A stretch of 64,000 nt of DNA from Escherichia phage vB_EcoM_TH18. The position numbers and the translations under genes were made by a program. Of this stretch, positions 1 to 64,000 are shown piece by piece. A model generated the notes under the pieces. That model worked only from the letters and a program-made list of their open reading frames with translations. It did not search any database and was not told where the DNA came from. Positions within the stretch are counted from its first letter, which is position 1, and each line of letters starts with the position of its first letter. The stretch lies in sequence record ON075799; one strand, 5' to 3'.

Positions 1-149
1 AAGGCGATGGAAAGACACAACAAGAGAACAAACAGGATGCTAAGGAACCTTTGAACAGTTCTAACAGCGATATTCCGAATATGGAATCGCCAGCACCTGA
101 GTTTGACTTCGATGACAGCATTCCTTTCTAAAAGTAACATTTGTTAATA

Positions 150-185
150 TAAAAAAGGGAGCTTTTAGCTCCCTTTTCTTTTGCT
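150..185. terminator. Hairpin (gggagcttttagctccc) flanked by A-run and T-run; candidate bidirectional intrinsic terminator
   Basis: GC-rich inverted repeat with T-run on plus strand and A-run upstream, directly 3-prime of minus-strand ORF ending at 187. Confidence 0.5.
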
Positions 186-186
186 A

Positions 187-2154
187 TCACGCCACATTAA
201 TATTAAATTTCGCCAACGGCGATGTAATGTCACCTTTACTGGTTGTTTGAACATATGCAACACCAAATAAAACCGTACCCGCAGCATATCCGTATTGTTT
301 TACTTGATCTGCGTGGGTAAATGTGTAACTATTAGTGGTCAATGTTTGTTGAGATATAACATCCCCTGTCAGGACATCAAAGTTAACAAGGGAGAACTTG
401 TTATAATCTCTGGTATCCCATGACAAAAGAATGTCTTGGTTAGCTTGTCTTACTGCCTTTCCTCCACTAGGAACTTTCATATCCACCCAAGCAGGAGGTG
501 TGCTCGACAAGTCTTCCATGTTAGCCAAGGATATCGCAGCATTCTTATAAATTGTTGGTCGGTACTGTATTCTTAAACCATTACCTGCCCCAGAAACAAC
601 ATAATTGCCATAGTCTTCAGCACCATCAACCCAAGAGCCAATTATAACGTCGCCATTGGAATCTGCCACCAACTGTTGTTGAATATTTCTATAACGATAC
701 CACTCAACACCACCTACCTCAACACTACCATCAAAGCATCTACCAAGAGTCTGCAATACAATCTTGGCTTCTGGGTTTGCAATAGCAGAACGGATATTAT
801 CAAAGATTGCGGTCATAGCAGACTGAAAACGAGCATCATCGCTATGTTTCCCTTCTTCTTTTGCTGCTGCCACCATAGCATCTTGCTCTCCTAACGACCA
901 GAAAACAGCCTTAATTTTATCCTTATAAGGTTTAACCTTCGCAAGGAATTGTGTTAGACATGGACCTGCTGTGGAGGAACTAACGTCATACCAGTAATTT
1001 GTGGCTGGCCCTGTAGAGGAGTTTGCCTGTGCTTCTGCACAAGATGCAATGAATGTGGCATTTATTGGTAATACCTCTGCTGGGTAAAACCCTTTGTGAA
1101 GAGCATACTCATTACGTGCTACGGTTGCACTTTGGCTTGTTTTGTCCCTACCGGAAAAAGAATTAAAATGCGCTGCTGCGTTATCGCCGCCAGCAAAAAC
1201 AAGCACCTCTTTAACAAAAGAGTCGTCAACAGTAACATTATTATTAAAAGCTATAGGTATTGTTTCTGGATTTGATCCTTTGATGTGCACAATAAGATAT
1301 GTAGGGGCAAATCCAAAGATAGGGACTGACTCTGTAACATCAAAGAATACAAATGTGTCTTTGGTTTTCTTACTCCACACAACCTCCATCCCCTCAGAGT
1401 CATAAACCTCTACGGTATAAATATCATCCGAGGAGGGAAATTGAACATCCCACGCTATCTTAATGTCACCATAGCTGTTGGCTACAGCAGTAGGATTTGT
1501 AAGTGCTGGAGCTATATCTACATATACATCGGTAAGTGTCGTTACTATCACATCTCTATAGGTTCCTTTCATACCACAATGCCCGACACCTCTACCAGCA
1601 CATGTAATGATACCACTAGGAGCCAGACTTAATACATCAGGTGTTTCAGAAACTGCGGTGACATAAAAATCATCATCCTCCATAACTTCTGCTGGAGAGA
1701 TGTTAAAGCCAATCATATTCCTATTCGGATTGCCTGGGTCAAAAGACGGGTCGCCTTTATAGACAAACCAGAATCTATCTCCAACACTTCTACTGCCTAT
1801 AGGATCAACATCAATGCGTAATGTGTCAACATGACCATTGATTTGTGCTGTCAAGGTCTTTTCTTCATCTCCTTTACCCGTCTTTGCAGACATTGTAATG
1901 ATAAAATCACCATCTTCAAGAAAAGATACTAACCCTGTAGGGTCAACAGATACAATCGTCGGTTTGTCTGGTGTAAACGTTATATCATGCAAGTCTGCAC
2001 CTTCCGGCACAACAGACCATATTAATTGTGCTTTGCCTCCTTTAAGACACGTACCGAGGGAGGTTAAGGAAACGGAGTTGGCTAGAGGGTTATTGGAAAT
2101 AATGATATAAAAACAAGGAATTGGATACATTACTCCTCCTAAAACAAAGGCCAC
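187..2154 (-). CDS. Tail fiber / tailspike-like protein (655 aa)
   Basis: Long ORF at distal end of tail-fiber gene block; beta-rich composition; no domain confidently recognised. Confidence 0.45.
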   Translation of the reverse strand: MAFVLGGVMYPIPCFYIIISNNPLANSVSLTSLGTCLKGGKAQLIWSVVPEGADLHDITFTPDKPTIVSVDPTGLVSFLEDGDFIITMSAKTGKGDEEKTLTAQINGHVDTLRIDVDPIGSRSVGDRFWFVYKGDPSFDPGNPNRNMIGFNISPAEVMEDDDFYVTAVSETPDVLSLAPSGIITCAGRGVGHCGMKGTYRDVIVTTLTDVYVDIAPALTNPTAVANSYGDIKIAWDVQFPSSDDIYTVEVYDSEGMEVVWSKKTKDTFVFFDVTESVPIFGFAPTYLIVHIKGSNPETIPIAFNNNVTVDDSFVKEVLVFAGGDNAAAHFNSFSGRDKTSQSATVARNEYALHKGFYPAEVLPINATFIASCAEAQANSSTGPATNYWYDVSSSTAGPCLTQFLAKVKPYKDKIKAVFWSLGEQDAMVAAAKEEGKHSDDARFQSAMTAIFDNIRSAIANPEAKIVLQTLGRCFDGSVEVGGVEWYRYRNIQQQLVADSNGDVIIGSWVDGAEDYGNYVVSGAGNGLRIQYRPTIYKNAAISLANMEDLSSTPPAWVDMKVPSGGKAVRQANQDILLSWDTRDYNKFSLVNFDVLTGDVISQQTLTTNSYTFTHADQVKQYGYAAGTVLFGVAYVQTTSKGDITSPLAKFNINVA

Positions 2155-2170
2155 AACTGTGGCCTTTTAT
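2140..2170 (-). terminator. Hairpin ggccacaactgtggcc between two fiber genes
   Basis: Perfect 6-bp GC stem with flanking A/T runs in 17-nt intergenic gap. Confidence 0.4.
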
Positions 2171-2171
2171 A

Positions 2172-3926
2172 TTATGGTTGTGGTCTGCGGACAATAACAG
2201 TGTCAACAACCCCATCTTCAACACCATTAAATGTCAATTGAAGGATGGTAACTGAATTTGCTGCTGTATTAACAGTTTCACTGTTAAGGACAACATAATT
2301 AGGATCCAGAGTTATACTGTGTCCACCTGTGGCATCCTGCGTCAGATAAATCATAGCGGAGAAAGGTTGTTGTGGGTCAGGCCATGCTCCGATTGTCAGA
2401 TTCTTATTCACTGTGACATTATAAATGTTGGATGTGCCACTTGGTGTCCATGTTGCCGTTGGGTCGCCAACTTCTTCCGATTGTAAAGTTAGGAAACCCA
2501 CATTGGTGGAAGAAAGTTGTGTCTGACCGTTAACAAATAACTGATTTGTCGTTACACTATTTTGGGAAGAGAGAGATGCTACGTTAACATTCTGACCTGT
2601 TAAATCAATCGTAATACCGGATACAGTTCCCTTGACAATCAAATTGTTTACTGTCGTTGTGCCAGAAGATCTATTTAAGACTACATCACCATCAGAGACA
2701 ATTTTACCAAGGTTAGAAGTTCCGTTAACCGTCAGATCACCGTCTACAGATCCGTCGCCAGTCGCAGTGAATCCCTCCCCCAAAGTTAATAGCCCTGTGA
2801 CATTACCAGTTGTAGAGGAGAAATCTTTGAGGCTGGCTTGCCCATTAACAACAAGGTTGTTAGTAACTTCTAAGCTCTCACATGTTGTACTGTTGAGATT
2901 GGTATTACCATTGACTTGTAAATCACCACCTACAGTAACCCCTTGTGCCGTTGTTACAGAATTAGGCGAGATATCTTCCCCATTGACAGAAAAAGAAAGT
3001 CCTGTTACAGTACCTGTAATCTTTAAGTTTTCAAGCTCTGTCATCCCAGAAACTTTAAGACGAGCTTCAGAGGGGTCTTTTTTAGAGTTGCCTGTAATAT
3101 AAACATAGTCGAAGGTATTATTACCAAGACCTGTGAAAGACATTGTTGTATTGTCTGCTACTGGCACACCGTTTATAATGATGTCTGTATGTAGCTGATG
3201 TGTCTGCGCTGAGTATGCTTCAAGCCTTGTTTTTATAAACGTCGGGTTAGAATCATCACTGTAGGCAAAAGATAAACTTGAATTATCTTTTGTTAAGATA
3301 AGATTCTGGAATTTTCCTGTTTGATTGTCAGCGTTAACAGGCCCATTAAATGTTGATACACCGCCAACAGAAAGCGTATTAAGACTCGCTAAACCTGTTA
3401 CAGTAAGATCCGCGAATGTACCATTTCCACCCGCAATCCCAGCTAAAGCAGTAGCAATAGCTCTAGTAACGAATTGTGTTGTTGCTAGTGTTGTGCTGTT
3501 ACTATCTGCTGATGGTGTTGGTGCTTGAGGGTTCCCTGTAAAGATAGGACTGTCAATAGGCGCAAATAGTTGCGACATAGATTCTGAATCGTTGTATAAT
3601 CTCCAGTTAACATTGTTGATCGGGTTAGAAGGCAACACCACCGGAGAGCTTTCAGTTGCACCGGGGGCATACCACCATTGGACACCTCTTTCCCCTGTAT
3701 AAGCATACAACTGATTAAATACTGTTGCCTGTTGCCCAGCAACCCACGGCAGTGGAGGTGTTTTAAAGAATAAATTGTCAAAAAATGCTTTTCTGACTGT
3801 AGGTATCAGACTACCATCCTCTGTAACTACAGTTTCAGTTGCTGTTCCATTGACAATTTTATGAAGGCGTTCAGAATCTTCTACAACCTGATCTACCGCC
3901 TGTTCAAATTTAGTCATGTCCGCCAC
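2172..3926 (-). CDS. Tail fiber protein (584 aa) with SPIFTGNPQAPTP motif
   Basis: Motif DSPIFTGNPQAPTP is a recurrent tail-fiber motif (recognised from memory); Asn/Thr/Gly/Val-rich repetitive C-terminal part. Confidence 0.6.
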   Translation of the reverse strand: MADMTKFEQAVDQVVEDSERLHKIVNGTATETVVTEDGSLIPTVRKAFFDNLFFKTPPLPWVAGQQATVFNQLYAYTGERGVQWWYAPGATESSPVVLPSNPINNVNWRLYNDSESMSQLFAPIDSPIFTGNPQAPTPSADSNSTTLATTQFVTRAIATALAGIAGGNGTFADLTVTGLASLNTLSVGGVSTFNGPVNADNQTGKFQNLILTKDNSSLSFAYSDDSNPTFIKTRLEAYSAQTHQLHTDIIINGVPVADNTTMSFTGLGNNTFDYVYITGNSKKDPSEARLKVSGMTELENLKITGTVTGLSFSVNGEDISPNSVTTAQGVTVGGDLQVNGNTNLNSTTCESLEVTNNLVVNGQASLKDFSSTTGNVTGLLTLGEGFTATGDGSVDGDLTVNGTSNLGKIVSDGDVVLNRSSGTTTVNNLIVKGTVSGITIDLTGQNVNVASLSSQNSVTTNQLFVNGQTQLSSTNVGFLTLQSEEVGDPTATWTPSGTSNIYNVTVNKNLTIGAWPDPQQPFSAMIYLTQDATGGHSITLDPNYVVLNSETVNTAANSVTILQLTFNGVEDGVVDTVIVRRPQP

Positions 3927-3936
3927 AAGAATCTCC

Positions 3937-4200
3937 TTATTGGTCTGACTCTTCTCTACGTTGTGATTCTACACCCCAGCGTAGGGATATTAACTTACTT
4001 ATTAACTGTGGAGCAGCCACTGTGGGGGCATACACCCACATATACCACTCCGTTAATGTGCCTTTGAAACCCCAATCTAAAAAAACTGCTGTCATTGCAG
4101 CTAATCCGATATTACTCCAAAATTTAGTGTGGGAGGCCTTTTCTGGATTTACTGGGGATCTGACAAGATCTTTTAAAAATTTCAATATTGATTTTAGCAT
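3937..4200 (-). CDS. Small hypothetical protein, possibly membrane-associated (87 aa)
   Basis: ORF tightly packed between fiber gene and membrane-protein gene; hydrophobic central segment. Confidence 0.3.
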   Translation of the reverse strand: MLKSILKFLKDLVRSPVNPEKASHTKFWSNIGLAAMTAVFLDWGFKGTLTEWYMWVYAPTVAAPQLISKLISLRWGVESQRREESDQ

Positions 4201-4215
4201 AATACATTAGAATCC

Positions 4216-4689
4216 TCAATAATTTACTCCAGGAACAATTCTGGCTATAATTATGAAACCAACAACAACAGAAGTCTCAAGCAATTCTTTTATTGTACCG
4301 CTTTTGTATGCGGCGCATAATAAAAGAACTTCCATAAATGTTGGATATGATGAATTTATCGTGAAGCCTAATGCGTTTGGTAAAATAAATGGGAACTGCA
4401 TAACTAAAATTTGGCAAAACAGAACAGGAAGAGATAGTACAAGCATTAGCTTTTTTCTCCATCCTGTCAAAACACATGCAGTAAAGAAAATCAGAGATAT
4501 ATCAAGGAACCAACAGAAAGTTAGGTAGAGTGACAAGTCAAATGCGTAGATATGGTAACAGAACCACCAGTATAATATATTCTCTGACACGATATGAACC
4601 ATGCCAAATACTGACATGGCTCGGATCCCCTTATCATTATCAAGAAGTAGCACTGCAAAGCATATAAAGTACAGTGCAGAACTTATCAT
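4216..4689 (-). CDS. Multi-pass integral membrane protein (157 aa)
   Basis: Several hydrophobic helices in translation; overlaps upstream ORF by 4 nt (operon coupling). Confidence 0.35.
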   Translation of the reverse strand: MISSALYFICFAVLLLDNDKGIRAMSVFGMVHIVSENILYWWFCYHIYAFDLSLYLTFCWFLDISLIFFTACVLTGWRKKLMLVLSLPVLFCQILVMQFPFILPNALGFTINSSYPTFMEVLLLCAAYKSGTIKELLETSVVVGFIIIARIVPGVNY

Positions 4690-5000
4690 TTCATTTGGCT
4701 CTCTATAAGAATTTTAAGTTGATCTATAAGATCAACTCTCAAACTGCTCACATCCTCTTTTAAATCTTTTCTAAAATCTGAAACATCGTCGCGGACAGCT
4801 TTCAGCTTTTTATCAAGAATCTCATCAAGTTTCTCTTTAGTGACCATCTCTGCCTTAATTCTTATGATGTCCCTATCAAGTTCATCAAGACGTTGTTGTG
4901 TCTTTTTATAGTCTGAGTATGTTAACTTCAGAACACCAACTAAGAAAAACGTCAATACGCCCCATACGGCTTTTAAGATAGCAAATAGGTCAATAGACAT
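4686..5000 (-). CDS. N-terminal transmembrane helix plus coiled-coil protein (104 aa)
   Basis: Hydrophobic N-terminus followed by charged heptad-like region. Confidence 0.35.
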   Translation of the reverse strand: MSIDLFAILKAVWGVLTFFLVGVLKLTYSDYKKTQQRLDELDRDIIRIKAEMVTKEKLDEILDKKLKAVRDDVSDFRKDLKEDVSSLRVDLIDQLKILIESQMK

Positions 5001-5011
5001 TCTTTAGCTCC

Positions 5012-5596
5012 TTAATCAACAGATGGTCTTAGAGGCCACTCTATGTTTGGGGCATCCTCTGTTTTAATGCTTAGTATTTCACAACGATACATCTTCAGTT
5101 TCTTAAGCGTGTCCTCCATGTGTTTCGGTAGTTTTTTACCTGTTACCTGTTCATAGTCCCCATATGTTTGGATATATTGACTTGCCCAAGCAATTTCCTT
5201 ATCCTTGCGGAGTTTTGCTTCCTGTATAGATCGAAAATAGGTATAAGCAAATTCTCCATCTTTAAATGCCACGTCACCGAGGTCATACTCAATGCCTTTA
5301 GGCAAATTTTCTACCGAAACAACGGCTATTTTCCATCCGCTGAAAGGAGTACACCCATCAAAACCTTCATAGCAAACGCAGCAAACCCTATCGTCGAGGT
5401 CCAGCGAAAGAAAGGCATATTTTCCCGGATCTATTTGGGAGTTCAATTCTTCTGCTATTTCATAATAGTCTTTCCCCGTGGATTCTTCGTAGAAAAAAGG
5501 GGCGAAAGGGTTAACTTCCAACAATCTTTTCGTGGCTCCTGTTGCATTATCAGGGAGGGGAGAATAAGGGAAAAATGGTCCAAATATTTTGTTCAT
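5012..5596 (-). CDS. Hypothetical protein (194 aa)
   Basis: ORF in tail fiber block, same strand, short intergenic gaps. Confidence 0.4.
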   Translation of the reverse strand: MNKIFGPFFPYSPLPDNATGATKRLLEVNPFAPFFYEESTGKDYYEIAEELNSQIDPGKYAFLSLDLDDRVCCVCYEGFDGCTPFSGWKIAVVSVENLPKGIEYDLGDVAFKDGEFAYTYFRSIQEAKLRKDKEIAWASQYIQTYGDYEQVTGKKLPKHMEDTLKKLKMYRCEILSIKTEDAPNIEWPLRPSVD

Positions 5597-5613
5597 GCAA
5601 CTCTCCTGAATGA

Positions 5614-6708
5614 TTACACTCTACTTACGTTGTGCCAGACACCATTAACTTGTTTCTGGATGTATGCATAGTAAACCCCACCAATGTTGTCTGCTGAGTT
5701 TTTACCAACATCTTGAGGATAGATACCTGTCATAACTGCACCCGCTGGCGCTTGCCAGTTCCAAGATATTTCGTTACCACCGGGCCAGTACCATGTGTTA
5801 CCTGTTAATCTAACATCTTGAACACCACCTGTTTGGATATTGACATTGCCGTTACCATCTGCACCAACACCATTAACAGATCTTACGATATTTCTCCCAG
5901 CAACTGTAGCAGAGTTATTATTTACAATTAGTGCATTTACGTTTGCTGTCCCATTAACTCTTGCAGATGGTGTTGTTAATGAGCTTGTTGCTACAACAGT
6001 CTGACCTTGAATTTGTCCTGTAGCCGTCAAAGAGGATGTTCTTGTTGTGGTGAATGTTGCATTTGTGCCATTAACATTTGTTCCTTGTACAGTGCCTGTG
6101 GCAACAACATTTCCTGTTACTTTACACAAAGCCGCTGAGGAGCTAATAGCATTAAGCTCCATCATAGTAAACATCCCAGAGTTACCTGAAGGAGAGAATC
6201 GGAAACGTATAGAATCTACACCGTTTGTCCCTGCTGTTCCTGGATTATCTCCAAGAACAAAATCCCAGTACGTCCAGTCAGAAGCTGGATTCGTAGTTGT
6301 GATATACGCAGTATCTGTTTCAGAAGGTTGAAAATTCAATCTCGGCAATGACAAAGCTCCTGTCATTGTATCTCCCGTTACATTCACGTAACGGTTGTCG
6401 GCTTCTGATCTACTCCACACATCAAGGTTGATTCTGGATGTTTCCTTGTCAGCTAAATCAGACAGATTTTCACTTCTTCTTAAAAATCTTGTATCTAATT
6501 CAGGTATCTGATCTCCTGTAACATATTTTATCCAACTTGTCATCATATAAAGAACATAGTTAAATTCTTCACAAGCTGGTTTTTCTCCCATATCCCAACC
6601 TTTTAACCAAAGATCGTCAATAGGTCTTATTTTATTCTCCCCATGAGTATTAGGGAGAATCACATCTCCCGCTGCCCAAATCTCGATTGGTATACTTGGT
6701 ATAGCCAT
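5614..6708 (-). CDS. Tail fiber protein (364 aa)
   Basis: Gly/Thr/Asn/Val-rich repetitive central region typical of fibrous beta-structure. Confidence 0.5.
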   Translation of the reverse strand: MAIPSIPIEIWAAGDVILPNTHGENKIRPIDDLWLKGWDMGEKPACEEFNYVLYMMTSWIKYVTGDQIPELDTRFLRRSENLSDLADKETSRINLDVWSRSEADNRYVNVTGDTMTGALSLPRLNFQPSETDTAYITTTNPASDWTYWDFVLGDNPGTAGTNGVDSIRFRFSPSGNSGMFTMMELNAISSSAALCKVTGNVVATGTVQGTNVNGTNATFTTTRTSSLTATGQIQGQTVVATSSLTTPSARVNGTANVNALIVNNNSATVAGRNIVRSVNGVGADGNGNVNIQTGGVQDVRLTGNTWYWPGGNEISWNWQAPAGAVMTGIYPQDVGKNSADNIGGVYYAYIQKQVNGVWHNVSRV

Positions 6709-6723
6709 AAAAGTATCTCCTTC

Positions 6724-8787
6724 TTAAACTTCTGGTGGGGTATCTTTTAAATACCCTTTCAATGCTGTATGCCCCATATGAAAGACTGCGGATTGAGAGT
6801 TGTGCACTGTTATAGAATCATGCATTACTTGTGGATACGCCCATATGTATTGATAAATATCTGGAAACTTAAACTCATTAAGAACAATGTTCCCTATAAT
6901 CATTTTCCAAAGATATTCTCTATAATTAGAATTAGGGTCAAATCCGTATAATGGTGCTAGCCCTTCGTCTGGAACAAATCCTGCCAGATAATGTATCTTA
7001 TCTTCTTTAAATTTTAAGACATCTCGCGGAATGGTGATGGCCTGGAATGATTTTTCCATTTTTCCTTGAAGTAACCAGTCATAGCACTCGGAGCAATAGA
7101 AATCAAAATTCTCAGGTGTATAACTACCACTAGGGAAATTTATCTTTTCCATAATACCATTACCAATAATGGATGGTAAGAACGGTAAAAGTGTTATTTT
7201 TGCATTAGGATAAGATTTTTTAAGATCAGCACCGAATTTTACCACTCGCTCTCCTAGACACTGTCTTAGAAAATCTACATACTCATCATAGGGCGTTCCG
7301 GTCTTAAAGTCATAAATTGTTCCCATGTCTTGAGCATACAATCCAGTCTCTTCATTAAAACGCGCTTTTGTAGTATAATCATACACACAAGGTAAATTTG
7401 TAGCAGTATTATACCACCACCAAGGTTCCCCTATCTGAATGATAACAACCTGGTTAACTTGTTCGCATGTGGCTGCTATTTTATTTATTACACTTTGGAT
7501 ATATTGCATACCCTCGTTAATATTAGGTGATAATACCCAACTTGGTGGTGTGTATCCTGTTTCAGCTAATGCATCATTCCAGTCGTGCTGAACCCACTCT
7601 GGAGGACAAACTGTACTCATCAACTCAAAACTAATAGAATTGATAACCTTATAACCATTTGCTCGTGTCAGTGCGAAATAGTTATTCATCCATTGTAGGG
7701 TTGCATTATTGACAGGGACATCTTTGTTCAGTTTCCATGCGGAGCTTTCCCAAGAGAACTCGTAATAATGCGACATACCATTATAGTGATTTATCATATC
7801 TCTATAACCGAGTTTTAAGCAGTTATCCACCACTCTCTCCGGTGTAAGATTATACATATCATCATAAGATGTACACATGCGTATATCATGAGCAGGAATT
7901 GTCAAATTATTAACTCTCATCATTGTATAGCCTGTATCAGGCTCTTTAAGAGTTATTTTCAACATAAGATTCTGATTTTCTTTAGGGACAATATCTTCTC
8001 CTTCTGCATACTTCTCAGATATCATAGAAAAGAAAAACTGATCCACTTGAGAGGTATCCACTGCCACGTCCACATCAGGACCAGATTTTAAATTTGAAAA
8101 ATCAAGTTTGATTGTGGCCCTTTTATAATCCTCGCTGATATCTTCAGCATAAGCGTACAGAGGGATATAATGGGTTGCCCCATCTAAAAGTTTAAGAGTT
8201 AATGTTGGGGTCAATTTCTCATTATTGAAATCAGGCATTCCGTCGCCCAACTCTATATCGAACCACAGTTTAGCGTTTCGAAGGTCTGTGTGATCTTGAA
8301 AAGAGATCCCTTTATGATCATACTTATCTTTTGTGCTCCAAATAACCCCTGCCAGACCACTGACAGTTCTATTAGTCATATAAGCTGTAAGTATATTACC
8401 ATTAGATATTATAGAGCAACTTTCTGTGGGTTGAGAATCAATTGTCCAATATTTAGGTAGAAACATTTTCTCTTCTTTTGTTCCCCATCCCAACTCAGAC
8501 ATGTCCTCCTTGGTGCTAATAACACATCTGGAAGCCAGCCTGTCTAGCCTTGCACCAAAAGACGGGTTACTCATTTTTAAAGTAAATTCCCTTGGTAATG
8601 AGTTTTTAGGATGTTGTTTTATCTCCACAGGTATTTGTACAGACTTTTCCCCTTTAGGAATTGTTGCCGTACCTACCTTGGGTGTGTAATCTCTTCCAGC
8701 AATAGCTGTGTTTGATATTGTTTCATAGTCAAAGCTAACAGCTACAGAGTCATCTTCTCTTCTGGCTGTGAAAATAGCCTCTGCCAT
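6724..8787 (-). CDS. Large tail fiber / baseplate-associated protein (687 aa)
   Basis: Position between baseplate genes and distal fibers; no specific motif recognised. Confidence 0.45.
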   Translation of the reverse strand: MAEAIFTARREDDSVAVSFDYETISNTAIAGRDYTPKVGTATIPKGEKSVQIPVEIKQHPKNSLPREFTLKMSNPSFGARLDRLASRCVISTKEDMSELGWGTKEEKMFLPKYWTIDSQPTESCSIISNGNILTAYMTNRTVSGLAGVIWSTKDKYDHKGISFQDHTDLRNAKLWFDIELGDGMPDFNNEKLTPTLTLKLLDGATHYIPLYAYAEDISEDYKRATIKLDFSNLKSGPDVDVAVDTSQVDQFFFSMISEKYAEGEDIVPKENQNLMLKITLKEPDTGYTMMRVNNLTIPAHDIRMCTSYDDMYNLTPERVVDNCLKLGYRDMINHYNGMSHYYEFSWESSAWKLNKDVPVNNATLQWMNNYFALTRANGYKVINSISFELMSTVCPPEWVQHDWNDALAETGYTPPSWVLSPNINEGMQYIQSVINKIAATCEQVNQVVIIQIGEPWWWYNTATNLPCVYDYTTKARFNEETGLYAQDMGTIYDFKTGTPYDEYVDFLRQCLGERVVKFGADLKKSYPNAKITLLPFLPSIIGNGIMEKINFPSGSYTPENFDFYCSECYDWLLQGKMEKSFQAITIPRDVLKFKEDKIHYLAGFVPDEGLAPLYGFDPNSNYREYLWKMIIGNIVLNEFKFPDIYQYIWAYPQVMHDSITVHNSQSAVFHMGHTALKGYLKDTPPEV

Positions 8788-8799
8788 ATGTGGTCTCCT

Positions 8800-9477
8800 C
8801 TACTCTGTTGCATCTACAGAAATATTGTCAACATAAATAAGGATGTCATCCGATGTTCTTGGTGGATCCGGTACGTAAACTAGATGGGCTAAACCACCAT
8901 CACCAGTTCTTGATTTCTCTGTCACAGATCCGAATCCAAGTGCATGTTTGTCATTCTTAAAACCAAACGCTAAACCCACAGACTCTGTTAGTCTAAGATG
9001 CGTTGGTAACGGTAATAGGTCAAGTATCTCATCTATCGCTGCTGCTAAGTCGAAACAGCTTTTTGATACGTTTACGTCAAAGCGATAATTATCCCCTTTG
9101 TATGTTGTAAAATTTCCAGTACCAAACAGTTGATTTAATGTCTCAATAAATTCTGGTCTTGTACCGTGTCTTGCAGATCCAGCAGCCAAGATCATTATTA
9201 TTGCCCGATAAGTGGCATCATCAAGTCCATTTCTCTCAATACCAACTTGATTGCCTATCTCATCAAGATTCAGCCCTGCGGCATTCCTTAATAATCTTCC
9301 TTCTGATAGCTTTACAAGCATCTCATCAATAGCTTTCAATCTTTCAAGGTATATTGTCAGAAATTTTACAAGATTCTTTTTCTCTTTCAGAAAATCACCA
9401 GGGAGATAATCAATACCTCCCTCAACGAAATCTGGCAGTGTGTGTATATGATTTACATCTTTCAAATAGTCTGCCAT
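8800..9477 (-). CDS. Baseplate protein, P2 gpI / Mu gp48-like by position (225 aa)
   Basis: Immediately downstream of baseplate J-like gene in conserved order. Confidence 0.4.
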   Translation of the reverse strand: MADYLKDVNHIHTLPDFVEGGIDYLPGDFLKEKKNLVKFLTIYLERLKAIDEMLVKLSEGRLLRNAAGLNLDEIGNQVGIERNGLDDATYRAIIMILAAGSARHGTRPEFIETLNQLFGTGNFTTYKGDNYRFDVNVSKSCFDLAAAIDEILDLLPLPTHLRLTESVGLAFGFKNDKHALGFGSVTEKSRTGDGGLAHLVYVPDPPRTSDDILIYVDNISVDATE

Positions 9478-9487
9478 AATAATATCC

Positions 9488-10981
9488 TTAAAGAACTTGC
9501 TGGAAAGTTATGTCATTTAACTCCACAGCGAAAACTTCTGTCATAGTAGCAACAATATCGTTATTAGTATACGTACTGTCTGGCTCACCTTTGTTTTTGA
9601 CATCTACAAAAAGTTGAGTAAATCTACCTGATGAGATGGAAGACCCTACAGCAGAAACAAGTTGGATATTGTATAATGTATCTGCAATACTAAGTGGATC
9701 AACAACAGCTTTAAGGGAATCCCTGATCGTGTTCTGTTCTGTAAGGGATAGTAATTTACCTTTATACCTGACACGAATTTCAAGTTGCCTTACTTTTGCC
9801 TTGCTATGATAAATTCTTTCTACTTGGTCATCCTCTGTAGTCACATCATAGAATACATCCCCATAAGTGGCATTAGAGAGTGCTATAGTATTATAAAGCG
9901 CCTTACTAATATCTTCTGTAGCTCCACCATAAACTACTGTCTCAAACTTATACGCTGGGACACCGTACTCGTTTGTCACACCAGTATTGTTGGAGAAAAT
10001 TTTAACCTTACTTACACCCGGCACATTTAAAACAGCAGAAACAATCGCAGGTCGTGTTGCGGCAGCGCCTGCTGATGTAGTGTTTGAAGCCCTCAACTTA
10101 TATTCGGTATCCGTCTCAACATCTGTACCATCACTAAATGCTTCCCTGTTCGTCAAGCTAACAAAACCACTTGGTGTTGGGCTTATGTTGGTAACTGTCT
10201 CTGCTTCTCTAGATATCTCCCCAGCTTCAACAGCGATAACATCCATGGTTATTGTTCTTTGACCAAGTAGAGGTGATGTTCTAAAGTCCACAGGGGCATT
10301 AAGACCAATCATTTTCTTATTTTGATCATAACCTATAAACATACTTCCTGAAGAAGATTCGATGAAGATCTTATCTTCGTTCAGATAAGTTGTATTATCG
10401 ACTATAAACTCTTTCATAGCCATCATAAAAGAGTTTAATTCGGTGCTGTTTGGGGTTTTGTTTTTCAGAGATAGGTTCAGTGTCTTTGTTGTCCCATCAT
10501 TCTGGTTAACTATCTGAATGATGTAGTTACCAAGAACCCAATCTTGATTAGTTATCTGCTGCGCTATGATATTACCAGCAACGGCGGTATCTTCTGTTAA
10601 CACAAAATTTCCACCGTCAATACTGTATGTTGCGGCATCATAAATCATATTATACGGCACTGTGTTATTAATTACCATTTGAACAGTACCGGACCCTTTG
10701 GTTTTTCCTCTACGGAATATCCCACGACGACCAAGAATCTCGTCAAGATATATACCTTCTGCCCCTGCTAGTGTTTGTGCTGCATAAATAGATGCAGCCA
10801 AAAGAATTAATTGATATTCCCTTTCGTTGAAAATAGTAGTGATCTTATCAACAACGGAGTTAGTTTGGGTGTTAAAGTTTTCACCAAAAGCTCTAATAAG
10901 GGATTGCTTAGTATCTGTTATCAAGTCATCAAGGGACGGAATTGAAAAACCGTAGTCATTTAATCCAAATTGAGCAGCCAC
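9488..10981 (-). CDS. Baseplate J-like wedge protein (497 aa)
   Basis: Size and position in TMP-hub-spike-wedge-J-I-fiber order. Confidence 0.5.
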   Translation of the reverse strand: MAAQFGLNDYGFSIPSLDDLITDTKQSLIRAFGENFNTQTNSVVDKITTIFNEREYQLILLAASIYAAQTLAGAEGIYLDEILGRRGIFRRGKTKGSGTVQMVINNTVPYNMIYDAATYSIDGGNFVLTEDTAVAGNIIAQQITNQDWVLGNYIIQIVNQNDGTTKTLNLSLKNKTPNSTELNSFMMAMKEFIVDNTTYLNEDKIFIESSSGSMFIGYDQNKKMIGLNAPVDFRTSPLLGQRTITMDVIAVEAGEISREAETVTNISPTPSGFVSLTNREAFSDGTDVETDTEYKLRASNTTSAGAAATRPAIVSAVLNVPGVSKVKIFSNNTGVTNEYGVPAYKFETVVYGGATEDISKALYNTIALSNATYGDVFYDVTTEDDQVERIYHSKAKVRQLEIRVRYKGKLLSLTEQNTIRDSLKAVVDPLSIADTLYNIQLVSAVGSSISSGRFTQLFVDVKNKGEPDSTYTNNDIVATMTEVFAVELNDITFQQVL

Positions 10982-11039
10982 GATTATGCCTCCTCTTGTA
11001 AATTATTATAAGATGTGGTTATTTTACCACAATATGTCT

Positions 11040-11080
11040 TAATTATAAATAGTAAACACAAATAAAGGGGCATAAGCCCC
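11040..11080 (-). terminator. Hairpin ggggcataagcccc with T-run on minus strand
   Basis: GC stem-loop followed by U-rich tract in minus orientation, just 3-prime of ORF ending 11087. Confidence 0.45.
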
Positions 11081-11086
11081 TTTCCA

Positions 11087-11614
11087 TTATTCATTAGTTG
11101 CCCACTTATTCCACCAAGTTGCGTCGCCTGTACGAGGCAAACGGAAATTGATGAGATAATAGAGTTTGTTAGCCCAAAGTATCCAGCCATCATCATCGCA
11201 AAGGATTGTTGTCCCTGCATCAGCTTCTGGATAATAATACTCATCCTGCCCTATAAAGGCAATCCTAACAACCTCTTGTTCTTTGGTTGTCACTTCAAAA
11301 TATGCTTGATAGCTTCTTGTCCCTGAGTCCATTGTGGAATGAAAATAAGTTATTTCCAAAACGTCCGGTTCCTGCCTCGTCACCTCTTTTATCTTATTAT
11401 CAAGTACAGTCTTCATAACCTTCTTGCTAATATATGTTCGATATGGAAATCCGAATGTCTCATCGAAATACCAGTCTCCTTGCCAGACATTAAACCTTAG
11501 CCACAAACGTTGACGAAGACTAACTTGGTTTGATTCTATCAGTTTAAGACCTTCTGAGACATCGAGATCCCCAGTAACAGGATCCATTAATAAATCAGAA
11601 TAGAGAGTTGCCAT
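11087..11614 (-). CDS. Baseplate assembly protein (175 aa), gp25/W-like by position
   Basis: Position preceding J-like gene; Trp/Tyr-rich. Confidence 0.4.
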   Translation of the reverse strand: MATLYSDLLMDPVTGDLDVSEGLKLIESNQVSLRQRLWLRFNVWQGDWYFDETFGFPYRTYISKKVMKTVLDNKIKEVTRQEPDVLEITYFHSTMDSGTRSYQAYFEVTTKEQEVVRIAFIGQDEYYYPEADAGTTILCDDDGWILWANKLYYLINFRLPRTGDATWWNKWATNE

Positions 11615-11623
11615 TTACACTCC

Positions 11624-12325
11624 TTATTTGTTAGGGACATTTGTGTCACTTTCACCAGATGGGTCTGTCCAAACATAGTGATGTGTGTGTCTTGTAAACC
11701 AGTCGTAGAAATCATTTAGATTCACACCTCTAGCTGTCACAATATTCCCATCTGGTGTCACCTTCGCCCCATTCATCTCTATATTCCCATCGGGCTTCGC
11801 TGTCAATGTCGCAGACCCGTTGGTAAAAGACATTTTGCCATCTTTATCAACAGTAAATGTTCCCACTGGGCCTTTTAATACAAAATCCCCTTCAGGGGCA
11901 AGAGAGAAATGAACTTGATCGTTCCATAATTCCACATTGTTTGGGTCGATAACCATTGCATTCCCATCACTGTGAACACCAATGATTGACCACCCAGGAA
12001 ATAAACCGTGTGTCGTTAAGTCATTAGCATCTGACTCATTTCTCTCTGAAAAAGATAACCCGACAATATCACCTGGTTTAACAGGCAATGTAAGTCTTGC
12101 CTTACCGCCGTTTGCGCTTGGCATCGAAAGCGGCACATCGAAAACAGCAGGATATGCATCTACTGTTCCGTCATCGAAATTAGTGGATGCTAAAGGTTGT
12201 ACAGTTGCTGAGGGTATGCTATAATCAACCTCAACAACCTTCGCCCTTAATCCTGTATGGATGTCTCTAGCTTGTCTCGCAAACCACTGATTCAATGCTG
12301 CGTCCATTCTTTGAATTGCTGCCAT
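11624..12325 (-). CDS. Baseplate spike/central protein candidate (233 aa)
   Basis: Position between hub and wedge genes. Confidence 0.4.
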   Translation of the reverse strand: MAAIQRMDAALNQWFARQARDIHTGLRAKVVEVDYSIPSATVQPLASTNFDDGTVDAYPAVFDVPLSMPSANGGKARLTLPVKPGDIVGLSFSERNESDANDLTTHGLFPGWSIIGVHSDGNAMVIDPNNVELWNDQVHFSLAPEGDFVLKGPVGTFTVDKDGKMSFTNGSATLTAKPDGNIEMNGAKVTPDGNIVTARGVNLNDFYDWFTRHTHHYVWTDPSGESDTNVPNK

Positions 12326-13323
12326 TATTCCTCCACAACACCACCACGGGCTTCAGCAAGGCCAATTTCGGAAATCCAATCTCCACCTTCAAGTTGCCCT
12401 TTGTGTGTCAAATATACTACTTTATAAAAACCTGTATATTTATGACTCTTCAAATAAATTGTGCTCTCAGGAATAATTGCCCCATTAAGCTCTGTGGTCA
12501 CAACCAGCCCAGCGTCCTCTTTTATTCTTGCTCTACTTGGTCTTGTATCCGTGCCAGGTTTAGGTTTCCTTTTTTTCTTTTTGCTTTCTTTCTCAAGTCT
12601 TCTTTTAGCAGGTTCTGGATTCTGTGGGGTTGGAGAATCATGCATCCCAGATTCTGCGCTTATTTCAAAAACAGCGTTCTTAAATCTTTTACCTTGGGTT
12701 GTCCAGTACACAGCGCCGTCTTGGACACTAAATGTGGAACCTGTATTTCTAGCTAATCTCTCAAGATTATTAGCAGCATTCCCTGTGAATGCCATTGATT
12801 GTTGTAGAGTCTTATTCCCGAATTTAACAACTTTTCCGATAGGTAATTTTAAATCGGAAATTAAATCATTAAGGACAGTGTCTAAAGGTGTTCCTTTTTT
12901 ATATGATCTTGCTGTTTTAGCAGTCATAATATTTGTGGTTGCATCACCAAGGATCATTTTTGTTTGGCGAGTATTTCCATCCCATTTATCCTGAACAAAC
13001 TCTACTGTCCCAGAGAATAACATTTGGTTTTCACCATCAAACCCAGCCTCCAACACTATGGCTATAGATTCTCTCTGGTTGGCATCTAAATAGCTAACTG
13101 TTTCATCACTCAAATTGTAAATTGTTACGTAACCTTTGTTAGGGTCTTTTGAGTTGTCTTTTTTAACTTCAAATTCTATATTTGCAGAACCGTACTCATT
13201 ACTTACAACATAAGCATCCTTATTATTCCGATTTGTATAATCTGAAATATTTGTCGGCTTCTCTCCAATATATACTGGTTTACCTATTGTTAGTTTGTAT
13301 GTTCTTGTTCTATAAGATGGCAT
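12325..13323 (-). CDS. Baseplate hub protein candidate (332 aa)
   Basis: Position after tape-measure-proximal genes; Lys-rich basic segment. Confidence 0.4.
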   Translation of the reverse strand: MPSYRTRTYKLTIGKPVYIGEKPTNISDYTNRNNKDAYVVSNEYGSANIEFEVKKDNSKDPNKGYVTIYNLSDETVSYLDANQRESIAIVLEAGFDGENQMLFSGTVEFVQDKWDGNTRQTKMILGDATTNIMTAKTARSYKKGTPLDTVLNDLISDLKLPIGKVVKFGNKTLQQSMAFTGNAANNLERLARNTGSTFSVQDGAVYWTTQGKRFKNAVFEISAESGMHDSPTPQNPEPAKRRLEKESKKKKRKPKPGTDTRPSRARIKEDAGLVVTTELNGAIIPESTIYLKSHKYTGFYKVVYLTHKGQLEGGDWISEIGLAEARGGVVEE

Positions 13324-13328
13324 AATTA

Positions 13329-13679
13329 TTACTCCTCACCTGTTAACTCCTCATCAGGAGATGAATAAAGAAGTTGGAGATCTGCAAGAAATCCGATATT
13401 GTACCTTCCGACACGTTTTGTAGACTGTTTAAAAGAAAAGACCCTTAATTGCCCAGACGGAATATTTTCAAGATACTTGAAAGGCTCGAAGATATCAAAT
13501 ATAGTTGTCAACTTAAAAGAAATTGTTGGTGTTGCTCCAACATCACCAAAATATACCAACCAAGATTCATCTCTCTCATTCCATTGAAATCTAATCTCGT
13601 ATGTTTGGCTGTCCAAGACAACTCTCATTGTTTGATCAGCAAAACCATCTATATCCCACACAAAAGTTATTTTGGACAT
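13329..13679 (-). CDS. Small tail/baseplate assembly protein (116 aa)
   Basis: Compact ORF in baseplate block. Confidence 0.35.
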   Translation of the reverse strand: MSKITFVWDIDGFADQTMRVVLDSQTYEIRFQWNERDESWLVYFGDVGATPTISFKLTTIFDIFEPFKYLENIPSGQLRVFSFKQSTKRVGRYNIGFLADLQLLYSSPDEELTGEE

Positions 13680-13701
13680 ATGTATTCTCCTGTTTGCAAA
13701 A

Positions 13702-14553
13702 TTATTTCATAGGATTACCATCCAAATCCTTCCATTGGCCTGTTGTAGGATTGTATGTACCTGCTTTGCGTAACACTGTCGCACCATCCCAATGCATATC
13801 TTTAGCCATTTGTGCATACGCATCTTTTGTCCAAGGACCATTAAAAATACTTTTATGCACCATGATATCAACTTCTTGTTGTGTAGCAGATGACTGGACA
13901 GCGCCTTTTTGTTTTGTTTTACCTGATTTTTTAGGATCTGTGTAGATAGTAGCTAAAACAGTCTTTCCTAATGTGAATGTACGGAACTCTGTGAACTCTA
14001 ATTGAAAAACTAATGCCGCACCATCTGAATTGCTACGAGATGCCTCCATTGAAGTAAGGATGTAATTATCTAAGATTCTATCCTCTGTCACAAGGGTTAC
14101 AATTTGTCGTTGATCTATGAGACGCTCAAGCACTTCCAGAGCTTTTTCTGGTCTTTTTGAGGCAGCGGGGTTCTGATTATCGGTGTCTTTATCTATATAA
14201 TTAAACTGAATAATTGAAAGTGGTGATGAGCTAACCCTCGCACTAAAAGAGAATTTCCCATCTTCTATTACACCGTGGTCACTGAACTTAACCCTATCTT
14301 CAACTGCATACGAAGTTTTATCCACAGTTCTTGTATAGGAGTGTTCTTCAACAACATCAAAAATTATAGCTAAATCATCTGTATAATTTTTATCTTTCAG
14401 TTCAATATTACGCCCACCATAATTCAAGCCACTTGCGAAAAGTGTATACTTAATGCCGGAACTTGTTTCCTGTGCACTACTCACCTTTCTTTCGACATTT
14501 GCTGTGGCTTTCCCTTGCTGTGGTTTTGACTGGTTATTGGAAACTGAAGCCAT
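13702..14553 (-). CDS. Tail protein immediately distal to tape measure (283 aa)
   Basis: Position only. Confidence 0.4.
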   Translation of the reverse strand: MASVSNNQSKPQQGKATANVERKVSSAQETSSGIKYTLFASGLNYGGRNIELKDKNYTDDLAIIFDVVEEHSYTRTVDKTSYAVEDRVKFSDHGVIEDGKFSFSARVSSSPLSIIQFNYIDKDTDNQNPAASKRPEKALEVLERLIDQRQIVTLVTEDRILDNYILTSMEASRSNSDGAALVFQLEFTEFRTFTLGKTVLATIYTDPKKSGKTKQKGAVQSSATQQEVDIMVHKSIFNGPWTKDAYAQMAKDMHWDGATVLRKAGTYNPTTGQWKDLDGNPMK

Positions 14554-14597
14554 AGAAACCTCACTTGTTATTGTATGATTTTATCATAAATATTTTA

Positions 14598-14627
14598 TTA
14601 AAACAACAAAAAGGGGCAAAAGCCCCT
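14598..14627 (-). terminator. Hairpin ggggcaaaagcccc with U-run on minus strand after tape measure gene
   Basis: GC stem-loop plus T-run in minus orientation directly after stop of 14633..17017. Confidence 0.5.
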
Positions 14628-14632
14628 TCAAA

Positions 14633-17017
14633 TTATTGAGGGACAGCGAGAATAAGATTAATGTTATCCATGTTAGCTGTCTCTATTTGCTGATCAATCA
14701 TATTACGCAATTCTCCAGCATCTATTTTAATTGTTATTTCACCACTGACAGGCTCGGTAGGAATAACCATAGGAGCTACAGTTTGACCTGTAGCAGATCC
14801 GCCAGGCATTAGATTATGGGATTGAAGATAGTTGGCTTTATCCTGCATATGCCCAGCCCATAAACTATCCCACCATTGAGAAAGGCCGCCTGAAATACTC
14901 CTGTTCTTAACAAAATCTTCCTGCATTGATTTTGTAGGTATTTGGTCAGAACTTGGTTCTTCGGAGTCATCAACATCCAAACCTGTTGCTGCTATAGCGG
15001 CTGTTGCTAACAAACCGATCCAACCTTTCCCGCGTCTCAGGAATTTTGGTATTCTTGGTTTTCTTGGATTTTTAGGTTTATCACCTCCAGAGCCGTCACC
15101 ATCACCAAAGATATCCTTCAATACTTTCAATGTTCCAGTTATTCCAGCAATTTTAGCCAAGATTCTGAATACTCTAACCAAGGAAGCCGCGAAGAATAGA
15201 GCACCGAGACCCCAACCTATCCAGTTAGTCGCTTTTTGGAATGTCTCACTCTCTTTTACCCACTGTGGTATAGAATTTTTTATTGCCAGGTTGATAAACA
15301 GAAGTGTATCTACCACCGTTAGGGATATATCCTTAAACCCCTGTATAAATCTTGCAACAAATTCCCCTAAATTAGTGGCTAACTCTCCATTGGTATCCAA
15401 TACGTCAGCTAGGGTATTAAACGTTTTAGTTAATTCATCCCCAAATCCACTTTCAAATATCTTATTTTGAAAGTTCATCCACGTTTGTTGTAAACGCTGC
15501 ATAGCAACACGGTTGCTTTCTTGTGCCTTGGTAAGTGCACCACCTTTTCTTGCGGCCTCGGCATAATACTTAGCGACCAAAGGAAGAATTTCTGAAGCCT
15601 TTAGCTCTCCCTTCTTCATCATATCCATTAATTTTGCAATGTCTATAGATGAATCATTGAATGCTTCTTGTGTGGCTTTAAGGAATACATTAAGAGAACC
15701 TGGAATACCTTCGGAAAGTTGTGATTTTAACTCCTCAGCCATGATCTGACCTTTACCCATCATTTGTTGGATAGCGGTAATACCACGCTGGTATTTTACA
15801 GGATCAACCTGAAGTGCAGTAGCATATTCTGAGAAACCTTTGAATAGTTCGTCATTTTGCGCCTTGCTCAAAACACCATTAGCAGATATAGCCATTTGGG
15901 TATAACCTTGGGCGGCTGTTTTTAAATCCAAACCCAATCTGTAAGATTGCTCCCGAACAAACTGCATTCTTTTCGCAGCTTCTTCTGAATCATCAGAAAC
16001 CATTAACATGGTAGCTTCCATGCCTTGAAAGAATTGCCCTGTTTTCACAACACTCGCGGCAGCATTAAAAGCGCCATAAGCAGCAGAGACACTAATTAAT
16101 GTGCTACGAAGGTTTTTCAACCCTTGGTCAAGAGATAGTGTATTTGCCTTAGCTTTGCGGAGTCCTGTTTCCATTGCTGCCAATTCAGCACGGAAATTAG
16201 AAGCTCTCATAGTCTGGCTTTGCATAAATCTCTTTTCCAGATCATCATAACCTTTAATTTTAGATCTGAAATCGTCACCATACTTAGCACGAAGTCTTAC
16301 AGCAGCGTTAGCAATTGTTGATTGTTTTGCAGCCTTTATCCTTTCTGCTCTTAACGCTTCTCTTTCTTTCTTTTTATTGGCATCTTTTTCTGCCTTAATC
16401 TCATCCGCTGTTTTTTCTTTCGGGATAGATTTATGATAGCGTTCCATAGCAGAGTTCTGAGCAGCCACAAGACTTGGATCGTGACGACTATTAGGATCCC
16501 CAACAATACCAGAGGCCGATCCTGAAGACCTTCTTGCTGCAAGTTCTTGCTGTAATCTTGCTTGACGGGCAGCAGATATTTCTGGATTTGTCCCATATCC
16601 AGAACCTGTTTTTTCCATCTGCTTCAACTTTGATTTTAATGCATTATATTCTTTTTGTTCTTCAGGTGTTCTTCTGTTTGTTAGTCTGGCTACTGCTTGC
16701 TTTCTTCTCGCACTCTCAACTTTAGCTATTTGTTCACGAGCACGAGCTTCCTTTTTTGCCATTGCAATAGCATGTGCTGTAGATTTTGCTTGCTCTGCAC
16801 GTTCAGTTTGGTGTAATCTTTTAGCTACAAGACGAGCCTCTTGCGCGGAACGTTTATAAATTGCTGCCGGATTACTTTTATTAGAAGTGAAAGCTCTGTT
16901 AGTCTTTTCCCATTCACTTTTCAGGGATTTTATAGCTTTCATTGCACGACCGTAACTGGTGCGGTCTACAGACCACTCGACAGTATTTACGGTTTTAGTT
17001 ACTATGATATTCGCCAT
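14633..17017 (-). CDS. Tail tape measure protein (794 aa)
   Basis: Long Ala/Lys/Gln/Glu-rich predicted coiled coil; hydrophobic segment near C-terminal third; located after tube and chaperone genes. Confidence 0.8.
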   Translation of the reverse strand: MANIIVTKTVNTVEWSVDRTSYGRAMKAIKSLKSEWEKTNRAFTSNKSNPAAIYKRSAQEARLVAKRLHQTERAEQAKSTAHAIAMAKKEARAREQIAKVESARRKQAVARLTNRRTPEEQKEYNALKSKLKQMEKTGSGYGTNPEISAARQARLQQELAARRSSGSASGIVGDPNSRHDPSLVAAQNSAMERYHKSIPKEKTADEIKAEKDANKKKEREALRAERIKAAKQSTIANAAVRLRAKYGDDFRSKIKGYDDLEKRFMQSQTMRASNFRAELAAMETGLRKAKANTLSLDQGLKNLRSTLISVSAAYGAFNAAASVVKTGQFFQGMEATMLMVSDDSEEAAKRMQFVREQSYRLGLDLKTAAQGYTQMAISANGVLSKAQNDELFKGFSEYATALQVDPVKYQRGITAIQQMMGKGQIMAEELKSQLSEGIPGSLNVFLKATQEAFNDSSIDIAKLMDMMKKGELKASEILPLVAKYYAEAARKGGALTKAQESNRVAMQRLQQTWMNFQNKIFESGFGDELTKTFNTLADVLDTNGELATNLGEFVARFIQGFKDISLTVVDTLLFINLAIKNSIPQWVKESETFQKATNWIGWGLGALFFAASLVRVFRILAKIAGITGTLKVLKDIFGDGDGSGGDKPKNPRKPRIPKFLRRGKGWIGLLATAAIAATGLDVDDSEEPSSDQIPTKSMQEDFVKNRSISGGLSQWWDSLWAGHMQDKANYLQSHNLMPGGSATGQTVAPMVIPTEPVSGEITIKIDAGELRNMIDQQIETANMDNINLILAVPQ

Positions 17018-17068
17018 AGATTTTCCTCAATAAAAAAGCCAGGTTCCGAGAAGGAACCTGGCTTGAGA

Positions 17069-17311
17069 TTAACCTCTTCTACCTCGGCGCGACCTATTTG
17101 CAGCGGCGGCAGCATTGGCTGCACTTTGTTCCTCTCTCTCCTGTACGTCTTGGATAAACTCTTCAATATCAAGATATTCGTTCAGTTTAAGCAGGTAGGC
17201 CATGTCAGCAGACTCAAGTGAGGAATAAGACTCACCTTTAAAACTCTTCAGAGCACGACACCACAAATAATCGAACCAAGTCAATGAGCTATTTTTTCTT
17301 GCATAATTCAT
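17069..17311 (-). CDS. Tail assembly chaperone, downstream frame (80 aa)
   Basis: Small acidic ORF between chaperone ORF and tape measure; reading frame is -1 relative to 17347..17880. Confidence 0.35.
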   Translation of the reverse strand: MNYARKNSSLTWFDYLWCRALKSFKGESYSSLESADMAYLLKLNEYLDIEEFIQDVQEREEQSAANAAAAANRSRRGRRG

Positions 17312-17346
17312 AGCTCTCAGGACAACTTTCGAAATATTAGACGGTG

Positions 17347-17880
17347 TTACTCCGCTTCCTCTGCCTGATCCATCGTGTTCAGTTGATGGGTCTGACCCAG
17401 GCGTCCCAGAAGATCCTGAAGGTTTGCGAAACCGTCTTTCGTGAAAAAACAGCCGTAGTTAACCTCCAGCACTTTTGCCACGAGTTTGATAAGGTCCATC
17501 ATCTTCCCTTGGAAAATATCATCAATGTCTACCTTACCTGCCATACCATCAACAGACACATCGTCCAGAATTAGCGCAAAAAGTTCTTCAATATTATCTT
17601 GCTCCATCTGGTCAAACAGGTATAATACTGCTGTTGGGATAGCATCAGAAAGATTCTGCCCACCAGACATAAGTGCTCCAGAAATGGATGCCATTGGAAC
17701 AGCAATATAACGTCCTATCTTAGGAATATTTTTAAATGCTTTTGTTGGGGACCAATGTGTAATAACAAAGTTGTGACCCGCCAAGTCAATTTCAGTTGTT
17801 TGTCTGATTTTCATGCACGCTCCTGCGTCTTTAGAAGTTGAACTATCCTTACGTGTATAAAGGCCACATCCATGTGGCAC
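17347..17880 (-). CDS. Tail assembly chaperone (up to 177 aa; true start may be the internal Met near 17814)
   Basis: Canonical position between tube and tape measure; acidic C-terminus. Confidence 0.45.
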   Translation of the reverse strand: MPHGCGLYTRKDSSTSKDAGACMKIRQTTEIDLAGHNFVITHWSPTKAFKNIPKIGRYIAVPMASISGALMSGGQNLSDAIPTAVLYLFDQMEQDNIEELFALILDDVSVDGMAGKVDIDDIFQGKMMDLIKLVAKVLEVNYGCFFTKDGFANLQDLLGRLGQTHQLNTMDQAEEAE

Positions 17881-17889
17881 ACGAAATTA

Positions 17890-18363
17890 TTAAACGATAC
17901 CGGAAAGTCCAGCGAGGCCAAAGCCAACAGAGGACAGAGTATCAGGACTCAACCAAGCATCCAGAATACCAATTTCCCAGTCCATCTGACCAACTTCCGT
18001 TCCATAAGTCAGATCAGGCTGTTTCTGAATCCATCCAATTGTACTCAAACCCATACCTTGAGAACCTTCCAGAAGAACAGGGAAGAAAATAAGGCCAGTT
18101 ACGGATGCTTGTTTTTGCCAGTTTGCTAAATTACCATTCCATGATGCTGTATTCTGAAGAGAAACCGTCATAACACCAGATTGGTTACGGGACAGTGCAG
18201 CAGATAGCTCACCATCAACCCCCATGTGGGGGTTGATATTGTCTTCGTTACGTGACACAACAATTTTCGTGTCCGCTGCGAATCCTGTTACTCTTTGAGT
18301 CATCAGGTACAGTTTTACTTTTTTAGGGTCATATGCATACGGCGTTAGAATAGCTGTATTCAT
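17890..18363 (-). CDS. Tail tube protein (157 aa)
   Basis: Immediately downstream of sheath gene with 3-nt gap; size typical. Confidence 0.65.
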   Translation of the reverse strand: MNTAILTPYAYDPKKVKLYLMTQRVTGFAADTKIVVSRNEDNINPHMGVDGELSAALSRNQSGVMTVSLQNTASWNGNLANWQKQASVTGLIFFPVLLEGSQGMGLSTIGWIQKQPDLTYGTEVGQMDWEIGILDAWLSPDTLSSVGFGLAGLSGIV

Positions 18364-18366
18364 TTA

Positions 18367-19779
18367 TTACACTCCTGCTGTTACTGTCTGTGCGTTACCA
18401 GAATTTGAACCTGTTTTGTCCAGCATGACAGTCATACGGATCTTGACAAAATGTAGCGGTGTGTTGTATACCAGTTCCACTTTCACGTTGTTAAGTGTAC
18501 GTGCTGCCAGATCGTTAGTAGGTATGCTTCCACGCAGAGGGATTGTGATTACAGGGTCGAAGAAGACCTTGTTAACCTCATCATAACCTGTTAAAATAGC
18601 CCCGTTAGAAATACCTACGTTGATAGGGTTATTCATGATGACAGACTTCAGATTAGGAAGGTCATCATCGCTCATTTTAACAGACAGCCCCATGTTGGAT
18701 CTGCGAGACATATATCCGAAAACACTTTCTTCGGTGCGGAACTTAAGCCAGTGACCAAATCTCACAACATCTACATAATTACCAGAAGCGCACTTACCTT
18801 CATAGAAGGAGCCTACACCATTAATCATGCGGTAGAAGTTAAGATTCTTACCCCAGATTGTCATGCGGTCAGTGGCACTCAAGGTAGGTGCAATAACTCC
18901 GTCCATAGTCTTCAGGTGAATAGAATCCCCGTAAGAAGGATCGTTAGATGCCATTGCCCCGATAATTCCTCCTTCTGGGTAGGCGCTGTCTGCCAGCGGA
19001 TCGTACATACCAATAGATGTGTCGTATTGCAGAGCTTTCAGTTCATCTGCAATAGAGTCACTATCGGCAGTTTTAGATTTTTCATCAGCAGTTGAGTAAA
19101 CATGCATCTTGTAATTTGCAGCGGCGAATGCGGCGGCACTTAAGATAGATGTTTTTGTATGTGACTCAGTACTGACAAAATACCAGTTCTCATTTGCGGT
19201 CATAACCTGCGGAAGAACAGAAGAAACTGTCTCATCGGAGGTATTGGTGATGACCATATTTCCGCTATCTTTACCAACACTAAACTTGCCACTGTCTTTT
19301 GGGGCAATTGTTACTTTAGCTTCGCTTGCTGTTGCCGTAAGTACAGTCTTCAGCGTTGTATCCGCATTAATAGCGTCAGCCAGAGATGTGGCGATTGCAG
19401 AAGGCTCTGAAGATACATTTACATTGACAAGTATGCTCTTTTGATAAGCCCCTGTCACAAAGTTTAGAGCTACAGGTGTTTCTGGGTCTGTATTTGTCTG
19501 GTCTGTAAAATCCACAACCGTATTGGTGAAGCCTTGGCGACCAATCATCAAATATTGTGGACGGAATGTTCCAGAAAATGCCTTAGATGCATAATTATAT
19601 GCAGGTGTTCCAACAGCAAATCCATCATCAACTAATTGACTAAGTTCGGTATAAGCACGAACTCTTTCTGGGAAGACATTATGGATCGCAAGGAACAGTG
19701 GGGTTTCAAACCCTTTTGTGTCGATTGGTTGAGTACCAAGTGTGACTGTTACATCAACCACCTTGTCATTATAAGCCAT
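18367..19779 (-). CDS. Contractile tail sheath protein (470 aa)
   Basis: Size, position before tube gene, high-expression codon bias. Confidence 0.8.
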   Translation of the reverse strand: MAYNDKVVDVTVTLGTQPIDTKGFETPLFLAIHNVFPERVRAYTELSQLVDDGFAVGTPAYNYASKAFSGTFRPQYLMIGRQGFTNTVVDFTDQTNTDPETPVALNFVTGAYQKSILVNVNVSSEPSAIATSLADAINADTTLKTVLTATASEAKVTIAPKDSGKFSVGKDSGNMVITNTSDETVSSVLPQVMTANENWYFVSTESHTKTSILSAAAFAAANYKMHVYSTADEKSKTADSDSIADELKALQYDTSIGMYDPLADSAYPEGGIIGAMASNDPSYGDSIHLKTMDGVIAPTLSATDRMTIWGKNLNFYRMINGVGSFYEGKCASGNYVDVVRFGHWLKFRTEESVFGYMSRRSNMGLSVKMSDDDLPNLKSVIMNNPINVGISNGAILTGYDEVNKVFFDPVITIPLRGSIPTNDLAARTLNNVKVELVYNTPLHFVKIRMTVMLDKTGSNSGNAQTVTAGV

Positions 19780-19905
19780 CGATTTCCTCTTTTATTTCTG
19801 TACGTACAGTTATTGACCAGCACTTATTTGTGCTGTGTTATGGGTTATTTCCCCACATCGTGATCACCAATAAGCCAGTGCTTATCAATAACCAAAATAT
19901 TTCTT

Positions 19906-20436
19906 TTAATCCTCTCTCGGAAAATGATATGAAAGTTGCGCATTGAGGGTTTCCAAATCTTCGAAAACTCCAGTGTCTGTTTCTGCAAAGCAAACATTAA
20001 AAGTTATCAGCACTACAGCCCGAGTTTCATATTTTTGGACATTCAAAGGAACTCTCAACCGAGATATTGTTGAAGAGGAGGAATATGCAAAAGGTGAATT
20101 AGTTGGGAAATACTTATCGTATATAAAAGGTAAGTTCATAGCCTGTAGAATACGACTTAGGGCATTTGGTGCTTTACCACGATAAGCAGTCAATGTATAT
20201 ACAACTTCATAGTTATGGACTGTCATCGCTCGACCATCATCAGTAAATCCATCGTCTGATTGCCAGTCAAGCTGATCTACAGCAGTGAGGTCCACTAGAA
20301 TAAACTCACCATCAACTTTAGGTATTTCATCTTCCCCTGCCAGCACGACTTTCCTACCAGTAACTTCTTTACAAAAAGAACCTATTGTTTTCGTCAAGGC
20401 ATCGAAGATTTCATCTGTACTGATAAAATCAGTCAT
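19906..20436 (-). CDS. Head-tail joining / tail completion protein (176 aa)
   Basis: Block of four small co-directional ORFs between head module and sheath. Confidence 0.4.
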   Translation of the reverse strand: MTDFISTDEIFDALTKTIGSFCKEVTGRKVVLAGEDEIPKVDGEFILVDLTAVDQLDWQSDDGFTDDGRAMTVHNYEVVYTLTAYRGKAPNALSRILQAMNLPFIYDKYFPTNSPFAYSSSSTISRLRVPLNVQKYETRAVVLITFNVCFAETDTGVFEDLETLNAQLSYHFPRED

Positions 20437-20870
20437 TAAATACCTCCGTTTGTTCCTTCTGGTATTGCCACCACATAGGCTCTGAACCTAGAGACACCTG
20501 TGGTCTGATACAAATCAGATTTAATAACTGTGAACCACTCCATCTCACCACGAGAGTTCATTAATAGGATCTGATCAGCCATGTTATCAGATCCTTCTAC
20601 TGGGCCTTTTAACATCACAGATGAATACACTGTAAAGGAATCATACTGTCTGCCACCTTCAGGAACTAATTGGGACGTGTAATCCCTAGCTGCTTTACCA
20701 CTAATAGGTTGAACAACACATTCAGGTACATCAAATTCAACATACTCAATATCCAACCCACCATTTTCAAATGGGTTATCTAAGTCTGTCTTTTTGAACT
20801 GTCTGTGTCTACCTTTCATGGTGACTCTGGGTATCAATTTGTTCTTTCCTATAAGTTTGTATCCCGCCAT
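20436..20870 (-). CDS. Head-tail joining protein (144 aa)
   Basis: As above; start overlaps stop of upstream ORF. Confidence 0.4.
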   Translation of the reverse strand: MAGYKLIGKNKLIPRVTMKGRHRQFKKTDLDNPFENGGLDIEYVEFDVPECVVQPISGKAARDYTSQLVPEGGRQYDSFTVYSSVMLKGPVEGSDNMADQILLMNSRGEMEWFTVIKSDLYQTTGVSRFRAYVVAIPEGTNGGI

Positions 20871-20873
20871 AAT

Positions 20874-21350
20874 TTACGCCCCTGAACCTCTTCTGTTCGA
20901 AATTTTATAAGTCGTGGAATCTCTTAAATCCCCATAGTGATACATAGCTGCACTAAAACCTTTGACATCTGCCCATGCATCTGATACAGTATTATGAGGG
21001 AAAAGCCCAGAGTCTATTACAAACTTAATTTTTTCAGCACCTGCTTTACCAATTTTTTTCAGCATTGGGGTTGGATTATTACTTCCAGATACTAACGTGC
21101 CGAATAACTCCTTCTGTAATTTCTCCAAATCCTTTTGAAAGGACACAGCCGCGCTAGTTATGAATGTACGGGCTGGAAGATTATTCCAGCCTTGTTCATG
21201 GATAGCTGCCAGAGTTGCAGTATTCAGTCCTGAATAGTGTGGGTCATCATAATAACCATAAGAGACTTGTTTTTTATCAAGTTGCTGTACAGAATTATAA
21301 AAATTCTCCACAGCACTTAAATCTTGATGAGATTTAAATTTTGTTCTCAT
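20874..21350 (-). CDS. Head-tail joining protein (158 aa)
   Basis: As above. Confidence 0.4.
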   Translation of the reverse strand: MRTKFKSHQDLSAVENFYNSVQQLDKKQVSYGYYDDPHYSGLNTATLAAIHEQGWNNLPARTFITSAAVSFQKDLEKLQKELFGTLVSGSNNPTPMLKKIGKAGAEKIKFVIDSGLFPHNTVSDAWADVKGFSAAMYHYGDLRDSTTYKISNRRGSGA

Positions 21351-21415
21351 GAGAACTCCCGTTAAGGTATTTTACCACATTATTCAAGCAAAATCAATAA
21401 TTAGGAATACGATTG

Positions 21416-21934
21416 TCAATAATACCTGTGTTTTGGGTATCTCCGAGGAATACCGGGGACTCCTGTTTGAGGAACTATACCAGAAACATCAAACGGGCTT
21501 CTGGAGTTTGGATTGTTCTTGACACGCCAAAACTCATCCTGCCGCACACCACCCACAATAATCAAACCAGAGACACCATTCAGACAACTATTGACGTAAT
21601 CAGGGTTTTGCAGTAGCCAGTCCAGAAAATCTTTCCAGTTCTGGTATGACGAGCCACCTTTCACCTGTATTGTCTCATCACCTATCTTTTCCAATCTTTC
21701 TGTGATGGATGCCTCACCAGAATTTATCTCTTGAAGAATTAACCATCTTAACACAGCTACCATTGTGTTATAGACCACTTTCCACATATCGCAGGGCGTA
21801 GATGATGGATTAGGCCAGTTTGCTCTTTTTTTCTCCATCTCAAGGAATGCCATAATAACTTCATCAGGTAATGTCTCTGGGGATATTGACCCGAGCAGGA
21901 GCCTGATGTAATCAACAATTTCTTGGTCTGTCAT
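21416..21934 (-). CDS. Head-tail connector/adaptor candidate (172 aa)
   Basis: As above. Confidence 0.4.
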   Translation of the reverse strand: MTDQEIVDYIRLLLGSISPETLPDEVIMAFLEMEKKRANWPNPSSTPCDMWKVVYNTMVAVLRWLILQEINSGEASITERLEKIGDETIQVKGGSSYQNWKDFLDWLLQNPDYVNSCLNGVSGLIIVGGVRQDEFWRVKNNPNSRSPFDVSGIVPQTGVPGIPRRYPKHRYY

Positions 21935-22006
21935 CTAACTCTCCATTCTATGTTACTTGTTAGTAACTATATTATCACAAAATACAATTTTTGTCATTAA
22001 AAACGC

Positions 22007-22035
22007 TTGACACGAAAAATTCCACAGGTAAGATA
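22007..22035 (+). promoter_or_regulatory. Sigma70-like promoter (TTGACA, 17-nt spacer, AAGATA) for plus-strand moron
   Basis: Consensus -35 hexamer at 22007-22012 with weaker -10, about 25 nt upstream of SD GGAGGA and ATG at 22062. Confidence 0.4.
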
Positions 22036-22061
22036 AGTACAACAATTGCTATGGAGGATTT

Positions 22062-22466
22062 ATGAAAAATATTTTAAAAATTACAATTGGCCTGTGCGTC
22101 TGTGCTGTTATTGCAGCGGGAACTCTCCAATATGTGAAAAAGAACCCAGACATTAATGATTATAAATCTGTCGAGGCAAGTTGGTTGTCGCCAGAAGAAA
22201 AAGATGAGGCAATCAGCCGTATTGTGCAATTATCTTGCGATAAAAGATTCAGAGAAGCATTTAAGCCAGACGTTATTGTTGTGTCATCAGGCTTTGAAGG
22301 CAGGATCGCAGAGCAAGCGGAAGCATATCAATATTTTGATGATGTCGCAATTATCTCAGGAAAACAATCTTACACTGGAAAATACATCTGTACTTTTTAC
22401 AAAGATGGGCGTGAACCGTATATTAATGCAAACTTGAATAAGGGAGTACAAGAACTCCTAAAATAA
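22062..22466 (+). CDS. Secreted or lipoprotein-like protein (134 aa), opposite-strand insert in late module
   Basis: N-terminal signal-peptide-like hydrophobic segment (MKNILKITIGLCVCAVIAAG); own promoter, SD and terminator; only plus-strand gene within about 37 kb of minus-strand genes. Confidence 0.6.
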   Translation: MKNILKITIGLCVCAVIAAGTLQYVKKNPDINDYKSVEASWLSPEEKDEAISRIVQLSCDKRFREAFKPDVIVVSSGFEGRIAEQAEAYQYFDDVAIISGKQSYTGKYICTFYKDGREPYINANLNKGVQELLK

Positions 22467-22492
22467 AAGACCCCGAAGGGTCTTTTTATTAC
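22467..22492. terminator. Bidirectional intrinsic terminator (aagaccccgaagggtcttttt)
   Basis: Perfect GC-rich hairpin flanked by A-run and T-run, between convergent genes. Confidence 0.7.
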
Positions 22493-22746
22493 GACATAAT
22501 ACCAGCGGCTTTCAACTTGGCAAGCAAAGCATTAAAATCACTTACCAACGTAGAGACATCTGAAGCCATAGAATCTGCTTGTGTTTGTGCTTTCTTAACA
22601 CCTCCTAATGCCGATTCCGTAGCCGCTGGAAGAACATAGCTATCTGAGCCTCCAGCAACAATATCTTCGATTTTCACAGATTTTCCAGTTTTTATATCAA
22701 TAAGGCTTGATGCATATACTTTACCAGCCACACCTGTAGTTGCCAT
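22489..22746 (-). CDS. Small fiber-like protein (85 aa) sharing N-terminus with the 416-aa fiber protein
   Basis: N-terminal MATTGVAGKVYASSLIDIKTGK resembles MTATTGVGGLIYGRALVDQKTGK of 25110..26360. Confidence 0.45.
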   Translation of the reverse strand: MATTGVAGKVYASSLIDIKTGKSVKIEDIVAGGSDSYVLPAATESALGGVKKAQTQADSMASDVSTLVSDFNALLAKLKAAGIMS

Positions 22747-22756
22747 AATTATCCCC

Positions 22757-24547
22757 TTAGTTGTTTAGATAAGAATATTGCAAGAAATATTTAAATTCGT
22801 GGACTTGTTCGTCCGCTCCTGCAATAGGAATGATTCCATTAAGTCCTGATAAACCGTCTCCACGAAGAAGTTTAGTTATTACCTTCGTCTTAGGATCAAT
22901 GGTATGCGTAGGGACTGTTGGTAAAATAAGCCATACAGCCACTGTAGGTTGCCCTGATCCGACAACACTTGGATATTCTGCATAGATATCATAATCAAGA
23001 TACGTACCGTCTTCCGTACAAGGTATCTCTGTCAAACGAACATCCACCATAACATCTGTGCTGCCAGCAGGTGATCTGTTCAAATAAACTGTTGTTTTCA
23101 AATATATAGAAGACCCTGATCTTCCTGCTGCGTTTTTCGCTGAAGGTATGTCACTATAATTGAAAGAGAAATTCCCAGATGTTGCTGACAACCTCATAGT
23201 CGGCTGAGGAGAAAATGGGATATTAAAGCTCGCTTGTTGACTTGAATCATCTGTCATTGTAAAAGTTAGTGTAACCTGTTGTGCACTATCTATTTCTTTA
23301 ACAACAGCATTAACAGATTTTATTGTTTGTCCATCAGCACCTTTAGGAATACCTAAGTTAAGAACTTGTGAAGGGGAATCACCAGTTATTGATGCGGTCG
23401 CCTGTTGCCCACTTTGCAAAGAGGAAACTGTGCCGATAGATAGTGAATAGGTGGCAGAACTTCCTCCAAGGTCTACCCAAGAAACAGGGGTACTAGGGTC
23501 TGAGCCTCTAATTGTATACTTAACACTACCATCCGCGCCATAAAACAAGATCAACTTACTTGCCGTTGCTGAAGTTTTATCGTTTTGCCAATTATCTAGC
23601 CATATTATTTCAAATACGCCAGAGTTTGCTGGGGATTGTATATGGGCATAATACCTCCCCGGCATGGTCTGATTGGCAAGAGAAGCGATCTCATCAATGT
23701 TTAGCAACGATAAGGTGACACCATCACTCGCTGCCATACCGTACCCAAAACTTCCCGGTATGGCAGCAACACCAGCCGTGCGATCATGAATATTCGCTTG
23801 TTTGGCAGTTAACAAATCATACCACACTGCTGGGTCACTTAGATTGTTACCACGGATCGTATATTTCATATGACCGTCTTTACCAAAAAAGAGAACCAGC
23901 TTTGTTGCTGTCTGGCTTGTTTTGTCACCCCAGCCATTATCCAGCCAGATAATTTCTGTTATTCCTGTCATTTCCTCCGATTTTGTGGTGAAAGTATAAT
24001 ACCTTCCCGGATGTAAGTTATGGGCAGAACGCGCAACATCACCAAGACTGTTAGCAATAAGTGAAGTTCCTCCAGGATTTGTCATTCCGTAGCCGAAAGC
24101 GCCAGGCAAAGCTGCAACACCAGGTGCAGAATCATAAAGCCATTCTTGCACTTTGGTAGGAGCAACATACAACCCCTCTTCTCCTTCAGAGGTTATATTT
24201 GTTAAAGCGTTTCCTTCTTTAGGAGAAATCGGAATATTTATTTCAGGTGCTGTTACATATAATGCTCCTTGCTTCAACTCCAGCAGGTTATTTGCAGCAG
24301 GACTCACCTTAACAGCTAACCCATTATCTCCAGCTTGGAGAGCATTATTTTCATCTTCTGCCACCACAACAACACCTTTAAGAGGTGTAGCTTCTCCCCC
24401 ATCACCTAATAATTTAAGCGTGAGGGTATCTTCCGTATGCAACTTAAATTTATCTCCGAGTGTACCGCCAGAAGTATCTATACTATAACCGTTAGGTAAG
24501 ATAACTTCAGCATTTACAACTTTATCTTTATAATCCATAACTACCAC
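22757..24547 (-). CDS. Fiber-like protein with internal tandem domain duplication (596 aa)
   Basis: Two consecutive ~90-aa repeats (…PGAFGYGM…PGRYY…EIIWLDN…KYTIRG…); same domain present once in 25110..26360. Confidence 0.5.
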   Translation of the reverse strand: MVVMDYKDKVVNAEVILPNGYSIDTSGGTLGDKFKLHTEDTLTLKLLGDGGEATPLKGVVVVAEDENNALQAGDNGLAVKVSPAANNLLELKQGALYVTAPEINIPISPKEGNALTNITSEGEEGLYVAPTKVQEWLYDSAPGVAALPGAFGYGMTNPGGTSLIANSLGDVARSAHNLHPGRYYTFTTKSEEMTGITEIIWLDNGWGDKTSQTATKLVLFFGKDGHMKYTIRGNNLSDPAVWYDLLTAKQANIHDRTAGVAAIPGSFGYGMAASDGVTLSLLNIDEIASLANQTMPGRYYAHIQSPANSGVFEIIWLDNWQNDKTSATASKLILFYGADGSVKYTIRGSDPSTPVSWVDLGGSSATYSLSIGTVSSLQSGQQATASITGDSPSQVLNLGIPKGADGQTIKSVNAVVKEIDSAQQVTLTFTMTDDSSQQASFNIPFSPQPTMRLSATSGNFSFNYSDIPSAKNAAGRSGSSIYLKTTVYLNRSPAGSTDVMVDVRLTEIPCTEDGTYLDYDIYAEYPSVVGSGQPTVAVWLILPTVPTHTIDPKTKVITKLLRGDGLSGLNGIIPIAGADEQVHEFKYFLQYSYLNN

Positions 24548-25113
24548 CCAACTTTTATCCTTTGTAATTCCTCAACTGTAGAGGCTGAAAGCACTTGGTC
24601 TTTCATTTCTCGTTGCTTAGTGTATATTGAATCATTCTTAGTTGCCAACTCGGAAGACATAGCTACAACAAAATTTTCAAATTCAGAACTACTCATCTCA
24701 ACAGGTTTGTTATCAGCATCTCTCCAAATCACAGCTTGTTTAGCCGGAGATGCTTTTTGTGCTAATAATACTGGATAAATACGACATAAGGTTGCATTAT
24801 CAACATCATACCTTGCACCATTATAAGAAACAATAGTCGTAGAGCTTTCTTCCAGTTTTCTCCACTCTTTTATTTCTGATAACATCTGTTGCTTTAATGC
24901 CTCGATAAATTGAGGGTTTGCTGTATACGGGGCAATCTCTCCAAAACTACCAGATTGTAAGGAATCCCAAACTGCTTTCCCAGTTTCACTATAGTCGTTG
25001 CTAGAAGCGGTGTATGGGAGATAATCAGAAAAACCATTAAAAAGTACCAGACAATCAACGTCACCATTAAGAAGATATTGTGGAGACTTAATATCTTTAA
25101 TATCCAGCATCAT
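24541..25113 (-). CDS. Hypothetical protein (190 aa)
   Basis: ORF overlapping neighbours by a few nt. Confidence 0.4.
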   Translation of the reverse strand: MMLDIKDIKSPQYLLNGDVDCLVLFNGFSDYLPYTASSNDYSETGKAVWDSLQSGSFGEIAPYTANPQFIEALKQQMLSEIKEWRKLEESSTTIVSYNGARYDVDNATLCRIYPVLLAQKASPAKQAVIWRDADNKPVEMSSSEFENFVVAMSSELATKNDSIYTKQREMKDQVLSASTVEELQRIKVGW

Positions 25114-26360
25114 GCGATCCTCATAAAAAGACCAATATAACCTGTATCAGTACCATTTTTATTGCTTGGTGAACCGGATAAGGCTATAAACGTACCTCGC
25201 TGTGTTTCAGTACTGTGTGTAACAGAAACTGGCGTACTTTGAAATGCACCTGTTGTGGAAACCTTACTATAAAGAGTTATACAGCCTATGCGGGAACCTG
25301 GGATGGTCTGACCACGAACAAGTTTTCTGTTTGAATCAGTGTTCGAAGCGCCAAGATACACTCCCAACATCACCCCTCCAACATCAGGACTTCCCCATGT
25401 GTTTCCTACGGTTGATTGTAAATAGGAGAATTGTCCTTTTATATTTACCCAATCACCATCAGCAAAACTGGTTAGTAAGCGATAATAATACAATTCACCA
25501 TTTATGCCATAAAAATAGGCATGTTTACTATTTTTTGCTGCTTGCTCTGCATTCTCTGCTGGATATGGTGACAATACCTCAACCATACCTTTAAAAGTAA
25601 TCCCTTCAATAATACGTGTGTCACCTGAAGATAAATCTTGGTGAACAAGGTAACGACCAGGTTGTGCACTTCTCAACCAAGAAACCCATTCCTCTGGCCC
25701 ATTCTTCTCTTGAAAAACAACTTCTTTCTCGGCAGGGATAAACGCCCCAAAACCAAATGCCCCTGGTAAAGATACTACCCCATCTGTGGCATCATAGATA
25801 TCGTTTTGTACACCTTTTGTGGCAGCGGTTTTTATACCCAAGTAATCAAGAACCCCAGTTTTTGAATCTTGCCCTATGATAACTCGACCAACAGCAGAGA
25901 GATTTGCCAAAGCCATTACGTTTTTATCACTGAAATAAGCTAATTTATTTCCAGCAGTAATCAATCCTGACAAAGATGTCAGTATTTCACTCAACGGTTG
26001 TTTACCAGCAAGAGCGTTAGTGATTGTTGTTGCAAAGTTCGGGTCATCGCCTAATGCCTTCGCTAATTCATTGAGAGTATCTAATGTTTCAGGCGCTGAG
26101 TCAGCCAATTTTGCAATTAAACCCTTCACATATTCTACATTAGCTATTTCCTTTCCAATAGCATCATCCAACGGTGTTGGTGCTTGAGGGTTCCCTGTAA
26201 AGATAGGACTGTCTAAAGGAGCTTTGGATGCAATAAGATCCGTTATATCTTCTGGAATATTCCCACCACCCAACTCATCAAAATTTATTTTCTTTCCTGT
26301 TTTCTGGTCAACCAATGCACGACCATAAATTAAACCACCAACACCTGTTGTTGCTGTCAT
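25110..26360 (-). CDS. Fiber protein with SPIFTGNPQAPTP motif (416 aa)
   Basis: Same motif and identical 41-bp nucleotide stretch as tail fiber gene 2172..3926; shares C-terminal domain with 22757..24547. Confidence 0.55.
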   Translation of the reverse strand: MTATTGVGGLIYGRALVDQKTGKKINFDELGGGNIPEDITDLIASKAPLDSPIFTGNPQAPTPLDDAIGKEIANVEYVKGLIAKLADSAPETLDTLNELAKALGDDPNFATTITNALAGKQPLSEILTSLSGLITAGNKLAYFSDKNVMALANLSAVGRVIIGQDSKTGVLDYLGIKTAATKGVQNDIYDATDGVVSLPGAFGFGAFIPAEKEVVFQEKNGPEEWVSWLRSAQPGRYLVHQDLSSGDTRIIEGITFKGMVEVLSPYPAENAEQAAKNSKHAYFYGINGELYYYRLLTSFADGDWVNIKGQFSYLQSTVGNTWGSPDVGGVMLGVYLGASNTDSNRKLVRGQTIPGSRIGCITLYSKVSTTGAFQSTPVSVTHSTETQRGTFIALSGSPSNKNGTDTGYIGLFMRIA

Positions 26361-26389
26361 TGCTTAACTCCTTGAAAAAAAAAAACATT

Positions 26390-26899
26390 TTATGATGCTT
26401 CTAATTCAGATTTAAGATCAGCAATCATCTTTTCAAAGGATTTGTTTTTAGTTAGTGTAACACCTTTAGAAAGTGCAAACTCAACTAATCTATCTTTACT
26501 ACCTTTTTTATCAGCTTCATCATTCAGAGACATTGCTTCCTCTAAAATCAGATCAATAGATAGATTTTCTTTATCAGCCTTTTTATCTTGCACTTCTACA
26601 ATCTTGGCATCAACTACCTTACCCAAGTTTTTCGGACTAGGGATATCTTTGTTGAAGAACACGATATAAGATCCCATACGAATAGTAGAGTGCTGTGCAT
26701 CAACATCTAAACCAGACAGCTCTGCAAGAGCAGTGAAAAACTCAACAGTGTTTCTGAATGCTTTGTGTTGTGTTCCCACACATAAACCGTTCAAAGGTAG
26801 TCTTGCTGAGACCGCTGCATTTAATTGCGGGGCGTATGCACCAAAAAACTTAAATAATTCCACCTTATTAGGGAAAATACGATAATTTTGATTCGCCAT
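26390..26899 (-). CDS. Hypothetical protein (169 aa)
   Basis: ORF downstream of major capsid gene. Confidence 0.4.
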   Translation of the reverse strand: MANQNYRIFPNKVELFKFFGAYAPQLNAAVSARLPLNGLCVGTQHKAFRNTVEFFTALAELSGLDVDAQHSTIRMGSYIVFFNKDIPSPKNLGKVVDAKIVEVQDKKADKENLSIDLILEEAMSLNDEADKKGSKDRLVEFALSKGVTLTKNKSFEKMIADLKSELEAS

Positions 26900-27030
26900 A
26901 AAATCTCCTTTTATTCCTTAGTAAAAACCACTTCACACCACAGGATAAGCGGCTATTATTAAGGCCGGAATGTGAAAAAAGGGGAGGTGATAATTCACCT
27001 CCCCTCATTAGAGGTAGCATTTAAGCTATC

Positions 27031-28044
27031 TTATTCGAAAGTACCAGTAGAACGTACAACCAGTTCAGGACGGGTGTTAACCGTCAAGAAGGAAGTTTCA
27101 GATTCAACTTTCTCTTCACGCAGATATGCAGAAGATTTGTACCACAGATACAGTTCTTCAGCTACAGTGTTTGCTTCACGAGCATCATCTGCCGGAGCAT
27201 AATGGATCTGGAACATATCATCAATACCTTGCGGCAGGATGTATGCTTCACCATCTGGGATATATCCAGAGATGTCTTCAATGTAGGTTACGTTCTTGTG
27301 AACAAACATACGGTTGTTGGCATTCTCAGAACCCATACCCAGACGACGACGCAGCGGCTCTTGGGTAGAAGAATAATACTGGTATGCATTCATGATCAGC
27401 GGATGGGCGATCAGAGCAGAGAACCATTTACGAGAAGCCAGAACAATGATATTGTAGTTATTACCGTTATCACCTGCATTGTCGATGATGTATGCGCGAG
27501 CGTCTTTCTCAATCAGGTCAGACGGGTCAACCGCAACATCTGTGAAGTTGATATTGGCAGTGTGCTGGGTAACTCCCCACTCAGTAAAGTAGTTGTACTG
27601 TGCGGTAGGATCTTGTGGAGACCATGATTTACCCATGATTGCCTGAACCATTGCTTTTTCTTTCAGTTGTTCATGAGAAACGCGAATACGCTTAACTACG
27701 CGAGCAACTACGTCTTCAACAGTTCTAGGAGCGTCCGTAGTGAAGTATTTACGGAAGTTCTGAACATCTGCCGCAGTGATCTGACGATCCAGAGGGAAGA
27801 ACGGAATGTTGAAGTTCTTGATTTGGGCTTTTTCACTACCAACATAGTTACGTTCTCCACCACGACGACGTGCAGGAATATCCGCAACAATTTCGTCAAC
27901 ACGCTCAACACGAGCAATTGTGGTTTCACCATGATAAGCGGTGAACAGATCCATGTTGGTAATCAGGCGATACTGACGTGGAACAAGTTCCAGTGCTGCG
28001 CCAAGGTTTACGATTTGAAAGTCGTTAGTCTGTACTGCTGCCAT
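27031..28044 (-). CDS. Major capsid protein (337 aa)
   Basis: Position after scaffold and decoration genes; markedly different high-expression codon usage. Confidence 0.7.
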   Translation of the reverse strand: MAAVQTNDFQIVNLGAALELVPRQYRLITNMDLFTAYHGETTIARVERVDEIVADIPARRRGGERNYVGSEKAQIKNFNIPFFPLDRQITAADVQNFRKYFTTDAPRTVEDVVARVVKRIRVSHEQLKEKAMVQAIMGKSWSPQDPTAQYNYFTEWGVTQHTANINFTDVAVDPSDLIEKDARAYIIDNAGDNGNNYNIIVLASRKWFSALIAHPLIMNAYQYYSSTQEPLRRRLGMGSENANNRMFVHKNVTYIEDISGYIPDGEAYILPQGIDDMFQIHYAPADDAREANTVAEELYLWYKSSAYLREEKVESETSFLTVNTRPELVVRSTGTFE

Positions 28045-28067
28045 TTATAAATTCTCCTTGATGCAAA

Positions 28068-28490
28068 TTAGCTGATAGCCGTTACTTTAATATCTTCAGA
28101 ACCATCGTAATATTTATCGGTGATTTTCAGACCTCTTGCCTCAAGAGCTTTAATAGCAGTCTCGTCAATTCCAGTAGAACCATCAGAGAACACAATCTTG
28201 GACTTATTCAGAGTAAGGCCACGAACAGCAACAACAAAATTATATTTAGTTCCTACTTGGAACGGGGTAACAGGTTCGTATGCAGGTACAAGGTCATGGT
28301 CAACCAGAACACCATAAGCCTGAGCAGCATCACCAGATGCAGCCAGAGTACCGTCTTCTTTAACGATCATACCAGCTTTCATACCTGCTGCGTACTGAAT
28401 CTCCATTTCCTTGAAGCTATAGCCTTGGTCAGAAGAATCAACTTTACCCAGTACAATGTCAGAGTAGAAACCTTGAATTGGATTAGCCAT
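28068..28490 (-). CDS. Head decoration / minor capsid protein candidate (140 aa)
   Basis: Position between scaffold and capsid; high-expression codon usage. Confidence 0.45.
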   Translation of the reverse strand: MANPIQGFYSDIVLGKVDSSDQGYSFKEMEIQYAAGMKAGMIVKEDGTLAASGDAAQAYGVLVDHDLVPAYEPVTPFQVGTKYNFVVAVRGLTLNKSKIVFSDGSTGIDETAIKALEARGLKITDKYYDGSEDIKVTAIS

Positions 28491-28508
28491 TTATTTAATC
28501 TCCTCGAA

Positions 28509-29510
28509 TTACGCGTTCATTGCAGCCGCTTCGCGTGCACGGGCGCGAGCTTTTTCTACGTTGGCTTTCAGAATATCTTCAGCAGACTTATTAATATCGT
28601 CTGTAGTAGCTTCAGCACCGGAACCATGTTCAGCAGTAGCAAATTCTTTTTTCACAGTTTCAACTTCTTCTTCAAGCTCTTTAATACGAGCTTGTGCTTT
28701 TTCCAGAATAGCCACCATGGGTGCATTAGCTTTCTCGATAATGAAATTAGCCAGTGCTTCATGATCAGAGTCAGCAGCGAAAGTGAAAGTTTTTGCTTTA
28801 TTCAGAGCTTCTTTCTTTTCCACTTCAACAGCAGCTTTGATAATTTCATCAGCTTTAGCAGCTTTGGCTTCAGCTTCTTCTAATTTTTTAACCAGATCCA
28901 GATATTCCTGAGATTTGGTCACATCAACATTATTAGACACTGAGGTCTCCTCTTTTTTCTTGGATTTATCAACTACAGGATTTGAACCTGCTTCTTTGAC
29001 GACCCCAGTCACCTGGAGATCTTTATCATCACCCTCTACGAAAGTGATTCCTAATTCTGCAACACCTTTTTCAAACAATTGTTGTAATTTTAACAACTCA
29101 TATTGCTTAGCGAGATCTAATTCTTTACCTTCGTGAGCAGCTTTAGCAATTGTTATTGCTTGCACGCGTTCTTCAAGAAATTCTTGATGTTGTGCATTCC
29201 ACGCCACAATAAATTCATCATCAGGGTTTTGCGCCGCATCGTATTCAAGTTCAGTTTCAAAACCAAGAAGTTTTGCCAGCAGTTCTGCATCATCATGCCA
29301 CATGTAGAAGAATCTACGCAGAAATTCTTCAAAGCTCATGGTAACAGTTACTTGCTGTAGGGCTTTGATAACGTCTTTAGTAAGCTGCTCTGGTTTAAGA
29401 TCAGACTTCATAAGAAGTGACACTGGTCTTAAATTAGCAGAATACCCTTGAAGCTCATGACACAGTGCAATACCCTTCTCCTTAATGGCTTTGGCCTTTA
29501 CAATTGTCAT
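28509..29510 (-). CDS. Scaffolding protein (333 aa)
   Basis: Highly charged Ala/Glu/Lys-rich helical sequence; upstream of capsid gene. Confidence 0.6.
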   Translation of the reverse strand: MTIVKAKAIKEKGIALCHELQGYSANLRPVSLLMKSDLKPEQLTKDVIKALQQVTVTMSFEEFLRRFFYMWHDDAELLAKLLGFETELEYDAAQNPDDEFIVAWNAQHQEFLEERVQAITIAKAAHEGKELDLAKQYELLKLQQLFEKGVAELGITFVEGDDKDLQVTGVVKEAGSNPVVDKSKKKEETSVSNNVDVTKSQEYLDLVKKLEEAEAKAAKADEIIKAAVEVEKKEALNKAKTFTFAADSDHEALANFIIEKANAPMVAILEKAQARIKELEEEVETVKKEFATAEHGSGAEATTDDINKSAEDILKANVEKARARAREAAAMNA

Positions 29511-30196
29511 TCGTCCTCTTCCTCTGTTTCATCTAGATAACCCAGACATTCGATACCGAAATCAACATCTGTTATTTCTCCTGTTGCTGTGTCCACACGC
29601 CCAGAGCACTGGATGCTTAAACCACCAACAACATTTGCTTTTTTCAAATTCCACAAATCAGGATCATTATACTTAACCTTGGCTACCCATGTTCCTGCTT
29701 TAATTATCTGTTCCGTCCCAATGACCACAACATCCAGTTCTTCTTGAATCCAAGTTTTTTCAATAGTGAATGCATCAGTCTCGCTAAGATGGAATAAATT
29801 TTCTTTCACCAAACCAGCAGCGAGTGCCTTATCGTAGGATTCTTTTGCCTTTACTATCGTTTCAGGAGACATCCACTCTCCATGGGCATCCTTAGTATTT
29901 GGCTCATAAATAACCTCATAAGAGATCATTTGTTCCGCATCTTTTTGGATATTAACTACAGATGTTTCTTTATTAAGACTCTTTTTAATATTTAGAGATA
30001 AAACTCTCTCAGAAGCCTTTTCTACAGAGATTCCTGGAGAATGGCCTGAAGCAATCAGGCCATTAGCGATATTCAGTATCTTGCTCTTTTGAACAAGAGA
30101 CAGATCAGATACTGATGAAGGAAGGTCTTTAATGCTTTTAAATTTCATTATTTCCCCATTAACAGTTATTTTAACATCGTTCTTTTTCTTTTGCAA
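29507..30196 (-). CDS. Prohead protease-like / head maturation protein (229 aa)
   Basis: Position between portal and scaffold; acidic C-terminal tail; function by position only. Confidence 0.35.
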   Translation of the reverse strand: MQKKKNDVKITVNGEIMKFKSIKDLPSSVSDLSLVQKSKILNIANGLIASGHSPGISVEKASERVLSLNIKKSLNKETSVVNIQKDAEQMISYEVIYEPNTKDAHGEWMSPETIVKAKESYDKALAAGLVKENLFHLSETDAFTIEKTWIQEELDVVVIGTEQIIKAGTWVAKVKYNDPDLWNLKKANVVGGLSIQCSGRVDTATGEITDVDFGIECLGYLDETEEEDE

Positions 30197-30217
30197 GTTA
30201 TTTCAGAAGGTTGGGTG

Positions 30218-31759
30218 TTAATTCTCTAAATTAGAAACAGAATTATCCCTCACTGTTGATATTTTTGATGTTCCGTTACCTGTTGACCCCGGAGTCATCC
30301 CATCCCCAGAACGACTTACATCCTGACCAAGAATTTGCAACAACTCCTCAAGATCCATATCTTCTGGGATTTCTTCGTCAAAACCACCAACCTCAAGAAT
30401 TTTATTAATAACTGTAGGTGTTTTAGGCAAATATCCAACAGCACCGATACGCTGAACAAATTTAGAGAATCCTTCCATATCAACTTCTTGAATAAGCCCA
30501 GGTTTTAATCTTGGCATATCTTCGTCAGATAATCTTATATCATTCAAAGCAAGAAGTTGGGGTATTAAGTTCTTATTGAACGCCTCGGTAATAATATCAA
30601 TATCTCTCTGGACAAAATGACCATGGATAGTTTGTTTTGATTCTGAAAGATTATAAGATCCCTGCCCGTCGTTACCTAAGTTAATAAACCCAGCACCAAA
30701 GCGATCAAGAATAGCCTTCTTACGAGAATTAACAAGCTCTTGAGTGCTGTATTGTTTACCTGCCCCATCTATCCCTTTGAGAGACATTTCATATTGTTTA
30801 CCACCTTGGTTATTGAGATCAGATGGTAAAATAAAGTAGGCTTGTTCTCCAGCATGTGCGTTAGCAGCATCTGCCATTAGTCCTTGCACCATAGCAGCTT
30901 CTGGTGATGTTGGGTCTATTGCTGCTTTATTAAGGATCTGGGAAGGTATTTTAAGTTCTATGATGCCACCAAGATCTTTAGATGCCCCAATAGTCTCCAA
31001 ATTTTCTATAAGGATCTTCTCTCGGAATGCCCTATAACAACCTACTAACGGTGATACCCCAGCCGGGTTGGATTCCGTACCTCCCAAACTCATTATCATC
31101 AACTTATTAACTGGAATAAAAACATCATCACCATTAGTTAATTTACGGATAATGCTTAAAGTGTCACCTAGCATTCCGTTTTGTAAATTAGAGAAAGCCA
31201 AACTGCTTTGGTTAATGCCCTTCAGCGTCTTGCCATCGGCATCAAATACCCAAGGCTTTGATCTGGAAAGACTGCACTGCGGCCTGAATGCAATTTTATC
31301 AATCGTAATATACCCAGCATACCTTGAAGTATCTGGCTCAGTACGATAAACTTTTTCAAATATCGAAAACCCATACTCATTGAACGTTGCTGCGCTTCTG
31401 GCTATATCACGCAGAGTTTGTTGATTAGCAAGATTCTTCAGTGCATACTCCACAAACTCAGCAGCTTTCTTAGATTTTCTGCTATCTCTGTTATACAAGA
31501 TTTTAAAATCATTGAATGCTTTGGTTACAAAGACATATTTTGTATCAAGGGCTGTGGAAACTGTGTGGTCTTGCTTCATGGCTTCAACAGTGGCGATGAA
31601 ATTAGGCCATCTCAACTCCTTAACTTTCATAATCTCTGATTCAGCCCTAAGTTGAGAAAGAGCACCAGAGCCTAACTCCCCAGTGCGAAGACGACTAACA
31701 GCAAGTCTCTCATTACCTGCTTTAGAAATCTCTTCTTGTTGTGCAAATCTTGTTGACAC
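30218..31759 (-). CDS. Portal protein (513 aa)
   Basis: Size and position immediately downstream of large terminase. Confidence 0.6.
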   Translation of the reverse strand: MSTRFAQQEEISKAGNERLAVSRLRTGELGSGALSQLRAESEIMKVKELRWPNFIATVEAMKQDHTVSTALDTKYVFVTKAFNDFKILYNRDSRKSKKAAEFVEYALKNLANQQTLRDIARSAATFNEYGFSIFEKVYRTEPDTSRYAGYITIDKIAFRPQCSLSRSKPWVFDADGKTLKGINQSSLAFSNLQNGMLGDTLSIIRKLTNGDDVFIPVNKLMIMSLGGTESNPAGVSPLVGCYRAFREKILIENLETIGASKDLGGIIELKIPSQILNKAAIDPTSPEAAMVQGLMADAANAHAGEQAYFILPSDLNNQGGKQYEMSLKGIDGAGKQYSTQELVNSRKKAILDRFGAGFINLGNDGQGSYNLSESKQTIHGHFVQRDIDIITEAFNKNLIPQLLALNDIRLSDEDMPRLKPGLIQEVDMEGFSKFVQRIGAVGYLPKTPTVINKILEVGGFDEEIPEDMDLEELLQILGQDVSRSGDGMTPGSTGNGTSKISTVRDNSVSNLEN

Positions 31760-31774
31760 GAATTATCCCCTCTG

Positions 31775-32560
31775 TTATATTCTTTTATACAAGGTAGGAG
31801 CTACAATTTTTGGAATAACAACAGGTTTGACTATTTCTTCTTTTTCAAGATAATTTATCCCAGAAGAAATGGCGTCGACCCAATCGTCTTTTCTTGTCGT
31901 TGTACTCCTTTCCCCATTGAACTTTTCAAGCTCTGTCATAAGGGCTTCATAAGTTTTAGGATCAAAACTATCACGAACTATTCTCACCATACCTGCTTGA
32001 GCAAGTTTTGCAAAAGGTGTAAATCTTGTTAATTTTGATTTATTGGTTGGTGTAGGATCTTTTTCTACTGTAAATCCTTCCGCTATTAGTTCACGAGAGC
32101 TTGTTAAAAATTCACTTATTCCTGCTTGTCCTGGGTCAACACTGAAAATTATGGTAACATCATCACCATCAAAATAAGCCTGTTTCTTAATGATAACATC
32201 ACGTTCCCCAGCTTTTTTACAGAATCTCCCCTGCGTTTGAGTTGAATATCTACCATCATCAAAAAATTCAGGACAATAATCACCAGACAAATAGTAAAAG
32301 CCATCATTGTCTTTACTTACCTTAACAGATGCTGTAAAGTCAGGATATCTGTTTCCAGATGTTCTTTCTGTACCTGCTTTATCATACGGACGAACAGATA
32401 CAACACCGAGAGGTAAGCAGGGAACCTCTTTTAAATAAGATCTCTGGAAATAGTTTGCCCCTTCAGGTCTTGCGTTCCAGTTTCCATGCAATAACTGGGC
32501 TTTTTCTACCTCTGGAAGACCTTCAAGGAATGCTAGATAATCTGGGTTATTCTCCAGCAT
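31775..32560 (-). CDS. terL: Terminase large subunit, exon 3 (nuclease domain; 5-prime boundary approximate)
   Basis: Open frame continues upstream of the listed Met; acidic motif KDDWVDA near C-terminus; preceded by group I intron core. Confidence 0.6.
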   Translation of the reverse strand: MLENNPDYLAFLEGLPEVEKAQLLHGNWNARPEGANYFQRSYLKEVPCLPLGVVSVRPYDKAGTERTSGNRYPDFTASVKVSKDNDGFYYLSGDYCPEFFDDGRYSTQTQGRFCKKAGERDVIIKKQAYFDGDDVTIIFSVDPGQAGISEFLTSSRELIAEGFTVEKDPTPTNKSKLTRFTPFAKLAQAGMVRIVRDSFDPKTYEALMTELEKFNGERSTTTRKDDWVDAISSGINYLEKEEIVKPVVIPKIVAPTLYKRI

Positions 32561-33575
32561 GGGAGGATTATCGAATCCTTGTATTCAAGGTTGGACGCAA
32601 CGCCAACCCCCGCACCACTACGTGCTGCTGCATGTCACCATGCAGAGTAGACTATATCACCACCCACACATAATGGGTGCTTCGCTTTTCGAACGCCATT
32701 AGCTTGCGATCTACTCCCTTGCGGGATAGTCGTTGAACTACATTACCATTCATAGTTGTTTGAGATATAGATGTAAGTTTTTCTATCTTTTATTCTTCTA
32801 ACAAGATTAAAACTAACACCCCATTTTTTAGATATCTTATTAATGCTTAGGATACCGTCTCTCAGATCTTCACATATCCCTATAACTTTGGATTCACTAA
32901 TTCTGTTGGAAGAAGGAACCATCCTGAAATTAAACTCTTTAGAAATGTCTGGGTAGACTCTCCCAGCTTTGATACTACTAACCACAGTCTGCCCAATACC
33001 AAACATCTCACTGATATCCTTTACTCTAGCACCCTGCTCAAGTAATCTGCATATCTCAAGGGCAGTGTTATCATCAAGAGGCCTGTAACTGTTTACATAA
33101 GACTTCTTAAGCCCTATTTCATGTGCGTGATGTGTGCTTTCCTTTGCAGTTGTCCACTCAAGATTCCACGCTGCGTTATTAAGTTTGTTTCCATCTAAAT
33201 GGTTCACTTGAGTTTTTGTATCAGGGCTATCATTCTCGACAAAAGCAAAAGCAATAACCCTATGGACAAGAACTTGAAACTTTTTACCATCCTCACACAA
33301 CGTTAACATTGCATAGCCAGTTTTCTTATGGACATTAGGATGTAAAAATTTGTGGGAATACAAACTATAAATTCTTCCATCATACGTCGCACAATAATGG
33401 GAATACCCTAAAAATCCTAAATTTTTCATCTCAAACATTCTCCCTACTACAGTTTCGGAAAAGTAATTATAGCTGCTGATTGCCCTTATACAAAGGGTTT
33501 CCCAGCAATTAACGAAGTTATTCGACATGCATTACTGCATGAAGCCACTATTCTTTTAATGGTTGCGGAAATGAA
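32561..33575 (-). mobile_element. Group I intron 2 carrying an HNH homing endonuclease ORF (boundaries approximate)
   Basis: Minus-strand reading shows P-like AAUUGCUGGGAAA, P5 hairpin, Q-like AAUCAGCAGC upstream of ORF, and R-like GUUCAACGACUAUC plus S-like GAUAUAGUCU downstream, giving P7 pairing GACUA/UAGUC. Confidence 0.65.
32743..33438 (-). CDS. HNH homing endonuclease (232 aa from MFEMKNLGF…)
   Basis: Typical N-terminus (KNLGFLGY…YDGRIYS) and HNH motif VNHLDGNKLNNAAWNLEW; SD AGGGAGA upstream of Met; lies inside intron between P/Q and R/S elements. Confidence 0.75.
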   Translation of the reverse strand: MFEMKNLGFLGYSHYCATYDGRIYSLYSHKFLHPNVHKKTGYAMLTLCEDGKKFQVLVHRVIAFAFVENDSPDTKTQVNHLDGNKLNNAAWNLEWTTAKESTHHAHEIGLKKSYVNSYRPLDDNTALEICRLLEQGARVKDISEMFGIGQTVVSSIKAGRVYPDISKEFNFRMVPSSNRISESKVIGICEDLRDGILSINKISKKWGVSFNLVRRIKDRKTYIYISNNYEW

Positions 33576-33914
33576 GGAAAATGAAAGCGGTTTAGGCTTT
33601 CTTTTCTCATCCTTGCCATCCCAATACTTTTCAATTAATTCTTGCTCTGAGTCACCCCAGATAAATTCTCCGTCACGTCTTATAAACCATCTAATCACCC
33701 CATCTCGTTCAGGTATAGGATATCCCTCATCGTCTAAATACCAAGAAATCAACTCCTTAATCTTATGATCTGGATCAGGGTTACAAGAGATAACCATCCT
33801 GCTCGGATATTTAGAGTTTGAACGTAGACGAGATATCAGATAATCTATCTGTGACCATGTGAATTGTGTTCCCTCATCAAAGCCGATGAAGGTATACTGC
33901 AACTTATTGTCCCC
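33572..33914 (-). CDS. terL: Terminase large subunit, exon 2 (Walker B region; boundaries approximate)
   Basis: Hydrophobic stretch ending in FIGFDEGT (Walker B-like), then ISCNP (coupling-motif-like); no ATG start; flanked by intron cores. Confidence 0.6.
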
Positions 33915-34141
33915 TCAGTTCGCTACACTGAGGCGGTGTGCCAAGACACCCGCCACATGTTTCCATGTGGAACAGACTATATCTTCCATCCTTGGCGTGC
34001 CGTTTGGATCACCAATCGCTTGTGATTCTACTCTCCTACACTCATCGGAGATAGTCGTTACACCCAGATTTTATATTTCCATATTCTGTGGCACGGTATT
34101 TTCCCATAGGGAGTTCCACCGTTATAGGCACGAAGGGCAAG
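33903..34141 (-). mobile_element. Group I intron 1, ORF-less (boundaries approximate)
   Basis: Minus-strand reading contains R-like GUGUAACGACUAUC and S-like AAGAUAUAGUCU (near-consensus), several hairpins, no ORF; separates Walker A and Walker B coding segments. Confidence 0.6.
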
Positions 34142-35512
34142 CTATTCACCCTGATGATCTAATTTGTTATTCTCATACTCCATGTGTCTCCACAACACCT
34201 TTGCCCCAGATGGGAAAATTGCTTCCAGAGCTTTCTCCCTGAACTTCGGCTTCCATTCCTTATCGAGTTGCAAATAAATACTTTTTGCTGTATCAAAAAG
34301 CCCACCTGCACCTGTCAATTGAGGTGTTGTCCTACGAAACATTATACATGCTGTCTGCGGGTCATCGACATAAGCAAGCGGCATCAATTGTAGGAGATAT
34401 GATTTTCCACTATTCCCAGTGACAACCACACAATCTTCTAGTCTGGTAACAAAGAAACCTGTTTGTGTTACAAAGCAGTATTTAAACCCATCCGTAGGTA
34501 TAAACTCTTTAAACTCAGCTTTTCTGTCTTTATTAGCCAGTGACCTTAATCCTTTTCCTCTAGCCATAATATTAACAGTATAACTGTCCTTTCCACTTCT
34601 TGTATCATGGTTTATGGTGGTATTATAACCAAGAGAAGATCCTACAAACTGAACAAAATCAGCGTTCATCTTATGGACAGTAAAATATCTACCTGTAAAG
34701 CTGTTATGTGTTTTACCGCCATATGGCTTACAAAAAGAACCATCCCAATGAAAAATCTCATCAAGTATTATCTCCAGTTGTTCATTTGAACACTGATAGT
34801 ATTTCTCTGTAAATTTTTTATCAGGATATTTAGGCCATACAATAACCTCGTACTGTTCCCCAGTGGTATATCTTTCACTGGGTTTTGATCCTCTATCTTC
34901 ATATCTTAATCCAAACTTTTTACAAAGTTCGATTAAGCGGTCATATTTACGCTTTTTAGCAAAGCGCATCTGTGTATAATTATCTTTCCCTTCTTTAACA
35001 ACTCTCCCATCAGCCATGACAGCAACCTGAAGCCGTAATTCCCCTTCTGTCATGTCTATCCCAGGACCATCATAGTTAAATGTAGTTATGAACTTACCTG
35101 TCCAACCTTTTTTAACAGAGTTGTTATGTCTTTCTGCCACTTCAGAAAAAGAAAGTGTTCTTGGCTGTGATTTATAGTCTGGTTTATAAATCACAGTATG
35201 TTCGTCAGATAGCTCTTGACAAATGCCATTACCTTCTATTCTTGTAAGTTTTTCGCAAGGGAGTTTAACAAACTCTAAAGGGGGGATAAATTTAGCCTCC
35301 CCAGTGGCTTTGTCATATTGCAGAATGTCCTGCCCTGACCATTCTGATATCTTAATCCAGCCAGATGGTGTCAACACCTCGTGGTCTTTAGACAAACACC
35401 CGGCGGCCCCACCAATTATTAGAATTTGGGCTTTACTCTCCAAAATCATTTTTTGCTTAGGACTGGCAGGTCCAAATACTTTACTCAAAAGACCTCCATA
35501 TTTTCTATTCAT
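34142..35512 (-). CDS. terL: Terminase large subunit, exon 1 (N-terminal ATPase segment including in-frame intein)
   Basis: N-extein ends IIGGAAG; C-extein resumes SGKSYLL, restoring Walker A GGAAGSGKS. Confidence 0.7.
   Translation of the reverse strand: MNRKYGGLLSKVFGPASPKQKMILESKAQILIIGGAAGCLSKDHEVLTPSGWIKISEWSGQDILQYDKATGEAKFIPPLEFVKLPCEKLTRIEGNGICQELSDEHTVIYKPDYKSQPRTLSFSEVAERHNNSVKKGWTGKFITTFNYDGPGIDMTEGELRLQVAVMADGRVVKEGKDNYTQMRFAKKRKYDRLIELCKKFGLRYEDRGSKPSERYTTGEQYEVIVWPKYPDKKFTEKYYQCSNEQLEIILDEIFHWDGSFCKPYGGKTHNSFTGRYFTVHKMNADFVQFVGSSLGYNTTINHDTRSGKDSYTVNIMARGKGLRSLANKDRKAEFKEFIPTDGFKYCFVTQTGFFVTRLEDCVVVTGNSGKSYLLQLMPLAYVDDPQTACIMFRRTTPQLTGAGGLFDTAKSIYLQLDKEWKPKFREKALEAIFPSGAKVLWRHMEYENNKLDHQGE
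34412..35398 (-). mobile_element. Intein (about 329 aa) inserted in the terminase Walker A P-loop
   Basis: Begins CLSKDHEVLTPSGWIKISEW (intein block A-like), ends …VVTGN followed by Ser; size suggests nested endonuclease, with weak LAGLIDADG-like segments (AVMADGRV, ILDEIFHWDGS). Confidence 0.65.
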
Positions 35513-35583
35513 ACCATAGAGGGTAGTTTACCACGAATAACGATAAAAATAAAGCCCTTATCATTAAATAAGGGCATTGTCAA

Positions 35584-35877
35584 CTATTTATCTGAAGTAA
35601 ATATTGTCTTTACATACTGTTGTAGCGTTCTTAATTTCATACGATCTTCAGCAGCCTTAATGTTGTTTTTCTTGATCACCTCTATAGCATCCGCATTACT
35701 AAGACCACCTGGCAATTTTTCAGGTTCTTTCGGTGGTATCATAGCTTCAGCGGGTGGTCTTGCTAAGATATCGCTTATTATGATCTCTTTTGCAACAGGA
35801 ACAACTCTCTCAGGCGGTGAAGTGCACCCTGTTAACATCAATAATAGAAAAGGAACCATGATGACACACTTTTTCAT
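35584..35877 (-). CDS. o-spanin-like outer-membrane lipoprotein (97 aa)
   Basis: Signal peptide with lipobox-like LTGC, Pro-rich mature part; starts 4 nt inside upstream i-spanin-like gene. Confidence 0.55.
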   Translation of the reverse strand: MKKCVIMVPFLLLMLTGCTSPPERVVPVAKEIIISDILARPPAEAMIPPKEPEKLPGGLSNADAIEVIKKNNIKAAEDRMKLRTLQQYVKTIFTSDK

Positions 35878-36275
35878 TTCACCCCCAGACTATCGTTATA
35901 AATATCAACAAACTGGTTATCTAGGCAAACCTGTTTTCCTGCTTGTGTTTTGCTATAACTTTTAACCTTTTTATCAAGGTCTTCTTTCAGTTGGTTATTA
36001 ATTTCTCTCTCTTTCACCAACATGGTTGACAACTCATCGATCTTATCCTGCTGTTGTTTTTTAAAAGCGTTGTTGTGATCTCTAACTTGCTGGTTAATCC
36101 TCTCCCATTTAAGGTCAGTATCGCTGACACCTGCGTTGTAGGATGATGTTAACTGGTCATTATACCAATGCTTTATCTCCACAACACCCCAAACGAGCAT
36201 CACACAACACAAAACGACACCTATCTGTTTTATGTTCTTAGAAAAGAAAGTTAACAGCGTTTTAAACCATATCAT
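35874..36275 (-). CDS. i-spanin-like protein (133 aa)
   Basis: N-terminal transmembrane helix followed by charged coiled-coil region. Confidence 0.5.
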   Translation of the reverse strand: MIWFKTLLTFFSKNIKQIGVVLCCVMLVWGVVEIKHWYNDQLTSSYNAGVSDTDLKWERINQQVRDHNNAFKKQQQDKIDELSTMLVKEREINNQLKEDLDKKVKSYSKTQAGKQVCLDNQFVDIYNDSLGVK

Positions 36276-37609
36276 GATATATCACCATCACACTCAATAA
36301 TATTTTCAATCTTCAACGTTGTTTTTCTGTTTTCAGAAATACACAGACTATTAAAATTGCTAATATCGTACTGGATCTTAGATGTATCGCTTACAGAAAC
36401 CTCTAACAGAACTGCTCCAGGCTGATATATTGTAAACCCATAACTATCTCCCTCCCCGTTCTCACACAGAATTTTGTACTCTCCTCTTGCCTCCGCTTCA
36501 TCAACATAAAGTCTGAGAGTTGGAAAATTATTTGCTATATCTTCTTTGTGAAGCCCAACATGATGTTTATCTTTTGTTGGCATCATGAGATAGAAAACTT
36601 CCGCAGGACAAACTCCATATAGTTTTGTAAAATATTTCCTACCTGTTGCTTTTCTTAATCTTTGGAAAATACTGAACATATTAACTTTAGATACATCATT
36701 AAACGGCAACGGTTGCACAGGGGTAACATTTTTGTCTACCTGCTGGCAACAAGATTCTAATCTGTCTAGGAACTCAACCAAAGAATCAAGTGAAAACTGT
36801 TTTGTCTCATCAAAGATATCTGACAGTTTCATTCCGTACATCCCGCTAAGATGTGACTTTGCCGATTCCCAACTTTCTATCTGAAGGCTGGCAATAGCCA
36901 TAGCCAGTTTCATTGTCTCTTTTTTCGAAATTGTATAGCCACGAGATTTGTATTTTTCAGATCTCAAAAGTGATATAATCGGGTATTCAGTCTTATGATT
37001 TACAACTAAGACTCTTTGAGCAATATGTTTTAAGAAATTGCTATCAAATTCCCACACACCATCCTTGAAGTTAAAAGCGCCCATGTTGATTGTAAAATCA
37101 ACTTTGCTAAAGATATCTTCTGTTGTTTTGAACACATCCACAGCAACACACTGTAATACAGGATCCTGCCCAAAGTACAGCGTTACGCTCTTATCTGTCA
37201 CACCAACTCTGGTAAGATTTGGGAGATCATCTTCTTCAAGATGAAAATTTTCACATCTGGACAAAGGGTCTGTGAAACATAAATGCGTATCCTGCCCATT
37301 ATCAAGGTTATAAAAATACCTAAAAGTTCTTTTTTGATTTTCCCATCCGTTTGTCTGTGCGGTTAAATCATACTTTCCACTTAAAAGATTTTTATCCATC
37401 ATGTACGCAATGAATATCTCAAGATTTTCCCAAGATGGGAAATACAAATCAAGATCGTTGACTTTACTATTAGAGAACAAAGAGGTTATTGCCCCGCCAG
37501 CTATCTTAACATCCAGCTTCGACAATAAATCATAAACACCTTTTGGTATAAAAGAGCACAAAATGTCGTACTCTCTTTGAAAATCTTCTTTTTTGAAAAC
37601 ATGCAACAT
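36272..37609 (-). CDS. Pol-beta-superfamily nucleotidyltransferase-motif protein (about 445 aa from MLHVFKK…)
   Basis: Motif GGAITSLFSNSKVNDLDLY has the same G-G-x12-D-x-D spacing as the CCA-adding enzyme head-domain signature GGAVRD…DRD. Confidence 0.5.
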   Translation of the reverse strand: MLHVFKKEDFQREYDILCSFIPKGVYDLLSKLDVKIAGGAITSLFSNSKVNDLDLYFPSWENLEIFIAYMMDKNLLSGKYDLTAQTNGWENQKRTFRYFYNLDNGQDTHLCFTDPLSRCENFHLEEDDLPNLTRVGVTDKSVTLYFGQDPVLQCVAVDVFKTTEDIFSKVDFTINMGAFNFKDGVWEFDSNFLKHIAQRVLVVNHKTEYPIISLLRSEKYKSRGYTISKKETMKLAMAIASLQIESWESAKSHLSGMYGMKLSDIFDETKQFSLDSLVEFLDRLESCCQQVDKNVTPVQPLPFNDVSKVNMFSIFQRLRKATGRKYFTKLYGVCPAEVFYLMMPTKDKHHVGLHKEDIANNFPTLRLYVDEAEARGEYKILCENGEGDSYGFTIYQPGAVLLEVSVSDTSKIQYDISNFNSLCISENRKTTLKIENIIECDGDIS

Positions 37610-37814
37610 CTTAGCTATCCTTAAGTACAAAACAAGATGCGTAGAGACTAGCACATAAAGAAAAACCCCGCAAGAGGCGGGGTTAGGCATAGGAGAGGAG
37701 ATTGATTGGATTATTATTATAGTTATTTGAGAAAAGTGGCGAAGGAACCTTTACATGTCGAGAGTGTCTTACCGTTTACTCAGCCACGACCCTCCTTAGT
37801 GTCCACTTTAATTC

Positions 37815-37893
37815 TGGTTGCGAGTATTGGAATCGAACCTGCAATCTTCAGGGTATGAACCTAACATGGTAAATCCATTTCCACCAATCTGCA
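37815..37893 (-). tRNA. tRNA-like element, degenerate (possible anticodon CAU); likely pseudo-tRNA
   Basis: T-loop-like GGUUCGAUUCC and D-arm found, but acceptor and T stems pair poorly in hand fold. Confidence 0.25.
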
Positions 37894-37899
37894 ATAATT

Positions 37900-37975
37900 T
37901 GGTGTGACGGACAGGATTCGAACCTGTGACCACCTAGTCTTCAGCAAGGCACTCTACCAACTGAGTTACCGTCAC
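37900..37975 (-). tRNA. tRNA-Phe (anticodon GAA)
   Basis: Hand-folded cloverleaf: acceptor GUGACGG/CCGUCAC, T-arm ACAGG-UUCGAAU-CCUGU, anticodon loop CUGAAGA, CCA encoded. Confidence 0.75.
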
Positions 37976-37980
37976 ATAAT

Positions 37981-38057
37981 TGGTGGGCGATGAGGGACTC
38001 GAACCCCCAAAATTCAGGTTCTAAGCCTGACATGTATACCAATTCCATCAATCGCCC
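37981..38057 (-). tRNA. tRNA with anticodon UAG (Leu by anticodon) but class I architecture
   Basis: Acceptor GGGCGAU/AUCGCCC, anticodon arm UCAGG-CUUAGAA-CCUGA, 5-nt variable loop, A73, CCA encoded. Confidence 0.6.
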
Positions 38058-38305
38058 ATCTATATTAACAGTTATGGTTTTCCACGATACACAGAAATAG
38101 TTTTCCCATTAGCATTGATAACATAAGCGGTCTGATCCTCAGACAAAAACACTTTTTGATCAATGCCGGAAATAGCTATAGACTTTTGATGAGCACAATA
38201 CCCAACAATTTTCCCACAAAAAATTTGTTCATCATTTGGAGAGACGACTTTAACTGTTAACATGGTATCCTCTGTACATTTCTGCTTTGATATGTTTATG
38301 TTTGT

Positions 38306-38383
38306 TGGTCTGTCCGGTTGGATTTGAACCAACGACCTGGTCATCCCAAGTGACCCGCGCTACCCAAGCTGCGCTACGGACAG
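38306..38383 (-). tRNA. tRNA-Pro (anticodon UGG)
   Basis: Acceptor CUGUCCG/CGGACAG, anticodon loop CUUGGGA, T-arm GUUGG-UUCAAAU-CCAAC. Confidence 0.75.
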
Positions 38384-38467
38384 AGAAATGTAGATTTTAA
38401 TTGTCCCAGAATCTACTAACTGGTATCGCTGGCTAGGTGATATCTGTGACTTGATTAAGTCAAGAAT

Positions 38468-38559
38468 TGGCGGTTCCTGAAGGATTCGAACCTTCGGTGG
38501 GGAGATTCATTCCCAACGGCTTAACAGGCCGTCACCATCGACCACTCGGTCAAAGAACC
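38468..38559 (-). tRNA. Class II (long variable arm) tRNA with anticodon GUU (Asn by anticodon)
   Basis: 92 nt; acceptor GGUUCUU/AGGAACC, D-arm with CCGAGUGG, anticodon arm ACGGC-CUGUUAA-GCCGU, 20-nt variable arm, T-arm GAAGG-UUCGAAU-CCUUC, G73, CCA. Confidence 0.6.
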
Positions 38560-38568
38560 TGAATATTT

Positions 38569-38645
38569 TGGTGGATCTGGTTGGGGTCGAACCAACAATC
38601 TCTCGATTAAAAGTCGAGTGACTTAAACCATTTGGCTACAAATCC
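38569..38645 (-). tRNA. tRNA-Lys (anticodon UUU)
   Basis: Acceptor GGAUUUG/CAGAUCC, anticodon arm CUCGA-CUUUUAA-UCGAG. Confidence 0.75.
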
Positions 38646-38878
38646 GTTAAATTATCTTTAAAATAGCTAATTACTCGCACATAATTAGCTATACGCAACA
38701 ACTCTCCAAGGAGAGCACACTAATGATCGATTACGATTATATGACTAAATTTAGACCATCATAAGTGTTTGGCTTACGCCAGTAAAGAGCGGACTGCTCT
38801 GGGGTATCGGTAAGATGGTTGCAGCCATCTACCGAAAAATCACACCAAGCAACTAAACAAGCTACATTAAAGATAACT

Positions 38879-38967
38879 TGGAGGAGGCTGACAGAATCGA
38901 ACTGTCACCATATCTCTACAGCGGGACTGGGTTCAAACCAGCTTGTGCACCATGCACCCCAGCCTCC
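38879..38967 (-). tRNA. tRNA-Ser (anticodon UGA), class II
   Basis: Acceptor GGAGGCU/AGCCUCC, anticodon arm GCUGG-UUUGAAC-CCAGU, long variable arm, T-arm GACAG-UUCGAUU-CUGUC. Confidence 0.7.
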
Positions 38968-39038
38968 AAAGATAGCCTCTGCCGAGGATATACACCCAAC
39001 AAAGGAGGCGCTCAGGTCAGAAGAAATCTGAGCCTTAA

Positions 39039-39132
39039 TGGAGGAAGATGCCAGACTTGAACTGGCACACCCATTTCTGGGTTACTATCTCCTTAGCAGG
39101 GAGATCCCTTACCAAATTAGGGTTAATCTTCC
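39039..39132 (-). tRNA. tRNA-Ser (anticodon GCU), class II
   Basis: Acceptor GGAAGAU/AUCUUCC, anticodon arm UCUCC-CUGCUAA-GGAGA, long variable arm, T-arm GCCAG-UUCAAGU-CUGGC. Confidence 0.7.
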
Positions 39133-39153
39133 AATACCTTAGTAATTAAAAAC

Positions 39154-39243
39154 TGGTGGAGAAGGAGAGAATCGAACTCTCAAGCCGTTTTACCAGTCAG
39201 CACATTTCCAATGTGCTTTCGTCGCCAATCGATTTGCTTCTCC
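39154..39243 (-). tRNA. tRNA-Ser (anticodon GGA), class II
   Basis: Acceptor GGAGAAG/CUUCUCC, anticodon arm GCACA-UUGGAAA-UGUGC, T-arm GAGAG-UUCGAUU-CUCUC; D-arm irregular. Confidence 0.65.
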
Positions 39244-39252
39244 GTTTTAACT

Positions 39253-39328
39253 TGGCAGGGGATGGTTGATTCGAACAACCGATCACGGGGTCAAAGCCCG
39301 TTGCATTAGGCCACTATGCTAATCCCCT
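39253..39328 (-). tRNA. tRNA-Gln (anticodon UUG)
   Basis: Acceptor AGGGGAU/AUCCCCU, D-stem GCAU/AUGC, anticodon arm ACGGG-CUUUGAC-CCCGU. Confidence 0.75.
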
Positions 39329-39331
39329 TTT

Positions 39332-39409
39332 GCACGAGAGTGAGGAATAGAACCTCTTAGTCACTGGTTTTGGAGGCCAGCCTTCACCCAGTGAAGTTAC
39401 GCTACTCTC
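39332..39409 (-). tRNA. tRNA-like remnant (probable pseudo-tRNA)
   Basis: Acceptor-like GAGAGU/ACUCUC and T-arm-like GAGG-UUCUAUU-CCUC, but no canonical anticodon arm. Confidence 0.2.
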
Positions 39410-39417
39410 ATTAAAAA

Positions 39418-39975
39418 CTATTTTCGAAAAGGACTTATGAAAAATGCCAACATCACTCTCTCTCTTGAAAAAGCTCTGTCTTCAGGAACCACACTCTTCA
39501 GTTTCCAACCGACATAAATTCGCCAGTAAAATTGTTTTCCAAACAATCTAAAAGACGGGACAAACGCGAATACACCCCACGCATTGTCATTCCACATCAA
39601 CAAATAGCCTTGTTGGTTATCCTCCACATCAGAGCTTACATGGAGGTTTCCTTTCCACTTTGTCACAGATGTGATTTCACGTCCAAGTACGTGATAGGAG
39701 AAATTGTAGGCTTTATTTCTCCACAACCAAGCAACTCGTTGTAGGTAAACACCAAAACTTCCTATTTTACGGACTTCTTCCCATCTCTCTATGTGTCCTC
39801 TATCACCGTCTATAGGATTATCATATGTCTCCATCCACCTGAAAATATAAGGCAGATGCCCTGTCTTCTCATTATAGAACGGAACAACAAAAGGAGCCAG
39901 AATAACACAGAGAACCGACATAACTGGGTCAAGAGGTGCTAACAGGATCCACGATAAATATTTTAAGTATCTCAT
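39418..39975 (-). CDS. Hypothetical membrane-associated protein (185 aa) embedded in tRNA cluster
   Basis: Hydrophobic N-terminal helix; Trp-rich. Confidence 0.35.
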   Translation of the reverse strand: MRYLKYLSWILLAPLDPVMSVLCVILAPFVVPFYNEKTGHLPYIFRWMETYDNPIDGDRGHIERWEEVRKIGSFGVYLQRVAWLWRNKAYNFSYHVLGREITSVTKWKGNLHVSSDVEDNQQGYLLMWNDNAWGVFAFVPSFRLFGKQFYWRIYVGWKLKSVVPEDRAFSRERVMLAFFISPFRK

Positions 39976-40327
39976 GCAGGATCAAGCCTAGATATAATGT
40001 ACTGGTTTAAATCTGAATATGGGAAGATACTTTCAAAGATAACCTGTTTAAATCTGAAGCCGCACAAACCGAAAAGTACCTTCTGACACTCACCAAAAGA
40101 GCAATCTTTACCAACTTTTATCACAACCGTATCGGCAATCTGCACACTTTCTATCTCTTTAGATTCATGATGCCGTACTATGATTACTTTAGAAACCATC
40201 ATACTCGTCCATATTAAAGCCTTCTACTAAAGATAGTAGATGTCTAGGGTTGGACCGCAAACGCAACCCCATGGAATTTGTTACGGTCTTCAGTTGACCC
40301 AAGCGGATTTCATTGACATCTTTTAAC

Positions 40328-40402
40328 TGGAGCATCCAGAGGGTATCGAACCCTCGACTTCAGCTTGGAAGGCTGTAGTTTTCCCAATTAAACTATGGAT
40401 GC
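40328..40402 (-). tRNA. tRNA-Gly (anticodon UCC)
   Basis: Acceptor GCAUCCA/UGGAUGC, anticodon loop CUUCCAA, T-arm GAGGG-UUCGAUA-CCCUC. Confidence 0.7.
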
Positions 40403-40407
40403 ATATT

Positions 40408-40483
40408 TGGTGGGAGTGGTAGGCTCTGCCCCTACGTCCTCTCGATTATCGGTCGAGCGATCTACTAACTGATCTACACTCCC
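40408..40483 (-). tRNA. tRNA-shaped gene, anticodon GAU (Ile by anticodon), with non-canonical D-, anticodon- and T-loops
   Basis: All four stems perfectly paired, but T-loop is GGCAGAG (no UUC), D-loop AGUUAGUA lacks GG, anticodon loop CCGAUAA has C33. Confidence 0.55.
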
Positions 40484-40551
40484 AAACTGTACTGGCCCAA
40501 CAACCACGATTGGAGGGTATCGTCACACATCAAAGCCAGTACAGTTTTAGT

Positions 40552-40641
40552 TGGTGTGCCGTGATAGAGTCGAACTACCCGAGTCCCTTTCGAGACAGGA
40601 GATTTACAGTCTCCCCCGCTACCCCTACGGTCTAACGACAC
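40552..40641 (-). tRNA. tRNA-Tyr (anticodon GUA), class II
   Basis: Acceptor GUGUCGU/ACGGCAC, anticodon arm GGAGA-CUGUAAA-UCUCC, long variable arm, A73. Confidence 0.7.
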
Positions 40642-40642
40642 A

Positions 40643-40990
40643 TTAACCTTGTTTGAATTGAACAATATCCGTCGAGAACGGTTTAGCTGCCTTAATAGGT
40701 GCTTTTTCTGAGTTATCTTTTTCGAGTAACTCTTCGTTTTCCTCATCAAAGTAATCAGAAAGCATCTGCTCACCTTTCTCAATAACATAACGAGCTATAT
40801 TTTCTCTGATATTGTCTTTTGTATTCACATTCTTCATCAAATCCCTAAGAACCTGATGAGCTTCAGGAATCATTGCAATCAGATTCGTTTTTAAATCTAG
40901 GATATTTTTCTCTAACTGAATTGCATTAGATTCCTCTTTCAGAGGACGACCTTTTCCTCTTCTACGTTTTGTAAGCTGCTTAGTAGCCAT
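40643..40990 (-). CDS. Hypothetical basic/acidic protein (115 aa from MATKQL…)
   Basis: ORF trimmed to Met downstream of a consensus sigma70 promoter; longer listed ORF would overlap tRNA-Cys. Confidence 0.4.
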   Translation of the reverse strand: MATKQLTKRRRGKGRPLKEESNAIQLEKNILDLKTNLIAMIPEAHQVLRDLMKNVNTKDNIRENIARYVIEKGEQMLSDYFDEENEELLEKDNSEKAPIKAAKPFSTDIVQFKQG

Positions 40991-41009
40991 TTTAAAACCC
41001 CACTTAATG

Positions 41010-41038
41010 ATATTATCAAATAAAAACATATCTGTCAA
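41010..41038 (-). promoter_or_regulatory. Consensus sigma70-like promoter on minus strand (TTGACA, 17-nt spacer, TAATAT)
   Basis: Minus-strand reading TTGACAgatatgtttttatttgaTAATAT, about 20 nt upstream of ATG at 40990. Confidence 0.55.
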
Positions 41039-41075
41039 GTGGTATTTTAACATATTTACCAAGAAATTGAAAGTT

Positions 41076-41152
41076 TGGAGCACGGTGTCGGACTTGAACC
41101 GACATATATCTGTTTTGCAGACAGATCCGTAACCAAATTCCAGCAACCGTGC
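41076..41152 (-). tRNA. tRNA-Cys (anticodon GCA)
   Basis: Acceptor GCACGGU/ACCGUGC, anticodon arm UCUGU-CUGCAAA-ACAGA, T-arm GUCGG-UUCAAGU-CCGAC. Confidence 0.7.
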
Positions 41153-41228
41153 AATAAGTACCCCAGGTAGAGAACCTATAGAGTGGGTCTTACGAGCCGC
41201 GCTGACGATTCTCAAGTTGGGGTTAATC

Positions 41229-41305
41229 TGGTCGAGGAGACAGGATTCGAACCTGTGACCTACGGCTTAGAAGGCCGCTGCTCTATCCAACTGAGCTACA
41301 CCCCG
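41229..41305 (-). tRNA. tRNA-Arg (anticodon UCU)
   Basis: D-arm GCUC-AGUUGGAUA-GAGC, anticodon arm GCGGC-CUUCUAA-GCCGU, T-arm ACAGG-UUCGAAU-CCUGU; acceptor has one U-U mismatch. Confidence 0.7.
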
Positions 41306-41505
41306 AAAATAAGAATGCTTTATAGTGTATGGTTACTCAACCTCACTCCAACTTCCACAGTTGGTGCTCTACGAGCATGACTACGTTTGAAATCAACGTT
41401 GCGCACCGATAGCTTTCTCACGCATTGTATGCCTCATTCCCAACAAATGCTGATCAGACATTTATATCGAATAATATAAGCTAATACACTATAAAACAAA
41501 CTTGT

Positions 41506-41602
41506 GGCTGGGTGATGGAATCGAACCACCTATGTATTCAACGGCTTCCCCGTCTATTTTCAGGATTATAAATCCTCGCCCTTGCCAAAGGGCTTACCCA
41601 GC
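41506..41602 (-). tRNA. Atypical 97-nt tRNA-like gene (possible anticodon UAU) with about 30-nt extra segment
   Basis: Canonical acceptor GCUGGGU/ACCCAGC, D-arm GCCC-UUUGGCAA-GGGC, T-arm GGUGG-UUCGAUU-CCAUC; anticodon region is a 4-bp stem with loop UUUAUAA followed by 30 extra nt; CCA not encoded. Confidence 0.35.
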
Positions 41603-41604
41603 AT

Positions 41605-41679
41605 TGGTGCTCGCAGCAGGTTTCGAACCTGCAACCCCCTGCTTACAAGGCAGGTGCTCTACCGTTGAGCTATACGAGC
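41605..41679 (-). tRNA. tRNA-Thr (anticodon UGU)
   Basis: Acceptor GCUCGUA/UGCGAGC, anticodon arm CCUGC-CUUGUAA-GCAGG, T-arm GCAGG-UUCGAAA-CCUGC. Confidence 0.75.
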
Positions 41680-42044
41680 AATAAGACATTGCTTCCGATT
41701 AACAGCCTTGAGGCTTTACAGACCATATCTTGTGAGCCATAACCTGTGCCAAGGATTTCAGATGATAAACGAAATTTTATCTTTCAAGAGTCAACTTTCA
41801 AGTTTCATCTTTTACATTTAACCATTGACCTTTATTGTATGAACTTTTACTTAGTGGAAACAACAAGGCATCTTCGTGTGCCTCGCTGCATCTATGTCCT
41901 GTATTATCCTCATACATATACGATACATGGTGGGGGATATTTAACCTCCAACCCCCAGGAGGCAAGATGATGTAAACTTCGTTAATCAAAAGCAATGTTT
42001 TAAATTTCAAAACAAAGGAACGATAATGATATTATCAGAGCCTT

Positions 42045-42692
42045 TTAGAGAGAGTGCTCAATCTCAATTTCTGTCTTAGCGTTTGACTCAGACAACGCAA
42101 AATCAACGTTAGACAAGAAATCTTCAATCTCTTCTTCAAGAGAACGAATCTTAGAAGCCAGTTCAAGAGGATCCACAACCGATGGTGTGTTCATCATTCG
42201 AATAGGAGCTTCCACAGTCTTAATCTGCTCTGCATCTGGCGCTTTATCACGTTGGATATATGGCGCTCTTGCATTTTCAAGTTTATCTTCCAGAGATTTT
42301 TCTTCTTTTGCCAGAAGAAGCTGTGCAGAAGCACGCTGTGCACAAAGTTTGTTTAACAACTCTTGTTTAAAGCAAATCGTCCGTTTGCGTTCGATTGCCT
42401 CAGCAACTGTCATAGACACATTACCAATTTTGACAATTGTCTCAGCATTAGACTTAACAATTTTTGCTTTCAGTTCATCACGCACTGCCAAGAGGTCTTG
42501 CAGACTTTGATAGTCGTTGATCGCAGATTTCTTAAAATCATCAACAGAGCCGATATAACCCGGAATCTTACAATTATTCTCAGTTCCTTTTGCAATCTTA
42601 ATACAATCAAGATTGTAGATACGCTTATTGATCTTATCTTCAATTTTAGAGATAGAAGCAAGTGCACGAGTTACGGAAATCTTAGTAGACAT
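42045..42692 (-). CDS. Hypothetical protein (215 aa)
   Basis: ORF with coiled-coil-like charged regions. Confidence 0.4.
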   Translation of the reverse strand: MSTKISVTRALASISKIEDKINKRIYNLDCIKIAKGTENNCKIPGYIGSVDDFKKSAINDYQSLQDLLAVRDELKAKIVKSNAETIVKIGNVSMTVAEAIERKRTICFKQELLNKLCAQRASAQLLLAKEEKSLEDKLENARAPYIQRDKAPDAEQIKTVEAPIRMMNTPSVVDPLELASKIRSLEEEIEDFLSNVDFALSESNAKTEIEIEHSL

Positions 42693-43033
42693 GCGATCTC
42701 TCCTATGTAAATCAGCTTTGATAAAGTAACTATCCAGAAAAACAAAAACTATGTCAAGAAAAATTTTAATCTTTTACAGCATCTTTTATAGAATCACAAA
42801 GATCTTGAACAACATCAGATGTCGGTGACAAAATCATCTCGTCGGCTGCTGCTATAGCATCTGATGCTAAATCAACAAACGGAGTTGTTACCGCAGAAGT
42901 CACTTCAACAGCCGTTATTGTTACTTCGCTTGCAATCTTAAGCAAAGATCCTATCATAATCTCAACCCTCCTGAATATCCGTGATTCCCTTTATTTAACG
43001 ACGCTGGCTCACGGTGGCACTCTCGTCAATAAA

Positions 43034-43357
43034 CTATTTTTTAGTTTTCTTACCGTTTTCTACAGAAATGCTTGTTTTCTGTTTCGCTTCTCGTTCGCGC
43101 TTTGTTTTCCCAGTGCGAATACGATATGAAGCAGAAATAACTTCACCACCAATGACACGAGACACAGATTCGTAATACATTTCAGTATTACCGTCTTCAT
43201 CTTTGCGTTTTTTCAGAACTGCTACAGTTTGCGTTTTACCACCAAGGCGCACATCGTGCGGTGCAGAATGTGTCTGCGTGGATTTTGATCCAAACTGAAA
43301 AGGTTGCTTTATCGCCTCGATAGCTGACACCTTTTTAGCAGACTGTTTCTTAGCCAT
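43034..43357 (-). CDS. Hypothetical basic protein (about 107 aa from MAKKQSAKK…)
   Basis: Lys/Arg-rich small protein. Confidence 0.4.
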   Translation of the reverse strand: MAKKQSAKKVSAIEAIKQPFQFGSKSTQTHSAPHDVRLGGKTQTVAVLKKRKDEDGNTEMYYESVSRVIGGEVISASYRIRTGKTKREREAKQKTSISVENGKKTKK

Positions 43358-43409
43358 TAAGTTTTCTCCTCCGAAAACAATAAACATAGTTTATTTCGTG
43401 TGCCACATT

Positions 43410-43486
43410 TGGTGGCCCCTGCTGGACTTGAACCAGCGACCAAGCGATTATGAGTCACCTGCTCTATCCAACTGAGCTAAGGGGCC
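43410..43486 (-). tRNA. tRNA-Met (anticodon CAU; elongator-type or lysidine-modified Ile2 not distinguishable)
   Basis: Acceptor GGCCCCU/AGGGGCC with G1-C72, anticodon loop CUCAUAA, T-arm GCUGG-UUCAAGU-CCAGC. Confidence 0.75.
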
Positions 43487-43818
43487 GAATCTCTTAATAT
43501 GAGATGATATTATCCTGTATGATCTACATTGTCAAGAGATATTTTAAAATTTTATACATCCCAGTTTTCTTCTTGATAACAACCTTCCCCGAATCCAACT
43601 TCTTTTTCAAAATCAATACCTTTTTTCATACATTCCTCACATTAACAGATATTGTTTTCAAACTCAAAACGTAAAATACGAACTCTGTCAATACACTGCT
43701 GTAATCTACAAAGCAACAACTCAACTTGTTTATGCGTCTCTTCAGTATACGTTTTGGTCATCTTGCTTTTCTCCGTGATCTTTTCATTGCAGCTTCTGCA
43801 CGTCTTTGTTTACGATTT

Positions 43819-44067
43819 TTAGATGGTTGTTCTAAGGATCCTGATAACGTACTTTGTTGTGCTAATCCCTTCGATGGGGTAGAAATAATATAATCCCCCT
43901 TCTTCACCGAACGATGCAATATATTTCCAGGATTCAATTCCAAAACCAGTTGTAGAAAAAGCGACATCATCCGCTTCTTCAAGCGCATCATCATGTGTTT
44001 TATGGAAAGACTCATGTTCTACGTACTCCCCGTTATCAGACTTAAGAACCATTTTTAATTTAAACAT
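43819..44067 (-). CDS. Hypothetical small protein (82 aa)
   Basis: Preferred over overlapping alternative-frame ORF 43758..44015 on composition. Confidence 0.3.
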   Translation of the reverse strand: MFKLKMVLKSDNGEYVEHESFHKTHDDALEEADDVAFSTTGFGIESWKYIASFGEEGGLYYFYPIEGISTTKYVIRILRTTI

Positions 44068-44135
44068 AACAAATCACCACTAATTTTATTTTTATCTTGT
44101 TATTAGATCTTATCAGTGGTGTTTATTTTTGTCAA

Positions 44136-44342
44136 TTAAACTATTCCAAAAGCCTTGACACCACGCTCGTATTCTGCTACTGCAAGCTCATGAGGAGAAA
44201 GGTCACATGAGGCATCCTTGCAAAGACCGACTTCGATGTAATGTTCTTCTAGTCCATCAAGGATATCTGGCTCCCACGCTTTTTTCATGTCTGGATGGAC
44301 TGATGCACGATTTCTATCGTACTTCGCTACGAGATTTCTCAA
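44136..44342 (-). CDS. Hypothetical small protein (68 aa)
   Basis: ORF with plausible SD. Confidence 0.35.
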   Translation of the reverse strand: MRNLVAKYDRNRASVHPDMKKAWEPDILDGLEEHYIEVGLCKDASCDLSPHELAVAEYERGVKAFGIV

Positions 44343-44395
44343 AACATTCTCCTCAAAATAAAAACCCCTCCATGTGGAGGGGAATGATTATGGTG

Positions 44396-46111
44396 TTAAA
44401 GCTGTGATAAGGCTCTTTGGCGAATTTCTTCAAGATCCTCATCCACAAGCAGCTTACCATTAACAAAAACTGTTCTAAGCTCGTTATCATGGTCAGATAC
44501 TTGGTTAATACCAAGATTATCTACCAGCTTCAACTCGCCATCATCACCACGAATAACTTTAACAAAACCTTTCGCAGATTTCTTCCCAAGATCAGTCTTA
44601 GGCTCTTTTACGACCATTACTTGTCTGCCATCAATCACAGCACCAGTAGCTTTTACAGCCATCCCAAGAGAATCACGGGTTGTATATTGCGTTGTATAAG
44701 ACCCTACACCAAACACAATGTTACTGGAAGCAAACCCTCGTTCTTCAAGGCGCTCAAAGATCTCTTTAGCACGGGAGATTGTGATAGAGTCTCCGTAGAT
44801 TAAACCAACATGGCTATCAAGAACTTTGTAACCCAAAGAGTTTACACTACCACCAAAGATTTCCCACAAGCATTGTACAGCACCCTTAACTTCCTCTTTT
44901 GTCAGATAATTTGTAAATTCATCACCTGTCAAAGATTTCCAATCTACGAGGTTGCCTTCCGAATCTCGCATCCATGAAGTGTCTCTGGACATCTCGTATA
45001 AAGTGACATATTTGCCATTTTTAAACAGCACAGCATCCATGTCACAGCACTGCCCCGTTGCCCATTCTTCCTGAGAGCACACGCGATAACCAGCAATGAT
45101 GTGCTCTGGGATCCCACTGTCAGGTCGGAAGACCAGCTTGCCATCACGAGACATAATCTCATCTTTCAGGATTTTTGCTGCCTGTGTAATGATTGCCCAA
45201 AAATCATAGCTGTCAGCGACGTATGAAGCATAACCTGATGGGAAAATCTCTGTCACATAACGCTTTAAGAACTCAACTTCAGCACGAAAACGTGCTTCAT
45301 CAAGCGGCATATCAGGATTTTCCTGCTGGATACGCTCAACAATAAAACCAATGTTCGTTGTCGCTACGCTATGCTCAGATGCGGGAATAGACCCAGCAAC
45401 AAAGCGACCTTTCATGTTGTAATAGCGATTTGCGTAAACAATCGCTGGAATTGTATCTGTGCCCATTGAGCTAATCAGTTGCCCAAATTCGCTCTGTGCT
45501 GCGTCATGTGTTCCAGCTTCACCACGGTATGCAAAACAATGGTTCTGGAAAGGAACATGATCGTTGTTATCACATGTTTTCTTTGCCCACAGTTCTGATA
45601 GTTTACGGTATTGCCAGAAAGTCGTTGCCGTGGTAATTGTCTTCCAAGTCTCCGATGAGATCACGCTCTCAAGGAAGTTCGGCAGCCAGTAAAAATCAGG
45701 ATGCGTGTTCTGAATCGTGAACATGGGAACCTGAACAGGAACAAGAGTTCCTTCAGGCAAAGCCCTAATTTCAATTGGGAGATAACCAAGGTCATGCAAT
45801 TTCTCAAAACCCCAAGTTTCAACAGCATCCTTCCCAATGCTCAAATCACAAATCTCTTTGTAATCCTGAATCGCCTTTTCTTTCGGTAAAGCGAAGAAAT
45901 TATTATTAAACATGTCGATCAGGAACCACTTGATAAATCCCTGAAGACCTGCAAACATCACACGATGGTCATCATCTGCAAAGTGTACAAAGTGTTTCAC
46001 ATTGCGTGGGGTCATGTTGTCTTGAACAAACTGTGAACGTCTATCGTACATCGAGATGTGACTTGGTTTATAAAAATCTGCGAACAGCAATGGACTTTCT
46101 TTGTGAAGCAT
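44396..46111 (-). CDS. Nicotinamide phosphoribosyltransferase-like protein (NAMPT family; possible Namat-type) (571 aa)
   Basis: Family assignment by overall recognition and size, not by a single diagnostic motif; immediately downstream of and co-oriented with PRPS-like gene. Confidence 0.6.
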   Translation of the reverse strand: MLHKESPLLFADFYKPSHISMYDRRSQFVQDNMTPRNVKHFVHFADDDHRVMFAGLQGFIKWFLIDMFNNNFFALPKEKAIQDYKEICDLSIGKDAVETWGFEKLHDLGYLPIEIRALPEGTLVPVQVPMFTIQNTHPDFYWLPNFLESVISSETWKTITTATTFWQYRKLSELWAKKTCDNNDHVPFQNHCFAYRGEAGTHDAAQSEFGQLISSMGTDTIPAIVYANRYYNMKGRFVAGSIPASEHSVATTNIGFIVERIQQENPDMPLDEARFRAEVEFLKRYVTEIFPSGYASYVADSYDFWAIITQAAKILKDEIMSRDGKLVFRPDSGIPEHIIAGYRVCSQEEWATGQCCDMDAVLFKNGKYVTLYEMSRDTSWMRDSEGNLVDWKSLTGDEFTNYLTKEEVKGAVQCLWEIFGGSVNSLGYKVLDSHVGLIYGDSITISRAKEIFERLEERGFASSNIVFGVGSYTTQYTTRDSLGMAVKATGAVIDGRQVMVVKEPKTDLGKKSAKGFVKVIRGDDGELKLVDNLGINQVSDHDNELRTVFVNGKLLVDEDLEEIRQRALSQL

Positions 46112-46174
46112 GATCTCAACCCTCCAACCTAAAAGCGTATTTTTTCACTAAAACGTATCTTTGTCAAGATGTAA

Positions 46175-46984
46175 TTAAAAATTTTCTGTCCAGTCGTAGT
46201 ACGCATAGATTTCGTCAACGCCACCGTTGAGAATAAATTCTTTCCCACGAGAGAAAATCCCATGCGTGACATACAAGATAACACGTTTAGCACCAGCAGC
46301 TTTCAAGGCTTGAGCTAAGTTTGTAAACGTAAACCCACCATCGCAGATATCATCAACAATCAGGCACATCTTCCCATCGACATCACCAAACACTGTTGTG
46401 CCTGTGATTGCCCCTGTTCCCACATCACGGATTTTACCAGCTTCAACCACAGATAGTTCCAAGGCATCAGCTACCTTCTGGGTCTTCTTGCGTGCACCTG
46501 CATCTGGAGCAACCAACACAAGCGATTCGTCCGTAAGCAGATCAAAATCAAACTTCATGTTCAAGAACAATTCAGTCTGAGAACGAATTTTCACGTTATC
46601 AAGCAGTGCTGCGGATACGTCACTGTGTGGGTCATCGACGATGACTTTGTGGAAACCCAGCGAGTTAATCATTGTGGCAAAGACTTTCACCGACAGAGCT
46701 TCACCAGGGTTCATAACTCGGTCTTGTCGAGCATACGGGATGTACGGCAGGTGTAAAACCTTTTCCACACCAACATCCAAATTGCCAAGACGATTGACTG
46801 CATCAACAAGCAACGCAAGACACATCACATCTTGGGAGTGCTTAATGCGAGCGAAGATATCCACAAAACCAATCGAACCCTTAGGGATATAGTGCATATC
46901 GATCTTCACCTGCTCCTCACCACCACTGAAGGTAAAATGGTCAACTGGAACATGCAACTTGTTCAAACTCAAACGAATATTCAT
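46175..46984 (-). CDS. Ribose-phosphate pyrophosphokinase-like protein (PRPP synthetase family; possible Adps-type) (269 aa)
   Basis: PRPS signatures PYIPYARQDR, VLVAPDAGARKK and PRPP-binding loop LIVDDICDGGFT. Confidence 0.75.
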   Translation of the reverse strand: MNIRLSLNKLHVPVDHFTFSGGEEQVKIDMHYIPKGSIGFVDIFARIKHSQDVMCLALLVDAVNRLGNLDVGVEKVLHLPYIPYARQDRVMNPGEALSVKVFATMINSLGFHKVIVDDPHSDVSAALLDNVKIRSQTELFLNMKFDFDLLTDESLVLVAPDAGARKKTQKVADALELSVVEAGKIRDVGTGAITGTTVFGDVDGKMCLIVDDICDGGFTFTNLAQALKAAGAKRVILYVTHGIFSRGKEFILNGGVDEIYAYYDWTENF

Positions 46985-47382
46985 GATTTATCTCCTCTAG
47001 CACGATTGACGATAATATAATTTCTTGGTTTCACGTTACCATCAGAATCCTGAAATCCTGATCTGACACGCCTGACATAACCAAAGCTCTCCATCCGAGA
47101 CAGAAATTCAGACACTTTGGTTCGTGAGTTTTCGTTCCACCCCAACAGACCACACAAGGATTGCTGTGACGGAAAGAATACCAGTTCCCCACCCAAGGGG
47201 TTCCGACTCTTGAAATACTCGTATCTCCACAACAAGCGTATCAGTCTTTGCAGATCGCTTGGTGATAACCGTTCATCAAAAACCCACTCTGTCGGCACAG
47301 CGATGTACGACCCAGCTTTCGGATTTACATGGAAACCCCCAACATTCGATTTCAAGGCAAACTCCGGTGTGTAATTCAACAC
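46981..47382 (-). CDS. Hypothetical protein (133 aa), first gene of the leftward unit
   Basis: ORF overlapping PRPS-like start by 4 nt. Confidence 0.4.
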   Translation of the reverse strand: MLNYTPEFALKSNVGGFHVNPKAGSYIAVPTEWVFDERLSPSDLQRLIRLLWRYEYFKSRNPLGGELVFFPSQQSLCGLLGWNENSRTKVSEFLSRMESFGYVRRVRSGFQDSDGNVKPRNYIIVNRARGDKS

Positions 47383-47451
47383 CGAGAATGCTACTCATAA
47401 CACCACACAATGTCAACCCCTCCCATATGTCCCCATTTCAGGGACATTATG

Positions 47452-47549
47452 ATCTAATATAATATATATTATATAATATAATTTAATATAATACTACGTA
47501 TTATATATATTATAATATATATATATAATTTATATAAAATACACTAAGT
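47452..47549. repeat. AT-only low-complexity (TA-rich) palindromic tract at the strand-switch region
   Basis: About 100 bp of only A/T with alternating TA runs and a central TACGTA palindrome. Confidence 0.8.
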
Positions 47550-47976
47550 CTTGAAGAATGTCAAGACTTGATTTTAAATATTTTTGTTGATATGATTCGA
47601 TTGAGTCGAATCGTATGGTTCGATGATTTCGAATCATAGAGTTCATGTTGTTTTGCCTGAAATCGTGAGTCGATGAGACTCTTCAGGCAATACGTGAGTG
47701 TGTAAGATGCTCACTGCGCTGATAGCTTGTGATCATCTAACCCTCATGAGCCATTCTGAGATAAACCCACATCAACAAACCCCACAGGTTTGTCTCTGTG
47801 TGTTAATCTCAATCATGGATTCGGGTTGTCACAAGTCACTATGTGACTCTGTGTGGGGATTTCGAATGTGTACCGGAGCATGGCGCACAGGACTGGTTCA
47901 TCTGTCCGTCTCAACTGGGGCGCGGCGGGGGTTAAGGTTTAGTTTTACGTTTTGTGTGGGTGTGGAGGAGAGTTTT

Positions 47977-48255
47977 ATGGCCTACGATGAAAATTCTATC
48001 CGGGTGCTGTCACCTGATGATATCAAACAACGATTTGACTGGGTACGCATCGGGGATTTGGTTCACGAATATAACTTACCTGTGGATTGGGTCAGACGTG
48101 GCTTTGAAGCGTGCTGGAGGTTAAACATCGAGCCTGATTATTTTATCAACAAGTACATCCTCAAGCAGGATGTTGAACCTGTACCTGATTTCGAGGTTGT
48201 TTTTAAAGAGATTGTTATGGAGTCTCGATTCAAGGATCAGGTATGCTCCAGGTAG
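47977..48255 (+). CDS. Early protein (92 aa from MAYDENS…)
   Basis: SD GGAGGAG 6 nt upstream; first plus-strand gene after AT-rich switch. Confidence 0.5.
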   Translation: MAYDENSIRVLSPDDIKQRFDWVRIGDLVHEYNLPVDWVRRGFEACWRLNIEPDYFINKYILKQDVEPVPDFEVVFKEIVMESRFKDQVCSR

Positions 48256-48373
48256 TCTCAAAAACGCACCTGTGAATCAGATTTGCAAATGTAGTCCACA
48301 GATAGGTAAAAACATCAACGCAAATCGATTCTCCGCTGGATCTACAGAGTAAATTTTCAATTTTCGGAGAAAA

Positions 48374-48748
48374 ATGATGAAACGTACCATGACAGACAAA
48401 GAGCGCGAAATTGCCCTCCAGTTAGCAAGAGAAAAAAGAGAGCAACAAAAGCGAGAATGGGCTGCGCTGGCAGAAGCGGGAAAAATACGCCAACATTTCG
48501 CTGACGCTAATCACTGGGCAAGGCTCCGTAGTCAATACGGGATTACATCTCCGTACAAATTAGCTCCGGCAGAAAGTGATCATGGCATGAAAATTCTTAG
48601 ACGAACGATCAGACTGACCGGAGGATTCGAGTGGTTCAATGAGTCTTTCGGTATGGACATCAAGCAGTTTGTCAGAATGAACCCTACGTGGTCTGCATAC
48701 GCTATTCAGGGGGTAATCCTTGAAGAGTGGGATGATTATCAGAATTGA
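48374..48748 (+). CDS. Early hypothetical protein (124 aa)
   Basis: SD GGAGA upstream. Confidence 0.5.
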   Translation: MMKRTMTDKEREIALQLAREKREQQKREWAALAEAGKIRQHFADANHWARLRSQYGITSPYKLAPAESDHGMKILRRTIRLTGGFEWFNESFGMDIKQFVRMNPTWSAYAIQGVILEEWDDYQN

Positions 48749-48841
48749 TTTTTGTTGTGTTTCTGGTAATCAACTGGTATGTTTATTACAGGGAGTGATA
48801 ACCACTCCCGTGTTACTTGTTTTATACAGGAGTATTAATAT

Positions 48842-49465
48842 ATGTCTTGGCCTTTTTTGATTTATCTTATTGATGTTCTTAGCACAGACGGGAAGTATGA
48901 AGGTTGGGGATTCTTGTTGTTTCTGTGTGTTATTGTATACATGCTGATGCGTATTCTTCCAAAGATCCTCGAAGAACCTAAGCTGGATATCTATCCAGGA
49001 CAAAACCTTGTTTTAGCACAAGACTGGTCACGATTTAAAGCCGGAGATGTTCTTGTTGTGAAGGATACTGCGGGTGGTGATGTTCTTCTTCGCCACGGGG
49101 AGGAATCACTTGGTTCTTGGGTGAGTAAGAGCATTTTACGAAAAGTGTGTAAACTTGATGAAAAACAAGGATATATCCCACAGCAAGATGCGATGGAAAC
49201 ACCGCGAAAGTTAACTGTGATTGCTATGGTTGTCTGTGTGATGGGTATTCTATACGCCAACTTCATGCCGCAGAAAGAGACTTCTTACAAGATGCTTGCT
49301 GCGTATGTTGGTCAAAACATTGTAGAATCTCCAAGGACTCAACAACTTGCGGATAGCACAATCAAGTATCTGGATGCCCAAATCAAGAAGTACACTCAAG
49401 AATTAGGTGATACTTCAGGAGTGGCGAGTAAGGATTCTAAGCCTGGTGAGAAGGTGAAAGAGTGA
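48842..49465 (+). CDS. Early membrane protein (207 aa)
   Basis: Two to three hydrophobic helices; SD AGGAG upstream. Confidence 0.5.
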   Translation: MSWPFLIYLIDVLSTDGKYEGWGFLLFLCVIVYMLMRILPKILEEPKLDIYPGQNLVLAQDWSRFKAGDVLVVKDTAGGDVLLRHGEESLGSWVSKSILRKVCKLDEKQGYIPQQDAMETPRKLTVIAMVVCVMGILYANFMPQKETSYKMLAAYVGQNIVESPRTQQLADSTIKYLDAQIKKYTQELGDTSGVASKDSKPGEKVKE

Positions 49466-49827
49466 TGGGAAAGTCATTTGAAACAAAACGAATAGCGTTG
49501 GACTTTGATGATACTTTCACGCTAGAGCCTGAGAGATGGTCACAATTTGTTGCTCTATTTGCAGCAAAGGATTCAGGTTGGTGTGTTAAATTTGTTACTT
49601 ATCGCTTCGATTCAGATGATAACTCTGATATCCAGTTTTGGGCTGAAAAACTAGGTATCGGAATAATTTATTGCAATGGTGTCCAGAAAGCACAAGTTTG
49701 TGCGGAACTTGGCTGGATCCCAGATGTGTGGATAGACGATTTTCCTGTTCTCATCCCTGTGAAACAACAACTACAGGGTATGCTTTTAGGGATAGAAAAT
49801 AACGAAGAAAAACATAATGTTAAGTAG
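49462..49827 (+). CDS. Early hypothetical protein (121 aa)
   Basis: Start overlaps upstream stop. Confidence 0.45.
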   Translation: MMGKSFETKRIALDFDDTFTLEPERWSQFVALFAAKDSGWCVKFVTYRFDSDDNSDIQFWAEKLGIGIIYCNGVQKAQVCAELGWIPDVWIDDFPVLIPVKQQLQGMLLGIENNEEKHNVK

Positions 49828-50064
49828 TTTAAGGGGGAGTGTTGAGAAGCATTGCGTATTACAAATTCAAATGTTGGGAGAAACTCTATGATTTGAGCTA
49901 CCTTATTTTTGGGAATCTCCCTGTCACTGAAGACATTAAACACAAAATGTATCTTTCATACATGAAATACCGTCTCCACGAAAGAAAGAGTGGTTGATGA
50001 GAATGTTATAATGCCCTGTAGAGAGTGTCTACAGGGCTTTAATGCTTAATCACAGGACTTACCA

Positions 50065-50895
50065 ATGACAAGTATTTTACACACGACAGGTATTTTACCA
50101 CACTATCAGAAGGAATATTCTTTCCCTGATTTATCTGGGGATATGTTGCAAATATACGACAAAGTGCAAGGCGAAGTGTCGGAGCTACAATTTAGTTCAG
50201 ACCCTGATGATGAGCAAGAGTTTGATAAACAGATTTGTCGTGTAGAAAACGAGCTTATAGAGCTACAATCATTAGCCAAATCAACAGATATCGAAGACTT
50301 AAGGCGACACGTTGAGAATCTTGAAAATTTAGTGTTCGGGCTTTCGCAAGCTATTATAAACATTGGTGAAATTGCTAAAATTGCCTCTGACAAGTTGCCA
50401 GACAACACAGAAGATATTGAAGAAGCGTTGCAGAATATCTGCTATGAAGGAAGTTCTGCTCTCGGTTGTGAATGTAATCTAGGAAATGCTCTTGAAGAGC
50501 GTGGGTGGAACCTGTTCCAAAAAACTTTTGTTTATCGTGTTATTGGTGGTGAGTTTCCTCGGCTCATACAACTTAATGCCCTTTTTGGAAACAGCCAGGG
50601 TGATAATATTGCATTAGGTATTGATGGCTGGTTCTGTTTAAGAGGTAAAGAATTAGCATTTTGTTGTGGCGATGATGTGTTAATTCTCAATGCTTATAAA
50701 CCAGGTGTTGAAATAACAACAAAATTAAATGGTAAGTCCACTAAATTTCACACCAGAGAGTTGGAAGATATTTTCATGGACATATTTGATCCTACAGAAG
50801 ACGAAATTCTTATGTATGAAATGACCAGTGGAAAAAGATATGATATTTTGTCGTGGAGAAATATTTTTGGCAAGAAGAGAAAGCCTGTAGCGTGA
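50065..50895 (+). CDS. Early hypothetical protein (276 aa)
   Basis: Long ORF followed by hairpin ccctgtga…tcacaggg. Confidence 0.5.
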   Translation: MTSILHTTGILPHYQKEYSFPDLSGDMLQIYDKVQGEVSELQFSSDPDDEQEFDKQICRVENELIELQSLAKSTDIEDLRRHVENLENLVFGLSQAIINIGEIAKIASDKLPDNTEDIEEALQNICYEGSSALGCECNLGNALEERGWNLFQKTFVYRVIGGEFPRLIQLNALFGNSQGDNIALGIDGWFCLRGKELAFCCGDDVLILNAYKPGVEITTKLNGKSTKFHTRELEDIFMDIFDPTEDEILMYEMTSGKRYDILSWRNIFGKKRKPVA

Positions 50896-51158
50896 TATTT
50901 TATCACTGATATTTGTTTTCCCTGTGATATTTTTGTCACAGGGAAAGTTTCAATAGTGGATATTTTCTTGATACTTTAAATTCCTACCAGAAATTTAAAT
51001 TCTGTAAATTTAGAAAACTATTACTTATAGGCGTTTCGACACAATTTTGTTATGAAAGCCTTGTTTTTATATAAAAACCTGTTTTAGCATGGGTGGTAGG
51101 ATCACACTCCATACTACCTTTATTCCTACAGATGAGCATCTCCATGTTCGAAAACTCG

Positions 51159-51340
51159 GTTCTCGATCGAAAATTCATTTTCCAGATCGTATTTGCTCCT
51201 TACGGAGAAAATTTTTTAGGGCTACAAGTTTCAGTTCTCGATCGGTTTTTCGATTTCAAAATCGTATTTGTTTTTTCTTGCGAAATTTTTCGCACGCTCA
51301 GTTCTCGATCGAGTTTTCAAAATCGAAATCGTATTTGCTC
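51159..51340. repeat. Three tandem direct repeats (about 67-75 bp), each containing GTTCTCGATCG and AATCGTATTTG
   Basis: Repeat units begin at 51159, 51234 and 51301; each includes a GATC site; no ORF. Confidence 0.8.
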
Positions 51341-51742
51341 TATAGTGCGAAAAAATTTTTATGGGTATCATAATTCTATCACACACTTAAACGCAAAGCA
51401 ACATAAAAATTTTTGTTGAATGATAATCATTCTCATTTGCAGAATGACAGGTAGGATCAGTGTCTTATCCTCCCCCGTTGACCATCGTCGCCGTAGTTTG
51501 AAGTTTATAGCCGTTCTCGGCTTATCTCTTTGTTAGAGATAGATTACCATAATTGATAAAGAAAGCAAGCGTTAATTGTAATCTTTACGTTTCTTTACAA
51601 ATTTATTTTAGACAAACTACCGGCGATCGACCTTCCAACCAGCGCCCTGGTATGTTAGCCCCGCCTTTACGCCGTGGGGATGGCGTTGCCTCTTCTGTAT
51701 GTTAGGCATTATAAGCCCAATCCCTGGGCTTGTCAAACATTT

Positions 51743-52006
51743 TTATTTATTTTCTTGCCAGGTTAGGACACCTAACCAGAAATGGCAATCACCTTTCGCC
51801 CATTGTGGTATATTGCTTTCTTTCCCACCTTCCCGCGCCCAGGAATAACCGCCCGTGTAACTTTGTAATTGATAACTATCCTCGACCTTATAATCTGACA
51901 GGTTGAGAACTGTTTCTACCTTTAAGCCTGTTGCGCTCGCTACCTGGTGGATAGTTCCCCCTTGCCAGCCTAACGCGTGCATAAGGTGCATTGTGGTAGT
52001 GGTCAT
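51743..52006 (-). CDS. Hypothetical small protein (87 aa), lone minus-strand gene in early region
   Basis: ORF divergent from 52186 gene. Confidence 0.4.
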   Translation of the reverse strand: MTTTTMHLMHALGWQGGTIHQVASATGLKVETVLNLSDYKVEDSYQLQSYTGGYSWAREGGKESNIPQWAKGDCHFWLGVLTWQENK

Positions 52007-52102
52007 TTTTTCTATTCCTCTGTTAGTTGGTTGTCAGAATTGTATCTATAACCAACCAGGTTAGCAAGATAAATAAAAGAGAAAAATTTTTTAAAAATAC
52101 TA

Positions 52103-52131
52103 TTGACAGCTAGATAGTATAGGTCTACTAT
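52103..52131 (+). promoter_or_regulatory. Sigma70-like promoter (TTGACA, 17 nt, TACTAT)
   Basis: Consensus hexamers upstream of gene at 52186. Confidence 0.5.
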
Positions 52132-52185
52132 GTGCACATCAAGGCGATACACCGCCACCAACCAACCTAAAAGGGGTAAATCAAT

Positions 52186-52809
52186 ATGAAAACCATTGTT
52201 AACGCTGAGAATGTATCTTTCGATAAGTTGAACGACGCACAAAAAGAAAAAGCCATTGATCTTATTCGTGAGCGTGAAAGAGAAAGCGCCGATAATTTCT
52301 TTGCGGATAGTGTCATTGAAGACTATAAGAATGACATTTTACCAGAGTACGGGATCGATGACGCGGTTATCTATTGGTCAGGATTCTGGTCGCAAGGCGA
52401 CGGCGCATCTATCAGCACTGATCGCGTGGATATTGAAAAATTTTTAAGAAAAGTTAAATCTTTAACAAAATTTAGAGGTATCCGCAAACTATTTGATCTT
52501 GGTGAATATAGTCAGTTATACGCAAGCATTGAGCGGGATAATTACAGCCGCTACCATCATGAAAATACTGTTTCCGGTTACGTTGAAACTATGTATTGTG
52601 GTGATTTAACGGCAAAACAGGAAGATCTAGCCAATCAGCTTGAAAACTTGTTAACTGAAACGATCCGCGATCTGTCTTGTAAACTTTACAGAGATTTAGA
52701 ATCAGCCTATGATGACCAGTTTACAGATGAAGCCATCACCGAATCAATTGAAGCCAATGATTATCGTTTTGATATTGATGAAGATGGAGAAGTTTACGCT
52801 ATCGCTTAA
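52186..52809 (+). CDS. Early hypothetical protein (207 aa)
   Basis: SD AAAGGGGT upstream. Confidence 0.5.
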   Translation: MKTIVNAENVSFDKLNDAQKEKAIDLIRERERESADNFFADSVIEDYKNDILPEYGIDDAVIYWSGFWSQGDGASISTDRVDIEKFLRKVKSLTKFRGIRKLFDLGEYSQLYASIERDNYSRYHHENTVSGYVETMYCGDLTAKQEDLANQLENLLTETIRDLSCKLYRDLESAYDDQFTDEAITESIEANDYRFDIDEDGEVYAIA

Positions 52810-52896
52810 AAGTACTTGCATTCAGTTTTAAAATAGTATTATACTACTAAAACAGGACGGGGAACTGCTCCCCGTCACATTCAGGAGATCATCAAA

Positions 52897-53109
52897 ATGG
52901 CTAATATTCGCACCTTGTTAAAAAATGCAAAGCAAGTTTTATTTTCCGATCACGATTATTTCAATAAAGACATTACAGGCGTAAAGAATATCAAAGACGT
53001 AAAAAATGTCATGGGTATCTATTGCAATATGAAGCGAGTAGGCACATTTGGCAATAAAGTATTATATCAGGCAGGTGACTATAATTTTACTTTGACAATT
53101 ATTTCATAA
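52897..53109 (+). CDS. Early small protein (70 aa)
   Basis: SD AGGAGA upstream; preceded by hairpin gacggggaactgctccccgtc. Confidence 0.45.
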   Translation: MANIRTLLKNAKQVLFSDHDYFNKDITGVKNIKDVKNVMGIYCNMKRVGTFGNKVLYQAGDYNFTLTIIS

Positions 53110-53174
53110 AACCACTTGCAAAGTTATATAGCTCTGTTATACTACCAACATTGACAAACGAGAGGTAAATAAAA

Positions 53175-53531
53175 ATGGCAATCCAGGCAATCATGTTAGA
53201 ACTTACAGATTTCCGTAATACTGTAAAAAATTTATCTAAGAAACAGGTTGACAATATCATCAACGGATACCGTAGCAAGATTAAAGATCTTCCGCTTAAA
53301 CGCGATCAACATGCGGCTAATATGATGTTTAATGCTATGATTAAAAAGATGATCCAATGTGATCTTTCTCTGGCTTATGAATACGCTGGCGATCTCTTTG
53401 CAACGTATAACAAGCCCGTGCTAGGTATGAGCACCACGGAAGAATTACACGCCTTAAATCTGCGGCAAGATGCTTGGGATAATATGCACCGCGTTATGGT
53501 GTGGGTAGAAAGCGGTAAAATTTATCAATAA
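53175..53531 (+). CDS. Early hypothetical protein (118 aa)
   Basis: SD GAGAGGT upstream; promoter-like TTGCAA…TATACT upstream. Confidence 0.5.
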   Translation: MAIQAIMLELTDFRNTVKNLSKKQVDNIINGYRSKIKDLPLKRDQHAANMMFNAMIKKMIQCDLSLAYEYAGDLFATYNKPVLGMSTTEELHALNLRQDAWDNMHRVMVWVESGKIYQ

Positions 53532-53537
53532 AAGTAG

Positions 53538-53574
53538 TTGACTTTTAGTTATGCCGTGATAGAATACACGGCAT
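53538..53574 (+). promoter_or_regulatory. Promoter (TTGACT, 16-17 nt, TAGAAT) with -10 inside 8-bp inverted repeat ATGCCGTG/CACGGCAT
   Basis: Consensus -35 and -10 with the -10 hexamer in the loop of a perfect palindrome; duplicated at 57772-57808. Confidence 0.5.
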
Positions 53575-53607
53575 AGATAAGAGAAACTACTTATCAGAGT
53601 TTAAAAG

Positions 53608-53826
53608 ATGAAAAATATTACGGGTAAAACCGAACTATTAAAGGCGCTTTCTGTTGGTGAGTCAGCTTTATGGGTATGTGAAAAAGATCGCCTACCATCG
53701 CGAGAGATGGCCTTATTTAAGGCTTTATCTCTGAAGCTGAAAATTAAATTATCCCAAAAATTAGCGGTTGTTGCCGCACCGAGGGAAACCGCTTTCAGTG
53801 TTGTAATGGTTAAACGGTTGGAGTAG
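53608..53826 (+). CDS. Early small protein (72 aa)
   Basis: ORF downstream of palindromic promoter. Confidence 0.4.
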   Translation: MKNITGKTELLKALSVGESALWVCEKDRLPSREMALFKALSLKLKIKLSQKLAVVAAPRETAFSVVMVKRLE

Positions 53827-53912
53827 AAAAAAATTAAAAATTATCTTGACAAGCAAAACAGCAAAAATTAAACTTACACACAGTTAAACAAACAATATTG
53901 ACGAGGTAAATC

Positions 53913-54284
53913 ATGAAACAGTTAACCGCTTCCCAAAAAACAATGATCCGTGAGTATGTTTTAAATTCTCTTTCTTTTGATCTTGAATCTGATCTCAAAC
54001 AAGATCAGATTCAAGAATTAAAAAACCGCTTTGAATCTGAATACTGGTACGATAGCAACAAGAAACGCTATCAAAATGATAAAGTACAAGGCCTTAAAAA
54101 CTGGCTACAAGGCTTGCCAAGCGGTGTTGATATTGATTTCACTTATTACGATATTGAGCAACGCCTTAAGGATTTTGGAATCATCACCGACACGACCAGA
54201 GAAAGCACCATTGAAAAATATGTTTCTGAGTGGTGGGATCTAGTAGCGCCGTTTTATGTGGGTCTGATCGTAAACTTAAAATAA
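53913..54284 (+). CDS. Early hypothetical protein (123 aa)
   Basis: SD GAGGT upstream; TTGACA…TAAACT promoter-like upstream. Confidence 0.5.
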   Translation: MKQLTASQKTMIREYVLNSLSFDLESDLKQDQIQELKNRFESEYWYDSNKKRYQNDKVQGLKNWLQGLPSGVDIDFTYYDIEQRLKDFGIITDTTRESTIEKYVSEWWDLVAPFYVGLIVNLK

Positions 54285-54361
54285 TTCTTGAAAACTGTTT
54301 TAAATTGGCTTAAATTAAAGGGGTGAATTTAATCACCCCCAACATGAAAGAGGTTAATCAA

Positions 54362-54673
54362 ATGAATACTTATTTTTCTACTCGTTCACTTGCACGCATT
54401 GCAGCGAAAGAAACAGGCGGTAAAGTTTTAGACAATGGCAAAGATTCACCGATCGGTAAACGTTGGCAGGTTATCCCCGGTTATGTTGTCGAAGCCTCCC
54501 AGGATACAGCAAAACAACGCGCGGAGATGGAAAATAAACCAGTAGTTACCTTATCCATCGGCAAGCGTAGCAATGTAGCGAATAAAGCCCGTAAGGCGCT
54601 TTATTACGCCATCAATTACGCAAGAAATAATAAAACTGTACCAGTTTATCATAAGCGTTCATTTAAGAAATAA
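54362..54673 (+). CDS. Early hypothetical basic protein (103 aa from MNTYFS…)
   Basis: SD AAAGAGGT upstream of this Met; upstream hairpin ggggtgaatttaatcaccccc. Confidence 0.45.
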   Translation: MNTYFSTRSLARIAAKETGGKVLDNGKDSPIGKRWQVIPGYVVEASQDTAKQRAEMENKPVVTLSIGKRSNVANKARKALYYAINYARNNKTVPVYHKRSFKK

Positions 54674-54743
54674 TTTTTAATTAGATAAAAAAGCGCCCTA
54701 GGAAATGGGCGCTAAACAAAAACACTTAAAGAGGTAAATTATT

Positions 54744-55094
54744 ATGACTAATATTGCAGAAGCTTTTCAAAAAGCTATCGAAAATAAAAACGCTGAGTTG
54801 TCTTTAACTTCTCTGGATTTTACGGATGTGTACGGTAACACTTATTTTGTTTATGAGCTTGCTTTTACTTGTCCTGAGTTAAAAACATGGGAAACGTTGC
54901 ATAAATCTCGCGAGCTGCAATATGGTTATGGCGATCATGTTCTTCATGTTGCAATGAAAGACCTTTCAACTATCGCCGAGGTAAAATCTGAGGCCGCATA
55001 TATTACCCGTTGGGCGCATGACAACGGCTTAAAAATTAGTGTCAACAAGCGCACCAATTGCCGGAAAAAAGATTTAAAACAGTTTATCGCTTGA
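54744..55094 (+). CDS. Early hypothetical protein (116 aa)
   Basis: SD AAAGAGGTAAAT upstream. Confidence 0.5.
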
Positions 55095-55119
55095 TCCTGT
55101 TAATCATCTTGGTGGTTGT

Positions 55120-55470
55120 ATGATTCAGTTTTATATAATCATCGCGGCGCTTGCAATTTACTTAGGATTGCACAAAAAAGTATTCAGGTTAATTCTCTGG
55201 TTTTATTACGAGTACAGGATCAGAATGGTTTTCCATTATATTGAATACTCTTTCCACGGTGAGAGATACCACACAAGGAGATCCGGCCCATTAAATGATC
55301 TTGAGGGAAACGGTTTAATCTGTGAGGTTAAAAAGCGTGGCGGGAAAATTCTTTACCACAAAGAGGGCACTTTTGATTATATTGATGAGGTGATTAATTT
55401 TAGGCAACAAGCCGTAAAAGATCACGCAAGCAAAATAATCAACGGCAGCTATAAACGCAAAGCGGGGTAA
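55120..55470 (+). CDS. Early membrane-anchored protein (116 aa)
   Basis: N-terminal hydrophobic helix. Confidence 0.4.
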   Translation: MIQFYIIIAALAIYLGLHKKVFRLILWFYYEYRIRMVFHYIEYSFHGERYHTRRSGPLNDLEGNGLICEVKKRGGKILYHKEGTFDYIDEVINFRQQAVKDHASKIINGSYKRKAG

Positions 55471-55471
55471 T

Positions 55472-55654
55472 ATGCGGAATTTTGAAAAAATTGTTAAAGC
55501 TAATCGCCTGGAATACGGGGAAACAGACGAAAAACGGGAACGGGTAGGCAAACGCCACAAGCCTAAAAAGGTTCCTAAATTGTGGTGCCCTGATAAATAC
55601 GACCACAAATTAAAACAACGCATCGCTGAAAAACAGCGATTAAATGCAAGATAA
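55472..55654 (+). CDS. Early small basic protein (60 aa)
   Basis: Lys/Arg-rich; followed by terminator. Confidence 0.4.
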   Translation: MRNFEKIVKANRLEYGETDEKRERVGKRHKPKKVPKLWCPDKYDHKLKQRIAEKQRLNAR

Positions 55655-55660
55655 CAGACA

Positions 55661-55686
55661 AGGCCGGAACTATCCGGCCTTTTTAG
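55661..55686 (+). terminator. Intrinsic terminator (aaggccggaactatccggccttttt)
   Basis: GC hairpin plus T-run. Confidence 0.65.
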
Positions 55687-55873
55687 CACCTAGTAGCGCC
55701 TGTAACGATTAAAAAGGCCAACGGTGGCATGATGCACCACAAAATAAAATAGCTCGTTAGAGAGTGTTTTAGAGGCCTTAAAATCGATCCGAAAAATATC
55801 TATAAAAATGCTTGCAATGCTTTCCCGCTATCGTTATAGTGTTCCCAACAAGCAAGCAAACGAGGTAACGGCA

Positions 55874-56011
55874 ATGATTGAGATTCTTAAAAATCCTATT
55901 TTGTGTGGTATGGTTGTTTCTGTGTCACTTCCGATCGTGCTGTTAGTCGTTAGCGAAATAGATGATTTTATTTTCAATAAAAGACTTGCCAACAAGTCAA
56001 AAACAAATTAA
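55874..56011 (+). CDS. Small hydrophobic peptide (45 aa)
   Basis: SD GAGGT upstream; single predicted transmembrane helix; promoter-like TTGCAA…TATAGT upstream. Confidence 0.35.
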   Translation: MIEILKNPILCGMVVSVSLPIVLLVVSEIDDFIFNKRLANKSKTN

Positions 56012-56048
56012 TATAGTACCAACATACTAACTAGCGAGGTGATTTAAT

Positions 56049-56267
56049 ATGTTTGGTTTTATTGTTCTATCTTGTTCTCTTTCTGTTACTGCTGCAAAGG
56101 TAGAATGTAACTACACTGTAAAAGAGACTTTTAATGATGAAAAGTCTTGCAATGTATACGAAAATAATTATAAACTAGGAGACGGGGAGCAGTTCGGGAT
56201 CTGTGATGAATTAAAGGACGGTATCAAGAAAGGCGATAAGCGCCCGATCTTGGTCCTGAAAAAATAA
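56049..56267 (+). CDS. Early small secreted protein (72 aa)
   Basis: N-terminal signal-peptide-like segment; SD GAGGTGA upstream. Confidence 0.45.
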   Translation: MFGFIVLSCSLSVTAAKVECNYTVKETFNDEKSCNVYENNYKLGDGEQFGICDELKDGIKKGDKRPILVLKK

Positions 56268-56308
56268 TTTTTCTAATCATGTTGATCAATTTTTAAGAGG
56301 TGAATAAA

Positions 56309-56596
56309 ATGTTTGAAGTTTTCGCGGGTATGTGTTTTTATACAGCTTTGGCAATTCGTCAGTGTGATGATTATATCGTTGAATCATACGATGATCAGCT
56401 GACTTGCGAAATAGTCGCTAATGACTACGGCAAAAAAGATCGCTGGATTAATCCGGCTTGCATACCATCCCCAGAGGTAGAAGCCATGCCGGAAGGGGAA
56501 GAGGTATCAGATCCAGTTGTGGCGGTATCCTCCTTTTTCGTTGACAACCTGGACGCCCAAGAATTGATCGACATGTATGTAAAAAATCAAAAATAA
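56309..56596 (+). CDS. Early hypothetical acidic protein (95 aa from MFEVFAG…)
   Basis: SD AAGAGGTGA upstream of this Met. Confidence 0.45.
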   Translation: MFEVFAGMCFYTALAIRQCDDYIVESYDDQLTCEIVANDYGKKDRWINPACIPSPEVEAMPEGEEVSDPVVAVSSFFVDNLDAQELIDMYVKNQK

Positions 56597-56599
56597 CGC

Positions 56600-56635
56600 T
56601 TGACGTTGATTTGTGCCGCTTTATAATAGGCGGCA
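56600..56635 (+). promoter_or_regulatory. Promoter (TTGACG, 16-17 nt, TATAAT) with -10 inside inverted repeat TGCCGC/GCGGCA
   Basis: Consensus hexamers; palindrome arms flank the -10. Confidence 0.5.
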
Positions 56636-56686
56636 TAGGCAAGCGAAAGCGGATATAAATCTTAAACAAGTTAAGAGAGGTAAATC

Positions 56687-57007
56687 ATGGAACAAGCGAA
56701 TAAATTTTTCTTTCTGGCTGGGATCGTGGATAATGTGAAATGTGATTTCAAGCGTGAAAATGATAAGACGTTACTCACTTTCTGCGATATGCTTGATCAT
56801 GAGAATGCCGACACGTTACGAATCGAGATCCGCACGATAACCAATATCGACAATTTAAGCCGTTTAATTTATAAATCTCATTCTATAGCCTACAACCTGG
56901 AAACATCAACAAGCTGCCTCCAACAAGGAGAGAGCTTGCCCATTCTAAATAGTGCCGATGTATTTGGCGCGGTTGTTGCAATTGTAAATGATGTTTTTTC
57001 TCGTTGA
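56687..57007 (+). CDS. Early hypothetical protein (106 aa)
   Basis: SD AGAGAGGT upstream. Confidence 0.5.
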   Translation: MEQANKFFFLAGIVDNVKCDFKRENDKTLLTFCDMLDHENADTLRIEIRTITNIDNLSRLIYKSHSIAYNLETSTSCLQQGESLPILNSADVFGAVVAIVNDVFSR

Positions 57008-57223
57008 TTGGTGTTAATATTATGTTAGAGAATATTGTGTTCTTGTGTGGTGTCGTTCTTGCTGTTGTGGTTGGCCTCCTGGCGACGATGGCGAATATTG
57101 TGATCTCAAACAACCTGGCAGGGTAAAAATTTTTAAAAATAGTATTGACATACTTGCGGCATATGGTATTATTTACCACATGAAGGGGCAAGATTGACTT
57201 GCCTCACTAACGAAAGGTAAATA

Positions 57224-57493
57224 ATGATGAACATTTCTAAAACTACTTTTAACTTTGCTAAAAAGCGCGGTATTGAGCTTGAGCTGATCGAAGCGGATGA
57301 TCGCTTGGTCCTGGCTTTTTATGAGGCTAAAAATGAATGTGAATGGATGTTCTCTTATAATGTTAATCATGATTGCCTAACATGGCGCGGCAATATCTAT
57401 CTTTCAAACGAAGTAAAAGAGGAGTTACCCGCCACGATCACGACTGAGAAAAAACTACGTGAGGTTATTGATTTCATCTCTAAAAATATCTAA
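57224..57493 (+). CDS. Early hypothetical protein (89 aa)
   Basis: SD AAAGGT upstream; promoter-like TTGACA upstream at about 57144. Confidence 0.45.
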   Translation: MMNISKTTFNFAKKRGIELELIEADDRLVLAFYEAKNECEWMFSYNVNHDCLTWRGNIYLSNEVKEELPATITTEKKLREVIDFISKNI

Positions 57494-57540
57494 GATTACA
57501 TGAAAAGGGGCGAAAGCCCCTACCGAAGAAGGTAATAAAA

Positions 57541-57765
57541 ATGGATAAAGTAACAAAGATTGAGCATGAGGTAATTGACTTGGCACGGGCCAACAAGCCA
57601 TTTGATAAGATTTATTCTAAGGAGAATAAAGAGATCTTGAAAGACCTAACGCAAGGTCAAAAAGATGGCTTGCGCCGCTTATATCGTGAGGCGTATGACT
57701 ATTTTCGTTGGTGGGAAATAGAAGAGGCTAACGCGAAAATAGAAGGCCTAGAAAATTTAGTATAA
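57541..57765 (+). CDS. Early small protein (74 aa)
   Basis: SD AAGGT upstream. Confidence 0.45.
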   Translation: MDKVTKIEHEVIDLARANKPFDKIYSKENKEILKDLTQGQKDGLRRLYREAYDYFRWWEIEEANAKIEGLENLV

Positions 57766-57771
57766 AAGTAG

Positions 57772-57808
57772 TTGACTTTTAGTTATGCCGTGATAGAATG
57801 CACGGCAT
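57772..57808 (+). promoter_or_regulatory. Second copy of palindrome-embedded promoter (TTGACT…ATGCCGTGATAGAATGCACGGCAT)
   Basis: Near-identical to 53538-53574 (one mismatch in the loop). Confidence 0.5.
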
Positions 57809-57860
57809 AGATAAGAGAGACGGCACAAGCCATTGATTAAACTTAAAGAGGTAAATTATT

Positions 57861-58262
57861 ATGAATACTTACAAAACTGTTTTTAATTTCGACAATTTCA
57901 AAGCTATCTGCGACGACCAGATCGGCAAGTGCCGTAAAGAAAAAGGATTCTATAAATCTTATAAGTTGATTGCGGTTGTTGATGAAGAGATCACCGAAGT
58001 GGCAACGCTCAACCTGTACCACACTAACGCTACTAATTACGCTTGCTTATGGATGCACTGGGCCAATATTAAAGGTTGGGATCATGGCTATGTTGGCGGG
58101 AAAGCAAGCGGATACGGTTACAACAGGGAGGAGGCCGCGATCCATGTCGCAGCTAATAAACTCGGTATCACTGGCAACTGGTTTAACGGTGAACAATTGT
58201 TAGATGCAATGGCACGTAATTTTGATATGAAAGGCGCGAAGGTTATCTGCTGCAACGCGTGA
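57861..58262 (+). CDS. Early hypothetical protein (133 aa)
   Basis: SD AAAGAGGTAAAT upstream; followed by perfect palindrome agcggggaatattccccgct. Confidence 0.5.
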   Translation: MNTYKTVFNFDNFKAICDDQIGKCRKEKGFYKSYKLIAVVDEEITEVATLNLYHTNATNYACLWMHWANIKGWDHGYVGGKASGYGYNREEAAIHVAANKLGITGNWFNGEQLLDAMARNFDMKGAKVICCNA

Positions 58263-58309
58263 TCACTCAATAGCGGGGAATATTCCCCGCTTATAGATAG
58301 GGCATAATC

Positions 58310-58768
58310 ATGATTTACGATCTTAAATATTACGACGAATTGAGTATTGCAGCACAATTAACCGCCCGTGTCAATATTATAGCAGACCTGGAAAATCACC
58401 ATAGAAAGCGCATAGTCCAGACTATAGCCAGTTTTAAAAATGATCCTCATAAAGTGATTAATGACACGAAGCACATTCAACGCCTCATAAACGGCGCAAA
58501 GACGCTTTATAGTGTACGTCATTACGGGGATGATTACCTTATAAAGTTTATTCGTGATAATCGTTTGATCTTTACCCCTGGTGGTAGCTATATAACCTAT
58601 AGCGACGGCTTTATGATGATTATTGGAGGTAAGGAATACACCCCCACGGCCTCACAACAAAAAGCATTGAGAGAGCTTTATATAGCCATTAATGAGCGTG
58701 GTCAATCATATCATGATTGGTTATATAGAATGCACCACAAAATAAAAATTTTTATGATTCCCGCTTGA
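58310..58768 (+). CDS. Early hypothetical protein (152 aa)
   Basis: ORF. Confidence 0.45.
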   Translation: MIYDLKYYDELSIAAQLTARVNIIADLENHHRKRIVQTIASFKNDPHKVINDTKHIQRLINGAKTLYSVRHYGDDYLIKFIRDNRLIFTPGGSYITYSDGFMMIIGGKEYTPTASQQKALRELYIAINERGQSYHDWLYRMHHKIKIFMIPA

Positions 58769-58793
58769 CACCTACATAAAAACGCCTTATTAT
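58765..58793 (+). promoter_or_regulatory. Sigma70-like promoter (TTGACA, 17 nt, TATTAT)
   Basis: Consensus hexamers followed by shared TATTATCTATCT element and 5-prime UTR hairpin ggcggggagcggttccccgcc. Confidence 0.5.
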
Positions 58794-58846
58794 CTATCTC
58801 ATAAGGCGGGGAGCGGTTCCCCGCCACACTTAAGAGGTAAATAATC

Positions 58847-59236
58847 ATGCGTAACCTGGTTCATGTTTCCAACGTTGAAAAATTCCAATCTTTACAGGCT
58901 ATCGTAAACGATACAGCGCCTTTTATCGTTAAAGGCTTGATTGCCAGAATGCAACAGAAAAAACCTGAAATCTGGGCTAATTATTGCCTTGATAATGATG
59001 ATCAGGCTGCCGCTTTCATGGTTGGCGAACTGCTGGGAAGTGTAGGGAACATGCTACCGGAAAACATCGCAGAAGAGATCACCTACCGTTATAATATGGC
59101 GATAACTTATCAGGAAGTCGCACAATTTAACCTGATGGATGACGACGAACAACAGGATCAGGAAATTTTCTGGGAGTATGCCGACCGCCAAGCCGTTTTT
59201 GATGAGCGGTTAGAGATGTACTATAACGAATGGTAA
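58847..59236 (+). CDS. Early acidic protein (129 aa)
   Basis: SD AAGAGGTAAAT upstream. Confidence 0.5.
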   Translation: MRNLVHVSNVEKFQSLQAIVNDTAPFIVKGLIARMQQKKPEIWANYCLDNDDQAAAFMVGELLGSVGNMLPENIAEEITYRYNMAITYQEVAQFNLMDDDEQQDQEIFWEYADRQAVFDERLEMYYNEW

Positions 59237-59239
59237 TAA

Positions 59240-59270
59240 ACAGGCCGCTAATATGCGGCCTTTAATTTTT
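59240..59270 (+). terminator. Intrinsic terminator (aggccgctaatatgcggcctttaattttt)
   Basis: GC hairpin plus T-rich tract. Confidence 0.6.
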
Positions 59271-59868
59271 CTATTGACAATATCGCACTAACCTTTAAAA
59301 TGTTCTTTGTTAAGTATCTTTAAAGGTGTAACATGTTCCAATCAATCATTGATATTCTATCAGTCGCTAATAACGTGATGAACGTAATTACAATGATTAA
59401 ACTTGTTGCGTGGTTTGTTTCCGGGGATTATCGCTATATTAAATGGCGCAAGCCAACCATAAAAGACGTAGTGAAGATCTCATTTGAAGCAATGACAGAA
59501 TATTATCTATAACGATTATTTTTTGTTGACATCCAAAAGATTTTTCAATACCATTGATCACATAAGGGCGGCAATGATGCTGCCCACAACTGAAAGAGAA
59601 ATCACCATGGCGCTTAAAAAACTAACAAGTAATACACGTTGGGATGAAATCGGCGGGGAAGTATACATTTTTACCCGTAAACCAGGTGACCAAAAATGAT
59701 CAAAGGCTTTTACTTGCCACCCTGCAACCATAGACCTGATAAAAAGGGAAGGTTTACGCGAAGCAGTAGCAAGAAGTTTACTGATCCCTTATAAAAAATA
59801 GTTTGAAATTAATTTCACTATTGATAAAATATTATATAAAACTTTAACCTAAAAAGGGGTAAATTAAT

Positions 59869-60069
59869 ATGAAACGTTTTACTTATGGTGTGGTTGATGG
59901 TTATGTATCTAACCGTTTTTACAATACCGAGCGTGGTGCTAAAAATGCGGCTACCCGTGAACATGGCAATAGTGTAAATTTACAAGTTGGCTATATTAGC
60001 AAAATTAGCGGTATGTTTATTCCGGTTGCTCAACGCGGCATGTATTGCATAAACTGGATGCCAATGTAA
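59869..60069 (+). CDS. Early small protein (66 aa)
   Basis: SD AAAGGGGT upstream. Confidence 0.45.
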   Translation: MKRFTYGVVDGYVSNRFYNTERGAKNAATREHGNSVNLQVGYISKISGMFIPVAQRGMYCINWMPM

Positions 60070-60084
60070 AAAGGAGTAATAAAA

Positions 60085-60276
60085 ATGGATGTATCACAAG
60101 TTAGAAAGGTATTAGCAGCGTTACGCTATCACAATCATAGCAAGGTGAAGAATGATCCTGATTATGTTGATTCAAGTCTGGAGGAAGACACCTTGCAAGC
60201 TATAAGCCATATGCAGGAATTGCTTAAGCGTATGACAGAGAAGAACAGATCTGACTATATAGGTGACGAGATCTAA
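60085..60276 (+). CDS. Early small acidic protein (63 aa)
   Basis: SD AAGGAG upstream. Confidence 0.45.
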   Translation: MDVSQVRKVLAALRYHNHSKVKNDPDYVDSSLEEDTLQAISHMQELLKRMTEKNRSDYIGDEI

Positions 60277-60294
60277 TCTTTACAATCTCGCCTA

Positions 60295-60323
60295 TTGACA
60301 CCGGATCACGCTTACATTATTAT
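60295..60323 (+). promoter_or_regulatory. Sigma70-like promoter (TTGACA, 17 nt, TATTAT)
   Basis: Consensus hexamers; same TATTATCTATCT element as the 58765 promoter. Confidence 0.5.
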
Positions 60324-60372
60324 CTATCTTGTAGGGCAAGCAATACCGCAAGCCCACAAAGAGGACAATAAA

Positions 60373-60741
60373 ATGAGCAAATCAGCAATTAAAGCACTTG
60401 AAAAAGCGCAAAAAGTGATCGCTACTTCCACCACTGGCGCAAGTATTAATCTGATCGCTTACTTGGAAGATGAAACTATCCGTAAAAATTGGCGTAATAC
60501 TGATTTGCTGGCTTGCTTATTGATTAATAGTGTTGCTAATGCTTTCCAGTGTGAAACAGCCGAGAGCCTGGAAGAAAACTTGTTTGACAATATGGATCAA
60601 GCCATTGAAACCTATATCCAATCAAATCTGGATAGCTGGAACAGTAAAACATGGCCCGACAGCTTACGCGATACAACTGACCAACTGATCCGCCTTGCGG
60701 TGATGGTTGAACGCGATAACGTTTACAGCCGCACAAAGTAA
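60373..60741 (+). CDS. Early hypothetical protein (122 aa from MSKSAIKAL…)
   Basis: SD AAAGAGGA upstream of this Met; followed by terminator. Confidence 0.5.
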   Translation: MSKSAIKALEKAQKVIATSTTGASINLIAYLEDETIRKNWRNTDLLACLLINSVANAFQCETAESLEENLFDNMDQAIETYIQSNLDSWNSKTWPDSLRDTTDQLIRLAVMVERDNVYSRTK

Positions 60742-60772
60742 GATAGTACAAAGGGCGCTTAATGCGCCCTTT
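60742..60772 (+). terminator. Intrinsic terminator (aagggcgcttaatgcgccctttcttttt)
   Basis: GC hairpin plus T-run; last plus-strand signal before the repeat-rich region. Confidence 0.7.
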
Positions 60773-60779
60773 CTTTTTG

Positions 60780-62600
60780 CCCTAACAAACATGATAAGTT
60801 TTATCTATCAAAACACCACACAGAAAGAAAGTGAATAAAACGCGGTATCGAGCTAAACGAGGGTGGGCAATACAACGGCAAGGCTAAACAATTAAGGCTG
60901 TTATAACGCGATTTAGGCCGCTTAAAATCGATCCCCACCACAAACAACACCCACAAAATGACCAAAACGACACAACATGACTTAAATGATAACCATTCCC
61001 AACAACATAAGCATTTTTATGCAATTTGAGTGAATATCTATTTAAATGATAATGACTCTCAACAACAAACTAACACGACCGAAGCGATTCAATCGCCTAC
61101 CACAAAATTAATCACTTGTAAAGAGTAATTTGAAAAAAGCTGCGTAGGTGGCGCGACCGTAGGGAGCGACACAATAACGCAGTAGTAGCCCCTCACCCCT
61201 CCTTCCAGTCGCCCCCGGTATCGGGGCAGCGTTATTGTGTCGCTAAGCGACAACGCGTTAACAATTTTGCAAGATTTTATTAATACTTTAACTGTTATAA
61301 TTTTATTGCAAAATTGTTAACCTACTGCGTTATTGTGTCACGTAGTGATTAGTTACATATGTAACTAACAGCTATCACTGCAAAATTGTGTCACGTAGTG
61401 ATTAGCTGAGAATCAGCTAACCCGTAAAACGGGCTAAATTGTGTCCGGTACGGATGAGATAATCTCTCATTAATCCCCGATTATTACGCAGTAAATCACC
61501 ATGAATCACCTGTTTTTAACCCTGTTATTGTGTTCTTGCCCAGGGATAACCGCTTACTATGCGGTTAAATGCTGTATAGTCGCTACGCGATTAAGCGCGA
61601 TGCGCTTAACCTGCAAAGCAGGCTTCTAAGTGCCTGAAATGCCAGATCAATTTGGTCACTGCGTGATCATGATTGCGACAATAATTTGCTTATGATTTGC
61701 TATTTATTTGTTTGTAGTTGGTTATAGTTGTTATGGTTTGTTTGTTAATAGTTGCTATAATTTTGCTTTATTTGATTTTATTTGTTAAACACCCTTTTAT
61801 CATTCCTCTTACATTTTCGCAATATTTATTTTTGTTATCGTTTTCCCTCATTTCATTTCGTTATTGAAAACAAGAATTATTATCAATGCGCCTTAACAGG
61901 CTGACAGGTCTGTTAGTGGGCTAGCTCTCTGTGTGGTTATGTGTCGGCTGTTATTGTTAGCTTGCTTATTGTTGTGTGGTGTATGTACCAGTTAACTAGT
62001 ACATTGTGTGGTGCGCATAACGTGTATTATGTTAAATCGCTAAGCCCACAAATCAGGTGACTTGTCAATAACAATAAGTGCTGTGTGCGGTAGGTCTGAC
62101 CTATCAGTGTGCCCCTTTGTTGTGTGGTGCTTCCAATGGCTGGTCTGCCTGCTGTCTGTGCTGCGTCAGGAATCGAGGGGACTCGATCGCAATAGCTGTA
62201 AGATATTTTGTAAAGATTCGTAGTTTTTCTTGACACCCACAATCGTCTGCCTAACCCTTCAGAGATAAATACTTCAGAGATTTATCTGGGCTTTTTACCC
62301 TTCAGGTATAGAGACGTGTGTTTTATCCCTCACTTCTGAGATAAAGCCGTAGATATTTTCACTCTTCACATCATGTGCAAGTTAATACATGTATGTCTTT
62401 ACAGACGGGGTGGGGTAACAATCAGGAAGTGGTCTGGCAGTGATAACGCACTGGATAAAAGCTCTGTGTGGATTGTCGATGATATTTGTGTGTGTGGGAA
62501 ATGCTGATAGGCAAGAGATAAGACACTTGTCTCCGGCAGGGGTGGGGTGTGGAAAAGAAATGGGCCTGTCCGACCCATTGTGTTACAGAGATGAAACGCC
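60780..62600. other. About 1.8-kb repeat-rich non-coding region (nested inverted repeats, direct repeats, GT-rich tract, TTGTGTGGTG motif family)
   Basis: No ORF with SD; 15-bp inverted repeat GCGACACAATAACGC/GCGTTATTGTGTCGC; 16-bp inverted repeat GTTAACAATTTTGCAA/TTGCAAAATTGTTAAC; direct repeat ATTGTGTCACGTAGTGATTAG x2; perfect palindrome AGTTACATATGTAACT. Confidence 0.7.
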
Positions 62601-62604
62601 TATC

Positions 62605-62856
62605 TCACCATTGACCAGGTAAGCCAATATCAAGGCCAAATTCGTGACATTCATCCCAGTCAAGACTTTGATTCCAGTTTGTAACTGTTTGCTCTGTGTG
62701 GTGGGTGTGTGATGCTCTCTGTGACTGCTTGGGCATCTTTTTTGTCTGGGATTTCCCGAAGAGAGGTGTGTTGTCATTAAGTCTTCCGGCAGCCTTTTCA
62801 CCCTTTTTGACTTGTCTCCCACGGGCATTCCACTGCTCCAGTGTCCTGTAACACAT
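62605..62856 (-). CDS. Hypothetical small basic protein (83 aa)
   Basis: SD AGGAGA 8 nt upstream of ATG on minus strand. Confidence 0.4.
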   Translation of the reverse strand: MCYRTLEQWNARGRQVKKGEKAAGRLNDNTPLFGKSQTKKMPKQSQRASHTHHTEQTVTNWNQSLDWDECHEFGLDIGLPGQW

Positions 62857-63247
62857 AAAATGATTCTCCTGTAATATCTGGTGTGGGAATGATAGTGGAG
62901 AATGTCAGTCGTGTCAAGTAGGTTGCTCAGAGGCGCTATTATAAAAATTTTTTGGTGGCTTTCTGGGGCTTGTTGTGGGACTGTAAACAAGCTGTGGAGC
63001 CAGATGTGACGGGGCTTTCAGCCATGTTGTGTGTTGATAGCAAATAAGGATAAAATAATCAATATAAATGCGGATAAATGTTGTTTTATTGCGGTTGTGT
63101 GACTAGTGTGTCAATTCTTGATAGGCTATGTCTTGTACATATTTTGTACAATTGTGTGGTGTGTGGAGTTTGGGTGGCAATTCCCCAGACGGGGTAGGGT
63201 AGGTTATGGTGGGGAGCAGGGGCATGGTTAGCCCCATATGATCAGGG

Positions 63248-63565
63248 TTATGCGTCTGTTTGTTTGAACTGGTCTTTTGAACGTATTATATAGCTGCATC
63301 CGTATTTTCTTAGCCAGACAAGTTCCCATGGACTATCACTCAGGTTCTTCCTGTTTATCTCTTTTAGCTGGGCAACCGCATCGTCCCATGATGTGACTTC
63401 GAGATAACCGATAAGACAGTCCTCTCCAAAATCTCCGTAATCAAATGTGCATCTGACCTTGGCGATAAACTCTGTTTGTGGGCTTGTTGGTTTTACAAAA
63501 GCCCGGTGAAAGATTTGTTCTGTGCAGTGCTCATTAACCCATCTGATTTGTGTGGTCATAATCAC
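63248..63565 (-). CDS. Hypothetical protein (105 aa)
   Basis: ORF, co-oriented with downstream genes. Confidence 0.4.
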   Translation of the reverse strand: MIMTTQIRWVNEHCTEQIFHRAFVKPTSPQTEFIAKVRCTFDYGDFGEDCLIGYLEVTSWDDAVAQLKEINRKNLSDSPWELVWLRKYGCSYIIRSKDQFKQTDA

Positions 63566-63568
63566 CCC

Positions 63569-63772
63569 TCATCGTATAATTTCGCCTCGGAAAACTGTCT
63601 CTTGCTCCTGAAGATGCCTTGTCATGTAGTCTTTGATCCGATCATCAACCCATTTAATACGTTCTGGGTTGGTGTGGCAATTAGCGTTGGTACTTTCCAA
63701 CCAGTAAGCCGCCTGGTCCGTGGCGAATGGAAAATTCAATGGACGACCCGCAGCTACGAATTGTGCTTGCAT
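63569..63772 (-). CDS. Hypothetical protein (67 aa from first Met; frame may extend upstream)
   Basis: ORF adjacent to 63248..63565. Confidence 0.3.
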   Translation of the reverse strand: MQAQFVAAGRPLNFPFATDQAAYWLESTNANCHTNPERIKWVDDRIKDYMTRHLQEQETVFRGEIIR

Positions 63773-64000
63773 CTCCCGAAGTAAGTTATCCCTTTCTCGC
63801 CATGACCAGCGCCATTCTGCATAAGCCTTCAGATTGTTTTTCAGGCCTGTCTGTGTTGAAAACTTATACCCTAAATATTTGTCAGGGTCATTAAGCCATT
63901 TCTGGTAAGCCGTGTAAAACTCATACAGTTTTTCACTTGAAACTTTTATCTTTGTTGCCTGTGTGGGTGGCAGAGGCAGATATCTCCAGTGTGTTGGTTC

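Follow-up and report, generated by a model that had tools for sequence, protein, structure and literature searches.

A 41-bp identity between two tail fiber genes of Escherichia phage vB_EcoM_TH18, the probable footprint of short-tract gene conversion

The 64,000-nt stretch of Escherichia phage vB_EcoM_TH18 DNA that was analysed (sequence record ON075799; hereafter, the window) is 100% identical to the Escherichia phages 18-1-2, 19-1-2 and 24-2-1 and 90-94% identical to Escherichia phage Av-05, of the genus Avunavirus (Vequintavirinae). Two fiber genes of the window, called A and B here, are linked by a short tract of identical nucleotides. The features concerned are the following:

2172..3926, - strand: fiber gene A (584 aa), encoding the long tail fiber at the baseplate; orthologue of the phiTE LTF and of PVP-SE1 gp41
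3514..3554, - strand: 41-bp copy in gene A, the putative donor; encodes D125-T137 and two bases of P138 (DSPIFTGNPQAPT-P)
25110..26360, - strand: fiber gene B (416 aa), stf-type, between the capsid genes and the neck genes; phrog_2636
26173..26213, - strand: 41-bp copy in gene B (B nt 148-188), the putative recipient; encodes D50-T62 and two bases of P63
26202..26213, - strand: 5' portion of the 41-mer in B, GACAGTCCTATC (B nt 148-159); probably the latest conversion, ESPS to DSPI
26173..26201, - strand: 3' portion of the 41-mer in B, TTTACAGGGAACCCTCAAGCACCAACACC (B nt 160-188); already close to A in the majority of B alleles and probably an older conversion, GTPTTPTP to GNPQAPTP

A search of the whole window returned exactly two copies of GGTGTTGGTGCTTGAGGGTTCCCTGTAAAGATAGGACTGTC, at 3514-3554 and at 26173-26213, both on the + strand, in direct orientation and spaced by 22.6 kb. 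The ORFs which contain them are on the - strand, and both copies are read in the same frame, encoding DSPIFTGNPQAPT and the first two bases of the following Pro codon. No further copy was found in the window at up to three mismatches, and none occurred in 100 dinucleotide-preserving shuffles of it. The similarity between A and B reaches 47 of 50 positions (3514-3563 / 26173-26222) and then stops: blastn at word size 7 detected no nucleotide similarity between the two genes besides the 41-mer region, and at the protein level, 37 residues align with 57% identity and nothing more. The residues which A and B have in common just outside the 41-mer are written with different codons (GCG/GCT, CCA/CCG, GCA/GCT, GTT/GTG). 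The tract of identity is, in other words, bounded by non-homologous flanks, as in ectopic gene conversion. In this respect, the sequence-only reading was accurate, as it had described a perfect 41-bp identity at these coordinates in two distinct fiber ORFs, encoding the same segment and diverging immediately on either side.

Fiber gene A belongs to phrog_4549 (E 1e-220), and its precomputed Pfam domains are PF26208 and PF26209. Its product is homologous to a solved fiber over its full length, as is characteristic of the phiTE LTF family: the match to PDB 9cuy_g / 9mjn ('putative tail fiber protein') has an E-value of 5.1e-87 and consists of four stretches within residues 8-570. Full-length orthologues are distributed across the Vequintavirinae (PVP-SE1 gp41, GAP31, 4MG, as well as Klebsiella and Proteus phages). 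With the Stf-, S- and H-type PHROG families, gene A shares only some 40-50 residues around the motif. In phiTE, the part of the LTF that could be modelled at the baseplate (residues 14-171) comprises a helical bundle, a globular domain, a short beta-helix and a short helical bundle (PMC11972413). The A motif aligns to APLNSPNFVGNPRVPTP, approximately residues 131-147 of the phiTE chain, inside this modelled N-terminal part; by analogy, it would form the transition from beta-helix to helical bundle. The sequence of the motif is highly stable. In 11 Avunavirus A genes from independent samples, the 41-mer has zero to two differences. A variants with ATT occur in L024, L029 and L030, and variants with AGC in L027 and Av-05. 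Other genera of the Vequintavirinae lack gene B, and their A orthologues conserve SP[IV][FL]TGNPQAPTP.

Full-length orthologues of fiber gene B were found in Avunavirus-like contigs only. Residues 39-416, on the other hand, recur in prophage fibers behind the lambdoid Stf N-terminal domain (PF08400 + PF03406) or behind a P2-type tail-collar domain (PF12571). Overall, the module opened by the motif is found behind at least three different N-terminal domains (PF08400, PF12571 and short N-termini). Over residues 34-183, B has 47-54% identity to lambda Stf, to P2 H and to P1 S, in P1 S at the end of the constant part, with E-values down to 1e-36. B has a single solved homologue, PDB 9d93 ('tail collar fibers, gp4'), which aligns with aa 64-148; nothing relevant was found in the literature under this PDB code. 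In another homologue (P0009), B is fused to the neighbouring fiber, and the recombination took place in a different repeated domain. Directly downstream of gene B lies a gene for a DUF4376 protein (24541..25113).

The structural motif common to A and B is SPxFTGxPxxPT. In a wider form, SPx[FL]xGxPxxPT with IA[NT]xx[FY]V some 10 residues further on, it is present in A as DSPIFTGNPQAPTPSADSNSTTLATTQFV and in B as DSPIFTGNPQAPTPLDDAIGKEIANVEYV, as well as in the b1 and b2 repeats of P1 S. Beyond the motif, B and not A is homologous to P1 S, lambda Stf and P2 H, as expected of the 'b' element of Sandmeier. At E <= 0.1, the HMM of PF03406 (Phage_fiber_2) matched neither A nor B. In one homologue (P0019), a PF03406 match at residues 189-228 sits directly upstream of the motif at 231-242, which rules out this repeat as the identity of the motif.

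The history of the tract can be read from the alleles of gene B, for which five further contigs and Av-05 were available, representing a handful of independent B lineages. Exact look-ups of the major capsid protein of the window and of its 85-aa head-fiber protein, made in search of more B alleles, returned only very close relatives. Genes A and B could be paired from the same genome in the window, in Av-05 and in ERZ27258095 (contigs L016 and L023). In comparison to the A copy, the alleles form a graded series:

L018: 25/41; stf-type ESPSFTGTPTTPTP, 16 differing positions, TPTTPTP
Av-05: 34/41; seven differing positions, 27/29 in the 3' part
L020: 35/41; pattern of L017 and L019 with one extra difference (AAA for AAC), 28/29 in the 3' part
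L017 and L019: 36/41; the five differences confined to the first 12 nt, 29/29 in the 3' part
Window, L016 and L034: 41/41; the L016 allele is 8% different in protein

The recipient 41-mer is identical in L016, L031, L033 and L034. At the 5' 12 nt, L017, L019, L020 and Av-05 carry GAAAGCCCTTCA, encoding ESPS, and ESPSF is the state of six of the eight B lineages, including the most divergent ones (47-61% overall identity to B of the window). Concerning the 3' part, GNPQAPT is found in only seven of 110 stf-type B homologues, all seven being Avunavirus B proteins; the others have GTPTTPT, GTPTAPT or similar. At every site of the 41-mer where B of the window departs from the Av-05 and L017-L020 alleles, it carries the base of A. 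For Av-05, this amounts to seven of seven differences, while the 137 nt of B nt 175-311 hold one difference between the two. Furthermore, A and B of the window both have T at the third position of the Ser codon, where A and B of Av-05 both have C. The TTG codon of Leu64 is common to B of the window, L016 and Av-05, and it is suggested from this shared codon that the 41/41 alleles are derived within the clade of ESPS alleles.

The recipient orthologues thus retain the state preceding conversion, and the donor is invariant. The combination of an invariant A and a graded series of B alleles indicates that sequence was transferred from A to B, in at least two short-tract, non-reciprocal conversions. 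Accordingly, the 'recent conversion event' which the sequence-only reading had offered as one possibility is well supported by the unconverted B orthologues and by the A copy, which is invariant and typical of its family. The 41-bp identity was probably (about 0.8) left by ectopic gene conversion, short in tract and non-reciprocal, between two fiber genes that are not homologous otherwise. The donor would be the long tail fiber gene A, in which the motif sequence is fixed in the genus, and the recipient the stf-type gene B. In an older event, about 29 nt of B (26173-26201) would have been overwritten, changing the stf-type GTPTTPTP into the A-type GNPQAPTP. A later event would have lengthened the tract in the 5' direction by about 12 nt (26202-26213), with the replacement of ESPS by DSPI, resulting in the perfect 41-mer. 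This event is placed after the split from the Av-05-type alleles, presumably before the window-type and L016-type alleles separated.

The polarity of the older event is deduced from one unconverted lineage, L018, and from the peptide motifs of the outgroups; alternatively, L018 could have re-acquired a stf-type segment. The 5' boundary of the tract is not clean, as the B codon just upstream of it is TTA, as opposed to ATT in A and ATA in the other B alleles.

The direct copies bracket the neck, sheath, tube, tape-measure and baseplate genes. A crossover between them would delete 22.6 kb of essential tail genes, so only non-crossover products survive. As to the molecular route and any selective value, we infer rather than observe: the transfer may have proceeded by relaxed homologous recombination or by template switching during phage replication, seeded by pre-existing partial identity. 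The homology available before the last event would have been tiny, with a perfect run of 29 nt on one side and microhomology on the other, and the mechanism is not obvious.

Other origins of the identity have to be considered. Since many fibers carry the peptide motif, a degree of nucleotide similarity is to be expected, and the unconverted L018 allele already agrees with A at 25 of 41 positions. Nevertheless, all 13 codons of the two copies are identical, far above what a shared peptide predicts: given one peptide and the codon usage of the window itself, the probability of 13/13 is 4.7e-6, and the codons used include several minority ones (AGT 0.19, GGG 0.18, ATC 0.26, GAC 0.30). In an unrelated IMG/VR contig (L011), the identical LDSPIFTGNPQAPTPS is encoded with eight synonymous differences, and in the two 'b' repeats of P1 S, the synonymous sites of the motif differ freely; the peptide therefore does not dictate the DNA. 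Chance and codon bias are thus ruled out by the empty shuffles and by this codon-level probability of about 5e-6. The repeat is also reproduced in at least four independent assemblies, among which are ERZ27258095 (L016 and L023) and GCA_002972075.1 (L034). In GCA_002972255.1, gene B is split over two contigs which end inside the 41-mer and overlap by 27 nt, as is characteristic of true repeats in de Bruijn graphs; an assembly artefact is thereby ruled out. Taken together, chance, codon bias and artefact have a negligible probability.

A functional element at the nucleotide level in both genes, whether regulatory, RNA-structural or protein-binding, is very improbable as well. The identity itself is its sole positive support. 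The Rfam scan of the window matched the tRNA cluster alone and no family at either site, and the mRNA-sense folds of the two sites are no more stable than those of shuffled sequences (z -1.0 and -0.04). Moreover, close relatives are viable with a gene B that lacks the identity, and the 41-mer is absent elsewhere. An RNA or regulatory element is largely refuted by the viable relatives. It is also improbable, if somewhat less so, that the identity is ancestral, with gene B built by fusing a motif segment derived from A to a stf-type gene, and with the original sequence kept in the window while other lineages diverged. With the exception of L018, all B alleles agree with A at 27 or more of the 29 3' positions, which is compatible with one old origin of that part. 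The 5' part argues against this scenario, as GAAAGCCCTTCA (ESPS) is found in four lineages at 47-92% protein identity to B of the window. Its presence in lineages spread so widely indicates that ESPS is the ancestral 5' state; otherwise, the same sequence would have to arise in several lineages. In addition, Av-05 would need six to seven substitutions within 41 bp at a per-lineage divergence of about 5% (Poisson P ~0.005-0.02), and perfect synonymous identity would have been kept while the rest of B diverged by 5-10%.

A different function was envisaged in the sequence-only reading, namely a conserved anchor for the exchange of receptor-binding C-terminal modules. In its broader form, the DNA of the motif would be maintained identical as a recombination linker for swaps of fiber modules, either inside the genome or in exchange with co-infecting relatives. 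Of the conserved elements in the module common to B and to the Stf-, S- and H-type fibers, the motif comes first; it also starts each tandem 'b' element in P1 S, and conversion happened at least twice. Mosaic boundaries among the B alleles adjoin it too: B of the window and of L016 are 68% identical over B nt 91-147 and 100% identical from about nt 133, and the identity of L017-type alleles drops to ~80% right after nt 188. However, fiber chimeras with breakpoints at the motif, the proposed check, did not turn up: the best 240 homologues of A or B include no A/B chimera. In L019 and L020, it is the distal part of B, presumably receptor-binding, that has been swapped, with breakpoints some 180 nt downstream of the motif, behind AGKQPL. 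Ordinary synonymous divergence at this site in relatives, named beforehand as counting against the sequence-only reading, is seen in gene B of Av-05 and L018 and not in gene A. Av-05 and L017-L020 are viable without the identity, and a crossover between the direct copies would again remove essential genes.

The 41-mer had no exact match in IMG/VR, no megablast match in 5,426 complete E. coli genomes and no blastn match in phage records outside the group of 18-1-2 and Av-05. A fully degenerate back-translation of DSPIFTGNPQAPTP matched only gene A of Av-05 and one unrelated contig. The junction is, hence, not shared at the nucleotide level with other phages or prophages, as a crossover site between phages would have to be. 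Because it is absent outside the genus, the 41-mer cannot be a nucleotide anchor for exchange beyond the genus, and a widely shared anchor is ruled out. What stands of the anchor is the position of the motif at the opening of a mosaic module, next to allele boundaries, and the maintained linker as a whole is unlikely. The same holds for a more restricted version, in which the motif DNA would be a renewable 'linker' in Avunavirus and repeated conversion from A to B would keep two (formerly three) fiber genes identical at the shaft-proximal joint; this, too, we consider doubtful. A possible reason could be that the fibers have to fit a common partner or chaperone. Another could be second-order selection for a standing 41-bp homology, through which co-infecting relatives reshuffle fiber modules. 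If a linker were indeed maintained, the identity would be functional instead of a neutral scar.

Under the preferred explanation, gene conversion from A to B, a tract of ~25-41 bp can be read from public sequences together with its donor, its recipient, its polarity and its intermediate alleles. A conserved structural motif of about 13 residues would then provide enough homology for repeated intragenomic transfer in a virulent myovirus, and such events can change amino acids at the fiber joint (ESPS to DSPI; TPTT to NPQA). In practice, the repeat breaks short-read assemblies inside gene B, as in GCA_002972255.1, which matters for the engineering and annotation of Avunavirus fibers.

Among the known fibers, the phiTE LTF is a close counterpart of A, aligning with it over the whole length (E 5e-87); phiTE is a Pectobacterium phage of another genus, and the sequence of its motif differs from that of fiber A. 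In T-even phages, recombination between conserved motifs in the distal tail fiber genes was reportedly described by Tetart and colleagues in 1998. There, short conserved motifs in fiber genes likewise serve as crossover points at which adhesin segments are reshuffled. Those motifs flank hypervariable adhesin segments and their swaps change the host range, whereas the TH18 tract is in the proximal end of the fiber shaft, and its transfer moved no receptor-binding segment. Site-specific switching of the Cin/Gin/Min type involves inverted crossover sites flanking a C-terminal segment; the copies in TH18 are direct, on the same strand and 22.6 kb apart. The cixR site of P1 is some 120 codons further downstream than the motif.

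The mosaic region of the tail fibers of P1 (S), P2 (H), Mu (S) and lambda (Stf), with the repeated 'b' elements of P1 S, is another close counterpart of the present case (Haggard-Ljungquist 1992; Sandmeier 1992, 1994, as cited in PMC3945230). Residues 34-183 of B are ~50% identical to it, the module stands behind different N-terminal domains depending on the phage, and each 'b' element of P1 starts with the same peptide motif (KAPIESPSLTGTPTAPT and KAPLASPALTGVPTAPT). In those phages, however, related modules are exchanged between phages over hundreds of bp, and the b1 and b2 motifs of P1 S vary freely at synonymous sites. In TH18, a tract of 25-41 bp was copied within one genome between genes which otherwise share nothing. 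Phage recombinases are known to recombine short, diverged sequences in tail fiber genes, including stf, and segments of ~100 bp are often exchanged within genes (De Paepe et al. 2014, PMC3945230). Such relaxed recombination accounts for very short or imperfect homology recombining in fiber genes during lytic growth (PMC3945230). The phages studied there are temperate, encode Rad52-like recombinases and exchange sequences with prophages, whereas TH18 is a virulent phage of the Vequintavirinae and the transfer is intragenomic. Overall, the phenomenon belongs to the long-known mosaicism of tail fibers at conserved motifs, as in P1, P2, Mu, lambda and the T-even phages, and it fits relaxed homologous recombination. 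It is a clear but ordinary case of recombination of phage fiber genes, with no new mechanism or kind of element. Its particularity lies in the very short tract, in the directional transfer within one genome between otherwise non-homologous genes and in the intermediate alleles that have survived.

Short-read assemblies are broken by the 41-mer repeat common to the long-tail-fiber gene A and the stf-type fiber gene B. In the draft E. coli assembly GCA_002972255.1, gene B is divided over contigs JZNW01000021.1 (end of locus L032) and JZNW01000009.1 (start of locus L035), and the ends of these contigs overlap by 27 nt that fall within the 41-mer. Many assemblies of these phages, made independently, end at ~77-82 kb: records OK136180, OK181858 and OK181861, as well as the contigs of the relatives L016, L017, L019, L024 and L034. 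Since longer assemblies reach 121 kb (the related Avunavirus genome Av-05) and ~134 kb (two contigs), these stops suggest that assembly repeatedly breaks off at some other place in the genome, and that the deposited records of the 18-1-2 type are incomplete.

Window positions related to assembly and genome arrangement
~26181-26207 (equivalent positions): contig-end overlap CTATCTTTACAGGGAACCCTCAAGCAC, L032 end / L035 start
26378-26383: inversion junction, corresponding to Av-05 NC_025830.1 41740 / 114107
32645-35066: terminase large-subunit gene, seemingly in parts

A segment of ~72 kb (NC_025830.1, 41740-114107) is inverted between Av-05 and the window. In the window, the head genes continue directly into gene B and on to the tail genes, all on one strand, whereas in Av-05 the head genes lie apart from these, on the opposite strand. 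The window-type arrangement is also present in all six independent contigs compared (L016-L020 and L034); it is therefore the Av-05 reference that deviates, through a misassembly or through a genuine inversion. The alignment of the two genomes is patchy in the terminase region. There, the large-subunit gene appears to be split into parts running from Terminase_6N to Terminase_6C, with HNH or endonuclease VII ORFs inserted between them; these ORFs are not the same across the relatives compared upstream of the portal gene (L016, L017, L019 and L020). In Av-05, three pieces are annotated as "terminase large subunit".

Repeats and tRNA genes of the window
37903-43486 (-): cluster of 13 tRNA genes
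51147-51359: degenerate tandem repeat (D2), 3 units of ~70 nt each
53506-53587, 56568-56649, 57740-57821: 82-nt element (D1), 3 copies

The 82-nt elements display promoter-like boxes, TTGAC(T/G)...TA(G/T)AAT, followed by a GC-rich hairpin (GCCGTG...CACGGC), and probably represent an early promoter or regulatory module that is present in repeated form. The D2 units are 65-73% identical, with the cores CAGTTCTCGATCG and ATCGTATTTG.

Fiber-related features of the window
22489-22746: 85-aa protein matching the C-terminal domain of Phage_head_fibr
22757..24547: fiber C, 596 aa, with a replaced central part at 23389-23737
within 25110-26360: N-terminal part of B, aa 1-33

Relative to Av-05, the window has a replaced central segment in fiber C (348 nt, against 534 nt in Av-05). 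In Av-05 and in the relative L018, the peptide motif encoded by the 41-mer occurs a third time in this segment (LYNPNFSGTPTVPTPSDSASGTQIAN; 25/41 to the 41-mer of A); the window lacks this copy. B and C also have an internal repeated domain in common (~30% over ~110 aa).

The N-terminus of B (MTATTGVGGLIYGRALVDQKTGKKINFDELGGG) is similar to that of the 85-aa protein, itself matching the Pfam domain Phage_head_fibr (45% over 31 aa, E 1e-7). Using MAFFT, the N-terminus of B can also be aligned to the last Phage_fiber_2 repeat in lambdoid Stf proteins. Gene B is located between capsid genes and neck genes, and its sole solved homologue, 9d93, is named "tail collar fiber". B may accordingly be a fiber of the neck or head, not of the baseplate.

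What the first reader, a model, noticed from the sequence alone, without database searches (positions are those of the whole stretch)
22007..22492. Opposite-strand secreted/lipoprotein gene with its own promoter and terminator inside the late structural module
Seen in sequence: 22062..22466 is the only plus-strand gene within about 37 kb of minus-strand late genes; it has a TTGACA-type promoter, strong SD, a signal-peptide-like N-terminus and a perfect bidirectional terminator. Established knowledge: such inserts in late operons are typically morons encoding host-interaction functions (superinfection exclusion, envelope modification). Inference: a moron expressed independently of late transcription.
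Basis: partly seen in the sequence, partly recalled or inferred. Interest (0 to 1): 0.5.

Follow-up and report, generated by a model that had tools for sequence, protein, structure and literature searches.

The report
Conserved antisense membrane gene in phage
A small gene pointing the wrong way inside the head-and-tail gene block of an E. coli phage is real, has its own conserved host-type promoter, and encodes a protein anchored in the inner membrane and predicted to face the periplasm; it is an ordinary kind of accessory gene, fixed in one clade of related phages, with no tested function, and my best guess is that it protects the infected cell envelope from further phage attack.

Summary
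The window is an Avunavirus (Vequintavirinae) phage. ORF 22062-22466 (+) is the only non-nested plus-strand gene in the roughly 37 kb minus-strand structural block. It has a TTGACA-N16-TAAGAT promoter, a GGAGG ribosome-binding site and a perfect 9-bp hairpin with T-runs on both sides. Across eight loci from three named genera plus metagenomes, the -35 and the key -10 positions are invariant and the hairpin is conserved. dN/dS against Av-05 is 0.18.

The protein is not a lipoprotein: 19 homologues have no lipobox, and the N-terminal cysteines are not conserved. It reads best as an uncleaved N-in/C-out signal anchor plus a periplasmic cystatin/NTF2-like domain with two invariant cysteines.

The family (PHROG 11434) is an orphan, found in 65 Avuna-, Seuna- and Mydovirus records, always at this junction and always antisense. 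Six related lineages lack it; most of them already have a terminator followed by a promoter there. So promoter and ORF were inserted between pre-existing signals, and the "own" terminator is probably ancestral.

The function is untested. My best guess (about 0.4) is an early, envelope-acting superinfection-exclusion-type protein. The moron reading is partly supported. Interest is modest.

The parts
21416..21934 (-). Flanking late gene: head-tail adaptor (rV5 gp057-like, PF26075 Phage_Adaptor_PhiTE family, phrog_2663). It is the first gene of the neck/tail transcription unit.
   Evidence: ORF. phrog_2663 at E 5e-60. PF26075 on the orthologues. Found in 268 phage records.
21968..21997 (-). Promoter for the adaptor and neck/tail genes, reading leftward: -35 ATGACA (21997-21992) and an extended -10 TGTGATAATATA (21979-21968). 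It is back-to-back with the plus-strand promoter.
   Evidence: Found by the scanner. The blocks TGTCAT and TTATCA are invariant. The same AATGAC-N17-TGATAAnAT element precedes the adaptor gene in CR3, A5-4 and LTH01, which lack the insert. It resembles TGTGGTAAAATA in other late-gene gaps and the rV5 late motif TggTAaAAtA (PMC3606486).
21998..22006 (.). A-tract (TAAAAACGC) between the two -35 hexamers; it looks like an UP element.
   Evidence: AAAAA is invariant in 8 loci. The phage's other TTGACA promoters also carry an upstream TTAAAA(A) tract, though 2-4 nt further from the hexamer.
22007..22034 (+). Sigma-70-type promoter of the membrane-protein gene: TTGACA, 16 nt, TAAGAT. The predicted transcription start is near 22041.
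   Evidence: The -35 and the T, A and final T of the -10 are invariant in 8 loci, most of which also have a TGn extended -10. It is the only intergenic, ORF-facing perfect TTGACA promoter in the 0-40 kb structural block. A TTGACA at this position is absent from four of the six outgroup junctions; CR3 has one overlapping its ATGAC box, and Henunavirus has one near the ribosome-binding site.
22053..22057 (+). Shine-Dalgarno sequence GGAGG, 4 nt upstream of the ATG.
   Evidence: Read from the sequence. A GGAG/GAGG motif is present at this position in the homologous loci.
22062..22466 (+). Coding sequence, 134 aa, a member of PHROG 11434 ('membrane protein').
   Evidence: ORF. phrog_11434 at E 5.7e-65 over its full length. 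dN/dS 0.18 against Av-05. 65 phage records carry it.
22062..22142 (+). Residues 1-27: short basic N-terminus (MKNILK) plus a hydrophobic helix, read as an uncleaved signal anchor (N-in/C-out).
   Evidence: AF2 predicts a helix at residues 2-27. The uncharged stretch is 19-24 residues in 18 of 19 homologues (16 in one). There is no lipobox, no positionally conserved signal peptidase site, and a net +1/+2 charge on the N side. dN/dS is 0.45, so the segment looks like a generic anchor. The PVP-SE1 record notes 1 TM segment by TMHMM and Octopus.
22143..22463 (+). Residues 28-134: soluble alpha+beta domain (helix 44-64 packed on a five-stranded antiparallel sheet) with a cystatin/NTF2-like fold. 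Cys59 and Cys110 are invariant, as are the motifs SWLSxEEK, CDxxFR and YIC. Predicted to be periplasmic.
22465..22486 (.). Bidirectional intrinsic terminator shared by the two convergent genes: AAAAGACCC-CGAA-GGGTCTTTT. On the late strand the loop reads UUCG and is followed by UUUUAUUUU. It fills the whole 22-nt gap between the two stop codons.
   Evidence: Fold. Conservation and one compensatory pair. Annotated as two rho-independent terminators in the PVP-SE1 record. Analogous UUCG hairpins sit directly upstream of the adaptor promoter in several lineages that lack the gene.
22489..22746 (-). Flanking late gene: short head-fibre protein (85 aa), convergent with the membrane-protein gene; the last gene of the upstream late unit.
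   Evidence: PF11133 at E 1.4e-17. It is also present in Henunavirus, so its distribution is wider than that of the membrane gene.

Best explanation
This is a clade-specific accessory cassette in a virulent-type Vequintavirinae phage. A sigma-70-type promoter, a ribosome-binding site and a 134-aa ORF were inserted antisense into a pre-existing terminator-promoter junction, between the head-fibre gene and the head-tail adaptor gene.

Shown in silico:
- The promoter, ORF and terminator are conserved.
- The ORF is under purifying selection.
- The cassette is fixed in position and orientation in Avuna-, Seuna- and Mydovirus phages and is absent from six related lineages.

Inferred steps:
- Unmodified host RNA polymerase transcribes the gene from about 22041 early in infection.
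- The transcript ends at the shared hairpin. That hairpin also stops late transcripts coming from the head genes, and the back-to-back leftward promoter restarts neck and tail transcription.
- The protein inserts in the inner membrane as an uncleaved N-in/C-out signal anchor.
- Its cystatin/NTF2-like domain folds in the periplasm, with a Cys59-Cys110 disulfide.

Most likely function (inference, not tested): the domain binds a conserved periplasmic or inner-membrane-exposed target and protects the already infected cell from secondary infection. It would do so by interfering with the tail tip, tail lysin or DNA-entry step of incoming related phages. That is superinfection exclusion of the T4 Imm/Sp or HK97 gp15 type, not receptor masking.

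My confidence is about 0.85 for the architecture, expression independence and membrane-anchored topology, and about 0.4 for the exclusion mechanism itself.
For: Gene and signals:
- Real ORF, promoter, ribosome-binding site and hairpin.
- Eight-locus footprint: invariant -35, invariant -10 key positions, variable spacer.
- Hairpin core always paired, with one compensatory change.
- dN/dS 0.18 overall, 0.084 in the soluble domain, 0.45 in the anchor.

Timing:
- Perfect TTGACA promoters with an upstream A-tract otherwise cluster in the non-structural regions of this phage.
- A similar UP/-35/-10 element was proposed as the early promoter of the sister genus Certrevirus (PMC7344957).

Topology:
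- No lipobox in 19 homologues; an uncharged segment of 19-24 residues in 18 of them; a basic N-terminus; no conserved cleavage site.
- AF2 helix at residues 2-27.
- Two invariant cysteines only in the soluble domain.

Accessory and clade-specific:
- 65 records carry it, against 268 for the adjacent adaptor gene.
- It is absent at the junction in rV5, Henunavirus, Certrevirus, A5-4, LTH01 and Plateaulakevirus.
- Synteny is identical in Av-05, PVP-SE1, GAP31, KB57, Mydo and two metagenomic contigs.
- It sits between an ancestral terminator and promoter.

Target is conserved rather than receptor-specific:
- The soluble domain keeps invariant charged and aromatic motifs across phages of Escherichia, Salmonella, Cronobacter, Klebsiella and Proteus, whose neighbouring fibre genes differ.
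- Its dN is 3-6 times that of the adaptor gene, as expected for an interaction protein.

Precedent:
- HK97 gp15 is an inner-membrane protein encoded in a tail operon that blocks superinfection without masking the receptor (PMC3594210).
- T4 Imm and Sp block DNA injection and the incoming phage's peptidoglycan degradation (PMC11436027).
Against: - There is no experimental datum for any family member.
- Early timing is inferred from promoter type only; no RNA-seq data were found.
- The A-tract sits 2-4 nt closer to the -35 than in the other promoters.
- The periplasmic location and the disulfide are inferred; model coordinates could not be inspected.
- A secondary table lists 'PVP-SE1_gp065' among PVP-SE1 structural proteins. 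By RefSeq locus tag that would be this gene, although the product name fits gene 65.
Confidence: 0.4

Rival explanations
1. Same cassette and topology, but the periplasmic domain acts on a host envelope component rather than on incoming phage. It could inhibit or sequester a periplasmic or outer-membrane protease or a peptidoglycan hydrolase, or blunt an envelope-associated defence or stress response, so that the infected cell stays intact and productive.
For: - The best fold matches are cystatin-type protease inhibitors, latexin and a PepSY-type protein.
- The invariant surface motifs are kept across hosts from five genera, which fits a conserved host target.
- Early-type promoter.
Against: - The cystatin inhibitory motifs (QxVxG hairpin, PW) are not present in the sequence (read).
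- The fold similarity is generic, and NTF2-like enzymes and scaffolds score equally well.
- No PADLOC or Pfam link.
- No candidate target has been identified.
Confidence: 0.2
2. It is a lysis-timing regulator of the T4 RI antiholin type: a weakly anchored periplasmic sensor that delays holin triggering when the cell is superinfected.
For: - The architecture resembles RI: a short protein with an N-terminal Gly/Ala-rich hydrophobic segment and a small periplasmic domain. That description of RI is from my own knowledge.
- The anchor is rich in Gly, Ala, Thr and Cys, and evolves fast.
- No holin has been identified in this phage group (PMC9862379).
- The endolysin has no adjacent lysis cassette.
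Against: - No sequence or fold relation to RI: no PHROG other than 11434 matched, and no phage lysis protein appears among the listed structure matches.
- The candidate late-strand membrane cluster at 3937-5000 encodes proteins without a large periplasmic domain for such a sensor to bind.
- The uncharged segment is of full transmembrane length (19-24 residues, mean Kyte-Doolittle about 2.0), which does not obviously suggest a releasable anchor.
Confidence: 0.15
3. It is a virion or assembly protein of the head-tail junction that merely happens to be encoded on the other strand.
For: - It lies between the head-fibre and adaptor genes in every genome.
- 'PVP-SE1_gp065' appears in a list of PVP-SE1 structural proteins in Table S6 of PMC11370258.
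Against: - An N-terminal signal anchor would route the protein to the membrane, away from cytoplasmic assembly (established knowledge).
- Its promoter is of the host sigma-70 type, not the motif upstream of the late genes.
- Six related lineages with the same virion genes lack it.
- The table mixes two numbering schemes, and the product name fits gene 65.
Confidence: 0.04
4. It is an outer-membrane lipoprotein that masks the phage receptor, as T5 Llp or phi80/N15 Cor do.
For: - The window protein has Cys12 and Cys14 in its hydrophobic N-terminus.
- It lies near fibre genes in Avunavirus.
Against: - No [LVI][ASTVI][GAS]C lipobox in any of 19 homologues, and 15 of the 19 have no cysteine in the first 30 residues.
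- In Mydovirus no fibre gene is adjacent.
- The soluble domain stays conserved while the fibres differ.
Confidence: 0.03
5. It is a chance or decaying ORF, or the 'adenosine deaminase' or 'portal protein' that some records call it.
For: It is labelled 'adenosine deaminase' in phages 18-1-2, 19-1-2 and 24-2-1, and 'putative portal protein' in Salmonella phages 19 and GEC_vB_MG.
Against: - dN/dS 0.18, full-length conservation in 65 records, and conserved promoter and ribosome-binding site.
- No deaminase, portal or other significant family hit in Pfam (best whole-protein E 0.0035, in a single member) or in NCBIfam, even at permissive thresholds.
Confidence: 0.01

Closest known systems
HK97 gp15 moron (superinfection-exclusion protein encoded inside a tail operon)
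   Same: - A small inner-membrane protein gene sits inside a structural operon as its own transcription unit.
- It is present in some relatives and absent in others.
- It blocks phage at a step after adsorption without masking the receptor (PMC3594210).
That is the mechanism I consider most likely here.
   Different: - HK97 is temperate, and gp15 is expressed from the prophage; this phage group is annotated as virulent.
- Morons are described as having a deviant GC content; this gene's GC is ordinary.
- This cassette is antisense and appears to borrow an ancestral terminator.
- No sequence similarity was detected: phrog_11434 is the only PHROG match.
T4 Imm and Sp (Spackle), the early superinfection-exclusion proteins of a virulent myovirus
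   Same: - They are envelope-located products of a virulent myovirus that prevent DNA injection and peptidoglycan degradation by incoming phage (PMC11436027).
- They give the best functional analogy for an early, periplasm-facing protein in a lytic phage.
   Different: - No sequence match.
- The fold here is alpha+beta, cystatin/NTF2-like. From my own knowledge, Sp is all-helical and Imm is a small polytopic membrane protein.
- The genomic setting differs: here the gene lies inside the late block.
T5 Llp and phi80/N15 Cor (receptor-masking lipoproteins)
   Same: They are small, envelope-targeted exclusion proteins (Cor: PMC11436027). From my own knowledge, T5 llp is an early gene lying next to, and opposite, the late receptor-binding-protein gene, which is a similar antisense early-in-late layout.
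   Different: - They are lipoproteins that act on FhuA at the outer membrane.
- This family has no lipobox, is predicted to be anchored in the inner membrane, and does not co-vary with the fibre genes.
VirB8/TraE/DotI-type bitopic proteins (N-terminal TM helix plus periplasmic NTF2-like domain)
   Different: - There is no type IV secretion context.
- The domain is shorter.
- Sequence identity is 6-9%, and there is no sequence-family match.
This is a structural analogy only.
PHROG 11434 / RefSeq 'membrane protein' (Av05_0081, PVP-SE1 gene 66, GAP31_206, KB57_068, Mydo gp241)
   Same: This gene is a full-length member (E 5.7e-65). It is 84% identical to Av05_0081 and 39-57% identical to the Seuna- and Mydovirus proteins.
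   Different: Nothing differs. The family simply has no assigned function beyond 'membrane protein', and its PHROG category label 'moron, auxiliary metabolic gene and host takeover' is not based on any experiment I could find.

Membership tests
Moron (as defined in PMC3594210) | Extra DNA present between genes that are adjacent in related phages | tested here: met
   The gene is absent at the junction upstream of the adaptor gene in rV5, Henunavirus, Certrevirus, A5-4, LTH01 and Plateaulakevirus. It is present in 65 records.
Moron (as defined in PMC3594210) | Own promoter | tested here: met
   The TTGACA-N16/17-TAnnnT footprint is invariant in 8 loci. A TTGACA at that position is absent from four of six outgroup junctions. 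This is in silico only; the transcription start has not been mapped.
Moron (as defined in PMC3594210) | Own terminator | tested here: inconclusive
   A functional-looking bidirectional hairpin follows the gene. However, outgroups without the gene carry an analogous hairpin directly upstream of the adaptor promoter, so it is probably ancestral and shared.
Moron (as defined in PMC3594210) | GC content different from the surrounding genes | tested here: not met
   Gene GC is 0.375, against 0.399 +/- 0.026 for 31 late ORFs.
Moron (as defined in PMC3594210) | Expressed from a repressed prophage to the benefit of the lysogen | not testable with these tools
   Every record found is a phage genome. 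The exhaustive protein search found only five small clusters and no clear bacterial homologue. I did not look for lysogeny genes in the window.
Bacterial lipoprotein (Llp/Cor type) | Lipobox [LVI][ASTVI][GAS]C at the end of the signal peptide | tested here: not met
   0 of 19 homologues match, and 15 of the 19 have no cysteine in residues 1-30.
Sec-secreted soluble periplasmic protein | Short hydrophobic region followed by a conserved signal peptidase I site (small residues at -3 and -1) | tested here: inconclusive
   The uncharged segment is 19-24 residues in 18 of 19 homologues. Candidate sites are not positionally conserved, and two homologues have none. No SignalP-type predictor was available. 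An uncleaved anchor is favoured.
PHROG 11434 | Full-length match to the family HMM | tested here: met
   E 5.7e-65, residues 1-134 on profile positions 1-134 of 134.
Cystatin superfamily protease inhibitors | Cystatin fold | tested here: met
Cystatin superfamily protease inhibitors | Inhibitory motifs (QxVxG in hairpin 1, PW in hairpin 2) and a sequence-family match | tested here: not met
   Neither motif appears in alignment A2. There was no cystatin Pfam hit at E up to 5 in 17 members.
Known phage exclusion or lysis-control families (T4 Imm, Sp, RI; P22 SieA; HK97 gp15) | Detectable sequence homology | tested here: not met
   The only PHROG hit is 11434. No Pfam, NCBIfam, PADLOC or PDB-sequence hit. 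That these families are represented in those libraries is my assumption.
Adenosine deaminase (the label in records OK136180, OK181858 and OK181861) | Match to a deaminase family or fold | tested here: not met
   No Pfam or NCBIfam match at permissive thresholds. The fold is cystatin/NTF2-like.

The most novel reading that the evidence does not exclude
PHROG 11434 is a previously uncharacterised family of inner-membrane-anchored, disulfide-stabilised periplasmic proteins with a cystatin/NTF2-like fold. Virulent Seuna-, Mydo- and Avunavirus phages would express it immediately after infection to shut the envelope against further injection by relatives, for example by binding the incoming tail tip or tail lysin. 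That would make it a structurally new class of superinfection-exclusion protein. It would also show how such a gene can be domesticated by slotting it antisense between an existing terminator and promoter.
Probability: 0.3. Interest if true: 0.55.

Novelty: new member of a known kind. Interest (0 to 1): 0.3.

Why it matters
Seunavirus, Mydovirus and Avunavirus phages (PVP-SE1, KB57-like Klebsiella phages, Av-05) are being studied for biocontrol and therapy. If this conserved early envelope protein excludes related phages, it would affect how phage cocktails behave, and it would be a defined gene to delete or exploit.

It is also a clean example of how a lytic phage holds an early gene inside its late block. 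The gene sits antisense between an ancestral terminator and promoter, so one hairpin insulates both directions.

Beyond that it is an ordinary accessory gene of unknown function. Databases already list it as 'membrane protein'.

Tried and rejected
Homology and structure searches that led nowhere:
- Pfam, NCBIfam and PADLOC gave no significant hit, even at permissive thresholds and over 17 members.
- A profile search against PDB sequences gave no hit at E up to 10.
- Foldseek against PDB had a best E of 0.07, and BFVD returned only a family member.
- AFDB50 was not available.
- The word-indexed protein search found only close relatives.
- The exhaustive phmmer search added only five small clusters plus two long repeat proteins, P0019 and P0020. 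I judge those spurious: they are repeated short matches around a Cys motif.

Literature that could not be obtained or gave nothing:
- The PVP-SE1 proteomics paper could not be read.
- The HK97 gp15 paper is not held.
- The CB7 supplements are not held.
- No RNA-seq data were found for these genera.
- Table S6 of PMC11370258 lists 'PVP-SE1_gp065' as structural, but it mixes gene-number and locus-tag naming and has lost its bold marking. I could not use it either way.

Ideas rejected:
- Lipoprotein.
- Adenosine deaminase or portal protein.
- Horizontal import visible in base composition.
- Holin. The promoter is early-type, the cytoplasmic N-terminus is only about 5 residues, and the anchor evolves fast. 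Other late-strand membrane genes exist at 3937-5000, though PHROGs gives them no lysis label.
- Co-acquisition with the head-fibre gene, because that gene is also present in Henunavirus.
Full report
**What the window is.** The region is 100% identical to Escherichia phages 18-1-2, 19-1-2 and 24-2-1, and about 91% identical to Escherichia phage Av-05 (Vequintavirinae, genus Avunavirus). The surrounding minus-strand genes are head, neck, tail and fibre genes: tail sheath, Neck1, head-completion protein, adaptor, head fibre, fibres and major capsid protein.

**Checking the observation.**
- ORF 22062-22466 (+), 134 aa, exists. It is the only plus-strand ORF of at least 90 aa not nested in a longer minus-strand ORF between 1 and about 47.4 kb.
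- The promoter is TTGACA (22007-22012), 16 nt, TAAGAT (22029-22034). GGAGG (22053-22057) lies 4 nt before the ATG.
- On one sequence a promoter match means little. The scanner found 34 such sites in 15 kb, against 36.2 expected by chance.
- The hairpin at 22465-22486 has nine perfect pairs, dG -11.4 kcal/mol and z = -3.5. It has T-runs on both strands and fills the whole 22-nt gap between the two convergent stop codons.
- GC skew changes sign over the gene, as expected for a switch of coding strand.

**The signals are conserved, which is what makes them credible.** I aligned the intergenic region from eight loci: the window, Av-05, PVP-SE1, GAP31, KB57, Mydo and two metagenomic contigs.
- The -35 CTTGACA is invariant.
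- The T, A and final T of the -10 are invariant at 16-17 nt spacing, and most loci add a TGn extended -10.
- The spacer varies freely, and a GGAG/GAGG motif precedes the ATG.
- The terminator core is paired in all seven distinct sequences, with one compensatory A-U to G-C exchange.
- The PVP-SE1 depositors had already annotated two opposed rho-independent terminators here.
- Perfect TTGACA promoters with an upstream TTAAAA(A) tract otherwise cluster in the non-structural parts of the window (41-47.6 kb on the minus strand, 52-60 kb on the plus strand). The site at 22007 is the only intergenic, ORF-facing one in the structural block, although its A-tract sits 2-4 nt closer to the hexamer.
- A comparable UP/-35/-10 element was proposed as the early promoter of the sister genus Certrevirus (PMC7344957).
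- From these points I infer early, host-polymerase-dependent expression. No transcript data were found.

**The gene is real and under selection.** Against Av-05, dN/dS is 0.18 overall, 0.084 in residues 29-134 and 0.45 in residues 1-28. The neighbouring adaptor gene gives 0.035. The protein diverges faster than its structural neighbours: it is 50-57% identical to the Seunavirus proteins and 39% to the Mydovirus proteins, against 75-82% for the adaptor.

**What the protein is.**
- It matches PHROG 11434 ('membrane protein') over its full length at E 5.7e-65. Nothing else matched: Pfam, NCBIfam, PADLOC and PDB sequences gave nothing significant, even at permissive thresholds and over 17 members.
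- An exhaustive HMMER search of 1.84 billion representative proteins found only five small clusters, plus two long repeat proteins whose short multi-stretch matches I regard as spurious. The family is an orphan restricted to this phage clade.
- The labels 'adenosine deaminase' and 'putative portal protein' in some records have no support.
- Cys12 and Cys14 of the window protein are not conserved. None of 19 homologues has a lipobox, and 15 of them have no cysteine in the first 30 residues.
- The uncharged N-terminal stretch is 19-24 residues in 18 of the 19 homologues (16 in the other) and follows a net +1/+2 N-terminus. There is no positionally conserved signal peptidase site.
- AlphaFold2 (pLDDT 87.8) predicts a continuous helix at residues 2-27, a helix at 44-64 and five antiparallel strands. 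The PVP-SE1 record notes one TM segment by TMHMM and Octopus.
- I therefore read the protein as an uncleaved N-in/C-out signal anchor. The fast-evolving anchor and the strongly constrained soluble domain suggest that the function lies in the soluble domain.
- Cys59 and Cys110 are invariant, as are SWLSxEEK, CDxxFR and YIC. A disulfide, and hence a periplasmic location, is a reasonable inference, but I could not inspect the model coordinates.

**Distribution and origin.**
- The gene occurs in 65 phage records of Avuna-, Seuna- and Mydovirus.
- In every locus examined it lies between the adaptor gene and the short head-fibre gene, always antisense.
- The adaptor gene occurs in 268 records. At the same junction, rV5, Henunavirus pEp_SNUABM_01, Certrevirus CR3, A5-4, LTH01 and Aeromonas phage 4L372XY have only co-directional genes.
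- 71 records have an adaptor at least 60% identical. That equals the 65 carriers plus six Erwinia records, so I see no loss within the clade. I did not check each record individually.
- The head-fibre gene also exists in Henunavirus, where an EPS depolymerase gene occupies the slot instead. This junction is therefore an insertion hot spot.
- The lineages without the gene already have, directly upstream of the adaptor gene, a terminator hairpin (often with a UUCG loop). In CR3, A5-4 and LTH01 it is followed by an AATGAC-N17-TGATAAnAT promoter.
- In the carrier clade, the promoter, ribosome-binding site and ORF sit exactly between these two elements, in reverse orientation. The terminator and the leftward promoter are thus most probably ancestral, and only the promoter and ORF are new.
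- The leftward promoter (ATGACA ... TGTGATAATATA, 21997-21968) resembles TGTGGTAAAATA in other late-gene gaps and the rV5 late motif (PMC3606486).
- Gene GC (0.375) is within one standard deviation of the late genes (0.399 +/- 0.026), so base composition shows no trace of recent import.

**How it most likely works.**
- Shown in silico: a conserved, independently signalled, purifying-selected, clade-specific cassette that encodes a membrane-anchored protein.
- Inferred: early transcription by host polymerase, and termination at the shared hairpin. That hairpin also ends the upstream late unit, so late transcription does not normally run antisense through the gene.
- Also inferred: restart of neck and tail transcription from the back-to-back promoter, insertion of the protein N-in/C-out, and folding of its domain in the periplasm.
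- For function I commit to superinfection exclusion at a post-adsorption step, with confidence about 0.4. The protein is predicted to be made early and to face the periplasm from the inner membrane. It is accessory and evolves faster than its structural neighbours. It also keeps invariant surface-type motifs across phages whose adjacent fibre genes and hosts differ, which argues for a conserved target rather than a particular receptor.
- The precedents are HK97 gp15 (PMC3594210) and T4 Imm and Sp (PMC11436027).

**Rival explanations.**
- A host-directed envelope inhibitor or anti-defence factor (0.2). The fold is consistent with this, but the cystatin inhibitory motifs are absent.
- An RI-like lysis-timing sensor (0.15). 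No holin is known for the group and the endolysin has no cassette. But there is no similarity to RI, and the candidate late-strand membrane proteins at 3937-5000 lack a periplasmic partner domain.
- A virion or assembly protein (0.04).
- A receptor-masking lipoprotein (0.03).
- A spurious or misannotated gene (0.01).

**Verdict.** The moron interpretation is partly supported: the cassette is a moron-like, independently transcribed accessory gene. But it is old and fixed in its clade, compositionally ordinary, not a lipoprotein, and apparently uses a pre-existing terminator. It belongs to a catalogued family (PHROG 11434) that no one has characterised. I rate it a new member of a known kind, with modest interest (0.3).

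Noticed in passing
window 3937-5000 (minus strand): Three consecutive late-strand membrane-protein genes sit among the fibre genes: 87 aa (1 TM, phrog_1322), 157 aa (about 4 TM, phrog_7451) and 104 aa (N-terminal TM plus coiled coil, phrog_5345). They are equivalent to PVP-SE1 genes 42-44. The layout looks like a holin/spanin-type lysis cluster, in a phage group for which no holin has been identified, but no library gives them a lysis label.
   Followed up: partly
window 10982-11086, 14554-14632, 21351-21415, 21935-22061 (minus strand): The late block is punctuated by terminator-promoter pairs. A GC hairpin (for example GGGGCTTATGCCCC) is followed by TGTGGTAAAATA or TATGATAAAATC, close to the rV5 late motif TggTAaAAtA. 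The late genes therefore seem to be transcribed as several short units rather than one operon.
   Followed up: partly
window about 26360-26390; Av-05 NC_025830 at 41.7 kb versus 114-118 kb: Synteny with Av-05 breaks here. In the window the capsid genes follow the fibre gene directly. In the Av-05 record they lie about 60 kb away on the other strand, and DprA-like, protease and methyltransferase genes follow instead. Av-05 is also only 121 kb, against about 145 kb for its relatives. This is either a real rearrangement or an assembly problem in that record.
   Followed up: partly
window 37903-43486 (minus strand): A cluster of 13 tRNA genes lies between the structural block and the region of small ORFs. 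Several of the sigma-70-like TTGACA promoters lie in and just beyond it (41038-47564).
   Followed up: no
window about 47450-47540: A roughly 90-bp tract of almost pure A/T, made of TATA/ATAT repeats, sits at the divergence point between the minus-strand block and the plus-strand block. Imperfect direct repeats (GATTCGA, TCGAATC, TCGATGA) follow at 47595-47680. It could be a regulatory or replication-origin-like region.
   Followed up: no
window 22492-22746 and 25113-26360 (minus strand): The 85-aa 'head fibre' protein and the 416-aa fibre protein share an N-terminal motif (ATTGVxGxxYxxxLxDxKTGK; 14 of 31 identical, E 1e-07). This suggests a common attachment module on fibres of very different length.
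   Followed up: partly
GenBank records OK136180, OK181858, OK181861, KR296684, MW006477: The homologous gene is mislabelled as 'adenosine deaminase' in phages 18-1-2, 19-1-2 and 24-2-1, and as 'putative portal protein' in Salmonella phages 19 and GEC_vB_MG. No family or fold evidence supports either label.
   Followed up: yes
Table S6 of PMC11370258; PVP-SE1 gene 66 (L003 3932-4336): [quoted passage not shown] By RefSeq locus tag that is the membrane-protein gene; by product name it is gene 65, the adaptor. The table mixes the two numbering schemes, so whether the protein was ever detected in virions remains unresolved.
   Followed up: partly
Klebsiella phages vB_Kpn_K54_rec1, rec3 and rec6 (PQ569687, PQ569689, PQ569692): In these recombinant phages the tblastn match to the membrane protein covers only residues 2-115. 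The C-terminal strand and helix may be altered or truncated there.
   Followed up: no

Follow-up and report, generated by a model that had tools for sequence, protein, structure and literature searches.

Proteins such as SPP1 gp12 and those of the T4 Hoc type are trimeric or elongated and dock at the hexamer centers of the capsid, a concept that may also apply to the fibers described here. Among small capsid proteins, crAss001 gp21 has its residues 1-38 in the hexon pocket while its C-terminal domain faces outwards (PMC10172136), and gp45 of Shigella phage B2 is a trimer at the quasi-sixfold axes of the capsid (PMC11654681). In large myoviruses, host recognition is ascribed to the fiber network of the baseplate. 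For the Certrevirus phiTE, the product of phiTE_217 (pTE217) ranked fifth in abundance among the virion proteins and was tentatively assigned, by its abundance only, to an unmodeled density at hexamer centers termed the 'Pagoda' (PMC11972413). Our literature search found no paper on head fibers of the Vequintavirinae.

The window, a stretch of 64,000 nucleotides from Escherichia phage vB_EcoM_TH18 (ON075799; Avunavirus, Vequintavirinae), encodes three fiber proteins, p416, p596, and p85, between the major capsid gene and the head-to-tail adaptor and neck genes. The upstream edge of this cassette is an intrinsic terminator read from the sequence (26975..27004, minus strand; GGGGAGGTGA-ATTA-TCACCTCCCC followed by TTTTTT), which lies directly 3′ of the major capsid gene and has an annotated counterpart at the equivalent place in phiTE and rV5. 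The downstream edge is a bidirectional intrinsic terminator (22461..22487, both strands; GACCC-TTCG-GGGTC with T-runs on either strand, likewise read from the sequence), common to the cassette and a convergent gene for a 134-residue membrane protein (22062..22466, plus strand; phrog_11434 'membrane protein', E 6e-65). Terminators are annotated on both strands at the equivalent position in PVP-SE1, and the membrane-protein gene, which is not a fiber gene, is kept here in PVP-SE1, EspYZU15, KpS11, AV124, and VLCpiM5b. The adaptor gene follows at 21416-21934 (PF26075 is recorded on identical genes). The first gene of the cassette also encodes a non-fiber protein, p169 (26390..26899, minus strand), which resembles the T4 prohead protease inhibitor Inh: it belongs to phrog_3259, its C-terminus matches phrog_1051 'inhibitor of protease', and related contigs have identical genes annotated with PF26097 (Phage_Inh_N). 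Homologs of p169, including phiTE_214 and rV5 gp59 and gp58, are conserved throughout the Vequintavirinae.

The smallest fiber, p85 (85 residues; 22489..22746, minus strand), consists of an N-terminal segment that we term anchor A (residues 1-33, nt 22648-22746, minus strand) and a C-terminal domain of the phi29 gp8.5 type (residues ~28-85, same strand). The domain scored 64.5 bits with PF11133 (Phage_head_fibr; cutoff 24.6), the match spanning only positions 212-277 of the 277 in the profile. It also matched solved structures of phi29 gp8.5 (E 9e-10), crAss001 gp21 (E 5e-9), and B2 gp45 (E 1.5e-8); neither p416 nor p596 matched PF11133. The N-terminal capsid-binding base of gp8.5 (residues 1-~110) has no homologous part in p85, which corresponds to the last ~66 profile positions only, and no similarity was detected between the p85 anchor and the parts of phi29 gp8.5, crAss001 gp21, or B2 gp45 that bind the capsid. 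The label 'head fiber' is due to the distal domain of p85 and not to its anchor, and homology of anchor A with the solved capsid anchors is not demonstrable by sequence comparison. Orthologs of p85 occur at the equivalent position in Seunavirus, Mydovirus, and Henunavirus.

The preliminary description of this DNA had proposed that p85 and p416 share an N-terminus, and this was borne out. Their first ~33 residues have 14 identities in 31 positions (E 1e-7), and an HMM seeded solely with the N-termini of small head fibers of other phages, p416 being left out, retrieved p416 at E 4.5e-8 as the sole non-seed match among 2788 ORF segments. Among 1.84 billion representatives, anchor A was found (E<1e-3) in 18 clusters of proteins 62-587 residues long and was situated within residues 1-37 in 17 of them; the exception, P0362, looks spurious. 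We therefore regard anchor A, as judged by these searches, as a real, position-specific N-terminal module. It has two conserved subtypes, A1 (p85) and A2 (p416), and its partners vary: it is joined to collagen and an Sf6/HS1 tail-needle knob in AV124 and VLCpiM5b, to an 858-residue EPS depolymerase in Erwinia phage Hena1, and to a phi29-type head-fiber domain in other relatives. The module is independent of p596, because Mydovirus KpS11 and the metagenomic relatives L013 and L014 have anchor-A proteins and lack a fiber with the p596-type N-terminus (anchor B, below). The tail-fiber tips, tail-needle knob, and EPS depolymerase attached to anchor A are normally tail-borne, an observation that counts against a capsid location.

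The second anchor-A protein of the window, p416 (416 residues; 25110..26360, minus strand), combines the anchor (subtype A2; residues 1-33, nt 26262-26360) with a shaft like that of prophage fibers (residues ~38-182, nt 25815-26249), a single knob domain (residues ~183-308, nt 25437-25814), and a C-terminal tip (residues ~309-416, nt 25113-25436), all on the minus strand. Over residues 38-416, ~91% of the query, p416 has 45-57% identity with the distal portions of prophage side tail fibers that carry PF08400, PF03406, or PF12571, and residues 6-416 align with residues 630-1061 of Rac-SA53 tail3. These alignments indicate that p416 is a graft in which ~380 residues from the distal end of a prophage side tail fiber, lambdoid or P2-type, are joined to anchor A. 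The shaft motif matched PDB 9d93 ('tail collar fibers', E 3e-12). This match, the sole one to a 'collar fiber', covers the shaft motif and not an attachment part, and by PHROG the motif occurs in many tail-fiber families. Directly downstream of p416 is the gene for p190 (190 residues; 24541..25113, minus strand), a likely assembly chaperone for p416. It contains DUF4376 (Pfam E 1.1e-12) rather than Caudo_TAP, which Pfam did not find, belongs to phrog_1141 (E 8e-67), and shares 40% identity (E 9e-55) with Rac-SA53 tail4, whose gene comes next after that of the side tail fiber in the prophage. Relatives whose fiber lacks the p416 tip also lack p190, and p416 is probably folded with the aid of this adjacent chaperone-like protein.

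The third fiber, p596 (22757..24547, minus strand), probably starts at the ATG at 24538 (MDYKDK..., 593 residues), in agreement with GenBank and with its orthologs. Its N-terminal region, 'anchor B' plus a shaft-start motif (residues 4-130, nt 24158-24538, minus strand), is 55% identical to that of PVP-SE1 gp69 and related to phiTE_215. The C-terminal region (residues 363-596, nt 22760-23461, minus strand) includes a tip 89% identical to that of an anchor-A fusion protein, P0020, and residues 106-344 are 47% identical to Rac-SA53 tail3. No chaperone gene was found downstream of p596. Between anchor B and the C-terminal region are two consecutive repeats, as had been proposed; their length had been put at ~90 residues and is ~115. 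Repeat 1 (residues ~131-246, nt 23810-24157) and repeat 2 (residues ~247-362, nt 23462-23809) are 50% identical over 109 residues (BLASTP E 2e-36), and at the DNA level only a 44-nt stretch of 73% identity is common to them. The single copy predicted for p416 was confirmed: its knob domain is 30% identical to repeat 2 over 106 residues (E 2e-10) and matches repeat 1 at E 2e-7.

The repeat is a knob-like tail-fiber domain that is found in one to three copies in side tail fibers of Escherichia coli and Salmonella prophages and in one or two copies in orthologs of the cassette fibers. Repeat 1 and knob domains of E. coli prophage fibers have 72% identity; since repeat 1 is closer to these than to its neighbor, the array is no recent in situ duplication and the two copies are old. 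An AlphaFold model of repeat 2 (pLDDT 81) has a strand-helix-four-strand fold, for which the best PDB matches were the knobs of receptor-binding fibers of contractile tails, namely the R1 pyocin fiber (6cl5), phage K gp144 (5m9f), and a phi812 baseplate chain (9euf_8). The matches are weak (E 0.04-0.7, TM 0.40-0.45, 12-16% identity), and because of this the identity of the fold with R-pyocin and myophage knobs is not established. It is plausible that the knobs are ranged in tandem along a fiber.

That the three proteins form a single paralogous family, as first thought, is an overstatement. Comparison of p85 with p596 revealed nothing detectable in common, and by their alignments the three are a mosaic in which p85 and p416 have a common anchor and p416 and p596 a common knob domain. 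The proposed modular duplication and shuffling is well supported by the one or two knobs of the orthologs, by metagenomic relatives in which the N-terminus of p416 is fused to the C-terminal tip of p596, and by the prophage-derived distal parts. The module architecture, homologies, and shuffling of the cassette fibers are demonstrated.

The location of the fibers on the virion has to be deduced from relatives, among them phiTE. The phiTE genes 213-218 have the order of the window (major capsid protein, p169, fibers, p85, adaptor), and phiTE_217 occupies the p85 position: it follows the Inh-like gene and any large fiber and is the final forward gene ahead of the adaptor. The anchor-A HMM matched residues 10-36 of phiTE_217, weakly (E 0.012), as its only extra match among 2788 ORFs, and pairwise similarities were also weak (E 0.002 to p416; 0.046 to p85); the body of pTE217 (164 residues, phrog_20253) bears no relation to p85 or p416. 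Equivalents of p416 and p190 are lacking in phiTE, and its pTE216 (phrog_4998) is missing from the window. In other relatives the cassette products have been detected in virions: all three in CB7 (CB7_10, 11, and 12; PMC7344957) and W70_129 to 131 in W70 (PMC11370258), tied here to the cassette genes by PHROG membership.

Because the phiTE gene at the p85 position encodes a putative hexamer-center protein, we consider the head to be the best reading for the location of p85 and, by its common anchor, of p416. The preferred explanation, to which we give a probability of about one half, is that the capsid-to-adaptor cassette is a variable locus of the Vequintavirinae that supplies accessory virion fibers built of interchangeable modules, with anchor A docking on the capsid. 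In this scheme, p85 would be anchor A carrying a small phi29-type head-fiber domain and p416 anchor A carrying a shaft, one knob domain, and a receptor-binding tip; each would form trimers docked by the anchor on the capsid surface, probably at hexamer centers, such that the head would display many short fibers and fewer long fibers with tail-fiber tips. The displayed fibers may bind host surface glycans reversibly and thereby help adsorption. Neck, whisker, or head fibers had all been suggested initially, and such a location is plausible for p85 and p416, given the head-fiber domain of p85, the phiTE position, and the common anchor; it does not extend to p596, which has a different N-terminus. 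By sequence, p596 is a second fiber, with two knobs, a tip of its own, and an anchor (B) unlike that of p85 and p416.

A rather unlikely alternative, though the strongest, is that these are ordinary tail fibers encoded in the head module, with anchors A and B attaching them to the sheath, the baseplate, or a different tail fiber, and that they extend the multi-fiber adsorption apparatus that is characteristic of rV5 and phi92-like phages. In favor of this, p416 and p596 have distal parts homologous to genuine prophage tail fibers, p416 has a chaperone-like partner, and the other cargoes of anchor A include the tail-needle knob and the EPS depolymerase. The anchor-B profile weakly matched internal shaft segments of the baseplate tail spike gp124 of phage Milano (E 0.017) and of a related solved fiber (E 0.0012). 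Further, the phiTE authors place an earlier-annotated 'third putative fiber' in the tail fiber network (PMC11972413); this is probably pTE215, the anchor-B ortholog. Vequintavirus phages also have many fibers without an assigned location (PMC12143355). However, our profile search found anchor A in none of the proteins of the baseplate and tail-fiber blocks of the window and of phiTE, and the main text of the phiTE study names no anchor-A-like protein among the nine from which the baseplate was modeled (PMC11972413). The abundance of pTE217 is far too high for a baseplate accessory protein, and the cassette, which lies within the head module, has terminators of its own at both edges.

We consider it less likely still that the fibers are whiskers at the neck or portal vertex, their anchor binding the adaptor, portal-proximal capsomers, or a collar, after the models of T4 Wac, the collar and whiskers of Bas63, or crAss001 gp21, which is placed on the hexons that surround the portal. 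The cassette genes are directly upstream of the adaptor gene, neck-fiber genes of other myophages are also situated in the head module (PMC12609058), and long fibers and a depolymerase would be easier to reconcile with a low copy number than with 120 sites per head. Against this, the phiTE neck, determined at about 3.1-3.3 Å, comprises in the main text only portal, adaptor, head-completion, and tail-terminator rings, and the words 'collar' and 'whisker' are never used there (PMC11972413), yet CB7 virions hold all three cassette products; the abundance of pTE217 is on the order of that of major components. No PDB match linked the cassette fibers to the solved collar or whisker proteins T4 Wac, Bas63 gp5, and XM1 gp40. 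That p85 is instead a non-structural assembly or capping factor whose N-terminus interacts with p416, for example by hetero-oligomerizing with it or regulating its incorporation, would fit its very small size and its likeness to p416 in the N-terminus only, but is highly improbable, as small anchor-A proteins occur without a long partner in KpS11 and PVP-SE1, in crAss001 and B2 the homologous 97-99 residue proteins form trimers that are structural parts of the capsid, and the CB7 protein at the p85 position is present in virions.

Taking the capsid reading further, we tentatively propose, at somewhat less than even odds, that Vequintavirinae capsids have a general docking site, probably at hexamer centers, that is addressed by an N-terminal tag of ~33 residues and shows tail-type modules on the head. 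The modules so displayed may include side-tail-fiber receptor-binding tips with their chaperone, the Sf6-type tail-needle knob, and the Hena1 EPS depolymerase, and the two anchor subtypes, of the constant short fiber and the variable long fiber, might be directed to hexamers of different classes in the T=13 shell. If a tag does place tips, knobs, and depolymerases on the capsid, the head joins in host recognition, adsorption, and capsule degradation, and host-range prediction from 'tail fiber' annotations would need revising for the Vequintavirinae, members of which are widely used in phage therapy and biocontrol (Av-05, PVP-SE1, Klebsiella Mydovirus, and Erwinia phages). The 'Pagoda' density would also gain a candidate identity, together with a docking segment, and anchor A would be a modular tag for capsid-display engineering. 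If the capsid location is wrong, the locus is still a clear case of fiber evolution by exchange of anchors, knobs, and tips between virulent phages and prophages.

Compared with known systems, p85 is in the size class of crAss001 gp21 (97 residues) and B2 gp45 (99 residues) and, like these and phi29 gp8.5, opens with a short N-terminal part ahead of the conserved domain; its N-terminal part is lineage-specific, unlike theirs. The collagen-like shaft of SPP1 gp12 has a parallel in the anchor-A proteins of AV124 and VLCpiM5b. p416 and p596 resemble prophage side tail fibers such as Rac-SA53 tail3 in shaft motifs, knobs, and tips (37-57% identical), but differ from lambdoid and P2-type side tail fibers in having Vequintavirinae-specific N-termini and in that their genes lie in a virulent myovirus, within its head module. 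Pfam found neither of the N-terminal attachment domains PF08400 and PF12571 in them, and in their homologs these domains lie upstream of the aligned region. No known phi29 gp8.5-type head fiber has, as p85 does, an anchor in common with long fibers made of tail-fiber modules.

Judged from their sequences, the three fiber-like proteins encoded between the capsid and adaptor genes, p85 (22489-22746), p416 (25110-26360) and p596 (22757-24547), form a mosaic and not a single family. The preliminary description had regarded them as paralogs, having noted two consecutive repeats in p596, one copy of the same domain in p416 and an N-terminus common to p85 and p416. The individual similarities were borne out: the two p596 repeats are 50% identical across 109 aa (E 2e-36), the p416 copy is recognizable at 30% identity (E 2e-10), and p85 and p416 share 14 of 31 N-terminal residues (E 1e-7). 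Furthermore, an HMM built from the small head-fiber N-termini of other phages only found p416 (E 4.5e-8) as its sole non-seed match in a set of 2788 ORF segments, drawn from the window plus every comparison locus. A paralogous family of three was not upheld, as no similarity was found between p85 and p596.

The window matches Escherichia phage 18-1-2 (OK136180; Avunavirus, Vequintavirinae) at 100% identity and phage Av-05 at ~90%. Every structural gene in it is encoded by the minus strand. In the direction of transcription, the portal gene (30218-31759) precedes those for the protease, a scaffold-like protein, a decoration protein and the major capsid protein (MCP, 27031-28044), followed by p169, p416, p190 (24541-25113), p596 and p85. 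A convergent plus-strand membrane-protein gene (22062-22466) separates p85 from the head-to-tail adaptor (21416-21934), after which come the neck proteins, the sheath (18367-19779) and the baseplate and conventional tail-fiber block (~187-10981). Two intrinsic terminators, one after the MCP gene (26975-27004) and a bidirectional one after p85 (22461-22487), enclose all five cassette genes; both were identified by reading the intergenic sequence directly, and a consensus promoter/terminator scan performed no better than on shuffled sequence. The convergent gene, which lies inside the structural operon and has the bidirectional terminator in common with p85, is annotated as 'adenosine deaminase' in OK136180, yet its 134-aa product has a hydrophobic N-terminus and matches a membrane-protein PHROG ('moron/host takeover' category); it is retained at the same spot in Seunavirus and Mydovirus. 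Elsewhere in the window, the large terminase gene (31775-35512; 17776-21001 in locus L001) is annotated in three pieces with an HNH homing endonuclease gene between them. The same interruption is present in rV5, where the CDS is joined, and in phiTE, which suggests an intron- or intein-type element conserved in the subfamily. A 687-aa baseplate-block protein (6724-8787, minus strand) has a Calx-beta domain and strongly matches the N-terminal and TIM-barrel domains of 'non-contractile tail sheath protein' (E 3e-76), an unexpected family in a contractile-tailed phage.

The N-terminal module of ~33 residues common to p85 and p416, here called anchor A, is joined to a different cargo in each. In p85 it precedes the C-terminal domain of the phi29 head fiber gp8.5 (Pfam, 64.5 bits), a domain also found in crAss001 gp21 and Shigella phage B2 gp45 (PDB, E 1e-8 to 1e-9). 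In the chimeric p416 the anchor occupies residues 1-33, and residues 38-416 have 45-57% identity with the distal portions of prophage side tail or P2-type fibers, aligning with residues 630-1061 of the Rac-SA53 fiber. The neighboring p190 (DUF4376) is likely the cognate assembly chaperone of p416, because it is similar to the gene downstream of the Rac-SA53 fiber gene (40% identity, E 9e-55); kinship of p190 with PVP-SE1 gp68 or phiTE_216 was ruled out, as similarity is absent.

The longest protein, p596, has four parts: an N-terminal region of another type (anchor B), two knob domains, a PHROG-matched segment and a tip. Over its N-terminal ~130 residues it has 55% identity with gp69 (918 aa) of Salmonella phage PVP-SE1 and is also related to phiTE_215 (1099 aa), the segment after the knobs matches phrog_6614 and phrog_21962 (annotated minor tail protein and tail protein), and the sole homolog of the tip in the phage database is from a Serratia phage. 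In the PDB, sequence searches with p596 yielded chance matches only, and NCBIfam returned zero matches for every cassette protein. In Av-05 the p596 ortholog (L002 8710-10678) is split in the annotation into two overlapping CDSs (545 and 115 aa), and its tblastn match is in two pieces; a frameshift or sequencing error may be the cause, or the tip may really be truncated. Two metagenomic fibers, P0127 (656 aa) and P0128 (533 aa), start with MAGNRVNLTFNMSDGEE and continue with two or three knobs and a p416-like tip; having neither anchor, they represent a further fiber architecture. There are also hints, in the 103-aa family phrog_21621, of another small protein with an anchor-A-like start and a p596 module, its N-terminal half matching residues 1-49 of phiTE_217 and its C-terminal part residues 376-444 of p596.

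The repeat unit (~115 aa) is widespread. It was present in 226 of 357 homologs, once in 91, twice in 34 and three times in 101, and most carriers are side tail fibers of ~1000 aa from E. coli or Salmonella prophages, with Pfam prophage tail-fiber N-terminal and Phage_fiber_2 domains. Repeat 1 of p596 is 72% identical to prophage copies versus only 50% to repeat 2, whose nearest relative is a metagenomic fiber (64%), and the two have almost zero identity at the DNA level. Proteins with a p596-type N-terminus contain two knob copies in five cases and one in fourteen. The closeness of repeat 1 to prophage copies, the negligible DNA identity and the variable copy number show that the array arose by module exchange; the first two observations rule out a recent duplication in tandem within this lineage. 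AlphaFold2 modeling of the full 596-aa protein (37-sequence alignment) was unusable (mean pLDDT 41), and only a single repeat folded confidently (pLDDT 81, pTM 0.71), as a strand, a helix and four strands. The best PDB matches of this model, a phi812 baseplate chain, the phage K gp144 receptor-binding protein and an R1 pyocin fiber, were weak (E 0.04-0.7, TM 0.40-0.45), and in a viral model library it matched predicted tail fibers. The repeat may tentatively be described as a knob-like tail-fiber domain.

Relatives vary in what they carry between the MCP and adaptor genes. KpS11 (Mydovirus) has a p169-like gene and a 99-aa head fiber, to which VLCpiM5b and AV124 (Mydovirus) add a 210-aa or 379-aa protein made of anchor A, collagen repeats and an Sf6/HS1 tail-needle knob (E 3e-38 and 2.5e-28 to PDB 3rwn). 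PVP-SE1 and EspYZU15 (Seunavirus) have a large anchor-B fiber, a 214-aa protein and a small anchor-A protein (84 or 128 aa), a layout repeated in genes 214-217 of phiTE (Certrevirus). Hena1 (Henunavirus) has a 96-aa head fiber and then an 858-aa EPS depolymerase beginning with anchor A, as detected with the HMM from small head fibers only (E 1.1e-8). Two metagenomic Avunavirus-like contigs encode one fiber, with the p416 N-terminus and the p596 tip (89% identity), and have neither p190 nor an anchor-B gene. The same fibers were ruled out for rV5 (Vequintavirus), whose locus holds just a split homolog of p169 and no head-fiber gene. There (L015 4528-5356), the N-terminus of p169 has its match in gp59 (74 aa) and the C-terminus in gp58 (193 aa), which suggests that Vequintavirus has a split or rebuilt Inh-like gene. 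In Av-05 (L002, NC_025830, 12500-20500) the p416 ortholog is followed by DprA-like, methyltransferase and tRNA nucleotidyltransferase genes, not by p169 and capsid; the record is only 120.9 kb, and this order may reflect a rearrangement or an assembly problem.

A profile of anchor A identified only 18 clusters among 1.84 billion representative proteins. The module occupies residues 1-37 of proteins of 62-587 aa, except for one 1148-aa match (P0362) that reached 77 bits via 16 short stretches inside the protein (profile positions 14-23), not via an N-terminal match, and is probably a spurious hit to a repetitive protein. The anchors form two subtypes that persist across genera, one on short constant fibers and the other on long variable fibers.

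Where might these fibers dock? We put the probability that p85 and p416 dock on the capsid at roughly 0.5, having weighed the following evidence for and against. The N-terminal 38 residues of crAss001 gp21 occupy a hexon-centre pocket and its p85-like domain faces outwards (PMC10172136), and B2 gp45 sits as a trimer on quasi-sixfold axes (PMC11654681). In phiTE, an unmodelled density at hexamer centres, the Pagoda, was tentatively assigned by abundance to pTE217, which ranks fifth in abundance among the virion proteins (PMC11972413). The gene phiTE_217 occupies the p85 position, and its N-terminus is the sole additional match to the anchor-A profile, a statistically weak one (E 0.012). Against the capsid, relatedness of anchor A to solved capsid anchors was undetectable, the 'head fiber' label of p85 derives from its distal domain, and anchor A carries cargoes that are typical of tails, the depolymerase included. 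These same cargoes favor ordinary attachment to the tail, which we consider unlikely, anchor A being absent from the baseplate and tail-fiber genes examined. A neck or portal-vertex position seems less probable still, the phiTE neck, solved at ~3.1-3.3 A, being described as four protein rings in the main text of that study, from which the words 'collar' and 'whisker' are absent (PMC11972413). Docking of anchor A onto p596 was ruled out, since KpS11 and the two metagenomic contigs have anchor-A proteins without an anchor-B fiber.

Also in favor of the capsid, the virions of CB7 and W70 contain cassette products. Orthologs of p596 are abundant virion proteins in both. The p596 N-terminal profile had weak matches only, to an internal shaft segment in the baseplate tail spike of phage Milano (E 0.017) and in a related fiber of solved structure (E 0.0012). 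We infer that the 'third putative fiber' of phiTE is pTE215.

GenBank labels these genes 'tail fiber protein' or 'hypothetical protein', and 'head fiber protein' in Av-05. Our literature search found nothing relevant on head fibers of rV5 or Vequintavirinae, no description of a short N-terminal tag common to a small head fiber and long proteins with tail-fiber tips, a tail-needle knob or a depolymerase, and none of a positional link between anchor A and the phiTE Pagoda candidate. The fiber architecture and the shuffling of modules are solid; the location and function of the fibers are put forward as hypotheses open to simple experimental testing. Head fibers, hexamer-centre decorations and modular tail fibers are each already known.
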